Source: Takakia lepidozioides
Taxonomy: Eukaryota > Plantae > Bryophyta
Reading direction: 5' to 3'
Assembly: GCA_030704615.1 (NCBI GenBank)
Contig: CM060733.1
Location: 2,728,001 to 2,792,000, forward strand
DNA length: 64,000 nt
Shown here: piece after piece, positions 1-64,000 of the stretch
How the letters are laid out: every line of letters begins with the position of its first letter
Position numbering within the stretch: the stretch's first letter is position 1
Notes under the pieces: model-generated
The model's input: the letters and a program-made list of their open reading frames with translations, nothing else
Told to the model about the DNA's origin: nothing
The model's database searches: none
Program-made: the position numbers and the translations under genes

Positions 1-519
1 TCATCAACATAGTGCTCCAGAGCCAGTTCCTCATTGTTGACCAGTTGACCTTCTCAGCCCTTGGACCCCATTTTCCCTTCTCCCATGTTGCCTCGTCTTT
101 CTGCTTCATCGTTTGCTTTACTTGCACGATGTTGCTTCTTCCCTACAGCTCATCATGTGTTGTGGCTCTTTCCCATGTTGCACTCACTCCCATCATACGT
201 TGTGCAGTTGATAAGACTGAGATGAGTTGATGCAGGATAGGGGGAGGGCTTGCTGGTGTATGTTGTCCGATAGGCCCCATGCACAGAGTCAAAGCTGGAA
301 GTCAGCCTTGCAAGGACCCAAGTGAGAGAAGTCTGGTGGGGGTAGCATCTTGGGGGATGGCAGTTAGGGCAATGTGTGTCTAGGGCAATATATGTCATAG
401 CAGCGGGTGATGTGCTGCCAATTTTGAGGATAGAGACAGCCTGTAAGCTGTAGATTTGTATAAGTGGTTTCTTCTGACACATATTGCTCCGTTTGCCACA
501 ACCAATTGTTTGCGTTTGT

Positions 520-650
520 AGTGCATGTGCGAGCCTGCTGGGGAAGGGCAAAGAGGTCCATGGTTGCATCGTCAAAGCTGGAATTGTGGCAGATGTCATT
601 CTGAATAATACCCTTGTGGACAGGGAGTGTTCAACAATATGGCTGAGCGA
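520..650 (+). pseudogene. PLS-class PPR gene fragment
   Basis: Translates to KGKEVHGCIVKAGIVADVILNNTLVD (L/S-motif consensus), then after a deletion REVFNNMAER; no intact ORF. Confidence 0.75.
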
Positions 651-673
651 AGGATAGAGTGTAATGACTGCTA

Positions 674-919
674 ATGAAGGCACCTTCTTCAATTTCACCT
701 TGTTTTCCCCTCTTATCAGAATCGCCCCTAATTATTCATGTCTGAATTCTGCAAGTTAGCTGGTTGAGTGAAGCTTTGATAGTTTGGAGTGACTTTGACA
801 TGATTCTGCCAATGTGACAACAGGAAAGTATCAAAAACAGGTAACACAGACGAGGAGAAGTTGTGGAATGAATGTTTTTCTGACCCCAGTCAATGGTGGG
901 ACAATCGAGGCAAAATGGT
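674..919 (+). pseudogene. Degenerate first exon: transit-peptide-like N-terminus plus OSB/PDF-like WWDNR motif (copy A)
   Basis: MKAPSS... ending EKLWNECFSDPSQWWDNRGKM then GT; contains stops and frameshifts; homologous copies at 1227, 17336 and 21253. Confidence 0.6.
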
Positions 920-1226
920 GAATGTTTGTTGGATTATAGAGAGTAGCAGATGCAATTGAGTGTAGGAACTAGTGTGATAAGTTGAGTTGGGTGCTTCCTA
1001 GAACAAGTCTAGGCTGTCATTGTCAACTGCTAGCAACAAGGCAAGGTTGTATGCATGATTCGTGCGAGGCATGGATAGTTGAAGGAGCAAGGATAGAGTG
1101 TGGGTGCAGATTCACCCAAGAGGGCCAGACTTCAAGCTCCAGATTAACTATGAAGCTACAAGAAACCTGCATGGGTAGATGGTCAACTGGCAGCAACGGC
1201 ACAATTGATAAAATCAGACATTGTTA

Positions 1227-1433
1227 ATGAAGGCATCTTCTTCAGCACATTTCACCCTGTTTTTCCCTCTTATTAGAATCGGTCCAAAATTTCCATGTTG
1301 AATTATGCAAGTTAACTGGTTGAGTGAATCTAGTTTGGAGTGACTTTGACATGATACTGCTATGTGACAACAGGAAAGTATCAAAAAACAAGTAACAGAC
1401 ATGAGGAGAAGCTGTGGAATGAATGCTTTTCTG
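1227..1433 (+). pseudogene. Degenerate first exon with WWDNR-type motif (copy B), interrupted by the LTR element and continuing at 8408-8442
   Basis: MKASSSAHFTLFFPLIRIGPKF...EKLWNECFS, then the LTR insertion, then PSQ*WDNRGKK followed by GT; several TGA stops. Confidence 0.6.
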
Positions 1434-2158
1434 TGTCGCGGCCCTTTGCCTTGAGGGCAGGGGGTCGGGACACATGAGGGGCTGCCCCTGTAGTGGGGGC
1501 AGCGGCAGCGATAGGTATGGGGGGCTGAAGCACCCTTGAGTGCCCAAGGCACTCAAGGAGGCGGAGGCGCTCACTAGGTCGAGCCCCGCACACCGGGTTG
1601 CGGTGGGGGTGGCTCCACAAGGGGTGGTGGTAGCTTAGCGGGACTTAGTGGGGGTGACATAGGACTCACCATGGGGGCGGAGACCTCGTGGTGGGAGTCG
1701 TGGGGAGTCTTGGGACTCATCACGGTCCATAGGGGCCGTGATGAGTGGGCCAAGACTCACCGCGACTCATCACCGGGAGTCGAGGGTTTTCGTGGTGGTT
1801 CGCCATAAAATGGCATGGCTGGTTATGAAACCCCCGCGGACAGCTACAAAAGTATATATAGGGAGTAGTAACCCCGAGAACGGTGCAAGCCCGTTGGTGA
1901 CCAAAAACTAGTGAGTAAGCGAACGAGCCGGAAAGCGACCAAAGAGTGGGGAGCTGTTCCGGACTGCCATCTACCAAAGGGAATTCTCCTAGTCCCAAAT
2001 AGGTGGAGGGTTTAGAGGGAAGCAAAGGGGGACCGTTATGTCCCGGTGAGCAGCCGAAGCTCCAAGTTGGCCCGGCGGCCAGGTTGGGAGTCAGGCGCGC
2101 GCATCAAAGCGAGTAACTATGACTTGAAGGGGAGCTTACCGAAGTGAGGTGCGCGACA
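1434..2158 (+). repeat. 5' LTR
   Basis: TGTCGCG...CGCGACA inverted termini; about 9 differences from the 3' LTR by manual count; TATATATA near 1853. Confidence 0.97.
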
Positions 2159-2160
2159 CT

Positions 2161-2172
2161 TGGTATCAGAGC
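2161..2172 (+). promoter_or_regulatory. Primer binding site (tRNA-iMet)
   Basis: TGGTATCAGAGC, 2 nt after the LTR end. Confidence 0.95.
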
Positions 2173-2213
2173 TTAGAGTTCAGTACGCGATCGTCCTTGG
2201 GATTGGCCTCATC

Positions 2214-5200
2214 ATGGGGTCGGGCAAGCCAAAGCGAAAGCGGAACGGCCCAAAAGATGATGATCCTGGTGAGCCCGATGGGGGCGACGTGTCACCGAGG
2301 CGGCCGTTTGAGGAAGCGATGAATGTTTCCGAAAACGAGGCCGCTCAAGAGCGGGAGGAATCCGAGGAGTCGGAGCCCGAGGAATCCTTGAGAGCTCCGA
2401 CAAACCAAGAGATGCCTCCCATGCCGGCAGCCTTTTGGGAAGGGTTGTTGGCGCAGTTTGGCGGGACGTTGAAAGACGTGTTGAAGGCGGCTAATGCCAC
2501 TTCCACTAAGGCAAAGTTTAAGGTGAAGCCTAAGGAACCCGGCACCTTTGAGGGTGTTCGAAATCGGAAGGCACTCAACACCTGGCTCCTGGAGCTAGAG
2601 CAGTACTTCCGGGCGGCCAAGTTGAGTGACGAGGATCGGGTGGAAGTGGCTCCCACCTATTTGAGGGGCTATGCTCAACAATGGTGGCAGAAACGCTTTC
2701 ACGACCGAGGCCCAAGCCTGGAAACCTTGAACTGGAGTGGGTTCAAGGAATTGATGAAGAGACAGTTTGTGCCCCTCAACGCGTCCTGGCTTGCCCGGGA
2801 CAAGATGAGGAATTTGAAGCAAACAGATGACATTCGGGGGTATGTCCAGGCTTTCAATGTGCTGTTGCTCAAAGTCGCGGACATGGCAGAACCAGAAATG
2901 GTCTTCAACTTTGTGGCGGGACTGGCCCCATGGGCCAGGCGGAAGTTGGAGGAGAAGCCACCCAAGACTTTGAATGAGGCAATTGAGAGGGCTGAATGTT
3001 TCTCGGATGTCCCTAGGGGTGAGAGACAAGGCCGTACGGAGCTGAACCACAAGAAGACCCGGCGGGAAGGTGACTCCTTCCGACCGGAAAAGAAGTGGGA
3101 TAGGCCACGCGGCGATAATGGCACGTGGAAATTGAAGGGAGGGCCTTCACACGTCAAGGCGGCACCCGGTGCTTCGAAAGGAAAAGCGGGTGGAGCGGCT
3201 TATGGCGGACAGAAGGCGACCTTTGATGGAGTGTGTTTCAATTGCGGGGAGCCCGGGCACATGGCCAAGAAGTGCACGAAGCCCCGGCAATTGAACATGA
3301 CTCAGGCGACCACGGAGCTGTCGGAAGATACCATCAGTCGCTTGGTGGAAGCGGTGGTCGCCAGGACTTGCAAGGTAGGCAACTATTCTTGTGAGTTGTA
3401 TCAGGAAACTGGCGCCCTGCGTAAACGGAGTCAGTTATTGTTCGTGGATGGGATAATATCCGGAACTAATGTGTCGTTGTTGGTGGACACAGGAGCGTCG
3501 CACTCCTTCATGACACCGACGGCGGCACAAAAGCTGGGACTCCCGACAAGTGACGTGGGGGCCTCTATTGAGGTGCGTTCTGCCAAAGGAGAACCACAGT
3601 TGGCGACAAGGTTGGCGTTTAATGTTCCTCTTCAACTGGGGAGTTGGGAGGACGTGAGAACTTCACCATCTGCGAGATCGATGGAGTGGATCTCATTTTG
3701 GGGATGACCTTTCTGAGTAAATCCGGAGCGGTCATAGATGGCCGCAAGAGAGTAGTCACGCTGCCATGTGGGAATAATGGCGAGGTCTTACGAGTGTCGG
3801 AAACGCCCAAATCCGTGGGAGGGCGAATAAACCTTCTGTCAGCAAGGGAGTGGGCCGTGGAGGAGGCACACGAACCCCAGTTTTTGCTTTACATTAGAGA
3901 AGTGAAGGGAGAAGGCGATGGGGAGCCGAGCCCAGATTGGATCAAGGGGATTTTGGAGAAATACCAGATGTGATGCCGGAGGATTTACCAAGCGGCTTGC
4001 CACCGCGAAGAGGAGTTGACCACAAGATTGAGATGATACCGGGATCGGAACCGCCTGCCAAGGCGCCCTACCGGTTGAGCCACAAAGAGTTGGTTGAGCT
4101 GAAGACTCAGCTCAAGGATCTAATGTCAAAGGGGTACATCCGGCCGAGTAAGTCACCTTACGGAGCCCCGGTGCTATTCGCAGACAAGAAGGATGGGACG
4201 CTGCGGATGTGTGTCGATTACAGGGCTCTGAATAAGGTGACTATCAAAAACCGGTACCCTTTGCCAAGGATCGACGACCTCTTCGATCGGTTGGCAGGAG
4301 CGAAGTATTTCAGCCGGATCGACTTGCGCTCCGGCTATCATCAAATTCGGGTGGCGGAAGGAGATGAGGAGAAGACCGCGTGCAGACAAGGTATGGTTCA
4401 TATGAGTTCTTGGTGATGCCTTTTGGGCTCACCAATGCACCAGCGACCTTTAGCACGCTGATGAACAGCCTTTTTCAGGAGTGGTTGGATGACTTTGTGA
4501 TCGTGTCAATCGACGACATCTTGGTGTACTCGAAAACAAAGGAGGAGCACCTGGAGCACCTCAAAAGGGTGTTCCAAAGGTTGCGGGAAGGGAAGCTGTA
4601 CGCCAAAGCTTCAAAGTGCAAATTCGGGGTCACGAAAGTGGAGTTCTTGGGGCATGTGATTACACAGGATGGGATCAAAATGGATGACAGAAAGGTGAGG
4701 GCGATCTTGGACTGGGAGCCTCCGACCTCGGTCCCGGGAGTGCGATCCTTCCTAGGACTCGCCTCCTATTACCGGAAGTATGTGAGAAATTTTGCCAAGA
4801 TCGCGGGGCCGCTGTCGGACCTTCTGTGTAAATCCAAAGTCTGGGTATGGAACACATTTTGTGGCCAAGCTTTTGCTGAATTGAAGCAGCGGATGGCGGA
4901 AGCTCCAGTCTTGAAAATCCCGGAGTTCGATCGTCCATTTGAGATTCATACAGATGCGTCGGACTTCGCGATTGGGGGTGTACTTATGCAAGATGGACGT
5001 CCAGTGGCTTACGAAAGTAAGAAACTGAATGAAGTGGAGCGACGGTGGCCTACGCACGAAAAAAAGATGAAGGCGGTGGTGCATTGCCTTGAGCTTTGGC
5101 GCCACTATGTTGGTTCCAACCCAGTGAAGGTGTTCACGGACAATGTCACGGTGAAGTATTTTGCCACGCAGCCCAAGTTGTCCCCAAAACAACTTAGGTG

Positions 5201-6773
5201 GCAAGATACTTTGGCGGTGTTCGACGTGGATATCCAGTACAAACCGAGATGAGACAAAGTGGTGACCGATGCTTTAAGTAGAAAGCAGCAGCTCTTGTTG
5301 GTGTACAAGGGCGAGACGGCGCTCCAAAGGAAGATCCGAAAGGCTTGCCGGAAGGATGAGCTGGCGAAGTCCGTGATGCAGGACTTGAGGATGGGGGTTA
5401 AATCGCAGTTCCACTTGCAAAATGGACTGCTCCGGTATAAGCAAAAACATCTCTACATGCCAAAGGGAGGGATCAGAGATAGCCTCTTGAGAGAATGCCA
5501 TGATAGCCCGCTTGCGGGCCACGGCGGAGCCAAGCGCACTGTGGCACTCTTGAAGAAAGAGTATTTCTGGCCCAAACTGAGGGAGGAGGCAGAGGAGTAT
5601 GTCAAGACATGCACCACATGCCAATAAAACCGGAGCGAGTACAAAAAGCAAGCGGGGCTGTTACAACCCTTGCCGATTCCAGAGGGGACTTGGGAAAGCG
5701 TCTCGATGGATTTCATGACTGCTATGCCGCTGTCAAAAGGATTCGATGCAATCATGGTGGTGGTGGATAGGTTCAGTAAAATGGGCCATTTCATCCCCAC
5801 CAAGGAGACGGCAACGGCGCAGGAGACAGGGCGACTTTACTTCGCCCACGTCTTAAAGCATCATGGAGTCCCGAAGGATATTGTCTCGGATCGCGATCCA
5901 AAGTTTACGAGTAAATTTTGGAGGACACTTTGGAAGAAGATGGGGACGAGGCTCAAGATGAGCACCGCCTTCCGACCTACGACCGACGGCCAAACAGAAA
6001 GGGTGAATTCCGTAGTGAAGCAGATCTTGCGGAATTACGTGTCGGCAGACCAAACAGACTGGGTGGAACACTTAGACGCGGCAGAGTTCTGTTATAATAA
6101 CACAGAACACTCCGCAACGGGAGTTTCCCATTTCGTATTGGTCTATGGAAAAGCACCTCTGGTGCCGACAAGTTGGGCCGCCCAGGACGTTGAGGAACCG
6201 GCAGTAGCGGCGGTACTGGAAGAACGCGAGCGTTTGTTGAAGCTCGCAAAGTACAACATTGCCAAAGCCAGGAAACGGTATGAAAGGCAGGCGAATCAAA
6301 AGCGGAGGGAAGTGAAGTTTGAGGCAGGCACAGAGGTCTGGTTGAACATCAAGAATTTCCGACTACCTCCGGAAGTGAGTCCGAAGTTCGTACCTCCGTA
6401 TGCGGGACCCTTTCGCATTCGGAAGGTTATGAATGAGGATGTGTATGAATTGGAGCTGCCGGCAAACAGCAAGGTGCACCCAGTATTCCATGTCTCCCTT
6501 TTGAAGCCTTACTTCAAAGATGAAGCGCGTCCGAATCGGCATCAAGTGTTGCGTCCGCCACCTATGCTGTTGGATCATGAAAATGAACCTGAGTACGAGG
6601 TGGAGGCAATACTTAAGTCGAGGAGGTTCAAGAACCGAGAAACGGAGTATCTCGTCAAATGGAAGGGCTATCATCATGTGGATGCATCTTGGGTGCGTGC
6701 CTCAGAAATGGGAAACGCATCCGAGGCGGTTGCAGCTTTCGAAGGGCGACCTCAAAAGCGGAAGAAACATTGA
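2214..6773 (+). pseudogene. Gag-Pol polyprotein (Gag, CCHC knuckle, protease, RT, RNase H, integrase, chromodomain), disrupted
   Basis: CFNCGEPGHMAKKC; LVDTGAS; RT YIDD changed to SIDD; TDASD; HHCC plus DDE integrase; AGPF; YEVEAIL...YLVKWKGY chromodomain; frameshifts near 3650, 3965 and 4390; stops near 5250 and 5625. Confidence 0.95.
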
Positions 6774-7677
6774 TGGGGACATCAACCTTGGAGCGTGGGG
6801 GAGGAAATGCATGCTTAGCCCGGCTTAGCTAGCTTAGGAATCCGATTACAAAAACTTGTATTGTACAAAATTTGTTATAAAGGAAATGGGTTCCAAATGT
6901 TGTGCGTCCTATTTTGTTTGGAATGGTGATGCATGGTATGGTTGGCTAGTGTGTAGAATGCATGCTAGCTTATAAAAGTGGGAGAGGTAAATTGGGTTAA
7001 TCGTGTGTTTGCGTAGTGCCGAAATCGGGTGACCCCCATCCAAGGGGCAAGGAAACTTGCGACTTCTTTGGGAGTTCACGTGCTAGTGCGCACCTGGCGC
7101 GTGCGCGTACTATAACTGCGCTACCGAGGGGGTTGCCTTGTAGTGCGGGCTAACGCGGAAGCTACGTGCTTCCGTTCACGTACTATAATCGTGTAACCTC
7201 GGGACGAAGTCGTAGTGCGGACTTCGGCGTGTTCCCGTACCTCAGGCCAGCATTCCAAGGCGGACCAATTGTAGTGATTGGGCACACGGTTGGTTCAAGG
7301 TTATCTTCCTAGTAAAAAAAGGTTCAAGGTGAACCCTTGCTCAAGGTGATGCCAAAAGTGGCATCATGAGCAATCGCAAGCAATGTTTTTGTAGTAAGGC
7401 GATTCGATCCTCAGGAAGGATTGTTCCTTGGCCTTGAAGTGGGCCAAGAAGAGTGCACTGGGAGGAGCTTGAGAGGCTCCATCCTTGGCCGGGACTTGGA
7501 GGAAGTCGGCCAAACTACCTAGTGGAGAGTAGAGTCAAGTGTGGGGTTTGGTTCTTTGCCATGGGACGCCATGGTGCGGAAACAAACTCCTTGATGTGGG
7601 ACGCCACAACTTGGATGTTCGTTTCTACAAAATGGACAAGTCGATGAGGACATCGACTCCCTGTTGGTAGGGGTGTG

Positions 7678-8402
7678 TGTCGCGGCCCTTTGCCTTGAGG
7701 GCAGGGGGTCGGGACACATGAGGGGCTGCCCCTGTAGTGGGGGCATCGGCAGCGATAGGTATGGGGGGCTGAAGCACCCTTGAGTGCCCAAGGCACTCAA
7801 GGAGGCGGAGGCGCTCACTAGGTGGAGCCCCGCACACCGGGTTGCGGTGGGGGTGGCTCCACAAGGGGTGGTGGTAGCTTAGCAGGACTTAGTGGGGGTG
7901 ACATAGGACTCACCATGGGGGCGGAGACCTCGTGGTGGGAGTCGTGGGGAGTCTTGGGACTCATCACGGTCCATAGGGCCGTGATGAGTGGGCCAAGACT
8001 CACCGCGACTCATCACCGGGAGTCGAGGGTTTTCATGGTGGTTCGCCATAAAATGGCATGGCTGGTTATGAAACCCCCGCGGACAGCTACAAAAGTATAT
8101 ATAGGGAGTAATAACCCCGAGAACGGTGCAAGCCCGTTGGTGACCAAAAACTAGTGAGTAAGCGAACGAGCCGGAAAGCGACCAAAGAGTGGGGAGCTGT
8201 TCCGGACTGCCATCTACCAAAGGGAATTCTCCTAGTCCCAAATAGGTGGAGGGTTTAGAGGGAAGCAAAGGGGGACCGTTATGTCCCGGTGAGCAGCCGA
8301 AGCTCCAAGTTGGCCCGGGCGGCCAGGTTGGGAGTCAGGCGCGCGCATCAAAGCGAGTAACTATGACTTGAAGGGGAGCTTACCGAAGTGAGGTGTGTGA
8401 CA
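7678..8402 (+). repeat. 3' LTR, preceded by a polypurine tract
   Basis: Near-identical to 1434-2158; GGTAGGGGTGTG immediately upstream. Confidence 0.97.
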
Positions 8403-9017
8403 TTCTGCCCCCAGTCAATGATGGGACAACCGAGGCAAAAAGGTGAATGCCTGCTACATTTCAGAGAGTAGCAGACGCAATTGAGCATAGGAACTAGTGT
8501 GATAAGCTGAGTTGGGTGTTTCCTAGAACAAATGTAGGTTGTCATTGTCAGCTACTAGCAGCAAGGCAAGGATGAATGCATGATTTGTGCAGGGGCATGG
8601 ATAGCTGAAGAAGCAGGGATAGAGTGTGGTCCAGATTCATCCTAGAGGGCCAAATTTCAAGCACAAGATTTACCTATGATTCCCTGTGGATCAATAACTA
8701 CAAGAAACCTCCATGGGTAGATGGTCTATTCCGTGGAACTCACTGAAGTCTTGCATTATGAGGATCAGAACTGCTTGACTTGCACGAGGCCTTGACCCTT
8801 AGGCAATCCCCAGAGCAGTAATAGCTTTTGGGCTGCTTTTTTACTTTGTGTTTTTTATTTTGTCCCATAAGCTCTTTGAGCTTTCCGCAGATGTAATAAA
8901 GTACCATTTTGTTTCATTTCATTCATTTTCATTTCATTTTGTTTCATGGCATGTCTTTCATCGTTTGTGCATTTCTAATGCATGATTAGTTCTCTTGTAT
9001 GGCATTACTAGTCGACT

Positions 9018-9579
9018 CACTACAAACACCAAAACTCCAAAGCATGAATCACTATGAATGATTGTTCAAGTAATTTCGAGCACTTCATGTAAAGTAGTAA
9101 AGCAGTGGTTGCGCCAACTTCCGCAGTCGCAATTTCCACTGGGCATGTAGCACTGCAAGTTATGTGGTCTACTACCACGAGGCGCCCCGGGCCCGTGGCC
9201 ACGTGGCAGCAGTGGTGCTCGTCGTGGCGCCGCCACGTCGGCATCCACATCGTCGTCCACGTCCGCGTCCATGTGTCGCCACGCTTCAGTGAGTCGGTCC
9301 ACTCATCCGGAGGGAAAAGTCAAAGTCAGCCCAAAAGGTCAGACACACGGGTGGCCCTCCTGGTTACGCCACGTGGTTCTTCAGCATTAATCGCATTAAT
9401 CGCTGAGCAGTTGTTCGCGCGTCTGCGTCCTTTACCACTCCAATCATTGGATGTCCAACCCAACTACCACGTCTGTTGTAACTAGTCTGTTGTAACTTCC
9501 AGTCGATCCCAGTTTTTTGACTTTTACGACTCAAAATGAGTTGTTACCCCAGTGGTAAATGACACGAATGCTTCTAGTG
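9018..9579. mobile_element. Non-autonomous CACTA-like element
   Basis: Begins CACTACAAACA and ends TGCTTCTAGTG; CCACGT and AGTGGT internal motifs; flanks ACT and AAG do not form a TSD. Confidence 0.6.
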
Positions 9580-12500
9580 AAGTATTTCAGCCGGATCGAT
9601 TTGCGCTCGGGCTACCATCAAATCCGAGTGGCGGAAGGAGATGAGGAGAAGACCGCTTGCAGGACAAGATATGGTTCATATGAGTTCTTGGTGATGCCTT
9701 TTAGGCTCACCAACGCACCCACGACCTTTAGTACGCTAATGAACAGCCTTTTCCAAGAGTGGTTGGATGACTTTGTGATCGTGTACATCGACGACATCTT
9801 GGTGTACTCAAAAACAAAGGAAGAGTACCTGGAGCACCTCAAAAGGGTGTTCCAGAAATTGCGGGAAGAGAAGCTGTATGCCAAAGCTTCAAAGTGCAAA
9901 TTCGGGGTCACAAAAGTGGAGTTCCTAGGGCATGTGATTACACAGGATGGGATCAAAATGGATGACAGAAAGGTAAGGGCGATCTTGGACTGGGAGCCTC
10001 CGACTTCGGTCCCGGGAGTGCGATCATTCCTAGGACTCGCCTCCTACCGAAAGTATGTGAGAAATTTCGCCAAGATCGCGGGGCCGTTGTCAGACCTTCT
10101 GTGTAAATCCAAAGTCTGGATATGGAACACCTTTTGTGGCCAAGCTTTTGCTGAGTTGAAGCAGCGGATGGCGGAAGCTCCAGTCCTAAAAATCCCGGAG
10201 TTCGACCATCCATTTGAGATTCATACGGATGCGTCGGACTTCGCAATTGGGGATGTGCTCATGCAGGATGGACGTCTAGTGACTTACGAAAGTAAGAAAC
10301 TGAATGAAGTGGAGCGACGGTGGCCTACGCACGAGAAAGAAATGAAGGCGGTGGTGCATTGCCTTGAGCTTTGGCGCCATTATGTTTGTTCCAACCCGGT
10401 GAAGGTGTTCACGGACAATGTCACGGTGAAGTATTTTGCCACGCAACCTAAGTTGTCCCCAAAACAACTTAGGTGGCAAGACACTTTGGCAGTGTTCGAC
10501 GTGGATATCCAGTACAAACCGGGACGGAACAATGTGGTGGCCGATGCTTTAAGTAGAAAGCAACAGCTCATGTTGGTGTACAGGGGTGAGACAACGTTCC
10601 AAAGGAAGATCCGAAAGGCTTACCGGAAGGATGAGATGGCGAAGTCCATGAGGTGGGACTTGTGGATGGGGGTTAAATCGCAGTTCCACTTGCAAAATGG
10701 ACTGCTCCGGTACAAGCAAAAGCGTCTCTACGTGTCGAAGGGAGGGATCAGAGATAGTCTCTTGAGAGAATGTCATGATGGCCCGCTTGCGGGCCACGGC
10801 GGAGCCAAGCGCACCGCGGCACTCTTGAAGAAAGAGTATTTCTGGCCCAAACTGAGGGAGGAGGCCGAGGAGTATGTCAAGACATGCACCACATGCCAAC
10901 AAAACCGAAGCGAGTACAAAAAGCAAGCGGGGTTGTTACAACCCTTACCGATTCCAGAGGGGTCTTGGGAAAGTGTCTCGATGGATTTCATGACTGCTAT
11001 GCCGCTGTCAAAAGGATTCGATGCAATCATGGTGGTGGTGGATAGGTTCAGTAAAATGGGCCATTTCATCCCCACCAAGGAGACGGCAACGGTGCAGGAG
11101 ACGAGGCGACTTTACTTCGTCCACGTCTTCAAGCATCATGGATTCCCGAAGGATATTGTCTCGGACCGCGATCCAAAGTTTACAAGTAAATTTTGGAGGG
11201 CACTTTGGAAGAAGATAGGGACGAGGCTCAAGATGAACACCGCCTTTCGACCTACGGCGGACGGCCAAACGGAAAGAGTGAATTCCATGGTGAAGCAGAT
11301 CTTGCGGAATTACGTGTCGGCAGACCAATGAGACTGGGTGGAGCACTTGGATGCGGCAAAGTTATGTTATAATAACACAAAACACTCCGCAATGGGAGTT
11401 TCCCCTTTCGTATTGGTCTATGGAAAAGCACCTCTAGTGCCGACAAGTTGGGCCGTCCAGGACGTTGAGGAACCGGCAGCAGTGGCGGTGCTTGAAGAAC
11501 GCGAGCGTTTGTTGAAGCTCGCAAAGTACAACATTGCCAAAGCTAGGAAATGGTATGAATGACAGGCGAATCGGAAGCGGAGGGAAGTTAAGTTTGAGGC
11601 AGGCACAGAGGTTTGGTTGAACATCAAGAATTTCCGACTACCTCTTGAAGTGAGTCCGAATTTCGTACCTCTGTATGCGGGGCCCTTTCGCAGCCGAAAG
11701 GTTATAAATGAGGATGTGTATGAATTGGAGCTGCCAGCAAACAACAAGGTGCATCCGGTATTCCACGTCTCTGTTTTGAAGCCTTATTTCAAATATGAAG
11801 CGCGTCCGAATCGGCATCAAGTATTGCGTCCGCCACCTATGCTGTTGGATCATGAAAATGAACTTAAGCACGAGGTGGAGGTAGTGCTTGAGTCGAGGAG
11901 GTTCAAGAATCGAGAAACGGAGTATCTCGTGAAATGGAATGGCTATCATCATGTGGAGGCATCTTGGGTGCGTGCCTCAGAAATGGGAAACGCATCCGAG
12001 GCGGTTGCAGCTTTCGAAGGGCGACCTCAAAAGTGGAAGAAGCGTTGATGGGGACATCAACCTTGGAGCGTGGGGGAGGAAATGCATGCTTAGCCCGGCT
12101 TAGCTAGCTCAGGAATCCGATTGCAAAAAACTTGTATTGTACAAATTTTGTTATAAATGAAATGGTTTCCAAATGTTATGCGTCCTATTTTGTTTGGAAT
12201 GGTGATGCATGGTATGGTTGGCTAGTGTGTAGGATGCATGCTAGCTTACAAAAATGGGAGAGGTAAATTGGGTTAATCGTGTGTTTGCGCAGTGCTGAAA
12301 TTGGGTGATTCCCATCCAAGGGGCAAGGAAACTTGCGCATTCTTTGGGAGTTCACGTGCTAGTGCGCACCTGGTGTGCGCGCGTACTATAACTGCGCTAC
12401 CGAGGGGGTTGTCTTGTAGTGCGGATTAACGCGGAAGCTACGTGCTTCCGTTCACGTACTATAATCGTGTAACCTCGGGACGAAGTCGTAGTGCGACTTC

Positions 12501-13677
12501 GGCGTGTTCCCGTACCTCAGGCCAGCATTCCAAGGCGGACCAATTGTAGTGATTGGGCACACGGTTGGTTGAAGGTTATCTTCCTAGTAAAAAAAGGTTC
12601 AAGGTGAACCCTTGCTCAAGGTGATGCCAAAAGTGGCATCATAAGCAATCGCAAGCAATGTTTTTGTAGTAAGGCGATTCGATCCTCAGGAAGGATTGTT
12701 CCTTGGCCTTGAAGTGGGCCAAGAAGAGTGCACTGGGAGGAGCTTGAGAGGCTCCATCCTTGGCCGGGACTTGGAGGAAGTCGGCCAAACTACCTAGTGG
12801 AGAGTAGAGTCAAGTGTGGGGTTTGGTTCTTTGCCATGGGACGCCATGGTGCGGAAACAAACTCCTTGATGTGGGACGCCACAACTTGGATGTTCGTTTC
12901 TACAAAATGGACAAGTTGATGAGGACATCGACTCCCTGTTGGTAGGGGTGTGTGTCGCGGCCCTTTGCCTTGAGGGCAGGGGGTCGGGACACAAGAAGGG
13001 CTGCCCCTGTGGTGGGGGCAGTGGCAACAATAGATGCGGGGGCTGAAGCACCATTGAGTGCCCAAGGCACTCAATGAGGCCGAGGCGCTCACTAAGTGGA
13101 GCCCTGCACACGGGGTTGCGGTGAGGATGGTTCCACGAGGGGTGGCGGTAGCTTAGTGGGTCTTAGTGGGGGTGGCATAGGACTCACCATGGGGCGGAGA
13201 CCTTGTGGTGGGAGTCGTGGGGAGTCTTGGGACTCATCACGGTCTAATGGGGCCGTGGTGGGTGGGCCAAGACTCACCGCGACTCATCACCGGGAATCGA
13301 GGGTCTTCGTGGTGGTTTGCCATAAAAGGATGGTGTTGTTTGTGAAACCCCCGCGGACAGTCACAGAAGTATATATAGGGAGTAGTAACCCCGAGAACGG
13401 TGCAAGCCCGTTGGTGACCAAAAACTGGGGAGTGAACGAACAAGCCGGAAAGCGACCAAGGAGTGGGGAGCTATTCCAGACTGCCATCTACCAAAGGGAA
13501 TTTCCACTAGGCCCAAATTGGTGGAGGGTCTTTTGGAGGAGCAAAGGGGGACCGCTATGTCCCGGTGAGCAGCCGAAGCTCCGAGTTGGCCCGGCGGCCA
13601 CTTTGGGAGTTAGGCGCGCGCATCAAGTGAGTAAATTATGACTGGAAGGGGAGCTTACCGAAGTGAGGTGCGCGACA
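9580..13677 (+). mobile_element. 5'-truncated second copy of the Galadriel-like chromovirus (RT to chromodomain plus 3' LTR)
   Basis: Colinear with about 4302-8402; YIDD intact; stops at 11329 and 11560; starts abruptly at a CACTA end. Confidence 0.95.
12953..13677 (+). repeat. 3' LTR of copy 2
   Basis: TGTCGCG...CGCGACA, 725 bp, visibly more diverged from the copy-1 LTRs. Confidence 0.95.
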
Positions 13678-13834
13678 CAATCTTTGCAAGTGTGTTGGAC
13701 ATACCTTGTCAGAGGTACGTGTCGAGTATCAGGTCAATCGAAATTGATTGAAAGGGTGAACCCATTGTTCGATGTTCAAATGATTTTTTATTGCTTTCAA
13801 ACATTGCGAGTGTGTTGGATATACCTTGTTGGAC

Positions 13835-15915
13835 GAAGTTGGTTTAATCCACTCGATGATGGTTTGTATTTTCTTCTGATCCATAAAGACGCATTTGTCG
13901 AAAATAATGTAGCCTAAAAATTCGACCTCAGATTGATGGAAAGACATTTTTCCAACTTGGCATATAGTCCTCTTTCTCTTAATTTATCAATGACAAGGCG
14001 TACATGGCGGCTATGTTCTTCTTCATTCTGTGAAAATATCAAAAATTCGTCCAAATAGATGACTACAAAGTCATCTAAAAATTCTTGAAAGATGTCAATC
14101 ATCATATGTTGGAAAATTGCTGGAGCATTTGTAAGACCGAAAGGCATAACACTGTATTCAAAATGTCCATACTTTGTTCAAAAAGTTGTTTTCCATTCGT
14201 CTCCTTCTTTTATCCGTACAAGATTATAAGCTCATCTCAAGTCAATTTTGGTGAAAATATTCGCTCGTCCCAACTGGTCGAGAAGCCTAGAAATCAGTGA
14301 CAACGGATAACAATTTTTAATTGTAACTTTGTTGAGACCGCGATAGTCTACACACATGCGTAATGATCCGTCCTTCTTTTTCACAAACAAGATAGGCGTC
14401 CCCGTAGATGATTTTGAATATCGGATGAAATTCTTCGACAAATTTTCATCAATGTATTCACGTAATGCAGCCAACTCCGTCTGGGATAAGTTATAGATTG
14501 GGCCGAATGGTGGTTAGGCTCCTTCTTGTAACTCAATTGTACAATCATAAGGTCGATGTTCTGGCAATATGTCTGCATTTTTCTTCTCGAAGACATCCTT
14601 GAAATCTTGATATTGAGTGGGTAATGTTGAAGTACCTTTGTCTGTTGTGGTCTTCATCGGAGTCGCATAAAGTGCAAATGCCGCATTCTTTTGGGTAGCT
14701 CTAATGAAAGCTCTGGCTCCAAGATACAGGGGTTCAATACCTTTGATATTTCTACATTTTTGTCTTGCAGAAATTTTCGCTATCGCCAGTCGATGTCAGG
14801 ATTGTGAAGTACGAACCAGGGAAGTTCAAAGATCACAGGATTCGTTGGAGACTGGATGACGTTGAAACAATATGTAATGCTTGATCTTTAAGCTTCACTT
14901 CAAGTGATCGAGTTTCATGGTCAATATTTCCTGATGCTAACGGCCGTCCATGATGACTTCAACGGGGGCCGAGAGTTTCTTCTTTACGAGCGTTAAATTG
15001 TATTGCTTCGCAAAGTTTTTGTTAATAAAATATGTTGAAGCCCCTCAGTCCAAAAGTGCTTCTACAGAGATATCTCGATTTTGCACTCTGATTTTTATCG
15101 GAACTGTGAAACAAGGTACAGGGTCTGGAGGTAGAAAGAGACATTTTTTTTGTGAGGAATTTGTGGTGTCCAACCGCATGGTCCCTACTGTGACTGGACA
15201 TCTTCGTTTTCCGACCTCCTCGTATCGAACACTTGAGTTGCGCCCCAAACTTTGAATATTCTCTTGTTGGGGCAGTTTAATGCTATGTGATCTTCTTCTC
15301 CGCAATAGAGACATCATCCATTCAAGCGTCATCTTTGTTTTTCTTGTGGCGTCAATGGCTTGAATCGAACAGCATCAATCTGCACGGGATCACTACTGGA
15401 TGTCTGATGGATTGTTGTGTTGGGTGCCGTAGTAGCAGTGACATAATGTGTCGTTGACCATCCAGATCGCTTCTCTTGACGTTTTTCGAACAAACGATTA
15501 ACGCATGCAATGACTTGGGTGATGAATATTTGGCATTATCAGCAACAAATCTTTTACATCATCTTTTAGCCCACATCAAAACTGACTAATGATGCTATTC
15601 ATTCCAGTCAAGGTCTCACGCAAGTTGTTGAAATTCGGCAGCATAAACGGAAGCAGAACGTGCTCCTTGTCGAAGATTTCGCATCTTTGTCTCTGCAACT
15701 CTCTCTCATCATTATCTCCAAATGTTGCAGTGAACTCGGACATGAACGCTTTAAAATTGTATAATAAATACAAATTTTTTTCTAATAGCGATGCAAACCA
15801 AGATAGGGCAGTGCCTGATAGAAGGGTGCCCACGAATCCCACTTGAATACCTTCATCGGGGTAACCTTGTGGATGTAGTCGTAGGAACAATCGTACTTGT
15901 TGAACAAAATTGCGA
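13835..15915 (-). mobile_element. Decayed Tcn1-like Ty3/Gypsy element, distal part (gag end, protease, RT)
   Basis: FVQQVRL...LLSGTALSWF gag; VEALLD protease; [17 protein letters not shown] and [13 protein letters not shown]...VVIYLDEFL RT; many frameshifts. Confidence 0.9.
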
Positions 15916-17335
15916 TCGCGAGGAAAAACGCGGAATAACCACTCTGGCAACCACTCATTTTGAGTGGGAAAAGACACCCAACCTCTCTGGCCCCAGAGTG
16001 GTTTAGAACCAATGGATCTTGACTCAGCAGTGGTTAAAGACATGACGTGTCCGAAGTGGTTAAAGACAGTGGTTACGATCACTTGCCTCCGAGTCCAGCT
16101 GTTCGCTTACGTGTCACAGTGGTAAGCCAAGTCACATCTGACGTGTCACAGTGGTAAACTAACCACTTCAGAACATAGACCACTTCCACCGTATGCGACG
16201 TGGACGCAGCAACTCCGTCGATCATACTTAGCAATGGACGGACACATGTCCGTATCCATATGGACACGTGGCCGAATCCAGTTAGACGATTATGGGCTCC
16301 ATTATCTGGACACGTGACGATATTGCAAATGAGCTCGTGCCCTATTTTAGGGATGTGCTGAGAAATGCAATGACTTCCCAAACAACTCTGTGAGTGAGAC
16401 TTAAATGACTCTAATAGTCATGCATGATTCGAGAATAAACAATGTATATTATCACTGAATGTGTGGTTCTAATAGTATTGATGTGTGCTAAAACCACTTA
16501 CTGAGTGGTTCTACCAGTATCAATGTAGTGGTTAGGTTGTGTGCTAAAACCACTGACGAAGTCATCTAGTGTGTCCCACCAAGTAGGAACCATGTTTTTG
16601 AATTATTACTACCAGAGTGGTATGTAAGTGATTGGGGCTACATCTGGAGGAGTACAACCACTCTTGCATACTGTCATAGTCTTACATATACCACTGACAG
16701 AGTGGTGTGTAAGTGATTCATACATTCCCATATAATTCTCCTACAATTCCCATACATTCGAAGTGAATCTGCAAATCCAAATACTCTTGAAGCTTCACCA
16801 TTCAAAAAACAGAATAGAATCCAAGACAGTAAGTGTTGGAACAGAGTCAACAAATCCAGCCATGATAAAGGGTGACATAGCTATTGATCCACAGGGAATC
16901 ATAGGTAACCTTATGCTTGAAATCCGGCACTCTTGGATGAATCTGGACCCACACTCCATCCCTGCTCCTTCAGCTATCCATGCCTCTGCATAGACCATGC
17001 ATACATTCTTGCCTTGCTGCTAGCAGCTGACAATGACAGCCTACATCTGTTCTAGGAAACACCCAACTCAACTTATCACTCTAGTTCCTATGCTCAATTG
17101 CATCTACTACTCTTTGTAATCCATGGATAGCTGAAGGTCCAGATTCATCCAAGAGGGCCAGAATTCAGCAATAGGGTATGTCACCCTACAAATCGGACAT
17201 TTATCTTTGGCTTGCTGCTAGCAGCTGACAATGACAACCTAAAGTTGTTCCAGCAAACACCCCAACCCTATTTATCACACTAGTTCCTATGCTCAATTGC
17301 ACATCTGCTACTCTCTGTAATCCAACAGGCATTCA

Positions 17336-17570
17336 CCTTCTTGCCTCGATCGTCCCACCATTGACTGGGGTCAGAAAAGTATTCATTCCACAACTTCTCC
17401 TTATCTCTATTACCTGTTTCTGGATACTTTCTGTTGTCACATTGGCAGTATCATGTCAGTCATTCCAAACTATCAAAGGTTCACTCAACCAACTAACTTG
17501 CAGAATTCAACATGGCCGATTCTGATAAGAGGGAAAAACAGGGTGAAATGTGTTGAAGAAGGTGCCTTCA
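17336..17570 (-). pseudogene. Degenerate first exon with WWD motif (copy C)
   Basis: Homologous to 674-919: EKLWNEYFSDPSQWWDDRGKK then GT; the downstream intron-like sequence also matches about 920-1200. Confidence 0.6.
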
Positions 17571-17639
17571 TTACCAGTGCCTGAGTGTTGACCATCTACC
17601 CATGTAGGTTTCTTGTAGCCATTGATCCATCTGGTACAT

Positions 17640-18225
17640 TTCCAGCTTTGGTGATGCAACCATGCACCTCCGATGCCCTTTTCCAGGGCTGCTAGGCTTG
17701 CACACGCACACAAATATGATGTGGTCGAACTTCACCCCTTCCCCCATCATTTGCTTTCAGGTCTCCAAAGCCCCATCTAGTGCCCCTACTCTGCATACCC
17801 TGCAAGCATCACATTCCACAACACCACATCTCATTCAGCCATAGTGTTGAACACTCCCTTGGCATCCTCAATGCTACCATATTTGGCATACATGGCCACC
17901 AGAGCAGTGTTCAGGATGACATCTGGAACAATTGCAGATTTGATCATGTCACCAGGGATCTCCTTGCCCTTTTTCAGGGCTGCCAGACGCACTGCAAACA
18001 CACACAAACCTTATGTCGGCGGGCTTCACCCCTTCCCCCATCATTTGCTCATAGGTTGGAGCCTCCATCTCGCACCCCTGCTGTGCATACCCCGCAAGCA
18101 TCGCACTCCACGACACCACATCTCGTTCAGCCATAGTGTTGAACACTCCCTTGGCATCCTCGATGCACCCACATTTGGCATACATGTCCACCAGGGCAGG
18201 GGCAATGTTCAGAATGACATCTGGT
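17640..18225 (-). pseudogene. PLS-class PPR fragment (about 2 degenerate S-P-L triplets)
   Basis: ALVDMYAKCGCIEDAKGVFNTMAERDVVSWSAMLAGYAQQG...GVKPA; second unit ALVAMYAKYGSIEDAKGVF; frameshifts. Confidence 0.9.
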
Positions 18226-18435
18226 AATCTGACAAACATTCTCCTTTTAGAATTGTTCCAGCAAATGCCCCAACCCTACTGACTTAGAGGCTGTAGTGTC
18301 CAAAGCCATGTCCGTTTCCAGAAAATTGTCTGATAAAAATGAAGTTAGGCAGAAAAATTCCCTAGACTTGTTTCCAGTCTGTGACATGGGGGAAGACATC
18401 ATGGATGACCTCAAGGGTCTACCCACTCTCGGCAC

Positions 18436-19874
18436 CACTTCAAGTGGACTAGGTTGATCTCTGCTACTCCCACGTTGTTTGCTAGGATGCATCTGCAGCA
18501 ACTTCCACTAGGTCAGTGGTAGCAGATGCAAAATCATCAATCTAAATCTCATACCCAACTCAAGAAATGTCAAATTACAGTTTATTGTGTTTACACATCC
18601 ACTGCATTCTGGTGTATTTGTCAAAGATGGGCTGATTGACTGCACAATGGGATCGTGTTTTATGTTTTATGATGGAGCAGAGAGGCCCCTGAAACTGGAT
18701 GGTTGTTGGGCCAACTGTTGTGAGTCCCCAATAACTTGGGGTAGGCCAAATAGAGCCAGCCAAGGTTCCTTGGCAACAGAGCTAAAAGGGTATTGCTACA
18801 CACATGCCTGGCAAGTGAGATACCGGCAGAAACACAGATTGTCTTGCTGACAAACCCTAGACACAGTTGACATCTGCACATGGTAGACACTGGTGTGCGA
18901 TGGCTACCCCTCTATAAGAAGTATACAGCCTAAGCTTTCTTAGGGAAAATGGAAGCACTCTCCACTCCAGTAAACATTCTATAAGAAAGACTTAGCAAGA
19001 GCAACTTGTGAAAGCGTCCAGACCTGCAGATGTGCTAACAGCATCACGAGTAGAGCATATGAGCCAATTCCACCATGATAGACCTGAAGAATACAAATAG
19101 GTTCATTAACAAGTCAGATGACCAGCTAACGCTAGGAACTAAGATGCACAGGGACAGGACACAACACATCCAAAATGGCAGGTATACATATTTCAAGAGG
19201 TCCTCCAACTTCAATTGAAAACTCCAGCATACGCTACACACAATGAGGTATGGAAGGATCGACATTCCCATGCCATCTGACTGAGAAATTTTAGGGTTAT
19301 TCCACATTCGCAATCCCCACTCCCCAGTGCATACATGCTGCTTAAGGTTTCTCGCAAAATTGATGTTCACGAAATCTGTTTCATGATGTTACGTAATTGT
19401 CTTCATTGGGTGCGTCTTTGCTGTTAAAAAGGGTTTCCTGCAGTTCTCTTACATGAATATCATATGCAAAACTAATAGCTAGACATACTTCTGGTACTTC
19501 TGCTCCTTCTGGTCTTGCAGAGGTAAGAAAGCCCACCTCGTTAAGCTCTCGCTGCTGTAGGAATATCTTCAGCACAAGACACAAAGGCTTCAAAGGAGGA
19601 AGAGCCCTCATTGCACCCTGTAACATAAGACCTTAACAAACATCATACATCATGAACATCATAGAAAGTACTCAATATCTGTGATGATTCTTGCAAAAAC
19701 CAAAGGCAAACTGAATTCAATAGCTCAATTTGACTGAACACACAAGAGCCTGGGCTCCAACTGTTGGTTCTTGATTGGAAATTTCTGGACAAGATGCATA
19801 AGTAGAGATATACGACGACAGTGAAACAGACCATTATGGAATCGGCAGCCTCAGGCCCGTTGGATACATCAAAG
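18436..19874 (-). pseudogene. Four-exon fragment of a TRF4/PAPD5-like non-canonical poly(A) polymerase
   Basis: Exons 19874-19832 FDVSNGPEAADSIM, 19617-19537 GAMRALPPLKPLCLVLKIFLQQRELNE, 19083-19024 VYHGGIGSYALLVMLLAHLQ, 18492 to about 18436 MHPSKQR; GT-AG introns join in frame. Confidence 0.85.
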
Positions 19875-19914
19875 TTGTGCCACACACAGAGGTTTAGAGT
19901 CAACTACACCCAAG

Positions 19915-20352
19915 GATTTGGTGATATCTTGCACAAATCTGCATGGAATTGTATCAGATGTCATTCTGAACAATACCCTGGTGAACTGTTTGCAAAATGT
20001 GGGTGCATCTAGGATGCAAAGGGAGTGTTTGACACTATGGTTGAACGAGATGTGGTGTCGTGGAGTGCGATGCTTGCAGGGTATGCATGACAGGGATGTG
20101 GGATGGAGGCTTTGGAGAGCTATGAGTAGATGATGGGGGAAGCACATCATGTTTGTGTGCATTTGCAATGTGCGTGCAAGCCTGGCAGCCCTGGAGAAGG
20201 GCAAGAGGTGCAAAGGGATATCATCAAAGCTGGAATTGTGCCAAATGTCAATCTAAACACTGCCCTGGCAGCTTTGGAAATGGAGAAAGAGGTGCATGGC
20301 GACATCTTCAGAGGTGGAATTGTACCAAATGACATTCTGAACAATACCCTAG
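19915..20352 (+). pseudogene. PLS-class PPR fragment
   Basis: FAKCGCI*DAKGVFDTMVERDVVSWSAMLAGYA; EVHGDIFRGGIVPNDILNNTLV. Confidence 0.85.
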
Positions 20353-20740
20353 TCTCCAAACTGAGGGATCATGGAATGTATTTCTACAGTAGGTTGCTCA
20401 TCTTGGGAAGCCACTGTTGCTTCTCAGTTTGGACCTGTGACGTCATTTGAGATTGGGGCTATCGGTAAAATTCAGTCTTTGCTGAATTTGGATGTAAGAT
20501 GTGACTTGCAACTTGTGGCAGGTCATTGCAAAAGCAAGAGTACCTCTTGTAAAGTTTGTGGAGACTCAGAGTAACATTTCCTTTGACATAAGGTACTTCA
20601 GTTAGTGTTTTTATTCGTACATTCAGGGAGGGAACTGGTAGTTTAATATGCCTAATGACTTGCCAGAAGGAAAAAGGTTTCATAGTCTCATGGTCTGATG
20701 GTCTTTGAATAGGAGATGAAACATTTGCATATACTCACAA

Positions 20741-20976
20741 CTCTGAAGATGACGCCATGGACCTCTTTCCCCTTTTCCAAAGCTGCCAGGGCAGTGTTCA
20801 GATTGACATTTGGCACAATTCCAGCTTTGATGATATCCCCATGCACTTCTTGCCCTTCTCCAGGGCAGCCAGGCTTGCACAAGCATTGCAAATGCACACA
20901 AACACGATGTGTTTCCCCCATCATTTGCTCATAGGTCTCCAAAGCCTCCATCCCACGTCCCTGCCGTGCATACCCT
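20741..20976 (-). pseudogene. PPR fragment; inverted duplicate of 20077-20312
   Basis: MEALETYEQMM...EVHGDIIKAGIVPNVNLNTALAALEKGKEVHG; about 90% identical reverse complement by manual alignment. Confidence 0.85.
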
Positions 20977-21252
20977 GGACCAAGCTGACTCTCCCAAGAA
21001 CCTTGTAAACATCAGCGAGGACTTAAGTGCACACAAGCGATAGGGCTTAGTGGGGCTTAGTGCTTGAGGGAAAAAAAAAAACATCGCGTTGGTCCATGAG
21101 AACCACCATGGTGCAGCTAAGCGAGCAGAGATTGAAACACAAATTGCGTAAACATCAGGAAGAATACCAAATCATGGTACTAACAGGAGCCAAAAGCCCA
21201 CATTTGCAGGATGGACAAACTTCTTCACACCTTACATTAAGAAAAAGCCACA

Positions 21253-21397
21253 CCTTGCGATTGCGATTGTCCCACCATCGTGAAGGATCTGTAAAAAACT
21301 CATGCGAGCTCTGCTCCGTGCTGCAAATTCAGGGCCGAGTCTGATGAGAGGGCAAAACAGGCTGAAATAGGTCGAAGAAGAAGGTGCCCTCACCACA
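21253..21397 (-). pseudogene. Diverged first exon with WWDNR motif (copy D)
   Basis: MVRAPSSSTYFSLFCPLIRLGP, then in a shifted frame EFFTDPSRWWDNRNRK followed by GT. Confidence 0.6.
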
Positions 21398-22109
21398 TTG
21401 TCGTCGACCTTGTGTTATGACCCATGGAGGATTTGACAGACCATGAACCCAAACGGACCTCTTGTGTGTGCTGCTTGTGTCTGTAGTCAGGTAATGTCGG
21501 ATTGTCCAGAGAACCACCACGGTGCAGCTGAGCGAGCAAAGATTGAAACGCGACCTGCTAAGACCAACCTGCACGAGGACTTAGTGTGCGCAACAGCGAT
21601 AGGGCTTAGTGGGGCTTAGTGCATGAAGGGAAAAAAAAAAAACGAGGAGTTTGAACCCGCGACCCCGTGACACGTAGGAAGAGCCCTTACCAGTACGCTA
21701 CATGCACACATTTGAAATTTCCCCCCAAAAGTATGTATATATTGTACATACGTGATGGACAACTTTTTAAGTTTTTTAAGTTTTTTACAAACCCTGTAAG
21801 CAATTTTTTTTTAAATAATAATAATTTAAAGGAAACCTCAAGCCCTTGAGGAGGGGGAAAAATTAACCCCCTTTCATTTATGGGCCATGAGACCTACGGG
21901 AGGATCAACGCCCAGACATACCGTCGTCACAAACAATCCCACACATGGGGTAATGCAGCGGGTTTGAACCCTGAACCACCAGGGCGACACACTCTGCACT
22001 TACCAGCCGATGTGTTTTTTTAAATCTTTTGCACTTTGATTTTTTTTTAATTCATTTTAGTGGTTACAAGTGAGCACATAGATGTATTCCATGGAGATAA
22101 ACAAAACTG

Positions 22110-22426
22110 TTCATCCGGTGTCTTCACGGTGGATGTATCCCATGGAGCGTTACATGAAAGATCTTAAGGGATACGTTAGGAATTAGGCAAAGCCAGAAGG
22201 GCGTACGGCTGCAGAGTATGTTCTTGATGAGGCCATGAGGTTCATGACTGAGTATATGCAATCATTTGATGCAACTCAACGGCGGACTTGGGCTGCAAAT
22301 GCGGAGGAAGGGGTTGAGGACGAGGTCTTTGAAGGTGTCAGCAAAAAGCAGGACATGACTGGAGCTAGAAGAGATGCAGCACAAATTTTGTATGTGCTGG
22401 ACAATACCAATGTCATGGCTCCTTAG
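22110..22426 (+). pseudogene. CACTA TnpD transposase C-terminal remnant (DUF4218-like)
   Basis: PVSSRWMYPMERYMKDLKGYVRN*AKPEGRTAAEYVLDEA. Confidence 0.9.
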
Positions 22427-23655
22427 GTGCAGTGAGTACTTCTTTTCATTGCACCTTATTCATATCAAGTTCAATTTCAATTCTGACCGTCACCACTGTA
22501 ATCAAACCACCCACAAAGTCACAAATGTCAGTGGTTCATCCTGATTATAACCAATGTTGTAGTAACGGAATGTCTGAGTGAGTGACTTGTTGGAAGAGCA
22601 TGTTCATTTACAAGTCATTCTGCTCACTCCTCCAGTGGTTTGAAACAGTGGTTTTCGAAATATTATTCATACTAGGTATTTTTTGCTAAGTAATGCAATA
22701 CTTCATTGCTAACATGTATAATTCTTGTTGTCATTTTGTGACAAAAAGTATGCAACAGAGAAAGCGCAGTTCACAGCAAACAGAGAGGCATGTGGTGATG
22801 AGTGGCGTGCCAAATCAACATCTACCTCATCAGATCAGCCAATACCTAGGTCATTAGATGGTGCCACGGCTCTAAATAAAGAAGACCTGGCTATGTTGGC
22901 TACCATTCAAGCGGCATTTGTGCAACCAACCGCTATTCCAGTTGAACAAAGTGATTCAGAGGGTGACGAATATGTTTCAGATTCAGAATAAAGTTGATTG
23001 TTGGAACCATTTGTTCAATAGCATCACCCCACAATGGTCTGGTCACTTGTCTGTTTTTCAAAGTCTGTCACAACTGCACTAACCACTTAAAGTTTTTCAT
23101 GTATCACCCAAAAAGTGGTACCAATCACTGTTGTGTAGGCAACCACTCATGAGCAACCACTAGAATAGTGGTTCCAATTACTGCAGTATCTTTCACCACC
23201 CATTCTCCACCACTGTCAAAGTGGTACAAATCAATGAGGTGTCTTTAACCACTCAAGATCAACGTGCACTGTCCTCGTCCACGTGGAATATTATATTTAT
23301 TAACTAAAATATATTTCCAAATCATAAATCACAAATAAAATTTGAATTATCACACGTGGAGTAGCAAGTGGTTTCAATCATTTCCCATCACTGAGGTGTC
23401 TATAACCACTCACAATGTACCACTGCACTCGTCCACGTGGAATAATATTTTTATTAATTAAAATATATTATCAAAAAAAAAAATATTACACGTGGACTAC
23501 TGAGTGGTTGAAACCACTTCCAATCACCGTCTGTGATGCCATCGTGATATTTCATTGGGATTAACCATTGACAAGTGGTTACCAGTGGTTTATAGAGTGG
23601 AAAAAGATAGTAGTGGTTAAAGGGCCAGTGGTTATTCCGCGTTTTTCTTCTAGTG

Positions 23656-24570
23656 CGAAATCTTGATCTCGTCCCATCAAATTTCTCGGGTATGCTGATA
23701 TTTGGTTCTCTCGTAATCTATTGAAGAGGAACCATTGCAGTAGAGACTCGTATGGTTGAAGATCCATTGTTCGACTCCTTTAACTCTGAAATTTGTTGTT
23801 GAAATTGTGGAGAGTGTTGCCAAGATTTTGAGACTGATCAGCTTGTAATTGGGCGGAAGTTCTTGCATCTGGAGCTGAAGACTCTGCAAGGTGACGACCA
23901 TTTCCACAAATGTGCCTTCCATCTTAACTAACTAAGGAACAAACTTTAGTATCGCCAAACTGTCAATGACGAGAACATGACTGAACACAAATAAGATATC
24001 AGACTATAGGTGCAAGACTGGACAAGAAGTCAAGGTCGGCGCGGCCGAATGCATGATGAGTTAACATGAATCAAGATGACTTTATAACAATGGAAAAGAG
24101 TACAAGATACTGGAACTTGACTTAAATACTGGAATGCTGGAAACTGGACTAGAGTGCCAGATACTGGAAACTGGGCTAGAGTACTGGAAGCTGAACTGGA
24201 GTACTAGGACTAGAAACAAGAGTAGCTTGAACTTGTGTTGGCGAGACTGAAGAGTGTCCAGTCTCGCATCTTATATATACTGGTTACTAGGAAGTTCCTT
24301 AAGAAGCTTCTCCAATGGAGGTTTCTTGATGGAGAAGTTTCGTTAAACAAAGCCTAAATGAGGTATCTTGATAGAGAAGTTTCCTCCAAAGGAAGCTTCA
24401 TGAGCAGTTTCCCAAATTACTCTCGGTAATTTGGTAAACTCCCGGTAACTTGGTAACTAATGGTCACTTATGATAAATCATGGTAAATCATGGTAACTTT
24501 CGATAACATGGTAATTTGATAACTTCCGATATTTACTCCTGATAAGTTCCTTTTGGCTATGTCCGTGACA
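23656..24570 (-). mobile_element. Proximal part of the same Tcn1-like element: 5' LTR (23961-24570) and gag start
   Basis: LTR TGTCACGG...ATTGACA; gag PEKFDGTRSRFR joins in frame to NFVQQVRL at 15915 once the CACTA element is removed. Confidence 0.85.
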
Positions 24571-25268
24571 TCCACAAATCAAATGTGATGCTTATTGTAG
24601 CACATGTTGCAATATTATAGAGAGGACATATCGTTCCATTGTCTTCTTCAAAATAGCAGGTATATGCTATTGTACAAGCTGCTTACGTGTTGGAAACACA
24701 ACCTTGGGGTCCATTCTCATCACAAGGTGCCACATCCAACTACTCTATACTTTTTGCAATGTCTCATACCCTTTGCAATATACAACACTTATTGTTGCGA
24801 AAGCAAGCAAAATTTAGACAACTACGTTCATGTGTCCGTTGTTTTCTCCTATGACCTTATATGATATTTTCTTTCAAATTATGCTACTCATTAGGCTATC
24901 TATTACTGAAGATAATGCACACGACCTTTTGTATCTATCTCAATGATTTTATCAGTTTTGTTTGTGTATAAACTTCTTTCCAGTGTATAGTCTTTAATTC
25001 ATCTTGTGTTTTTGAATATGAATGAAATTATTTATTGATTTGTGAACTCTATACATTAAAGGTTGTATCTCCTAAACTATTCGTGTTGAAAGTTGATATG
25101 TCTGTTGTGTTATCTGTGCCGCGATAAAATGACGCAATGTGATCAATATATTAGTCTAATTTCATGTAAAGATCGAAGCTCTTGTGTTAGACTAAGTTCT
25201 TTGTTTGGACGTATCATGTTGTCAGATGATTTGATGAAATCTCAAATTGAAGTTACACCTTCTTGAGT

Positions 25269-26062
25269 AGAGGAATGTTAATTTATGAGCCTACTCATGA
25301 GCTCACGTGAGCATGTGAGCTTGACTAGGGTCACGTGAGTCTGGGAAGGGGGCCTATGACCGCGGATATTTCACCTATTTCCGTGCATTTCCATGCCAGT
25401 GTTGTTTGGTGTACCCCCAGTGGAGATGGTCTAATGTGGGCGTTAACGCCCAAATAATTCATGGACTCCCGCATGTTCTCCAAAGACCCACAAAATAATA
25501 ATAATAATAAAATCCCAAAATTAGTATAAAATGTGAGGACTTATGTGGGTGTTGACACCCACATAATTCGTGGACCTCCCGTAAGTCCTCCAATGACACA
25601 TTTTTTTACTTACTTTCATGGCGTGTTTCTTGAGGTTATTTTTTCCTCAAATTCCAAATCCAATAAAAGTTTTCAGGGCCACTATTCCCTGTTAACAAAA
25701 AAAAAATTCAAATTATTTCGGATTATTAAAAAAAAATTAAAAAAAAAACTGCAAAAACATACTCCAACATACTGCTTTGTGAGATCTAGGAAATATATGG
25801 TTGTCAACGCCCACATAAGTCCTCACACTTGATTACAGGCACATAATGAATGCACCAATACGATTCTAATTTTCCAAATGGCGCTGCTGGTATTTTTGTG
25901 GGAATAGGTTTGCATTTATCCTCGGGTATAGGCCCATTTCTAATACTGCACCACTCTGCGCTCACTACCACTAAGCGTGACGCCCAAACTCATGCTTAGT
26001 GGGTCAATCGTGAGTCTGGGCTCATAGGCTCACGTGAGCAGGCTCATGGCGTAGCTTCCCTG
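25269..26062. mobile_element. Non-autonomous hAT-like element (MITE)
   Basis: 8-bp direct repeat TCTTGAGT at 25261-25268 and 26063-26070; right end GGCTCATGGCGTAGCTTCCCTG, eroded left end ...ATGAGCC; GCTCACGTGAGC subterminal palindromes at both ends. Confidence 0.65.
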
Positions 26063-29000
26063 TCTTGAGTAAAAGCATATTTAGGATGGAATGTAGCAAA
26101 GCTTGAATCAAGGAAAACATTCAAAGTTCAAATCAACTTGAGTCATTGTGCTTGCATCTATGTATTACATCATCCACTTCCCTTCTCCTCCATTTCTCCC
26201 ACCTCTTTTCGTTCTTGCTCAATGGGAAAGACCTCGAGCAAAATATAGAGAATATTGGTTTTGTTGTTGAGAAGAGTGGCTGCCAAATTTGATGGAGTCA
26301 TCAGCTGACTCTGAAGGGTCAGTGGAGAGCTCAACGATGTCTAGTTCAGATTTCAAGAAAGCCTCAAAAGAGGAGCAACTACATTCATAGTACTTTCTTC
26401 GTCTCTGGGAGGTTCTACCGCGCGTGGCAGAAATGTGGTTGGAAAATGTCGATGACATTGTAAGACATTTCTATCACGACGTTCTTTGCGTGAAGGCTCA
26501 CCCCAATTGCCGCAATCTTGAAATTTTGCTCTGTGATTTTGGCCGTCTGCTCCGCAATTGTAGCATTTTGAGCGTCAATGGACTGCTACATGATGCCAAT
26601 CTTTGCATCATGTGCGTGCATGGACTGTTGCAAGGCAATCAAAACAGTATCCTTGTGTGATGCGCGCGGGCTGTCAAGATATAATCTCACATCTGCAGCT
26701 GAATTGAGGCTTACCGGGCCAATGGCACCCGGTTCTGATCGTCATTGTGGAAAAAGGTGTGTTTGACTCTTTCTCCAGCATACCTTCCCTTCACCTTCCG
26801 ATAGGATTCTGTCAAAAGGCTCTCAGCCTCTTGCGAGATGTTGAGAGGCTGAGGGGGTTGCTCAAAAAACAGAGCGGGCTGCAGCTTTGCATGCAACAAC
26901 ATTGAAGGCTTTAGGTTCATTGGTTCTTGCTGCTATTGGGGAAGTATAGTCTCCAGGTCTGTATTTCCATGAGCATCACTAGAAGCACTAGACACTATTG
27001 CAGCTTAAAATGTATCTCTAGTATCAACTTAGAGAGCGCTATCAAGAAATTGGAATGCAATATGTTATTTTCCTAATACAAATCTTTTCAAAGATCCAAA
27101 ACGAACAGTATAACAATGAATTTAGATCAGAAGGAGGTTGAGATTTAAACAATACTGAATGCACTTGCACAAATACATTGAAATATATATACACATTAAT
27201 GGCTTTTGGTCAAACAAGTCCCTAGAAACCACTACCGATAGAACTCCTCCGAATACTCCATTTTTCTTATATAACTCTTTAGCTATCACCACAACATAAC
27301 TGAGATCATATAGCTCACTGTACTCTTAATTCCTACAGTACCACCTCAGTTTCTTGTTCACTATACTTAACTTGTAAAACATCTCGATGGCGTAGAATAT
27401 GAGGAGTCCTTCCCGTTCCTATGATGGATGGCAGCTTGGTCATACTCTGCTCTCTGATGGGCTGTCTCATGTATAAGGAGACGGCTGTTTGGGAGTTTTA
27501 GGAATGTAGGGGCAGCATATTTGGAAGCAACCGTGGCATACCGCTTTGTTGGCCTGGCGGTCTTTACTGGGGCCAACACAGTTGCCGCCTTCAATATTCT
27601 CGTAATGGGCTCCTGATTGAAGTACAATCACATTATTCACTTGTATGAGTTGAGGTGTAGCGGGCCTCAGATTCATCTAAAAAAAATTAGATGTTATATT
27701 CATCTTTGGTGGGTGCCAATCCTTGACTTGGTTTGTCCTGGTCAAATGATTTTACATCAACAAATATTCCTCCGAAATGTTTAGTTGGGCAAATGCTATG
27801 GGAAAGAAGCGATTGAAAAAAACTGACAAGTATAGTATCCTGCGCACATGACGAACATGGACAGACTTCTTCCCACCAAAAAGCTTTATGTGGCATTTCC
27901 CCCCTATCTTCCCTTATTTGAATTGTATGACAATGACTGAAAATAATTTAAGTCCAATTTGCTCCGAAAATCTTCTTAATGTTCACAATTCTGACATGAC
28001 ATGGTGTTGTACCATTTTTATGTGATCACCATGGATTATAGGAGGTTTAAGTCGAACAAACGATGATGTTGAGACTTTTATTGGTAGTGACGATGATGGT
28101 GGAAAAATAACATCAACAACAAAACAAAAGGCACTTGGCAAAAAAATAGTGCAAAAAGATAATGAGAGCTTCAGTACTAAAGGTAGAGATGTCAAAGGGA
28201 GGGGCACAAGATCTCAAGGTCCCAAACAAGGTTTGAATGTAGTTTCAGTCTCATGGCCTCCTGTCCCATGAGGGATATGAGATGAGTTCAAATTGTACTT
28301 CGATTTATTATCCACGTGAGTTGTGGTAACCAAGGTATGTCTTGTAACAAGTGAGCTGATGAATGTAGTATTGGCAAGATTATGTTGCAATGCGTCTATA
28401 GTGACGAATATACAGTTCTCTATAACTAAAATCAAAAGTTATTCAAGTGACCACTTGATTGGTGACTAAGCTGGACTAAGCTAAATACCTTTGATAATAA
28501 GTGGGTGTTGCATGTGTAAGGTGGTCAGATTATTCACAAACCTATGTTTGCATGAAAGTCTTTGTAGTGGGTCATCAAACTCTTCTGTGCATGTTGATTA
28601 TGTAAGTGTTGACAAATTTATGAATTTTAGAACTTATAATTTGGACTTGAATATCACCAAGTTCAATTACTATTGAATATCACCAATTGTACGTCCATTT
28701 TATTTTTATTATTTTAACAATGTGGAGATTGTATAGCATATCAAATTGTCCATGTTGTACACATAAAAGAGATTGTGTATGAATGTGTGGGTCATTAGGA
28801 AGGGATTGTATAAATATCCAGTTCACCATCTCACATGTTTTTGTACAAAAGTCTATAAGTATCTCCCATTTGGAGATGGCAGCACCTGGAGATCTGGGTG
28901 GAGTTTGACCCCCAAATCTCCAAGAGGAAAAAGTACTAAACCTCCATGTGTATATATACACACACACTGGTAACTAGTACACGATCGTTCTTTAGATGTA

Positions 29001-29978
29001 TACTCAACTCCAACAGTATTGGCAGGCAGTGTAGTATTTTCACTTTGTGATGCCATCTCAGGTTACGGTTGACCTCCTGACGACGTCTTTGGAGCGCAAA
29101 ATTTCGTTCTTTCAAGCCCAGTACGAGTTATATTTGCCAGCAGAAGGTATCCCACATTTGATCCAAGCTTTATGTCGGATCACTGATTATATGCCGGCTG
29201 CTGATAGTTGTGTTCCATTCGATGCCTTGTGGTATATCTACATGAGGTTCTAGGCCTCATAAAATCTCTCATATTCAATTCTAATTGAGCTACCAGCCCG
29301 GGCCCTCACAACCTTTATCAGACTAAAAAATTCTGGTACAACACATCCTGGTATGCCTGGGTCTCTAACTTCTCTGATCGCCACCTACTACCCAGTGCGA
29401 TCTCTCGAGCTCCATACGGGGCCAAAAGAATTAGAAAAGTGAAAAGGAGCACAAACTGGATAAAGGGTACAAAGTAAGAAGCCGAAAATGCTTCTTGAAA
29501 ACGACTACCACGATTTTTTAGCTTGATATAAGACTTCATCTTCCTTTCCTTTGTCTAGCTCCCACACACAGCTGCCACTAGACAAGTGATTTGTAGACGT
29601 GAGTCTGCGTTCATTTCCTTTTTATTGAGACAGTTTCTGCAAGGGAGAAACAGCACAAACGCAGCTTTTACACCCACAACACTTCTGCTGCAGATCGCTG
29701 CTAATCAAACTTGACTTGCACGATTGTTGAAGGCAATTGACACCCACAAAAGTGCAGTCACATATACATATGCTCACCGTGAATCCCACATCTTCTTCAA
29801 GGATGCCGCCGCAAGATCATGTTCATCACGGCCGCAGTTGGAAGCAACCAGAGAGGGATCAGCAATATAGGGCTTATCACCTTTTTGGTGATAGCAGTAG
29901 CGATGTGCTTGCCTCCATCGCCATAGCAATGGAAGCTACAGACAGAGTCTGGGGATGAAGACCGAGTGAAAAAAAAGG

Positions 29979-30060
29979 CGTGCTCGGCAGGATTCGAACC
30001 TGCGCGGGCAGAGCCCACATGATTTCTAGTCATGCCCGATAACCACTCCGGCACGAGCAC
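29979..30060 (-). tRNA. tRNA-Ser (anticodon AGA)
   Basis: 82 nt; acceptor stem GTGCTCG/CGAGCAC; anticodon arm CATGA-CTAGAAA-TCATG; long variable arm; GGTTCGAATCC; upstream TATA and CAA; T8 terminator at 29969-29976. Confidence 0.97.
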
Positions 30061-32671
30061 CAATGTTGCCAGTAAAATTGACATTAAATATATATATAAC
30101 TACATTTTATTTTATTTTATTTTCTTGTAACATTTGTTGATGGTATTCTGAGGACTAAAATCTCGTGATAGTGAATGGGTCACTAGCAAGGTGTCAAGAG
30201 ATATAAGAGAAATTAGGTGGATGATTCATTGTGGATGATCATCATGAGCACATTAAATGAAAGATGCCGATGATTTTATTAGATGTGTGACGTCATGGAT
30301 GAATGAAATTTTGGCTGTTCAAAAGATGTGACTACATAGGTATTTGCCCGAATTCAGGTTTTTCATCCAAATATTAGTGCCCTCAAATCAAGCATTTAAG
30401 CATTTGTACATTTGTACCTTGGTTGTTTGAAGTTGACATGCCAAGTTTTGGATTTTCATTATGAAAAAAACTCAAAATAGAAAATCTTGCTCTATGAAGT
30501 TAGTTATGAAAGCGGATGTCAGCAGACACTACTAAAAAAAGCTTATGTTTCTTTGATATTCCTTTCTAGCCATTGTTGGATCTTTAACATCCAGAGAATT
30601 ACAGAGCACTGCAACAAGTGTTCTTCAAACTCAGTCGCCATAGAAGGAAAAGAAAGTGGGTTTAACGTCCAGAGATGTAAAGAGCAGGCATAAACTTTAT
30701 AAAAGCATGGGCCCCAACAAGCCAACAGCTCTAAGAGCGACTCAACTCTTCAAGAGATTCTCTAGGGTGGATATGCTGAAAGAAGGTGAGGTTCAAGACT
30801 TTTTAAGAGAGAGAGGAAGAAAGTTTACATTGTGGAGAGGGTGAACAAGCAGTAGGCATAATACAAGTCTAGCCCCAACAGAGGAGCATGCCACTGTGAA
30901 ACTCCGATTGATGCACATGGGATAACCATTCAGTCATTTTCTAATCAAGCTCACAGTGAAAAACATTGGACATTGTGGACGTTGACATTGTGATGTTATA
31001 CATCGAGAATCAGCACAGTAACATGACTCCACTAAAACCAAATTCACACAACAATAATAATGTGCACTTTTGAGAAATTTTGAAAAGAATCTAAACTCGT
31101 CTCATTTGAATCTATCCCCGAGTACTCTCAAAGGAATTTGGTCAAGATGGTCCATGGAACTGAAGGCATCCCCTGAAGATCCAGAGTCAATAGGTCCCCA
31201 ATAGTGAAGTCTCTTACCATTGACAAAATTGGAAGCAGGATGGCTGAGAGTAAAATTTGGGACTGCAAAAGGGTGTTTATTTTTTACTCTTTGATGCATC
31301 TGGAAACCCCGACCCTGAAGAATGAGCAGGTCATGCTGCAACCTTTCATGAGCAGGAGTTGGTTTCAACGATGATTGCTGCAGAAAAGCATAAAATTAGC
31401 TTGCAGCAAGCTCACGTGAGGGTGATTGAGGACATTCATTGCTTGAACAAAGAATGAGGAACATAATAATTTACTACTGCACTGACCTTTGTCCTCTGCT
31501 CCCCGCGACTTGTGGGGTCTCTAGAGGTCTTGATCTTCTTAACACGTAATGTTAACATGAGGAAAGAAGGAAACACGCAGAACAATCTTTTAAGAACCAA
31601 AACCTGAGTCAGAACATTAGCAGGCCAACAAGTTTAGGTAGAGGACCACACCTGTGCCCACAACAGAGATTGCCCAGGCTAACTCCTCAAGGTAAAGGAA
31701 ACCACCAAAATGAAGGAGGACAAAAGGCAGATTATAGCAGCATTTCGCCTGCAAAGAATGAGGTGGTTTGTAGGCAAAGTTGATGAAGCAGATGTGGAAT
31801 TGCTTCTATTTAATGAGTCCTGCAATACACAGTGGTCTTTAGCCTCCAACTTGTTCTGAAGCACTTTTTGGTCATATCCTTGCAAATTCTTCAATCTCTC
31901 GAAATGAACCTACTTTCTCTATCTCCACATAAAATTTCATAGCTTTCAGATCACAGCCTTTTTGTGGGCTTCCACTAGGGACTCAACCACTGCAGAGGCC
32001 CTAAAAACCTCACAATTCCTATCGACTATGGCTTAACCAAATGACAAAAAATTCACACAGAACCTGCTTTGTACAAGGGGGTGCCTATCTGCAAATTCAG
32101 AGATTTTGGGAATGTTGTCACTCGGCACCCTTACAAAAAAGCAGAATTTCTTTCCTGTCACTTTGGCCTAAAATATCGATGAAAATCCATCCATAGGAAT
32201 AGCGGCCCCATGTTTGCAGGGGCTCATCCACCAATAACCCCTCTGTGGCCCAATGCCAGTTAACCCCCATAGCCCCTCACAAGCAGCATATATTGTAGGT
32301 CATGCGGGGCGGACCCACTTTCACCCTTTCCGGTGGGTTGCAGAATTTGCCGTTGGGGTAGTGGGAACAGAATCTCTGGTTTTATACTGCTTTTAGGCCT
32401 TCAAATAACTTCATCCCCTTTTGGCCAATGAACCTTGGGCATGGCATTGGAAAGCCCTGAATCTGGGCTACAACCTTCCCATTTGCGGCTCTTCAATTGG
32501 ACCTTCAACAAGTTATGGCTAGATGGAAAAAGGAGTGCAACCCATTTTGGGTCGCATAGTACATTACCATACATCAGTTGCCATATAACCACCTACTCTC
32601 ACCTGAGTCTATCCCAAGATATTCTTGTTCCTCGATTGAAGAGATTGCCTTGGACAGTGGGACCCCCTAAA

Positions 32672-35600
32672 TCAAAGGTAGGCAGCACTACTCACGTGGG
32701 GGCAGCGAACTATGTAGAGCTGGTCTCCAACCATGGCATCATCGTAACTGTCCTGGTTGCGGTGCCATGTCCACAATGCATATGTGCTGTTTTTTACCTG
32801 CAGTCCATCCAGACCCAATAATTCAATTTCTTGCTGTTAGTTGGATCTGCCACATTCATTCAAGAAAATAGACATCACCTGGAAAATGGAGTGACAATTA
32901 AAAAGGGAAGTAAGCTTTACAAAAACACACCTCCAAAATTCCGTGCCCAAAGCTGCTATCCCGATAAGCACTCCAGTCTGGTTGTCTGTCCCAGCAAAAT
33001 TGTCCAGCTGCAGGGCCATTTGTGAAATTGAAGCCACAATACCCATGCATGATTGAATCTGGAGTACTTGCTGGGTCTGGGCACTGGCCAGGTGCATCAG
33101 CATGCTTCACAGATATCTTTTCATGGTTTCCCCCATCTCCTATTGTGATATACAGGGGGGCACGTGGATCGTAATTGTATTTGAAAACGCGGTTCATTCG
33201 CTCGTATGCATGCACCTGAATCACAAGGAGAGCAATACAGACCCATGGGACAATTTCACCACATTTTGACAATTCGTTTAAAACTGGAGGGTAAGAACAG
33301 CAGCCTGCAGTCTAGAAATGTCTTTTTCTCTTGAGCACATCACAATCTTCCAAGTAAATCCCATGCACAGAGTTCTTGAAACATATGAAGCTTCATACAA
33401 GACTTTGACTGTCAACTGAACCCAGTTGAAAATCAAAATGAAAAGAAGTCCAGTAGCAGGAGATGTGCCTGAACACAAGAAATGAGGCTAACTGATGTAG
33501 ATAGGATGCAGATAGGATCCAGTTGTTTTGCGTCATTTGAACAACTGGACTGATAAGTTGAATTCTTGTCTGGGTCCTTAAGGTCGAAGACTTACATGAC
33601 CAGTGAAAACAATATCCACACTGTACTCGTAGAGCAGGTCCTCCAATTGAACACGCATGCACTCAGCCTCACGGTAGTGTGCCTGGTAGCTATTGTACCA
33701 TGGAGGGTGCCAGGTAGCAATAAGCCACGGTGTCACACTACGATCCACCTTGGCCAAATCTTGTTGGAGCCATGCGTATTGCTTCCCTGATGCCCACATT
33801 AGCAATTTTCAAACAATTTCCGTTGAGTTGGTTCTGAACAAGCAGACCAGACCATTCCTAGGCCAGACAGCATCCCTGGCAAGGAAATTTTGGCCTGCTT
33901 AGATGATTTGCAACACAACTAATAACCCATGATTTCTTTGCATCCCTCTGTAACATTGGTACGTCTTTCTTGAACCACGCTGGTGATATCTGAGGACTTA
34001 TCGTGTAGCAACTGCATGATGATCTTCCGTATATGGGAGTATGTAGCTAACCTTGGATTCATTGTGCTTCTGCCAGAATTCCAGTACTTCCCTTACTGGT
34101 TACCATTGTAAGAGACCTGACACAAACTAAGTTTGTAGTAGAAAAATAGTTCTCCCTTCAGACTGCCCGCCCCCCATCATGCACAAGTCATTAATGCAGT
34201 AGCTTACCAGTCTTGTTGTAGTCAATGTAGGCTCCAATCATTACGAAGTGTATACCACCTGCATTAAAGGAGTAGTACATGCTGGTGTTCGAACCACTCT
34301 CTACTGATGGCACTGGAAACCTAGTGTTGTACGCCACGAATGTCTGATTGTCAATCTGTGTTTCAAGTTCATGGTTTCCTTCTATCACCATCGAAGGCAC
34401 CGCCGACGTTAGCGGCTCCAGAAACCTGAATCACACATTTCCGAGTCATTCAAATCATTTCCTTTAGCTTTTCAATAATCAAATTGTGTCAGGTACCAGA
34501 GTTCTTTGTCAACAAATCTGTGTGGACCCTTCCGGCATTTACAGATATCACTCTCTCCCTGTCCGTGGCCCCCAGTGCATGCTCCCACCTTCGGACTCCC
34601 TGTTCATGTTTTTAGTTTCCAAGGTTCTTTTCTCGAAAGTCCTTCCATTTCTCTAAAGCCCTTCTTCTGGACAGATTAAATAGGATAGCAGTCCCTCCGG
34701 ACATCAAATGGGCCATTCTATCCATGTACGAGATTGTCATTGGCATGGTCAAGGTTGCAGGGAAGTTCTTGGCAGAGGTGCACAGCAGTATTGGGGTCAA
34801 ACAGGGCTGCCCTCTCTCACCTATCCTATTTGGAATCTACATAAACACTTCAGAAGGATACATTGTGAAGAATAATGGAGCGGGGGTGCATTTGGATGGG
34901 GACCAACACGAGTATTCCTCTACGCTGATGATGTTGTTTTACTGGCACAATCCTGTCTCCCTACAAAGACACCTTGAAATCCTAGAAGACTTCTCCAAAG
35001 ACTGCGGGTTGCAGGTCAATCTCAGCAAAACCAAAATCATGGTTTTCAATGGCCATGCTGATTGGAGATTCCTCGACAACGGGAGACATTCTGGGCCCTC
35101 CATGATGATAGAATCTTGCAGCCCAATGACCTGTCTGAACTCTATCTCCCTCTCTTCCTCGGGCATTGGGGAGGTTTAGGGTGGGCTCCCAGTGTCTTGC
35201 GGATAGATTGTACTCATAAGATGTTGTTTGCCGTAGCCTTGTGGCCATAGACCCCGCGCCCAGTTTGAGCGGGAACAAAAGGGACAGAACCTACCTCTGT
35301 CAGGGGCTGACGTTGGTAGTAAGACTTACCTTCATATATAGAATTAATCCGGGTTTTCCAGATATCCTCTAGAAATCCCTTCACACAAGCATCAATCTGC
35401 TGTGTGTGATTTGCCCAAAAACTAGGCCTCAGGAGGGCCTGGGCTTTTGGCTCAGCCTCTAGACTTTCAAAGTTGGTAAACAGGGGTACAGGCACAATTC
35501 CCTTGATAGATTTGAAGAGAGCGTCTCTTTGGTGAGAGAACCCCGGACAGTGTAACAGAAAATGAATACTGTCTTCAGATTGCCCACACAACGGGCAATT

Positions 35601-37768
35601 GCACTCTCCCTTTCCTCTCTGCTTCTGTTTGCTGTTCAAAGGTAGGCTTCCTGCCCTGAGTTTAAATTTCGGTCTAGTGCCGAGAGTGGACAAACTGTGA
35701 TGTACGGAAATTGAAAGAGCTGCAGTTTTGTTGTAAGATTGGCATCTCTGCCTGACGTGAAGTTCTGTAAGTTCTTGTCTGATGCATATATTGTGGTCCT
35801 GCTTGGACATAATTTCCACCCGTCTGTATTTTGTGGCAGTAGGGAAGCAACGAGAGTCCGTTGAACTAAAAAACGTTGGACACCCAGGAGGCCTTGAAAC
35901 TTTTGGTTTTGTGCCCGATAGATACTGTGAGGGGCCGGGCTGTCAACCCTTTGGGTGGACAGGCTTGCGACCTTTCCTCCAAGTATTCCTTGGAGGAAAG
36001 ACGATTGCAGCAGTTCCAAATTTTTTCCCACCAGGAAACCTGGACTCCAGTTGCCCAGAACTAAGCCATAAGTGCCTGCAGGGGTGACAACGAGCTGAAG
36101 AGCCTGCCCTTTGTCAATCTGTCCATAGCAGTCGATGCAAACTGAAATTTGGGTGAGTGGATAACTAGACCCTGGTATGGGTATGATTTCATGACCTCAA
36201 CAAACACCTGTGTTGCTTGCACTGGGCAAGAGAGGATGGAGACTGAAGAACTTCTTCCAATGTCCACTCTACCACAGTATACGTGAGGCTCTCCACCTAA
36301 GAGAATCTCTTGAGGTTGAGGCCCAGTTTTCTGGTTCTGGTGGCTGTTATTGGATGCCCCACCTCTTATTGATGATGTTTTCTATTTTTCTTTGTCCCAA
36401 AGCTCATTGATCTTCCCATGGACATTCTAAAGTTTCTTTCTTTCTGTCTGTCTATCTGTCTGTCTGTCTCTCTTTATAAATAAGGCTCCGGGAGGGTGTG
36501 TTTCCTGTGGGGTCGATGGCCATAAAGCAACCAACATTTGCAGGACCAGCATGAGTATATTCTCTCTTTGTGGATAGGAAATCCATGTAAAATAGATCTC
36601 CAGAAGCCTGAATCATAAAAAACTGAACTACATAGAAATACTTGAACTGGACAGCTCTACCTATTGGGAAGGACCCTACCTTTGCCACATATCCCAGCGG
36701 GGTTGGTAAGTCTCATGGATTGGAGTGATGTTCCCGAAGTCATGACCATAGTCACTGGTGCCTGTTCCATTGGTGATGTAAAGGTTGGCATAGGACAGGT
36801 CTCCCAGAAAAAGCACCAGGTCTGGCTCGTTGTGACGCAGATGGTCGAAAGTGGATGTGGAGTTATAAGTAAGACCCAAATCTCCGATGAATCCCATTCG
36901 ATTGGGGTAGCTCGATGGGCTTGGGGCCTTCAGAGTTCTAAAGGTGTACTCACTGCTCATAGCTGAGTAAGAAGGGTCCCCGCATTGGTAATAGTACTGT
37001 GTATCTGGTGCTAGCCCTGGCCAAAAAAATTCAATCACTGTACAGTTGGTATCACAGAATTGAGCAAGTCTGTCTACTAAGTCATAAAACAACTTGGGAC
37101 CTGAAAATGGAGGGCTCGATGGTAAATTGAGAGAGTCACCTGTGAGGCGAACGTGGTGGATGATGCCTGACGTGTAGTTGAGAAGACCTTGGTATGGGTA
37201 CGTTTGGCTGTACACCTCCGACGTCCCATTCGCATTTTGAGTATATTTTCCTGAGGTGGTCCCGTAGTATACAACACTGCTCACACTATTGGGGTCCAGC
37301 GGAGTAACCTTCGGCCCCATTTGTGCATCTCCTGCACGACATTTTGAGTTCACCCCTTTAGTCTCTCTAGATTCTATCTCATTCTCTCTCTGCATTGCCA
37401 AGTTGAAGCAGAGGATTATGTAGACAAGGACAGAAGACCTGAAGGCCAGGAAATATGAACCAATCTAGCTGAGGGTCGTGAAGACTGTACACAGCACAAA
37501 ATGCGACAGGAACGGTGAACCCACCTGTGACCCAGGACACCCACATGGCATCGGGGGTAGAAAGAGAAAGAAAAAGTTGCTCGGGGGTTATGCCAGCAAC
37601 GTGCTTCACCACTCGGGAGTTATCCATGGGCAGATCCTCACTGAAAGCGCGAATCCTCGGGTCAAATGGAACCGTGACTGGTGAGAACGGCCCGTCCAGT
37701 GTGGTCGGGATACTGGCCGAGCAAGTCATCATGCACATGGAAACAACAACAGCCAATTGAATCCTCAT
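32672..37768 (-). CDS. Purple acid phosphatase, PAP15/PAP23 (phytase-type) group; exons 37768-37525, 37331-37140, 37016-36680, 34425-34208, 33786-33596, 33215-32931, 32797-32672 (about 530 aa)
   Basis: Signal peptide; IPTTLDGPF; metal-ligand motifs GDLG, GDLSY, GNHE, WHPPWY, GHVH; all GT-AG junctions keep frame; the exact start codon and last exon are less certain. Confidence 0.93.
34560..36470. mobile_element. LINE (RTE-like) remnants in PAP intron 3, with an internal inversion
   Basis: Plus strand: GVKQGCPLSP, YADD, GLQVNLSKTKIM. Minus strand 35214-36205: EVMKSYPY and CPLCGQSEDSIHFLLHC. Plus strand near 36250: FFQCPLY. (CTGT)n tail at about 36443-36470. Confidence 0.8.
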
Positions 37769-38353
37769 CTCCTTCAGCTTGGGCCCCTGAACCATTGACG
37801 GTCTGGGCTTTAGGAATTGCCTAGCATGCATCTCTCTCCAGTGTACCTCTTCCTGGGAGCCGATGGATTCCTTCGGTGGGGTGTCACATTGTACTCTTGT
37901 GCGCCAGAATCTCTCCTCTGCCAAACTCCAGGGAGCCTCCTTCAAAGACACATTTGTTTCATGTAGCATCGTGACCCAGTCAGTACACACACTCTCTTTA
38001 CTCTCTATGTAGCGTCGATCCCTCACAACACATAAACGTGTCAGAGGGCGACACGAACAAGTCAGCAGCTCTCAAAACACCGACAATGCATAGCAGCATC
38101 TTCTGCCGGATCATTCCTTGGCAGATCTCCTTTTCCTCGTCACCAACTGTCACTATGGCACTTGCGCTTCTCGCCAATTTCCAAACTACAAACTAGCCTA
38201 GAAAGCTGCCTCCTTTTATGACTCACTACGCTTGCTGCCGCTAAGTCTTTCTCGTGTACAATTGTAGTGCGCTTCCTCGAGACTCGAGAAGACCCAGCAA
38301 TATGATGGCTCCTGAAGGAAGCGTAAATTATGGTGTCTCTTGTACTAGAGAAC

Positions 38354-38438
38354 GGGCCGTGTTTGGCCGATTCTGCCCTGTAAGGCCTTTGGGCGAGCCC
38401 TATGGCCCCGCGCAGGGCAGAATCAGCCACACGCCCCT
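38354..38438. mobile_element. Small Tourist/PIF-like inverted-repeat element
   Basis: GGGCCGTGTTTGGCCGATTCTGCCCTG paired with CAGGGCAGAATCAGCCACACGCCCC. Confidence 0.5.
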
Positions 38439-38442
38439 TGGT

Positions 38443-38727
38443 GTTAAAAGCAGGTGTGGCGGATTCTCACCGCTACGTGGCGCAATATGATTGCGGTTCG
38501 ATTATCCCATATCGATTGCCCGGATTCAGAGCCCTGGAGAGGATATAAACGGGGTGAGCCTCTGGGAAAGGTCGGTGGGTTGATGGCTGACTTACATGGG
38601 CCTCGGTGGATAGGTCTGCCGTCTTCTGTGCATAGTCGGCCATCCCTGCCGATTCTGCCCAGGGTGGCCGATTCGGCCTGAGAATTAGGCCGAAAAAGTG
38701 GCAGAATCTGCCACACCTGCTTTTAAC
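38443..38727. mobile_element. MITE upstream of the PAP gene
   Basis: 25-bp TIR GTTAAAAGCAGGTGTGGC(G/A)GATTCT with 1 mismatch; internal GATTCTGCC repeats. Confidence 0.7.
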
Positions 38728-39091
38728 GATCCCAGTTTCCCTCGCCATCGGGTAAGCCCCGAGCCCTTCGAGCATCTTCCCTAGCACAGGCAGCGTAATT
38801 ATCTCTTTCTGTGTGATCCGCGTGAATCTCTCCCTCTCGGTATTTCATTGTTGAAATGGAGTCATGCTACCTCCTTGGACAACCGTTAGGCATTTTTGCG
38901 CCTAAAAATTATTAAAATCCAAACAGACTGCTTAGGCCCGTTTCTCAAACCATTTCTCACATTAGGCATCTTATGCTATAAGTTTTTTGAATGAGGCCAC
39001 ACATGAGAAGAGAAAACATTTATTTTCTTAAGAATAAAAATACAAAATAGAAACCTAGTGCCCATGGCCCCTTGTCCCACGCCACCGGAAC

Positions 39092-39916
39092 ACACTAGAC
39101 ATAGGATGCAAGTTGAATGCGCGCATGCCAGCCTGCCGGTACGGTCGCACGGGCTCACCGGGCCGTTGGCGGGGCCCACAATCAAATCCCCGCCCCCATG
39201 CCGTGCAGTTATTGCCTGTATTATAGTACAAACGATCAAAATTCTGAGGGGTGGCAAGAAAGCGGCTGGTAGCTTGGTGGTAGGATAACTTACATTGACC
39301 ATTATCGCGAGGGTGTTGGGTATAAACCTCGCCCATGGCGTGATGCAAATCGTATATCTAAGGATTTGATTGAGGTACCATTAGACTTTTGCATCTCCAA
39401 GAAATTTCTAACTCCCTCAAGCGGATCTCCGCTCCCCTGTTCCCAATCGCTGCTCTCTGTTCCCACATACAATACCGCTCCCCTGTGTGTCCGTCGCTCC
39501 CCTGTTCTACTTGCTCCCCTATGTCCGCCTCTCCCATGTGTTACGGCTCCCCTGTTCTCCTTGCTCCCTTATGTTATTGCTCCGCCGCTCCCTTGTTACA
39601 GCTCCCCTATCACTAGTCCCGGCTCCCTTGTGTTATTGCTCCTCTGTTTTACTGCTTCGCCGCTCCAATAACAGGGGAGCGAAGGACAGGGAGCAATAAC
39701 AGGGGAGCGGAGGAACGGGGAGTAGGGGAGCGGCGCAGCGGGAACATGGAGCGTGGGACCCTCGGAGCGTGGGACCCTCGGATGGGCGTGAAGCATACAC
39801 GAGGGAAGCGGGGGTGGGGATTGACCGCTGGCCCACGGGGGCCCTCCGGTTAGCTCCGGGGATCGTACCGGCAAGCTTCGCACGCGCGCATTCAACTCCT
39901 ACCCTATGTCTAGTGT
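39092..39916. mobile_element. Foldback/non-autonomous TIR element
   Basis: About 70-bp imperfect inverted ends ACACTAGACATAGG...GTTGAATGCGCGC; internal GCTCCCCTGTT and AACAGGGGAGC arrays; no clear TSD. Confidence 0.6.
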
Positions 39917-40599
39917 AAACCCATGCCAACAGGCCCAACTCAAATTTCCTCCAAGCTTGCACCTAGCCGGCTGCCTCATGAGTCCATACTCCATTAGGTT
40001 TTCGTACCTTCACGTTCTGGGTGTGCAACAGTCCACGAGCCAATAGTGTTCCGGTCTTGATAACCAATTTGTTTGCAGTGAATGATGATCTGGTGGACGG
40101 GAATGCTCAAGTCACTCAGGATATCCTTGATATCTACCTTGACCTTAGTGTAAAGGAAACTATGTGTAGATGTCTTGCAAATTTGCACATTGCAAATGAG
40201 GATATCCCTGATCTCAATGCGGTGGACGAGGTAGATAGAGAGATCATGATGATTAGTGAGGAGGATGAATATGCTGACATTGTTGAGTCCATGCATGGGC
40301 CTTTTGAAGTTACATGGAGCTCTCGCAAATAGATTGCTGGAATTTTTAGTGAGGGGAAAAATATTAAAACCCCGGTTAAGCCATAAGGCACACACACCGT
40401 GATTAGTGTAATGAGAGCCATGCATCCACCAAAAAAGGGGACTTTGAAGAAACCAAGTACTGGGATAGATCCCAAGAGAAAAGACCATTTAAATGTAGGC
40501 AGGCCTACGTAAATTGCTACTCCCTAAGCAGACCGACCTTTTGACCTTACAATAGCAAGATCGCAATAGAGAGAACATAGATTTTTGTCATTGAGCTTT

Positions 40600-43500
40600 C
40601 CCAAAGCAGAATGGCCTAAGAGTAGTTAAGTCTCGAGGCCTTGGATGAACTTTTGAGGTGTTTCCAGTTGACATCTCGGTCAAACTCTGGCGAAAGTGTA
40701 GAGGGGGACTCGAAGGTCGCCACGCCGGTGGAGGGAGCTCGGTCCAAAAGCATTTGTCTTGCGAGGGGGAGTGGCAGATGATTCCAGCAAGGTCCTATGT
40801 ACTGCAGAATGTTGCATGGATATAATCTGCGCTCCCGGAATTTCGTTCCATGTCTGCACACGTTTTAGCCCATGCTTTACGAGCTTCAGTCTGGAGACCG
40901 TAGAAAATACTATAGAGGAGTGAGGATATGGTTGTAGTCTTCCCAAAGAAGGTATTCTTATAGCGGATCTTCCAGAAGTGCCACAACGTCGATCCTCTGA
41001 GGGTTTCGAATAAAAGACAGCTTACAGCTTTGTTTTTTGTGTTTTTGTCATAGTTAAATAAAAGTAAATGAGTTTCAGAGAGGGGCTGTGGATTCCAGTT
41101 TAGGTATAAAGATTTCACCAGGGGCCATATCTTGGAAGGTGCTTGGCAGTGGAGCAGACAATGCTCTAGGCTTTCCTGCACCGCGGAAGAGCAGTACACA
41201 CAGAGGACTGATGCCTGGAATTGGAGCCACTCCCCTACTTTAAGAACTCGATTTGCAACTTGCCACAGAAAAGTAGAGATTTTTGCAGGACGAGATTTGA
41301 TCCACACCGAGCCCCAGATAACAGACCGCCTTATTTCTCAAAATCCATGGGCTTCTTATTTCAAGTCCCACTTGGTCATGAGCATTGGTTCTGTTTTTTA
41401 GAGTACCCTGTATCTTTTCTTTGTTGTGTATGAAAAGAAGGGATCTAGCTACCTGGTGAAGGTCCAGGACCACTCAAAAGTCAATATCAAGCTCTGCCAA
41501 AGGCCTTCCAAGAATCCAAACGAAGGTATTAGAGGCTAGCCAATCATGGACTGGGACTGATAAGGGGGGTAGCGGATTGAAGGCTTTATCTGGTGAAGTC
41601 TAGCAGCAGATCCTAATCGGGGTCAGAGGTATTGGTTTAATGAACTGAGGAAGGGTTGAAGAAAGAGTGAGCACCAGAGTTGTCGTATTGATATGAAAGT
41701 AGAAGATAGTGAGTTGATGTGGTGTGGCATGCTGGATAAACAGGATTGACAACTGACCTTGGTAAATGGCCAAGCCCCACATATTGTCCACAAGCTCCGA
41801 GGGGCCTGATCCAAGGATGGCTAACCATTGAGGGTTTATAGATGAGATGATGTCTTGATATCCCCTAGTCGCTCTACCTTTGCCCACCAGTTCTAAGATC
41901 GATTCCAGGGGCTGGAAGGCCCGATTTTTCCAAATGTTGTTGATCTGGCTGATTCCCGCACTACAACAAATGGGGGGGGGGGGGGGGGGGGGGGGGCGAC
42001 GCCAGCCGCGCCCCCACACCCTGCGTGGCGCTGAGCCTGTGACGCCAACCCCGCGGCACCTTTTTGCGACCCCCAGCCGTCGCAAGGTGGCATGAAGGGG
42101 AAAGGGCCCCCCGCTGCGACGGATTTTTATTTTTTTGCGACGTCGGGGCGTCGCAAAAGCGTCACTGAGGGCGCCCCAGCTCCTTTGTGACGCCGGGGCG
42201 TCGCAACGGCATCGCCACAATGGGGGTTTTTTTTTTTTTTTTTTGGGCTTTGCGGCCTTCAACGTCACAAAAGCGACAATGGGGGCGCCCCGCGCTGGGA
42301 CGCCCAACGCTGTGACGCCAGGGGGTCGCAACGGTGTTTTAGTCAGCTTAGGTCATCAAAAGGACATCGCTTGGGGCGCTTGGCGGTGGGGCTGCAACAA
42401 TGGCGATGACGCTGGGGCTGGGGCTGGACACTAAGGCTGTGGAGGTTGCAATTCCCCGGCGTCACAAGAAAGACCCCCTTAGAAGGAACTTGAAAGAAAT
42501 CTTCATATATATATATATATATATATTGCTTTTGTGATACATAGATGTATCATAGGTGTGTTGGTTAGTTTGTAGTGTCTTAGAAATGTTATAACGTGGA
42601 GGTCATAGGTTTAAGTATGCATTGCCTAATATATGTAGAACAATGAACATATCGCCATTGGATAGAATCGGAGTCAACAAGTCTGGTCAACAAGTTTTTG
42701 AATTTAGATTTTCCCACCTAAATTCAAATGTACCCCCTTAAACTGTGACATCCGGGCGTCGCACTTTGCGACCCCCGGACGTTGCTAATTCGGCATTGTA
42801 GAATAGGTTTTTTTCTTACACCTAGGCGTTGCAAGTAGCGCCGATTTCACAAATTGCGACCTCCATCGGTCGCAAAATTGCGACGTTTTTTCGGCGACGT
42901 CCAAGCGTCGCAAAATTGGCCCCTCCCCCCTGCCCGAAAAGGGTTGTTTTGCGACGTTGCGGCATGGCTGCGGCATGGCCCGGGCATCGCAAAACCCCCC
43001 CCCATTTTTTATTTTTTTTCCTGTAGTGCCAGCTTGTCCCAGCAAGACCAACGTTTGGCATGGTTGCGCTGAGAGGGGTTAGAGGAGTTTGTATTTAGAA
43101 AAAGGTGTTGCCTGAGCACTTCATAGAAGGTGGAAGGTTGGGCTTTGATCAGATACTTGCAAAGCTTACCCCATGCACGCCAGATGTTGTTTTTGAGAGT
43201 GACCCTGCTACCTTGAGGTTGAACTTATGGACTATCCAACGGAGCGAGGGTTGCCAAGAGGGCACCTTGAGGGGGGAAAAAACAATGATATGGTCATAGA
43301 CCAAAAATTTCCAGCAACCTCCTTCAGGCCCTAGGAACCGTGGGATCCATTTTCCAAGAAGTGCATTGATCTGGGTTTCCAAATCCAAGACACCCAGCCC
43401 TCCTTTCTTTTTGGGGAGGCAAATTTGTTTCCAACCTACTTGTGGTCTTTTGTTTTTTGTGGCTTTGTGTGCCCCCTAGATGAAGTTTCTAAGGAGGCGT

Positions 43501-44290
43501 CTGGCCTCTTGGACTTATTTCGAGTCTGGACGCCAAGATGAAGATTAATACCAAATTCCAGCTGAGCCTCCAAGACCCGACCTGTAAGGGATAGGTGCTT
43601 CGAGCCCCAGCAGGTGAGTTTTCTTTTGAGCTTTTGCATCGTTGGGGCGAATTCTTGTTAATCTGTAAGGCCAATTCCGAACGTGTAACCCAGCAGGGTT
43701 GTAGTCTTGCCAGGTTTAAGCCACTTCAGGCCCTGGTTGGAACCCCACATAGGTGGTGAACCCAGTGTGGACATTGAGAGATCTCCAACAAGCAAGGCTG
43801 ATGTTTTATTCCAGTTAACCTTGAAACTCGAGGCTTGGCAAAAAGAGTTAAGAGTGTCCCCAACTGAGTTCAGATTTTCCACTGTGGCTTGAAGCAGTAG
43901 AAATGTATCATCAACAAACATGAAGTCTTTGAGGTATGTAGGTTGTCTTGTAGTATAGTTAGTGATCCTGAGGCCCCTAATGTTGTGGTTTTGATCCAAC
44001 AAGTAACCAAGGGTGTCAGCTACCACCAGGAAAAGAAAGGGGCCAATGGGCACCCCTATCAGACAGATCGTTGTAAAGGAAAGGAGGAGGAAATATAACC
44101 ATTAAAAATAACCCTGTTGGAAGATGTAGTTAGGAGAATGCGCACCCTTGTGCAGAAATCCGGCGGAAAACCTATCTTAGCCAAGGCTGCAAGGAGGAAG
44201 GGCCATTCCACTCCATCAAACGCCTTCTCAAAATCCAGAAGAAGCATAGCAATGGCTTGGCTGGATCTAGAAGCAAATTCGGGTACCTCT
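40600..44290 (-). mobile_element. Decayed L1/Tx1-type LINE ORF2 (RT and zf-RVT); endonuclease not seen
   Basis: LLLDFEKAFD; RSV..GCPLAPFLF; FVDDT; GGLGVLDL; KISTFLW...CVYC...ESLEHCLLHC. Confidence 0.9.
41959..43028. mobile_element. Non-autonomous CACTA element inserted in the LINE
   Basis: CACTACA...TGTAGTG termini; flanks CCG and CCA (TSD with one transition); TTGCGAC/GTCGCAA subterminal repeats; LINE coding sequence resumes across it. Confidence 0.88.
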
Positions 44291-47107
44291 TGTGCCCTCC
44301 CTTTTTCGTTTGTTCTTTGGGAGAGAGGTAGTTCAGAGAGTGGGGTTTAGGGTGGAGGAGAAACGAAGGTGGGTTTCCAAAGGGAGTTGGCGAGAGGCCA
44401 AATATGGTCAGTGAGATATCTATTTAACTTGATCTAGTTTATGCTCCTGCAGAAAGATCACTGAGTCGGTAGAAAGGAAGGGAGCGAGCCAGTTTCTAAT
44501 TTTGACCCTTTTTAGGGACGCCGAGTCCGTCCCAAGGCCTCGGAGATTCCAAGAATGGAGATTTAAGTGACATGAGGAGAGTAAGGTAGGCTAGGACTGA
44601 AAGTCGAATTTGATGGCCTTGTATGACGGTAAGAGAATTGAATTGTGTTTTGGCGAGGTCTCAAGGAAATGACCCATACAAATGGGTCAGGGGCTTCTGG
44701 CTCTTTTTGCAGACTTGAATAAAGATACCTCTAGCGGTCAGAGGCTGAGGGCTGGCAGGCACAGCCTGAAATTGGTCAGATGGAACCTTCAAAATTGAGA
44801 TAGTTTGGATCCGAATCCCTTCATGAAAGAAATCAGCGGAAAATAGAGACAAGAGTTGAGTATCTATTCGTGAGTGAGCCGTCCAAAGGAAGCGTTCCTA
44901 AGGGGATGTAATCTGCCAGGTTGAAGGTTGGTAACATGTGCCTTAGCTGCTTTCCCCAGCTCTGTTTTTTTTTTTTTCCACACAACATCCAACATCTGCT
45001 AGAATCTTTAACAAACACTTGGAAGAAATAGCAGGGAGAGGGAGAGAGGAGAACCTGGTGGGGGGGATGCGGGGGATCTGGTAGGCGAACTGTTGGAGAG
45101 AGATCCTGCATGGGAAGATATTGACTTGCGTCCACAATAGTGGGGGGTGATGCAGGGCTGGTGACCTCGTTAACCGGAGGGGAGATGTGCATGATATTGA
45201 CTGCATCAACCAAGTTGTCTTTGTCAGTGCTGATATCATCTGGAGAGGAATTGTCGTTGGTGTCTGTGGAATCCGATGCAGCAGCTGAGTTTGCATAATG
45301 AACCCTGACTCCATTGATGTAGTCTTTGGTCTTTTGTAGTTCCAACTTGTGGTTTTCTTCTTCTATTTCCTGATCCAGGAAGGCTGACAACAGCTGGAAA
45401 ACGTTCACCAGAGTATCTTGGTTCCTTATCTGGAGCGGGTGGCTTCCCTTGGGGGATTTCAACCATTGTTTGTAAGTCCAGATTGTTCCCAGAGGAGGCG
45501 GTTCAGAGTTGTAAATGTCTGCCTCTTCCATCAGTGCCAGCACCTGAGTTGATGGTCTGCAACTCAAACCAAGGTGGTCTTCCAAGTAGGCTCCCCACAA
45601 AATTCTAGTTGAGGGAGACAAGAAGTAATGAGGTAGAGGCGCCTCAAAAAATTCCTGAATCTTGTACTTGAATAGGATTTCCAGGCCAGTGTTGGGAGGA
45701 TTCGTTCTCAGAAAGTGTTTGACATCAGAGGTTTTAACCCAAAGGGATTTGACACACTCCAAGTCGTCAGATGTGATGAGTATTGCGGGGGGCTTGCCTT
45801 TTCTGAATATCAGCGGTATAACACAGGAAGCCTGGGGAGCTGCAATTGTCTCAAGGGCAGAACAGCCAATGAGGGTTTGGGAATGAGCATGTGTTGAAAC
45901 ACAGATTGGCGAAGGGGGTGTTGCATGATATACCTGTTGTTACCTGTGGGCCTCCTTTGGGTGTGGGACTTGTGAGTTGGATAGATGGAGTGGTGTTCAA
46001 CAACTTTGTCTTTGCCTTTTGATCATTGAGTGTTTCCTTTGTTGTTGTAGATGGGCTCTGATTTCCTCTTGCATTGGATCTCTGTTGATGTCCATGTCAA
46101 GTTATTTTGCCACTAGTGTGAAACTAGCTAGGAAATAGCTAGCTTTTACATATTGACATTTGGGATTGGCCCAAGTGTCAATCCAGGGGTCAAGGCAGAT
46201 TTAGGCCCTGGAGTGGTTATCTTCACGGCAAGCGCGGGAGGCTCATCTTTCTCGAGTTGAGCCTCACCGCGCCTAGCTATGGCGCCGTAGTGTGGATTCC
46301 CCATGGCGTGGGGTGCACTTGGCTTGACTTGTATTTGAGTGATGAGGTTATATATGCATGAGTTTATGCTTCAGCTTTGTAAGCTCGCATGAGCTTGTGC
46401 TTGTATTCTTCTTCTTTATCACTCGAGAAAGATGAGCTCGTATTTGTGAGTGTCAGATACGAGTTAGTTGTAGCACTTGTGGTTTTTGCTTGAGAATGAG
46501 AGAAACCAGGTTGTTATGCAAGGAGCACCATGGAGCTCTTGGTTGTCAGAAGTAGAGGCGATGTGGGTTACGAGGTGGTAGACCTTGGCATTCGATCTTC
46601 AGCTTCAGAGATGACAGCACCATGCTGCAGGTAATTCCAGAGCACCTTGATGGTTTCAGATTGTGTACATGCATGAGCAAGCACAATTGGGAAGAGGACC
46701 AGTCAAGAGCAGGTTAGAGTGGCTTTGGTGGCAAAGGTGAGAACTGGACTTGGGAATGCGAGCTTTCATTGTATGAAGGATTGCAAGACCAAACAAAAGG
46801 GCTGATTTGGCTTGGGGCAAATCAGTGCACTTTGTGGAGTATGTTGAGATTGGGTTTCAATCTCGAGCTTCAGCATTGAGAGGGCTCTTGTCATGACAAG
46901 AGCAGGGCTAGAACAGGAGCTAAGAGGTGCGGCAAGGCCATGGAATGTGCACCTAGGGTTTCAGAGCTTGGAAGAAGAGCTCTTGCACCACAAGAGAAGT
47001 GTCTTGTGGCTGGAAATGTAAGCCTTAGGGTTTCAAGAGCTTGGCAAAGGCTGTGGAGTGCTTAGTCTTTGTCTTAGAGAGCATCAGGGAGCCAAGGCGC
47101 CAAGATA

Positions 47108-47580
47108 GGGGGCTGATACCTCTTGTGTGAAGGGGTTGCATATGTGGAGCATGTATTCAGCTCATTGAAACTTCCATCTTCAAGCTTGGAGGGCAAGCAA
47201 GGAAGAGGGAAGGGCTGACTTCCCTTATGTGAGGGCAATGCATGTGTGGAGCATGCGTTCAGCCTGTTGAAGGCTTGTGCTTTCAGGTTTGGGAGTGCAA
47301 GAAAGGAAAGAAGGGGCTGGTTTCCCTGTAGGGCATGTGTGGAGCATGCTTTCAGCCCGCTGAAGCTTGTATTTTCAGGTTTGTGGGTGCAAGAAATGAA
47401 GCAAAGGGGCTGATTATCTGGTGGTGAGAGTGGGGCATGTGTGGAGCATGCCTTCAGCCCATTGAGGCTCTTATTTTCAAGCTTTAGAGAGCTAGAATGG
47501 AAGGGCTAGGGCTGGTTCCCACTTGGGTGAAAGAAAAGCACTTGTAGGGCATATGTAAGGTGGGGTTTCAACCTCAAGCC
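47108..47580. repeat. Degenerate tandem repeat, about 4.5 x 100 bp
   Basis: Unit GGGCTG...GCATGTGTGGAGCATG..TTCAGC...TTCAAG. Confidence 0.8.
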
Positions 47581-48042
47581 TAGATAGAGCATGGCTCTTG
47601 AAGTGGCAGGTGTAGGGGGCTGGAATAGGCTCTAAGACAGATGCTATGGCCAAGGAAAACGCTTGAATGATTGCTCACAAGGGCTGGAAACCAGCAAGGC
47701 TTGGTTGTTTGCCATTGAGTTTAGTGGCGTGTTTGGGGAGTCTAAGTGAGAAAGAAGGCTTGGTTTGTGGCAACCATCTTCCTCATGGCTTAGGGCTACT
47801 ATTGGTGGTGTGTGGGAGCCGAAAGAGCAATCAAGCATCGACATCCACACAACCTCTTCCACAAGGTGCAGGGACTTCCTCTGGTCCAGTCATGCAGAAG
47901 TTACCATCGCAACCTAATGTGAATTGGATACACGCCGAACTGTCAAACATGCCAAAAGAGGAGGAACATGAGGAGAACACATGTAGCTTGGCGTGGCTAA
48001 ACCCTTGGAGAAATGGCTAAACTGCCATGAGTGGCCATGGAT

Positions 48043-48330
48043 GGGGCTGTGACGGGCTGTGACCTGTGGCCTTGGGGGCTGTGACAGGCTGTGACATGTG
48101 GCCTTTGGGGCTGTGACGGGCTGTGATAGGCTGTGGGTCTGTGACCCTGTGACCTGTGTAGGGCTGTGACAGGCTGTGACCTGTGGCTTTTGGGGCTGTG
48201 ACGGGCTGTGGCCTGTGTGGGGCTGTGACGGCTGTGACCAGTGATCTGTGTAGGCTTGTGCTGGTCTGTGGTGGCCCGTGTTGACCTGTGGACGGCCTGT
48301 GCTGACTCGTGGACGACCTGTGCTGACTTG
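48043..48330. repeat. GGCTGTGAC minisatellite
   Basis: 10-mer-based array with the same core as 51731-52017 and 56503-56693. Confidence 0.85.
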
Positions 48331-49793
48331 TGGAGGCATTGGTGGACTGCCTAAGGACTGGCATGTGGTCTTGAAGGCCGAATTTTGAAGCTCGTGGAGG
48401 GCGGTTTGAGGAGGTGCACCAAGTTTGTAAAGGTGTGTATTTTCAGATTTGTTTTTGTGAGCTTCATGAAGAAAATGGAGCTTGTTGGGCAGCATATAGC
48501 TTGCTTGTTGAGTTGGAGGCACTTCTAGTAGGCCGGGAGAGCTCAGGAGTGTTGGGCGACAGGGCTGATGGCTCCGCAGAAGCCATAGCTCGTCGGCAGC
48601 AGGTACTGGAGCAAACCCGAGCTCGGGAACGCGTGGGAACGCGTGGGATCGCCCCGGGAACTCATGGGAACTCGTTGGGAGTTCCATGGAACACAGGGAA
48701 TAGTGGCCGTGATGGGCCGTTGGGGCGGTATCACGAGATACCACGATCCCAAGTTGTGATGGTTGACCGTGACCGTTGACCGAAAAGAGTTTTTTTCCAC
48801 TCGTTTCGTGGGACCTTGATGGGGAGGTTGGGCTCTAAAGAACAACGGTTCTGAGCTAGCTGATCCGGCAGAAAAGTCAAAATTGCCTCCCTGTTGCAGT
48901 TTAACAAAGGGGATTACTCCCCTGCAGGTAATCTTTTCTGGTTTTCAGCCCAATTCTTAACCATGGGGGAGACCAGCCTGCAGGTAATTCCTTTGGACAG
49001 AATGTTGTTGGGGCCTATATGTACCTCTATTTGCTCCATTTTTTAACCTTCAGCGAATGTGGTTTCCTGAGGTGGTTCCATTCGGAGGAATGACTGGTGG
49101 ACGTAAGGAGGCACTGGCGGACCCGTGGAGGCTTGCATGGGGCCTTGGAGGCCAAGTTTCATGAGCTCGTGGAGGGCGGTTTGAGGAGTGTCTACAGGAT
49201 GCTCTCATGGTCATGCAAGTGAGAGAAGAGAGGAAAAAAGAGGGTGTTGGGATGAGAGCGTGTTGGGGATAGACATTGCTTTAGTTTCCTTTCCTCGTAG
49301 CTTTCCACCTTCTCTGTAGGCCGAGACCTTTCCGTAGGTGGAGGCAAGAGTCAGTCCAGGTTTGGGCTGGGTTGCAGGAGCGACACTGTGGAGTTGTTTT
49401 TGGTGTGGGGGAGTTGTTGTTTTCATTCTTGTGTTTGGATCCCCTCCACACCTGCATGCTTGATTGTACGTCTTGCTAGTTTTGTGTGGGCGCTTGATTT
49501 TATAGGCGGTTGACTCGGGCTTGATCGCCGATCCGACCCTAGAGCATGCTGTCGATGGTGAGGTTGGGTTGATGACCAGTCAGACCATCTTTGTTTCTCC
49601 TCTGGTGAGGTTGGAGGTGATGACCAGCCAACCATAGGAGTGTCTGCGGTGGATACAGGTGCAGGTGCAGGCTATGTTAGGAACCTAGTATTCCAAACCA
49701 TAAGCCGCATCAGGTTCTCTACCCGGTTACCTTGTGGAGAGGGGATTAGAGACAGGTTCATGACCGGTTGAGTGTCAGTTTGTCAACACGGAG

Positions 49794-51104
49794 GTGCCAC
49801 TAATTATTGGGGAAAGTGCCGGTACGAGCACTAGCGATACTAGCGGGTATACGAGACGAGGTGTGCGGTTTAGGCCACCTTCACCTCCTGTGTCTTCTAC
49901 GGAAGGTTCTGATTCGGATTGTGAATCAGAAGGACTCACACCGGCGGTGCAAGTTGTTTACTTGCCATTGTTGTGGGACACAATGGAGGAGATGTATGGA
50001 GCCACCAAGGGGCCACGAAGGTACTCTAGGGCGGTGGGCACCATTGAGTTGGATGATTTTATCCAAGAGTTTGATAGTTGGTGTGACTTGCAACAAATGC
50101 GCAATCCACAGCTGTTTACGCCTTTTATGGCATGGAAGGGGTTGTTTCAGCACCTTGAGATGATTACCATGAGTTTAGGCGGGGGCACAATATTGAGATC
50201 AAGGAGTGGAGGATGTACTGGTCACCCGACTATGTCTCCATCACTAGAGGCACTAGAGGTACAAGGGCAGCAGCCACAGCGACAGCTACACCAGCAGCCC
50301 TACCAGTAGCTACAACAGCAGCTTCCACAAGCAATAGTGAGACTAGTGGTACATCAACTACAACGTCCACCCAAGCTACTGCTGCACCAGCACCAGTGGC
50401 GGTGCCTGCCTTCAACCCTGTTGTGGAGTTCTTCGAAGAGTTGAGAAGGAACTACCAAGGAGTGAGGATAGAGAAGTTGAGGAGCTTGCAAGAGTTCCAA
50501 CGGAAGCCTACTGAGAGCTTGAGGGAGGCTTTCACTCGCATGAGGCGCTTGATTAATGTAACCCAAGGGGTTACGGAGGCTCAGGCAGTCCAATTCTGGT
50601 ATGGGATATTGGACAAAGAGCTAAGGAGAAGGGTGCAGGATGCAATTCTCCTACAAGCGGCCCAACCCACCTTAGCAAATGTGTTTTTGCTGGCAAAGCG
50701 GATAGAGCTCAACATGGTGGAGGAACGAGTGGTCATGGTGGGATTTGCTAAGGAGGCACCACGGGGTAGTGGTGCTCCTAGCCAGCCACTACCTCAACGT
50801 GCTCAAGGCAACAAGGGAGCTCAGGTGAAGCCTAGGGAAGGACAGAGAGGACCTCAGATGCAGGGGTCTCTCCCTTCATTTGCAAGCCAACAACGGACGG
50901 ATGTGGTGTGCTGGACATGTGGAGGACCCCATGTCAAGAAGGATTGCCCAGAAGGAGACAATGGTTTGGCACCGGCATAGCCTGCACAAGTGCAGTGTGG
51001 GCATTGTGGCAAGTACGGGCATGGAGAGGCCCAGTGCTATGGTTTGCATCCTGAGTTGCGCCCAGGCCAGTTCCAAGGGAACAATGGTGGCCGGGGGCGA
51101 GGTG
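49794..51104 (+). pseudogene. Gag with two zinc knuckles
   Basis: FQRKPTESLREAFTRMRRL (major-homology-like); CWTCGGPHVKKDC; CGHCGKYGHGEAQC; one frameshift near 50160 and a stop at 50978. Confidence 0.88.
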
Positions 51105-52111
51105 TGTCGAGCGGCTTTTACTCACCCATCCCTTCGCTATCCGAGGTGGAAACTCCAAGATAGAAGAGTTGGATATCTCTAAGCACTCAGCCCGCTCAGA
51201 ACAATCAGTCATGACCTGCAGCTAGTGAATCATGGTTGTGCTTCCTATTTGTATTCTTTCCTGCCTTCATGTTATCAATTTATCTTACCGTGTATACTGA
51301 AGCATCAGATTGCTTCAGTATCTACTAAGTTTCAGTTAATCATGCATTCATTCCACAGCTACTCTCGTGTCTCTCTACACAGTATGTTTGCATCGATTTA
51401 GTATCGGATTAAGATTAATCATGTATCATGCTTATGCCATGGTGTCTCTATTCTATCCTACTGTATAATTCTACAGCTTGCATGAACTAAGCCTCATTCA
51501 AGTCATCATCTCCTCTACACTGTTTTCCGCTCTCTGTTATGTCTCCTCTTCTCCTGAACAAGTCGTCCTCCTCAAGCAGTGATCCCCTTCCCGTTGCCGC
51601 TCTCCTAATCTACCCGCAAGCTGTTCTAACCACCTAACTAACTAACCGTCACCCCTGAAGTAACACGTTCCCTCTGCAGATGTCGTTCCCACATAGTCGT
51701 TCCCTGTCAATGATAACTGTTCCCCATGTACTGTGACAGGCTGTGTCAAGTTGTGTCGGGCTGTGACTGACTGTGCGAAGTTGTGTCGGGCTGTGTGAAG
51801 CTGTGTCGGGCTGTGTAAAGCTGTGTTGGGCTGTGACTGGCTGTGTGAAGCTGTGTCGGGCTGTGTAAAGCTATGTCGGGCTGTGTGAAGCTGTGCGAAG
51901 CTGTGTCAGGCTGCGACTGGCTGTGACGGGCTGTATCGGGCTGTGACTGGCTGTGCGAAGCTATGTCGGGCTGTGTGAAGCTGTGTCAGGCTGTGTGGAG
52001 CTGTGTCGGGCTGTGTAACCCCCTTAAAGCCTGCTCTTGCCATCCCTAAGACTTCTGTTGGTCTCAGTCTGCGCAAAAATCAAGGGTACCCCATAGAACC
52101 CGTAAAAGCGT

Positions 52112-55100
52112 CTAAGTCCCAAGCAGCCCTCTAACATTACCCCTCCCCCTCTCAAAAAATCGTGTCCTCACGGTATACTGTTTGGGATTAGCAAACCTTT
52201 GTAAGCGAGCACCCTTCTGACAGTGAGAGTCTCGTGAAGGACTCCATGTGCGAGCCCGAGTCCTGTCACTGACTGCTGGAAATGATTGAGCACTACCTGG
52301 AAATGTCCGACCCTTCTTTGGCTGATAACGAGGTAACCTCTCAGGCATAGGAGATCCCCGTCGTTTCTTCACTGCCATCTGAAGTACATAGTCCTCTGCC
52401 ATGTCAAAAGAGTCATATGAAGAAACAGTAGTATCAAAATCCTCGTCCCCCCTTAGGTGTTTTAATGGCCGAACTTTAAGTGGAATCCTGTGTGGCATAC
52501 AATGTGGTCCCACCATGTCTGGAAGTTTAAACTGTACAACTTGTTGTAAGCGCTTGCAAGCAAAATTAATGAACGCCCTGAACTCCTTATCCGTATAGGT
52601 GAGAGGTGTGCCAATGACTTTGGAACAGTGTAAGTATTTCCAGGCTTCATGTCCCTTAAAGAAAATATCCTCAGGGCCAAATTTCTGTGTTGTCAAATTG
52701 TTCCAAGCTGAATTAAACCATGAACGAAGTTGGGAATCCTTTTGCATCATAACTTTTGCATCATATAGGTACATATGAGGTGGCATTGAAGGTAAGACCC
52801 AATGATCCCCACTGGAATAACTCAGAAATCATGATTGCATCTTCTGCTGCTCAATGTGATAGCGTGCCAGAAAATAAGCAGCATGGTATAATCCACAGCC
52901 CATGACAATACTGGATACCTCCTTGGTCTTGGTATAGATGTACCCATGTACAACCTAGAAGGCAATTAATTCTTTCAGCATGGTACCTGCTTCAGACCAG
53001 TACCTTGCAAAGGCTTGCAAAGGGATGATCCTCAATGGGTCGATTGTTCGGAAGAACCTTAGTCCGAGTTGCCACCGGCAACCAAATGCGCATCATCTGG
53101 TAGTAATGTGCCAACGACTGCGGAGGACTAAATTCCTTCCAAGCCAAATCCAGCACAATGGGAATTTGGTTGAAGGGCATAATCATAGCCCGACTGTACT
53201 CCCGTGCAGCAGAAGTCCTAAGTGGGTTAAAAGCAGCATCCCCCCATACCTCAGGCTGTGGTTTGGTTGTAGTAGCAACAGGGTCAGCTACCTGCACAGG
53301 CACCTGCTGTGATATTGGTACCACTGGCCCTTCTACCACTGGCATCTCCTGTACCCCCTGCGAAGAAGACTGAAAAATTAGAGTCCTGGCATGTGAATAA
53401 GTAGCCATCAGCTGCTCCTCAGGAACAAAGACTCTCTTGTCAATATTTGAACTCAAGTCATCCACTTGAGTTTGCAGGCCTTCCACGTCCTCCTGTAGCT
53501 CCACTATCATATTATAGACATTGTCTATAGTAATTGGGGCAATGTTCTGCACCTGCAATCTGAGCTCATTCATCTCGCCCTGGGTGAGCTTCCGTGGTGC
53601 TTTGCCTTCTACCGGTCCTTGTGCTAACCAGACCTACATAAGGTGGTTATCCACCAAGTCCTGTGTGGCACCCCTGAGAGTCTGCTCCTCCGTGAGTCTG
53701 TACACATCTAACTGCTGTTGTAAAGCCTCCATGCGCTTTGCATGAGGTTCAACCAGGCCTACATAGGCAGCAGCCAGATTATTGGCTTCCTTCCAAGCCT
53801 TGTTAGCCACAGAGAGTTCATTTCTATTGACCATGACTGTTTGTTGCAACTCCAGGATGTACCTCTCCTGGTCAGCCTCAACCTATCTGTATTGTTTGAA
53901 AGTATTCTCATTGCGACAGATTGTATCCTTCATATCAACAATGAGTTTCGCTTGCTCTATTATCTCAGCTTCTGCCCTTATACATCTCTCCCCTTGTCTA
54001 TTAACTTCTAATGCAGTTTGCTCTAGAGTAGTTGTGAGTGTAGCACATTGTATGGTCATCCTCTGATGTACTGCCTCCAACTCTGTATGTAGTACGTTCA
54101 CTTCTTGCAACTTGCCCTCATGCTTCACCTGCAATTGGTATAACTGTTGCTTATGTGCTTCATGCAATTGGTCCTGCTCGAGACATGCTTCAGTCAAATG
54201 TCCCTTGACCAACTGCAAGGCAACATTTGTGTCCTCCAACTCTTGCTGTAACTTGAGATTGACCTCCTCATCTACCTTGTTAGCACACTCAGTGGCAATT
54301 TGAGCCTCAAACTCCTTCCTGAGTTCCTCCCTCAAAGCTGCCAGTTGGGTAGATGGAACATGGGATTTCACATAAGTGCCCAACAAATTAAGTGTCCTGC
54401 TTATGGAACTCATAAGCATGGCCTGCTGGGGGTCATCATGGTGAACTTGCTGCCGTTCTCCCTGATCCTCCACAGTGTGATGCCTCACCAACCATTCAGG
54501 CCATTGCCCCACCAGATCCTCTTCCTGAACCACCTCATCCTCCACAGGTGCTGCAGTGTCATTATATTCTACCCCCGGTACCTCCGTCACATGTGTGGGT
54601 ATTACATGCACAGCAGGGTTTTCCCTGGACAAACGCTGCACCTCTGGAACCACTGATTCCCTTACCAAACCAGAGTTTTCATAGAGAAGGTCACCCTTCT
54701 CAATTTCGGCCACGACCTGCTCTATAGTGGGAATATCCAACCTTTCTCCGTCCAGAGCAATTGGGGGTGGTGTCACAGCATGTTCTAACTGCGGAACCTC
54801 TAAGACAATTGAGTCAACTGGCTGTGGTGGCTGTGGTATCAAATTGACTTTCTCTTCCCTTTCCGAAGGCCGTGCTTCCAATAATAACAGCCCTTTGTGC
54901 TGCTGTGCCCCATCCTGCACAAAAGCTTGGGAAACATCATCTTGCAGTTTCCGTGAAGCCAGTGGGTCCGCCACTACAGTCATACCCCGTTTTTGTCTCT
55001 TAGATTGGTGTTGCCCTGCCAGTCCACCCTCACTATGTGAAGAGCCCTGCTCTTCAATTGCAGTGGTTACTGCCTCAAACAGTCCCATCTCCTTACGTTC

Positions 55101-55693
55101 CCGAGTATCAAGTATGCAAGAGTCAAGAATGATTTGGGCAATGACTGGACCAGACACAATGATCGGAGACTTAGCAGCAGTGCCTTGTAACCTCTTCATC
55201 TCGTCGACCAGATCATTGTACATTAACTCCGCCCAAGCTACATCCTCTCCCCTCAAAGCTTTCAGGATCTCCTCTGTGAATGACCTGCTCAAATATTGTT
55301 GGTTCTGTTTCATGACAAACAGAACGTTCAATATTTGGCCAACTTCTCTGAGCCCTGGGTACTCGGCTTTGGTACAAGCATAACCTTGAGTCTTAAAGAA
55401 ACTCCCTTCTTGGAACAAATTCCCTATCTGGAATCTTGCCCTGTGCTCATCCACATCCACATGACCTGATGGCAAATCAAACAATTGCTGCAAGTAGTAA
55501 TTTCTATATCTACTCCCCTCACCGTCCGAGTCTCAAAGTTTTGAAGAAATTGAATCATATACTGCCAATGATGCAAGAACCAGTCCTTGCATAGCAAGCC
55601 CCTCCAATCGCAACTCCCTCAGCAGCTGCACTGCCTGCGGTGTAGCAATTGTTTGCTTCTGCAGAATCGTGGTGCTCTTCACCCTGATATCCT
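52112..55693 (-). pseudogene. Extra ORF downstream of pol, coiled-coil rich, frameshifted; function unknown
   Basis: Consecutive ORF pieces of 536, 71, 193 and 224 aa in the pol orientation, running up to the PPT; Q/E/L heptad-rich segment at about 53500-54350. Confidence 0.7.
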
Positions 55694-56471
55694 CCATTCC
55701 CCTCACTCTCTTCATTCTAGACAAACAAAAAGGCCTTGTTTGAAATAGCTGAAGGAAAGCTTGCAGGGCACAGAGCATAAAAGGTATGGTTGGCACAGAA
55801 TGGAACAGGTAAGTGCGTGTAAGCCTGTGGGGCTTGCAAGTATCGAGTGAGAGAAAATGTACTCTCAATTCGTCCGTCCTTGCGCCACTGCGTGAGAAGT
55901 AAAACGAGTGTGTAATCCGTTACATCCGCCATAGCTACAAAGCTAGTGCTTTGATTGCCCCTCCCATCGAGACACTGGCTATTCGGAGCCACCCCGACTC
56001 TTCTGCTCATAACACTTCTAATTTCTTGTTCTTGTTTCTTGGAGGGAACCACCTGCATGAAATTCTCACTCCTGATTGGCTGTTGCCTGCTTAGGTAACT
56101 TCTTAATTCCACCCCCCTCCGTGGACATTCCCACCTGGAATGTCCAGTAGGACAACACATGTGGCATAGGTCCATCTTTTCTATACTCGGAAAGGGTTCC
56201 GTTACCCTTGCTCTGAATGCATTATTGGGCCCACAAATAGTCTTAGGTGATGTACCGGATAGGTATTTTGACGGCCCGATTTGTCCTCTTGCATGATGAG
56301 ACCCACTCTTGTAATTTATGCAGTGCAGTGTGCTGCGCCTTAGTGGCCACGTGTCCATTTCTAGACATGCCCCCGACTTCCCCTCTCCGTGTGGCATATT
56401 CTCCGAGTTTGACTTCCAAACTTCTTCTTCACTTGACGGCCACTTTTCTGACGTTAACCCGCGTCCACCTA

Positions 56472-59245
56472 TCACTGACCCAATGGACTGTATAACTCGC
56501 ATGGGCTGTGACAGGCTGTGTCTAACTGTGGTGAACTGTGATAGGTTGTGTGACACTGTGATGGGCTGTGATAAGCTGTGTCATGCTGTGTTGGGCTGTG
56601 ATAGGCTTTGTCACGTTGTGATGGGCTGTGATAGGCTGTGTCACGCTGTGATGGGCTGTGATAGGGTGTGTGGCACTGTGGTGGGCTGTGATATCTATGT
56701 GAACACCTGTACTTCCCGCCCTGGTCATACATGCTCGGCTCAGCGATAAGTGCTCCATACTCTGTTGGTATCACTGGCGCAGCCCGTAACTGTTTTTGCG
56801 TTTCAACATGCAAATCGTGCTGCAATGATTTGTCATGGATACCACTGTACCCCTTCAACTTATTGGCATTGACTCTTCCCAGCATTTCTTTGTTAATGGT
56901 TTGTAACATGACGGTGTTATTATCATACATCTTCTGTATGACATAAGGTCCTTTCCATGGTGATTTAAGCTTAGAAGCTTTAATCTTCCCCTTCTTCTGC
57001 AACCACAGTACCAAATCTCCCGTCTTAAAAGTCTTTAATTTACCTTCATCAAACTGATCCTTCCTCTTCATCTGAATTCTGATCATGTTATCAGCTGCAT
57101 CAGCACGTACTTCTTCCACATGGTATAATTCATGTTTCCTGACCTTAATTGAATCTTCCAATTCCATTCTCCTTCCCCATTCAGTTCTCATGGTAGGTAA
57201 CAAGAATTCCACTGGAAGTAAAGCTTTCATACCATAAACTAATTGGAATGGTGTATACTTAGTGGTGACTTTATATGAAGTCTTGTATGACCACAAAGCT
57301 GTCAGCAGCTTTGTATCCCAATCTGTTCTGTTTGCATTGACTATCTTAGCCAAGATAGTACATAGTATTTTGTTGGTAGCCTCTGCCTGCCCATTACCCT
57401 GTGGGTAATATGTTGTACTCTTCCTATGCACAATCATGAACTCTTTAGTCAATAGTTCAATGGTCTCATTAATGAAGTGATTTCCCTGGTCACTGATAAA
57501 TTCCAGGGGACAGCCAAATCGTGTAAGGATGTTCTCATACAGGAACCTTGCTGTGGACTTGGTTGTGTTGTCCCTCAGAGATTTAGCTTTCACCCACTTT
57601 GTAGTATAATCAGTGGCTGTGATTATATACTTGTTCTGTGTATTCTTGGCTGGTGGGTTAATTGGTCCAACAAAGTCTAGTCCCCATTTCTGAAATGGTT
57701 CAGTAGGCATCGTAGGATGCAAAGTCATCTTTCCAGATCTCTGCAATGGTCCTAGCCTCTGACACCCATCACAACTCTGACAATACTTGTGTACATCCTT
57801 GAACAAAGTAGACCACCAGTAACCTACAAGTAGTATCTTTCTACTGGTAGTCTCTTCTCCAAAATGACCTCCAGCCACTCCTTTATGAACTTCCTCCAAA
57901 ACTTTATTTATTTCATGGTGGTACAAGCATCGTTTAAGTACTCCATCAGGTCCTAGCTTATACATTCTGCCCCCTACCATAGTATAAGGTAAAGCCTTGA
58001 TAGCGATTCTCTTCCTCTGCTCCTTTCCATAACTAGGTGGGCACTAACCATGAGTAAGGTAGTATCTGATTGGCCACTTCCAATCTAACCAGTCATCTGC
58101 ACTTCCCTGCACCTCCACCGCAAATAGACTCGTATCAGGTAATTGGTCGTCTACTCCTGTGGCGGGCTCTCCTGTTGATAGGCGTGACAAGTGATGTGCC
58201 ACAAGATGCAAACGGCCAGGCTTGTAAACAACTTTGAACTCAAACTCGTGCAAGATTATTAACCACCTTGCTATCCTTCCACTTATCAAGGGTTTGTTCA
58301 CCAGATATATCAGAGCCTGGTGATCGACATAAAACATAAACTTCCTTCCCAATAGGTAATGCTTGAATTTCTTGACTGCATAAATCATTGCCAGTGCTTC
58401 TCTTTCAATTGTGCTATAGTTCCTTTCAGCACTGTTCATCAACCTGCTAGCATAGTACACAGGTGAATCTATATGGCCTGTAACATTTTGGGCTAACACT
58501 GCTCCCAACGCTTCTCCTGAGGCATCACAGTGAACATGAAATACTACATGCCAGTGAGGGTTAATTAGCACAGGTGTAGTTGTTATTGACAATGTAAGTT
58601 CCTCAAAAGCCTTTTCACATTCAGCTGTCCATGCAACCACTGCATCTTTCTTCGGAAGCTTGCTCAATGGTGCTGCTATCTGTGCATACTGTCTGACAAA
58701 TCTTCTGTAATAACTGGTTTGTCCAAGGAATCTCCTTAGACTCTTAACATTTACTGGTGGTGGAGAGGCTTTAATGGCCTCTATCTTTCTGGGATCCACA
58801 AGAAGTCCCCTCTTACACACAATGTGTCCCAAAAGCACCCCCGTGTTCATATAGAAAGTACACTTCTCTGGATTCAGGCCCAGACCTCTCATTCTACATC
58901 TGGCCAAACATAACTCCAATTAATGCAAGTGCTCATTCTTAGAGCTGTACACACTGAAATCATCCAAGAACTCATGCATGAAATCATCCAGATACTCATG
59001 AAAAGATTCACTTATCACTCTCTGAAAGGTTGCTGGTGCATTACAAAGTCCAAAAGGCATGACTTTGTATACATAAGCACCCTAGTCTGTGATGAAAGTT
59101 GTCTTTCCCTGGTTTTCTTCTGCCACTTGCACTTGATTATAACCACTGAAGCCATCCATGAATGAGTACATCTCATGGCCTGCCACAGTGTCCAATACCG
59201 CTTCTGTGAATGACAAAGGGAAAAGATCTTTCTTCGTACAAGCAT
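56472..59245 (-). pseudogene. pol remnant (RT, RNase H, integrase) of the nested element
   Basis: DGFSGYNQ, MPFGLCNAPATFQR, FLDDF, HCDAS, GHFG...CDGCQR, WGLDFVGP, SDQG, GQAE, WKGPY. Confidence 0.93.
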
Positions 59246-60239
59246 TCAACTAACAAGGTGGAGCAGCCCAGAGAGGACGAGGTGCAGACCAAGGGCAAGC
59301 TCAACATGGCCAAGGACGCGGAGGTCAGGGTGGTGACCAAGGCATGGCCAACCGGCTTCAGCAGCTAGAGCAGAGGCTCGCTGCCATGGCCACAGCTTAG
59401 GTGGTACCGGCTCCAAGGCCGGATGGTCCACCTCCTGCTCCTGAGGGAGGAGACTTAGGAGGCATGGGATTCATGTGCGGGGCAGCACACTAGTGAGGGG
59501 TGCAACTACCACTACCACTACCACTATGGGGGGGGCTCCACTACCACTGGTGAGGGGTGCCACTACCACTACCACTGTGGGTGGGGCACCACTACCACTA
59601 CCACTATGAGCGGGGCAGCACTACCACTAGTGCAAGTGGACTCAGCTGCGGCATTGACTCGAAGAGCGGCACGAGTTCCTGAGCCACGGGGTGCGGAGGT
59701 GGAGTTGGATCCACAGCGTGGGGAGGCAAGCCGTCAAGCCAAGCTTTCTAAGTCATTCACATTAGCGGAGATAGTGTCGACACCATCTATGGCACCTAGT
59801 TCTCGCCCGATTGTTACCGAGGCGGAGGTTACTATGCCATTGGGGAGAGCTACACGGGTAGCACCACTACCTAGTGTTGCCAAGATTACGGCAGCTAATG
59901 TGCTGCTGGGGGCGGCCACAGCTGTGTGCCCGGCTCCATTGTTCTCGGCTACCATGATTGCGACGCCGGGGGTAAGACCAGCTAAGGTGTTCAGGCTGGC
60001 AGCCACACTCTGTGAGAGTAGGGAGGTTACTTCATCTTCTCCAGAGATAGTGGGAGGTGTAGTGCCGGAGGGATCCTCGGATGTGAGGGTCAAGACTGCC
60101 ACGGTGGTGCCATGGCAAGCTGCAGCTGCCAGGTTGATGGAGCTGTCAGCTAGGCCAGCCATTGAGCGCGCCATGGTGACACCTGGAGTTGTCATATTAG
60201 ACAACCAGGATGACATTTTCTGTTTGAGTGGACCGGCAG

Positions 60240-60560
60240 GCAAGAGGTACCGGCCACTGCGGGTCTTGTTGGACTCGGGAGCTTAGCCATTGATGTTGGG
60301 CAGACCTGCTATTGCAGGCTTGGGCCTCATGGAGGTGGATATGGAGTCGTGCCCTTTCCAGATACAGACATCTCTGGGAGGATCAGAGCAGGCTCGGGGC
60401 ATGACACGGCGTGAGTTGGGTATCCGACTACAGCCGGATCATCCTATAGATGGCTCAGTGATGAGAGCCAAGGCCATTGTGACAGACGCGGTCTCGTACG
60501 ATGTCCTTGTTGGTGAGGCAGTGTTGTACCCCATGGGCTTCACCCTGGATTTTTGGGAGA
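60240..60560 (+). pseudogene. Retroviral-type aspartic protease domain
   Basis: LRVLLDSGA*PLML...YDVLVG. Confidence 0.85.
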
Positions 60561-60970
60561 AGTCAGCTTCCTATAGGCCTGCATGGCAGTCAGGGGAGGG
60601 CCGACGTGTGCAGCTCCCTGTGACGTTCATAGGAGGAGTTGCGGTTAGTAAGCGAAGCAAGATGCCAACACTGGCCGCATTCACAGCTGCAGTGACTTGG
60701 CCTAGAGAAACTCATTCAGAGGATGTGTCACCTCCGGGAGAGCAAGATGACATGTATGGTATGGCGGAGTTGCCTGCCATGGTTGCTCACACTCCATTGT
60801 GGGGTTCGAGCAAGGATTTGCAGCGGGTTGTTGATTGTCGTGTGCAACAAGCCTGGGTAGAGGCTTTTGTACCGTCAGGAGAGGAGGAGAGTGCGGGGAT
60901 TGCACCAGGACCACCTCAGTTATCACCATTGGACACCACACCGATCGTGTGGCAGTGTCCGGATAAATGC

Positions 60971-61890
60971 ATTTGCCTTCTGGATTTGTTTGGCAGGATT
61001 AGCACCGGGTTGGCTGTTGTTCTACAGGCAAGTGTACGAGTACAACGTTACCTGTATGTGGAGAGGGATGAGACTGCACGACGCGTCTCCCTACGCCATG
61101 TTGCTCAGTTGGTGCAGCAGTACCCTGAGTTGTTGTCGGTGTCTGCAGTTCGTGGATATCAGCAGGCCTTGCCAGCAGACATTTTGTTGCTGGGGGCGCA
61201 GGATTTGGAGCGGGTTGGCTCCATTGATTTGGTAGTGGCAGGTTGGCCCTGCTAAGGGCATTCATCAGCCGAGCATGGCAATGGATTGTGAGACTCGAGG
61301 TCGGGTCTGTTTTGGGAGATGGTGCGGGTTTTGCGCCACTTACAGCTTCAGCAGGCTGTATCTCTAGCATACATCTTGGAGAATGTGGCACTGATGGGCG
61401 ATTCTTGGGCCAGGGTGATGGCCAGTGTGCATCAAGTCGGGTCGAGGCTTAGGTCAGCAGTGTTGCTGGATGCAGCTGCAGTGGGGTCACGGGCTCATCG
61501 TCCACGGTTATGGTGGACTAACTTGATGCCACCCGCACTCCTCAAGCGTGCATTACAGCGGCCAACACACCTCACAGTGGATAACATTTTGGACACAGGC
61601 AGGCAGTCTCAGTGTGTGAGACACGATGATAGTTCGCCTTTGGCAGTGGTTAACAAGATGGGTCAACCACGAGCAGCACTACATACACTGCTCAGCTTCC
61701 TAGGATCGCATGCTTTCTAGGATAGTGGACCTGGCCTCCTGTGGGATGCTCAGTTGCAGCAGTTAGTGGAGCCTAATGCTGATGAGCGAGAGAGGGCTAT
61801 GGGTTTTTCCACTGGGACCACGGCGGTGCCTTCTCTTTCTGAGGCATCACGTCGTCAGGTGTTGGGGCAAGCGATGGATCTCAATTGCTT
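60971..61890 (+). pseudogene. DNMT3-like DNA (cytosine-5) methyltransferase domain inside pol
   Basis: I LDLFGRISTG; II YVERD; III ADI; IV DLVVAGWPC; V SGLFWE; VI YILENV; VIII SRAHRPRLWWTN; IX ERERAMGF; X RRQVLGQAMD; single frame with 3 in-frame stops. Confidence 0.92.
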
Positions 61891-62839
61891 GATCTGGATT
61901 ATCAGCTTGGCTATGGCTGAGCAACGTAGAGTGAAGAGTGCACTTCTGTTAACGGTCTCTCTGCCTACCGAGACGGTACAGGCAGTGAGTGGGGGCGAGC
62001 CGGTGAGGACCACGGGATATAGACATCCATGGTACACGTGGGAGGTGCTCGAGGTTCATAGGGAGTTGGCAGCCAAGGCGGCTGTGATGGATGTGGTTGG
62101 GGATTCTTCTCGGGTTGAGGAGGTCCTCAACGATGAGATGATGGGGCAGGATGAGGCCTTGTCATTGACTGAGCAGGCAGGGAGTACTGCTCATGAGGTT
62201 GCGGCATAGCAACCACGGGACGCGTCTCCTACCTCTAAGTCTGCTGGACTTAAGGTTGCAGTTACGGAGGACAATTGGGAGCCTGACATTGGACCCATTG
62301 TCACTAGAGGAGAGAGACGACGTATACGGCAGTTCCTGAGGGCTTACAGGAATTGCTTTGCCTCTCGTGCTACGGTGGAGGAGCAGGAGAGACATGTTCA
62401 GGTTGTGCATCGACCGGGTTTGGCCAATAGGGATGCGGATGGATTGAGTCGCAATCCATGCACGAGCTTGCAGGATGACATTGGAGCTCGGTGGCATGGT
62501 GAGGCGGACGAGGAGATGGTACGGGGATGACATGCATCTGCCTTTTTGTGTATCTTGGCATCGGGAGGTCAGGTTGGACCTACAACAGGGATGACTGTAG
62601 ACGGAGTGTCTGAGGACCTTGAGGCTAGTGATGAGCCAGGTGGTGCCAGAGATATACATGAGGATTCGGTTGTGTTGGACTACCTCCGCACTGGAGACAC
62701 GACAGCTAGTGTGACTACCAAAGAGAGGAATCGGATCCTACAACGAGCCAAGAGGTTCAAGTGGGAGGGGATGCATCTGCTTCGAGTGTGGGAGGATGGT
62801 CGAGTGAGGATCGTACCTCACCCAACACGGGGTGCACGG

Positions 62840-63400
62840 TTAGTGCGGCATGCCCATGAGGAGTTGGGGCATTTTGGAGTGCGACGCACTCATAGTTTAC
62901 TGCAGGGGCAATATTGGTGGCGTGGTATGCACACAGAGGTGCAACAGTTTGTGGCTAGGTACATGGTGTGTGACAGCCGGATTTGCCTACATCTCTTCGT
63001 AGGGAGGCTGCAGTAGTCCTCAACCTTGATGATCTGGATATGTGGACACAAGCATGTGCCCAGCGGGCAGAGTTGTTCAAGAGAGTCATGCCTATGGCTT
63101 TTGAGAATCTTGCTATTGCCCAACACCGAGACACATTGAGGTATGCCACTATACGCGGAGGGGGATATCGGCCAGGTGTTCGGCGTTTCCACCCTGGGGA
63201 CTATGTGTATATGCAGCAAACAACGCCTACAACCTTGGATGTCACAGCAGGACGTGTGATTCTAAGGGTCAGGGAGGTGTTGCCTTCAGGAGTGTTGATT
63301 CTAGAGGGTCGAGATGGCATGATATGGAAGGACCATGTGCGTAATTGTGCGCCATGTCACCTTCCACATGTGGATGGGAGGATAGATCCCAACCTTGCAG
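62840..63400 (+). pseudogene. Integrase remnant: zinc-binding N-terminus and C-terminal part, DDE core absent
   Basis: HEELGHFG...YWWRGMHTEVQQFVARYMVCD joined with a frameshift to PDLPTSLRR...AQHRDTLRY...FHPGDYVY. Confidence 0.85.
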
Positions 63401-63420
63401 TGCTACCTACAGGATTGCGT

Positions 63421-63556
63421 TGCATGTTATGTGAGCATGCTCGTGGTGCCGCCACTATGTTGGTGTGTGATCGATGCTCAAGAGGTTGGCACATGGGATG
63501 CTTGACACCACCTCTTGAGAGGGTTCCTGATGGAGATTGGTTATGTCTACACTGCT
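63421..63556 (+). pseudogene. PHD finger at the integrase C-terminus
   Basis: CMLC...MLVCDRCSRGWHMGCLTPPLERVPDGDWLCLHC, a complete C4HC3 pattern. Confidence 0.93.
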
Positions 63557-63824
63557 TGGGATAGTGGCAGTGGATATGACTAGTGGCAGCTCAAAAGACA
63601 TGGGAGGCCAAGCTCATAGGAGTCAATACACGAGATCCCAGGCTCAAGTTCATAGGTTGCAAGACGGCGATTAACGATGGGGCAACTCTTGTACCCGGCC
63701 TCTTGATCTATTGAGTTTGAATGTAGTAGGGACAGTGGTGGAGGACTTAGTGAGGCTATGGCCACTATCACATCTTGTGGCTACCTGGACTTAGTGGGAC
63801 CTAAGCACCAGCTAGGGGGGCGAT

Positions 63825-64000
63825 TGTGATGGGCTAGTGGCAGCCTAGTGATGGACTAGTGGCTGCACTAGTGGTGGCTAATGGCAGCCTAGTGGTGGAC
63901 TAGTGGCTGCACTAGTGGTGACTAGCGGTTGTCTAGTGGCAGCCTAGTGGTGCACTAGTGGTGGACTAGTGATAGACTAGTGTTTGGTGTGCACATATGT
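63825..64000 (+). repeat. Start of the 3' LTR, with a CTAGTGG tandem array
   Basis: TG after a purine tract; repeats of about 11 nt, CTAGTGG(CAGC/TGGA/CTGCA); runs off the window edge. Confidence 0.65.

Follow-up and report, generated by a model that had tools for sequence, protein, structure and literature searches.

Retroelements of the DIRS order (PAT/Ngaro type) have split direct repeats. A Ty3/Gypsy element with a DNMT3-type methyltransferase domain, KnitGypsy-Dnmt3, was described from Klebsormidium nitens (de Mendoza et al. 2018, PMC5890265), and the authors who reported the EpiLTR elements regard their DNMT as distinct from the streptophyte Gypsy-DNMT3 (bioRxiv 10.64898/2026.05.21.726589). 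The host DNMT3 of land plants is described as a multi-exon gene with a C-terminal DUF3444 (PMC6453930). We found no literature on land-plant copies of DNMT3-carrying Gypsy elements, or on their readthrough. The first-pass annotation of the present locus proposed a DNMT3-like enzyme built into the pol frame of an LTR retrotransposon of a land plant, and the host is indeed a moss. Gypsy-borne DNMT3 is already known from Klebsormidium; the annotation missed the conserved stop, the predicted self-primer site and the split ends seen in relatives.

The stretch of DNA analyzed here (64,000 nt; hereafter the window) contains a high-copy moss Ty3/Gypsy retrotransposon in a dead copy with internal deletions; all features are on the + strand unless stated otherwise. 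The element had at first been confined to 59261..63564; in fact, it begins far to the left, at about 46.1 kb. The 5' part of gag (capsid and zinc knuckles; 49983..51099, with one frameshift near 50159) was 83% and 50% identical to Mp4g09160 of Marchantia, and the match of the window gag to the Retrotrans_gag profile was below the cut-off (E 0.0011). An 8.2-kb nested element, an unrelated Ty3/Gypsy element on the - strand (51105..59255) with RNase H and integrase matches and with its own 5' half lost, splits gag and is flanked by a 5-bp target duplication (51100–51104 / 59256–59260). In contigs from the same species, 51099 was joined to 59256 and 8156 nt were skipped (12 in run X1; also X5 and X6). 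Run X8, the RNA status of which is a guess, gave 129 contigs, mostly less than 95% alike, and run X9 gave none on a short stretch; these observations have no bearing on expression.

The 3' part of gag with its linker (59256..60205), delimited by translation and by tblastn of relatives, which matched from 59681, is decayed and has a tandem-repeat expansion. The aspartic protease (60206..60631) has the DSGA motif reported earlier, at 60272, followed by a stop at 60284, and its relatives match Asp_protease_2. The pre-RT helix, a remnant of RT (~62364–62396) and the RNase H tail occupy 62261..62560, the rest of RT/RNase H being deleted, and same-species contigs continued into other sequence at 62363 (n=44) and 62397 (n=26), where summed contig depth does not equal copy number. 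The integrase zinc-binding domain (62648..62974; Integrase_H2C2 match at E 8e-12 with stops read as X) has lost the catalytic core 3' of it, with a frameshift, and is followed by the integrase C-terminal region and a PHD finger (62974..63564; PF00628, E 1.2e-9), the best solved matches of which were CHD4, PHF12, BAZ2A, KAT6A and PHF21A. The Chromo profile gave no match on the integrase; the PHD finger is found there instead. Compared with an uninterrupted relative, ~420 RT/RNase H residues and ~177 integrase-core residues are missing. The earlier reading that ORF pieces at 59606, 60290, 61319, 61754 and 62546 share one frame was confirmed, but the final 196 codons, which encode the integrase C-terminus and PHD finger, are read in a different frame. 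Similarly, six stops do lie in the window frame (60284, 61253, 61289, 61718, 62207, and 62528), but the pieces are not separated by point stops only, since large deletions are present as well and the stop at 62207 belongs to the family.

The methyltransferase domain (60971..61951) was identified with PF00145, by its motifs and by the fold of relatives. With stops read as X, the window frame matched PF00145 at E 2.4e-8 (34.2 bits against a cut-off of 22). Motifs I (60980), IV (PC, 61241), VI (ENV, 61379), VIII (61493), IX (61781), and X (61865) follow one another in the linear, non-permuted order claimed before, and the assignment to DNMT3 and not to the permuted DRMs was upheld: phmmer with an unbroken relative placed DNMT3A (3e-11) and DNMT3B (1e-8) ahead of HaeIII (1e-4) and DRM (5e-4 or worse). 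The AlphaFold model of the methyltransferase had a pLDDT of 96.8, and DNMT3 entries made up 30/30 among the Foldseek matches listed (best E 3e-19, TM 0.72), with an identity to DNMT3A/B of about 21%. The catalytic Cys was present in 75/76 and the motif VI Glu in 76/76 same-architecture proteins. The dN/dS ratio was 0.10–0.13 for the window against 10 loci, with dS near saturation, 0.14 for the unsaturated pair L019/L020, and 0.44–0.63 between close Sphagnum-type pairs, which are decayed copies. The methyltransferase, a predicted enzyme, is DNMT3-like, family-wide, and under purifying selection. The window copy itself is dead, with an altered motif I and stops at 61253, 61289, and 61718. The CpG o/e of the element (0.55) was not singled out from those of the non-DNMT neighbours (0.24 and 0.86–0.88), and CpG/CHG content was uninformative.

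Marchantia and Calypogeia have relatives with 57–69% identity, and others are present in Sphagnum and Closterium, these four being among the named sources of at least 67 long relatives; another 58 loci of the family came from metagenomes. The relatives have the order gag-PR-RT-RH-IN with a DDE integrase (rve), whereas in the window RT, RH, and the integrase core have been lost to deletion. The same methyltransferase domain occupies the same position in liverworts, mosses, and Closterium. Of the two outcomes that the first-pass annotation named as disproof, absence of a PF00145 match and a one-off insertion, neither was seen. The Closterium relatives fell inside the same-architecture clade; the domain tree took in element-type methyltransferase domains only. 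No vascular-plant relative was present among the listed matches bearing an organism name, which are the minority of all matches (up to 7992 candidates per search), and no protein named as Klebsormidium was among the matches listed. The ESM Atlas returned generic DNA_methylase clusters only, Streptophyta being the commonest phylum in the first, and IMG/VR returned only distant bacterial-type methyltransferases (30 loci, E 4e-11 or worse). By their RT, the element family and the chromovirus of the window are not grouped together. An adenine-methyltransferase tail suspected on protein P0042 was dropped, as it had no Pfam match at E up to 10.

The stop at 62207 (62207..62215 with its context) ends the Gag-protease-DNMT frame and has the context UAG-CAR-YYA, which is the TMV-type readthrough motif, UAA also being functional (PMC3542737). 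A stop followed by CAR-YY was found 12–19 codons upstream of the pre-RT helix in 28/35 loci as opposed to 4/447 decay stops, the 28 loci being not independent but representing about four families, mostly of the Sphagnum type. The strict UAG-CAR-YYA motif occurs in the window, L001, L019, L020, L032, L033, and L039, whereas the Sphagnum-type context is CAA-CCC. Among the seven loci without the motif, two have TAC at the stop, two have a second stop replacing CAR, one is frameshifted there, and two are divergent and frameshifted. Locus L019 reads 1336 codons, TAG CAG TTA, and 1047 codons, and is otherwise stop-free; five Marchantia gene models of 1278–1281 aa terminate at the same point. No variant of at least 5% was listed at 62205–62216 among the same-species contigs. 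Judged from this comparison of loci, the stop at 62207 is not decay but is conserved in the family, and its frequency relative to decay stops suggests that Gag-protease-DNMT is likely the main product, with RT-integrase-PHD likely made by readthrough. The first placement of the DNMT in a pol frame was therefore correct in that the domain lies between protease and RT, but not in assuming one continuous pol ORF, as the DNMT of the land-plant clade ends the Gag-protease ORF. Several algal-type relatives (P0041, P0078, P0380–P0385, and L054/L055) have one uninterrupted ORF, so capsid-level amounts of the enzyme are not required by every member.

The 5' terminal repeat, part A (46095..46421, the start being at 46095 or 46117), ends in CA directly before the primer-binding site, as in relatives. 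This site (46421..46437) is of a non-tRNA type, and within the 5' repeat of the same element the predicted self-primer (46241..46257) is a perfect 17-nt complement of it; a match of at least 15 nt occurred in 0/200 shuffles. L019 has the same arrangement with 16 nt, about 27 nt past a TATA-like box. The matches of the Sphagnum type were short (10 nt in 4/8 loci), and only two of the four were at the post-TATA position. The window A repeat scored 133.5 against the Sphagnum-type A, not above shuffles (maximum 139.5). We predict from the pairing that the element is self-primed. At the other end, a polypurine tract (63810..63823), also seen in related loci reaching that point, precedes part B of the 3' repeat, a 2-nt spacer, and TGT (63825..64000). 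B runs to a CA at 63995, and the TGT at the window edge is, by analogy with the CA-nn-TG junction in L012, L014, L019, L035, and L053, probably where a second A begins; the right end of the element lies beyond the window, in which its terminal repeats are unpaired. The ends of relatives are split, as A...B or A...B-A-B, and two identical direct LTRs were not found; the mirror form A-B-A...B, which a two-repeat circle might equally yield, was seen at 0/8 left ends. Each of the three loci in which both outer ends are present (L009, L035, and L037) has TG...CA ends, a polypurine tract, and 4-bp target duplications. The split ends together with the target duplications suggest integration from a circle.

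We consider it probable, as an explanation of the whole, that Gag, protease, and DNMT form one frame closed by a leaky conserved stop, that the DNMT is packaged in capsid-level amounts, and that it likely methylates new cDNA. Readthrough of the UAG-CAR-YY stop would, with high confidence, yield RT-RNase H-integrase-PHD, and fusion of the methyltransferase to Gag would bring many enzyme copies into each particle. Hundreds of enzymes per particle seem more than one cDNA needs, a point against the mechanism. Self-primed reverse transcription should, with good confidence, give a linear cDNA flanked on both sides by a B-nn-A repeat. We lean, with less assurance, towards circularisation and integrase cutting at the internal CA-nn-TG, by which a one-repeat circle would become A...B and a two-repeat circle A...B-A-B. 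Evenly balanced is the suggestion that the substrate is the element's own cDNA, in a CG or mixed context, arriving pre-methylated in heterochromatin picked by the PHD finger, which would likely read unmethylated H3K4. By inference, the enzyme would be released from the polyprotein, packaged, and directed at the element itself. It is a tentative and rather doubtful extension that the family is an ancient green-plant Gypsy lineage combining capsid-level DNMT3 per particle, methylation of cDNA before insertion, and circle integration via CA-nn-TG by a DDE integrase, and that it provides bryophytes with a second source of de novo methylation, this one encoded by a transposon and so far annotated as hypothetical genes. 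The lineage is absent from the plant classification checked.

An unlikely alternative is a nuclear role, in which the methyltransferase would modify integrated copies or the chromatin of the host, limiting the element itself or shaping chromatin, and would leave particle cDNA untouched. The DNMT has no attached chromatin-reading domain, as the PHD finger is on the integrase, past the stop, and the Gag fusion suggests packaging. However, the enzyme would be in large excess and C-terminal on the main product, the host DNMT3b of mosses performs de novo CG and CHH methylation (PMC6453930), and self-limiting functions were discussed by de Mendoza et al. (PMC5890265). Less probable still is that what has been conserved is a module for nucleic-acid binding or RNA methylation, or a marker of the B|A junction for circular integration, and not a general DNA writer. 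Consistent with such a role, the DNMT3A positions that we take to be the homodimer interface were not conserved in an alignment judged by eye, and methyltransferase and split ends occur together in the moss family and in Klebsormidium. The absence of DNA activity of the Klebsormidium domain in yeast, a result that its authors called inconclusive, points the same way. Against such a role, the related SymbioDIRS-Dnmt3 methylates CG (PMC5890265), and the catalytic Cys, the Glu, and both motif VIII Arg are nearly invariant across 183 proteins.

Splicing or re-initiation as the source of RT-integrase, with CAR-YY kept behind the stop by a constraint on a Gln codon, is very improbable. Some Marchantia gene models fuse DNMT to RT (P0006, a partial model), and readthrough is here predicted from sequence, but RT follows in-frame right after a single stop across families that are about 47% identical and have unalignable linkers, and the second codon after the stop varies (CCA, CCC, TTA, TCA, and CTA) yet always remains pyrimidine-pyrimidine. 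The idea that a dead element captured a fragment of a host DNMT3 as a one-off, with which the heavy decay of the window copy would agree, is refuted by the relatives with the domain in the same place and by the purifying selection, and the element domain is intronless and without a DUF3444 match in a profile search, that is, without these features of the host gene.

This family takes the range of retrotransposons that carry DNMT3 beyond one alga, to mosses and to liverworts such as the model Marchantia, in which full-length Gag-protease-DNMT frames are annotated as hypothetical genes. Since Marchantia offers genetics and methylation mutants, the question raised in 2018, of what use the enzyme is to the element, becomes testable. 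The conserved readthrough-type stop would mean that selection has set the amount of enzyme at the level of capsid and not of RT, which constrains the mechanism. Ordinary LTR finders would miss the integration route suggested by the split ends and the target duplications, so the family is probably under-annotated.

Among known systems, the DIRS order (PAT/Ngaro type) resembles the moss family in the A...B-A-B layout, and SymbioDIRS-Dnmt3 is likewise a retroelement-borne DNMT3; in contrast, the moss family has a DDE integrase (rve), TG...CA ends, and 4-bp target duplications, and no tyrosine recombinase. SIRE1 reportedly has a similar readthrough signal between pol and env. With TMV-type (type I) and gammaretroviral gag-pol readthrough the family shares a single in-frame UAG with CAR-YYA and a downstream polymerase (PMC3542737, PMC5009743); it differs in that the stop follows the protease and an accessory enzyme instead of gag. 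Predicted self-priming is common to the Tcn1 / Tf1-Sushi chromoviruses of mosses as described in PMC6317226, from which the family differs by split ends and by a PHD finger in place of a chromodomain. EpiLTRs and DAM-LTRs are also LTR elements with DNA methyltransferases, but their DNMT is reported as sister to DNMT4 and lies beside an adenine methyltransferase and a chromodomain (bioRxiv 10.64898/2026.05.21.726589). The closest likeness, compared by description, is KnitGypsy-Dnmt3, with an intronless non-permuted DNMT3 domain in a Gypsy polyprotein, purifying selection, a streptophyte host, and a DIRS-like repeat structure (Fig. 4c legend, PMC5890265). In the sections consulted, that account makes no mention of a PHD finger, readthrough, or self-priming. 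The moss family differs in its land-plant host, its high copy number, and the position of the enzyme: the DNMT of KnitGypsy-Dnmt3 is placed in the Pol ORF, whereas in the moss family it forms the end of the Gag-protease ORF, in front of a stop of the readthrough type.

Translation of the window copy confirmed that the five ORF pieces reported by the first-pass annotation within 59261..63564 share one frame, and this frame, read with X at the stops, matched PF00145 (E 2.4e-8; 34.2 bits, cut-off 22) and an integrase zinc domain. The DNMT motifs follow one another in the linear order proposed, at 60980-61880. More than point stops parts the pieces: approximately 420 RT/RNase H residues and approximately 177 integrase core residues are also missing in relation to L019, a divergent relative uninterrupted apart from one conserved stop, and the stop at 62207 is that conserved one. 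The last 196 codons are in a different frame and match a PHD. Three stops and a change in motif I break the DNMT, the protease carries one stop, and the window copy is dead. At 62363, 44 own-species contigs depart from the window, and 26 return to it at 62397, so other copies retain the part lost here.

A search with the window DNMT gave at least 67 long relatives (7992 candidates scored), 202 clusters of a 50% library with E-values no worse than 1e-30, and 58 metagenome loci. Among the matches listed, identity was 69% in Calypogeia fissa and 57-69% over the full domain in Marchantia polymorpha, 47-53% in Sphagnum and 36-37% in Closterium. The order gag-PR-DNMT-RT-RH-IN-PHD was found in relative loci of sufficient reach, and the linker of one locus group matches a named Sphagnum fallax protein. 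Rather than being a one-off insertion lacking from its relatives, the DNMT is thus present family-wide. Phmmer with an unbroken relative agreed with the DNMT3 assignment made earlier, placing DNMT3A (3e-11) and DNMT3B (1e-8) ahead of HaeIII (1e-4) and DRM (5e-4 or worse). The predicted structure of this relative's DNMT (pLDDT 96.8) retrieved DNMT3 entries in 30 of the 30 rows listed (best TM 0.72, 21% identity), and the catalytic Cys is present in 75/76 same-architecture and 106/107 other-architecture proteins. The dN/dS comparison that the annotation had suggested gave 0.10-0.13 for the window against 10 loci, with dS near saturation, and was undefined for three further loci; it was 0.14 for L019/L020 and 0.44-0.63 in four pairs of decayed Sphagnum-type copies. 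We regard the identity of the element and its DNMT as practically certain.

Many relative proteins, among them five Marchantia models of 1278-1281 aa, stop about 40-180 residues past the DNMT. Four Marchantia models labelled hypothetical proteins (P0442, P0443, P0449 and P0450; 1280-1281 aa), from the V chromosome and chromosome 5, belong to the Gag-protease-DNMT cluster. We surveyed the stop in 34 relatives and the window (n=35), all with a pre-RT helix after the DNMT, loci devoid of that helix being excluded. In 28 of the 35, the RT frame contains a stop with CAR-YY directly after it (TAG in 22, TAA in six); these 28 are not independent and represent about four families. Of 447 decay stops, only 4 are followed by CAR-YY. 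The seven exceptions have TAC (two), a second stop replacing CAR (two), a frameshift at the site (one), or are divergent and frameshifted (two). The motif also occurs in L026 and L049, outside the survey, and in L019 TAG CAG TTA links two long frames. No variants of 5% or more were listed at 62205-62216 among 2996 own-species contigs (361-nt stretch); the nearby position 62203 differs in 65. Since UAG-CAR-YYA is a TMV-type readthrough signal (PMC3542737), the motif makes readthrough at this stop very probable. The DNMT would therefore equal Gag in abundance, and RT and the downstream domains would come from readthrough of the stop.

A FastTree analysis of 192 DNMT domains (each 270 aa or more, architecture assignable) separated 82 protease-DNMT-RT from 110 RH-DNMT-IN sequences with support 0.98, and grouped the window DNMT with Marchantia, Calypogeia and Sphagnum-type sequences in a clade of 52 members (0.98). 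The RT-RH tree (89 rows) gave the same two groups (0.87, 0.82), which together stand apart from the references used, three sequences of the window. Several relatives that fall outside the clade of 52 carry a single uninterrupted ORF, so the conserved stop is likely a later feature, with the root uncertain in trees that included no host DNMT3 or REXdb references. In the large sister group (RT-RH-DNMT-IN-PHD; 107 proteins in the tree, for example P0042, P0406, L038, L042 and L043) the related DNMT comes after RNase H and ahead of integrase; its sole member with a species name is P0406, MNEG_11595 of the chlorophyte Monoraphidium neglectum. As both trees part this group from the protease-DNMT-RT group, they suggest one old DNMT capture, after which the domain may have moved within the element.

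Mapped by relatives, gag lies at 49983-51067 (+). An unrelated Gypsy of 8151 nt is nested inside it at 51105-59255 (-) with a 5-bp target duplication, and own-species contigs join gag directly across the site. The nested element has both outer ends, although its 5' LTR is reduced to about 6 nt, and three extra ORFs beyond integrase (53883-55532, 52992-53633 and 52112-52828), for which no Pfam match was found. Similar short degenerate tandem repeats occur in non-coding parts of both elements (48040-48250, 51725-52020 and 56500-56690). In sequencing run X1, 131,503 contigs align on 48.5-64 kb, which indicates that the element sequence is present in many copies, contig depth not being copy number. 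Elsewhere in the window are a tandem chromovirus (1432-13678) with a chromodomain on its integrase and three LTRs (1432-2158, 7676-8402 and 12951-13678; first pair 98.8% identical), a tRNA-Ser(AGA) gene (29977-30060, -) and host purple acid phosphatase exons (36676-38071, -). Compared over one common stretch, these exons share 77-78% identity with Ceratodon and Sphagnum, against 60-67% with liverworts and seed plants, which makes a moss the most likely host.

No paired LTR of the DNMT element was found within the window. Sphagnum-type loci begin with repeat A, about 340 nt long; after the polypurine tract they carry a distinct repeat, B, about 113 nt long. With nn a 2-nt spacer between CA and TG, the layout is A...B-nn-A-B in L035 and A...B in L009 and L037, while L014 and L053 show a B-nn-A-B right end; the CA-nn-TG junction also occurs in L019. 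The window edge reads ...CA TA TGT, which would fit a second A starting there. A 4-bp duplication flanks each of the three loci in which both outer ends are present. The primer site after A complements a stretch within A over 17 nt in the window (0/200 shuffles reached 15), over 16 nt in L019 and, in four of eight Sphagnum-type loci, over 10 nt; self-priming has been predicted for moss Tcn1 elements (PMC6317226). The split ends, duplications and complementarity fit a model, which we moderately favour, in which cDNA carrying B-nn-A at each end would circularise and then insert at the B|A junction. That the DNMT methylates this cDNA is about an even chance.

We found no report of land-plant copies, readthrough or split ends with target duplications, in a coverage that left subscription journals mostly outside. 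The main text of the plant LTR classification mentions neither PHD nor methyltransferase, and the accessible parts of PMC6453930, PMC10952607 and PMC11982613 hold no mention of an element-borne DNMT3. Both a PHD finger and LTR subparts are described for a Gypsy element of Chlamydomonas (10.1101/2022.06.16.496473). KnitGypsy-Dnmt3 carries DNMT3 within its Gypsy Pol ORF, with Ka/Ks below 0.2, DIRS-like repeats and a DNMT that showed no activity in yeast (PMC5890265), and later papers call DNMT3-bearing Gypsy streptophyte elements (PMC12344493; bioRxiv 10.64898/2026.05.21.726589). The family-wide DNMT is a real feature, and a variant of the kind already known from Klebsormidium.

Follow-up and report, generated by a model that had tools for sequence, protein, structure and literature searches.

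The closest described relatives of the element reported here each hold a part of its makeup. KnitGypsy-Dnmt3 (de Mendoza 2018, PMC5890265; named in 10.64898/2026.05.21.726589) is a Ty3/Gypsy element whose polyprotein includes an intronless DNMT3-related domain, as does that of the family examined here, and retrotransposon methyltransferases have been proposed to methylate the element's own cDNA (PMC5890265). PHD fingers are called widespread in transposons (PMC6673714, PMC8557442), and PHD-transposon fusions have been surveyed (10.1101/2021.11.30.470311). Among green-lineage Gypsy polyproteins they occur in Gypsy-7a_cRei (PMC9940879) and REM1 (Perez-Alegre 2005), where they were proposed to limit harmful insertions. 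The EpiLTRs combine a histone reader and one or more DNA methyltransferases in one LTR element, as found here (10.64898/2026.05.21.726589), and chromoviruses have a chromodomain at the C terminus of the integrase; one of them, MAGGY, targets H3K9me. PHD-bearing Gypsy elements, Gypsy-DNMT3 elements and reader-plus-writer elements are already in print, each separately.

We analyzed a window of 64,000 nucleotides from the moss Takakia lepidozioides. A preliminary description had proposed that an integrase in this window ends in a PHD finger placed where chromoviruses carry a chromodomain, and that the element had assembled a reader-plus-writer kit directing integration or methylation to chromatin of a given H3K4 state. 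The feature is the PHD finger at the C terminus of an integrase; the copy has internal deletions and belongs to an old Ty3/Gypsy family of the green lineage, which also has a DNMT3-like domain. A literature search that covered few subscription papers yielded no report joining a PHD finger and DNMT3 in one Gypsy family, nor any PHD/DNMT3 Gypsy element in bryophytes or with a readthrough layout. The putative readthrough layout, the two positions of the methyltransferase and the changed finger make the element worth testing.

The window copy and its damage

The element lies on the plus strand and retains, in order, remnants of the Ty3/Gypsy series PR-RT-RH-INT, which is complete in related loci and proteins. 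On its 5' side it breaks off at about 59254 against a different Gypsy element, on the minus strand, and its 5' LTR is absent from the window. The junction is head-to-head, with the minus-strand element broken within RT and the PHD/DNMT element within gag. The end of gag and a linker (59254..60172), recognized from the translation and a by-eye likeness to the Marchantia protein P0251, are followed by an aspartic protease (60173..60607) with a DSG motif at about 60272 and one stop at 60284; a protease also precedes the methyltransferase in relatives. The DNMT3-like C5-cytosine methyltransferase domain (60971..61918) has the PC, ENV and RxR catalytic motifs, and its frame is interrupted by stops at 61253, 61289 and 61718. 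Read with X at these three stops, it matched DNMT3A (E 8e-11), DNMT3B (6e-7) and DRM2 (1e-2) among sequences of solved structures, and the ranking among the 49 solved sequences matched was DNMT3A, then DNMT3B, then DRM2 and HhaI. A Pfam search of the broken halves detected nothing, although the solved-structure search did find the domain.

Downstream, the start of RT and the end of RNase H (62210..62458) flank an internal deletion with its junction at 62363/62397. The integrase begins with an HHCC zinc-binding domain (62837..62974; PF17921, 50.7 bits), immediately after which, at about 62975, the catalytic core has been deleted with a change of frame; the domain search gave no match to a core in this element. 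An open frame at 62974-63564 (+) then encodes the remainder of the integrase, comprising a post-core C-terminal helix (63034-63153) and an SH3-like beta barrel (63187-63366), both placed by a structure model and together (63034..63366) of 64-67% mean identity to 30 relatives, with the PHD finger last. Beyond it, a non-coding part with short repeats (63565..64000) runs to the window edge, is covered by host contigs and probably leads into the 3' LTR. Self-comparison gave no LTR pair for this element, the 5' end of which is missing and the 3' end of which lies past the window.

With its RT/RNase H region and integrase core deleted and its DNMT3-like frame carrying stops, the window copy is dead. 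Host contigs from run X1 (48,373) cover all 30 bins of the element, mostly at 90-99% identity. One contig (record 28 of X8) carries, between 62363 and 62397, an additional 1,281 letters, loose contig ends occur at the sides of that junction in X1, X3 and X5, and others lie ahead of 62975 in X5 and X8. The X8 contigs, only guessed to be RNA, were used as evidence of sequence presence and not of expression. The missing RT/RNase H and integrase core parts are present in other host copies, and the element is multi-copy. The CpG observed/expected ratio was 0.55 for the element, 0.54 for the whole window, 0.87-0.91 for two chromovirus copies and 0.20 for the neighboring Gypsy; these figures give no sign of self-methylation either way.

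The window also holds a chromovirus-type element at 1432-8402, whose LTRs (1432-2158 and 7676-8402) are 98.8% alike, and its insertion is therefore recent. A second such element (9559-13678), 93% alike to the first, lacks its 5' part. Exons of a purple acid phosphatase lie at 36676-37464 on the minus strand and are closest to moss proteins, being 77-78% identical to Ceratodon and Sphagnum and, among the matches listed, at most 67% to named liverworts and seed plants, as fits a moss host. Decayed repeats at 500-1430, 16880-18230 and 19930-20980 were labeled PPR-like by eye, and within them is an inverted repeat pair of 91% (20077-20316 and 20738-20977).

The PHD finger and the histone tail it may bind

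The finger (63421-63555, +) reads C-x2-C-x11-C-x2-C-x4-H-x2-C-x14-C-x2-C, a C4HC3 arrangement with eight of eight zinc ligands and a Trp two residues before Cys7, and a stop codon at 63562-63564 closes its frame. The suggested Pfam search matched PF00628 (42.8 bits, cut-off 24, E 5e-11). An alignment-based model had pLDDT values of 85-93 across the finger and superposed on solved PHD fingers (DPF2/3, BAZ2A and MOZ) at 0.5-1.5 A over 46-47 residues, which supports a predicted cross-brace fold. Of 32 aligned sequences, 30-32 conserve the zinc ligands, and mean identity to relatives is 57% for the finger versus 67% for the SH3-like domain. The top fold matches included the Tudor-PHD modules of PHF1 and UHRF1; kinship to these was rejected, as the barrel-then-PHD arrangement superposed at 12-14 A rmsd.

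Ligands, Pfam match and model together confirm that the frame ends in an intact C4HC3 PHD finger. What had been proposed of the integrase thus holds for the finger and not for the enzyme itself, which is broken by the deletion of its core. The positional parallel with chromoviruses is likewise confirmed: the comparator chromodomain of the unrelated chromovirus-type element in the window (6594..6746, +; PF00385, 47.4 bits) follows SH3_Tf2-1, and both reader domains sit after the SH3-like domain of an integrase. In a quick tree, the RT of the family is far from that of the window chromovirus, on a long branch.

Readers of H3K4me3 require an aromatic cage (10.1101/715474). In the same source, PHD1 of KDM5A is described as holding A1 of H3 with L309, P331, G333 and W335, R2 with D312 and D315, and K4 with E305 and N-terminal carbonyls. 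Among the 60 best of 81 solved matches to the window finger, CHD4, PHF12, BAZ2A, KMT2C, KAT6A, DPF3, PHF21A, KDM5A, ATXR5, AIRE and UHRF1 lead, KDM5B and DPF2 also occur, and BPTF, TAF3 and ING are not found. For comparison across the family we used a strict PHD pattern, which fits 96 of 120 proteins (24 not) and yields 21 short-tail and 75 long-tail fingers. Two residues before the His, at what we take to be the cage Trp position, the window finger has Gly; it has no aromatic cage, and the position is aromatic in 1 of the 96 fingers.

With KDM5A positions located by their distance from Cys3 and from the final Trp rather than through a printed alignment, the residues contacting A1 and R2 (L308-L310, D312, P331, G333 and W335) have equivalents in the window finger. 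The Asp after Cys3, equivalent to D312, is present in 91/96 fingers (20/21 short-tail, 71/75 long-tail) and the Pro of the A1 pocket in 90/96 (20/21 and 70/75); 18-21 of the 21 short-tail fingers retain the Pro, Gly and Trp of the A1 pocket as well as the R2 Asp. The acidic patch corresponding to E305/D306 is found in 2/21 short-tail versus 52/75 long-tail fingers, and the mean net charge is +1.5 versus -4.1. The window finger has Ala-Ala at this patch and Ser at D315, a position that is mostly Ser in short-tail fingers.

Judged by these residues, reading of K4me3 by the finger is excluded, binding of the unmodified H3 tip is likely, and sharp discrimination of K4 by the land-plant fingers is doubtful; the changes in acidic patch, D315 and charge may even mean that H3 binding is weak or lost. 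The solved matches, the A1 pocket and the R2 Asp support a likeness to readers of unmodified H3. The proposal that the finger reads the state of H3K4 was not borne out, there being no cage for K4me3 and the acidic residues for K4 having been lost in 19/21 short-tail fingers.

Layout, descent and the roles of finger and methyltransferase

The integrase end, a query that itself includes the PHD finger and is PHD-biased, retrieved 139 of 2,029 candidate proteins, and 118 of the 120 listed contain PF00628. Named sources of relatives are Marchantia, Calypogeia, Sphagnum, Pleodorina, Haematococcus and Cymbomonas, together with Coleochaete, Klebsormidium and Closterium. The Marchantia models P0274-P0279, P0002 and P0004, annotated as "PHD-type domain-containing protein", correspond to pieces of the integrase end in this family, and P0317, an intact RT-RH-integrase-PHD protein of the family labeled uncultured cyanobacterium, probably derives from plant DNA caught up in a metagenome bin.

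A search from the methyltransferase side, which is not PHD-biased, gave 2,520 representatives (E <= 0.001). Among the best 150 of 2,520, 49 proteins reach the SH3-like domain; PHD is present in 43/49 and a chromodomain in 0/49. Two of the six remaining proteins break off inside the PHD finger, three end in or just after SH3 and one is clearly without the finger. In the same best 150 of 2,520, Glu-Cys stands in place of the catalytic Pro-Cys motif in 68/150 proteins, and 47/150 have Pro-Cys. We also recovered 80 metagenome loci in 43 clusters (44 after one split by hand), 28 of which were uninformative. PHD and the start of RT with upstream DNA are retained in 16 loci, and 14/16 have a methyltransferase match before RT. 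Loci L024 and L044 were rejected as DNMT-less members and left out of the count, being deletion derivatives also without the RT start. A search for LTRs in 7/80 of these loci, which are decayed, gave no clear pair.

Two positions of the methyltransferase became evident. In 45 proteins with both RNase H and integrase, it lies between the two in 24 and before RT in 1, and the called protein has none in 20/45. The position between RNase H and integrase goes mostly with a long tail after the PHD finger, and its named members are chlorophytes. A quick RT tree (35 rows, long-branch outgroups) separated long-tail from short-tail groups with support of 100, and a tree of the methyltransferase (20 before-RT rows and 22/78 after-RH rows) gave the same split with support of 98; the trees are unrooted and would fit joint descent with one relocation. 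Algal-type members (P0070, P0091, P0123 and others) have a tail of about 200 residues after the finger in 53 proteins. Many of these tails carry DPFxGxG, ND and SPPF/SPW motifs, which are degenerate in many copies, and they give weak Pfam matches to D12 adenine methyltransferases and are often preceded by a Tudor-like barrel. A SAM-dependent fold is predicted for the tail, resembling KsgA, M.BseCI and others, and the tail is possibly a second DNA methyltransferase.

Co-occurrence across family copies was thus high but not strict. P0330 (2,327 aa) and P0335 (2,138 aa) are complete protease-DNMT-RT-RH-integrase frames without PHD, in which the catalytic Cys, ENV and RxR are intact, P0078 and P0087 run from protease through PHD with the methyltransferase absent, and PHD has been lost altogether in one streptophyte branch. 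Finger and methyltransferase are separable modules in an old, loose pairing, not parts of a wired kit. The idea that this element assembled the kit did not survive the comparison, the pairing having come down by descent in chlorophytes, streptophyte algae, liverworts and mosses. That the methyltransferase is an active writer also lacks support: no methylation by the Klebsormidium Gypsy enzyme was obtained in yeast, an outcome that was judged inconclusive in the same study (PMC5890265).

Between methyltransferase and RT, 72 nt before the RT start, the window copy has an in-frame stop in UAG-CARYYA context (62207..62215). None of the five other stops checked in the element is followed by CARYYA, and the full pattern occurs 2 times on the plus strand of the window. 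No alternative letter is listed at 62207-62215 in 4/4 host runs covering the site; the stop at 61289, by contrast, is different in nearly all host contigs. UAG-CARYYA stands 82-88 nt before the RT start in 7/14 DNMT-bearing loci, with two more one letter off and five without, and it is in frame in 3/3 loci with a readable frame. Chance would give the motif in 0.8% of cases per locus, in a 51-nt test window picked after inspection; the 14 loci are related decayed copies, and a binomial value overstates the case for a conserved stop. We count as the stronger point that the motif agrees between the window copy, at 54% GC, and loci at 34% GC. Intact relatives, on contigs of up to 17 kb, are called as proteins of 1,031-1,056 residues beginning 7-21 residues before RT because the conserved stop ends the upstream frame. 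P0024, P0330 and P0335 read from methyltransferase to RT without a stop, and the readthrough feature therefore belongs to a sub-lineage. CARYYA is a readthrough signal of plant viruses (PMC4132726), and reporters with the TMV context gave readthrough of 32% in transient and 6-10% in stable expression (PMC2754532). A conserved in-frame stop followed by CARYYA, the type I (UAG-CARYYA) arrangement, is what we find, and the stop at 62207 is likely leaky, serving programmed readthrough.

We lean, if only somewhat, toward a reading in which the finger tethers integrase to nucleosomes through the unmodified H3 N-terminus and the methyltransferase works apart from it. Ribosomes would mostly stop after Gag-PR-DNMT and sometimes (6-32% in plant reporters) continue into RT-RH-INT-PHD, and the stop codon would govern how much enzyme is made per integrase. 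Made with Gag, the methyltransferase would be packed at Gag-like levels and freed by the protease, most likely to methylate the element's own cDNA; probably it is not an enzyme that the finger steers but a protein on its own, present in larger amounts. The integrase-PHD would dock on A1-R2-T3 of H3, tethering the integration complex as a chromodomain does, and K4me3 would at most weaken this binding, biasing insertions away from active promoters. A PHD-bearing Chlamydomonas Gypsy element shows intergenic insertion at 2.6 times expectation (PMC9940879), a bias that may reflect selection in an element whose sequence was set beside the family by description only. Targeting is plausible for integration and unlikely for PHD-steered methylation, DNMT and PHD being split by the stop. 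We regard as tentative, and as rather improbable, the broader reading that the clade, ancient and spread over the whole green lineage, holds an epigenetic toolkit, in which land plants would combine a DNMT moved to the Gag frame, packing of many methyltransferases per integrase by readthrough of the plant-virus type, pre-methylated copies and PHD docking on K4-unmethylated nucleosomes, and algae a DNMT by the integrase and, beyond the PHD, a second amino-methyltransferase-like domain.

A stronger form of the coupling originally suggested, with the finger steering the methyltransferase to H3K4-unmethylated chromatin as ADD does, would need an uncleaved polyprotein or the integration complex to hold the two together. 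It draws on the frequent co-occurrence, on the DNMT3-like character of the enzyme, on a finger of the unmodified-H3 class and on the algal layout, where the methyltransferase directly before integrase (24/45) could place DNMT-INT-PHD in a single chain; coupling of the ADD kind is more plausible for that layout. Since the RT and DNMT trees split alike, however, shared descent alone explains the co-occurrence. In the lineage of the window copy, the two domains are about 1,000 residues apart across the conserved stop, and complete elements carry either module alone, with catalytic DNMT residues kept in P0330 and P0335 lacking PHD and with PHD in P0078 and P0087 lacking DNMT. With DNMT on the Gag frame and PHD on the readthrough frame, ADD-like reading and writing is unlikely and tethering of integrase likelier, and we consider the coupling quite unlikely.

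The land-plant finger might instead have ceased to read histones and now cap the integrase in a structural, DNA-binding or protein-binding capacity, an alternative we hold unlikely but somewhat less so than the coupling. The loss of the acidic patch and second R2 acid and the reversed net charge in short-tail members, the lower identity of the finger than of the SH3-like domain and the absence of PHD from one streptophyte branch all fit a cap, but retention of the A1 pocket and R2 Asp in nearly all short-tail fingers would be unexpected if only the fold mattered, and the consistently kept zinc ligands also speak against it. Least probable, and in our estimate very unlikely, is a role of the finger in trans or once integration is complete, in which it would compete with host readers of unmodified H3 or recruit remodeling so that the inserted copy stays expressed. 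PHD fingers do recur in unrelated transposons without fusion to integrase, where chromatin restructuring has been proposed (PMC8557442, PMC9940879), but the end of an integrase on a low-abundance frame would be a poor place for a decoy.

Tethering of integrase remains the reading we prefer, and the family offers natural controls in its two methyltransferase positions, its single-module members and its fingers with and without the acidic patch. Methylomes and histone maps exist for moss and Marchantia, making self-methylation and chromatin targeting testable in land plants.

Comparison with known elements

Like the streptophyte Gypsy-DNMT3 elements, the window family has a Gypsy polyprotein that includes a DNMT3-related domain bearing catalytic motifs. 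KnitGypsy-Dnmt3 was reported from an alga only, with the methyltransferase within the Pol frame and DIRS-like repeats, whereas the window family is found in a moss host and has a putative readthrough stop between DNMT and RT. The only link to it among the relatives is the K. nitens protein P0116 (RH-integrase-SH3-PHD); no named K. nitens DNMT was among the 30 relatives looked up, and the likeness rests on descriptions. PHD is not mentioned in the text passages or three supplements of PMC5890265; Fig. 4c of that paper may show one. Gypsy-7a_cRei has no DNMT listed in its description (PMC9940879), unlike the window family. The moss non-chromovirus lineage Phygy of REXdb is described with an NCGN target duplication, no extra domain and the frame layout "ND" (PMC6317226); if Phygy is the PHD/DNMT family, a CG-centered target would bear on the role of the methyltransferase.

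In the EpiLTRs a chromodomain is combined with a DAM domain and with a DNMT4-sister DNMT, and their authors separate them from Gypsy-DNMT3 (10.64898/2026.05.21.726589). The window family differs in having PHD, a DNMT3-like enzyme and a frame that closes after PHD; algal members, with their predicted second methyltransferase-fold domain, would share the multi-enzyme makeup of the EpiLTR type. Chromoviruses, like this family, place a small histone-reader fold after the SH3-like domain of integrase, a chromodomain there and a PHD finger here. DNMT3A/B resemble the family in that the catalytic domain is most like DNMT3A and a PHD-like reader of unmodified H3 belongs to the same genetic unit. In DNMT3A/B, the ADD domain adjoins the catalytic domain within one chain, whereas the window family has a canonical C4HC3 PHD finger about 1,000 residues downstream of its methyltransferase, beyond a stop.
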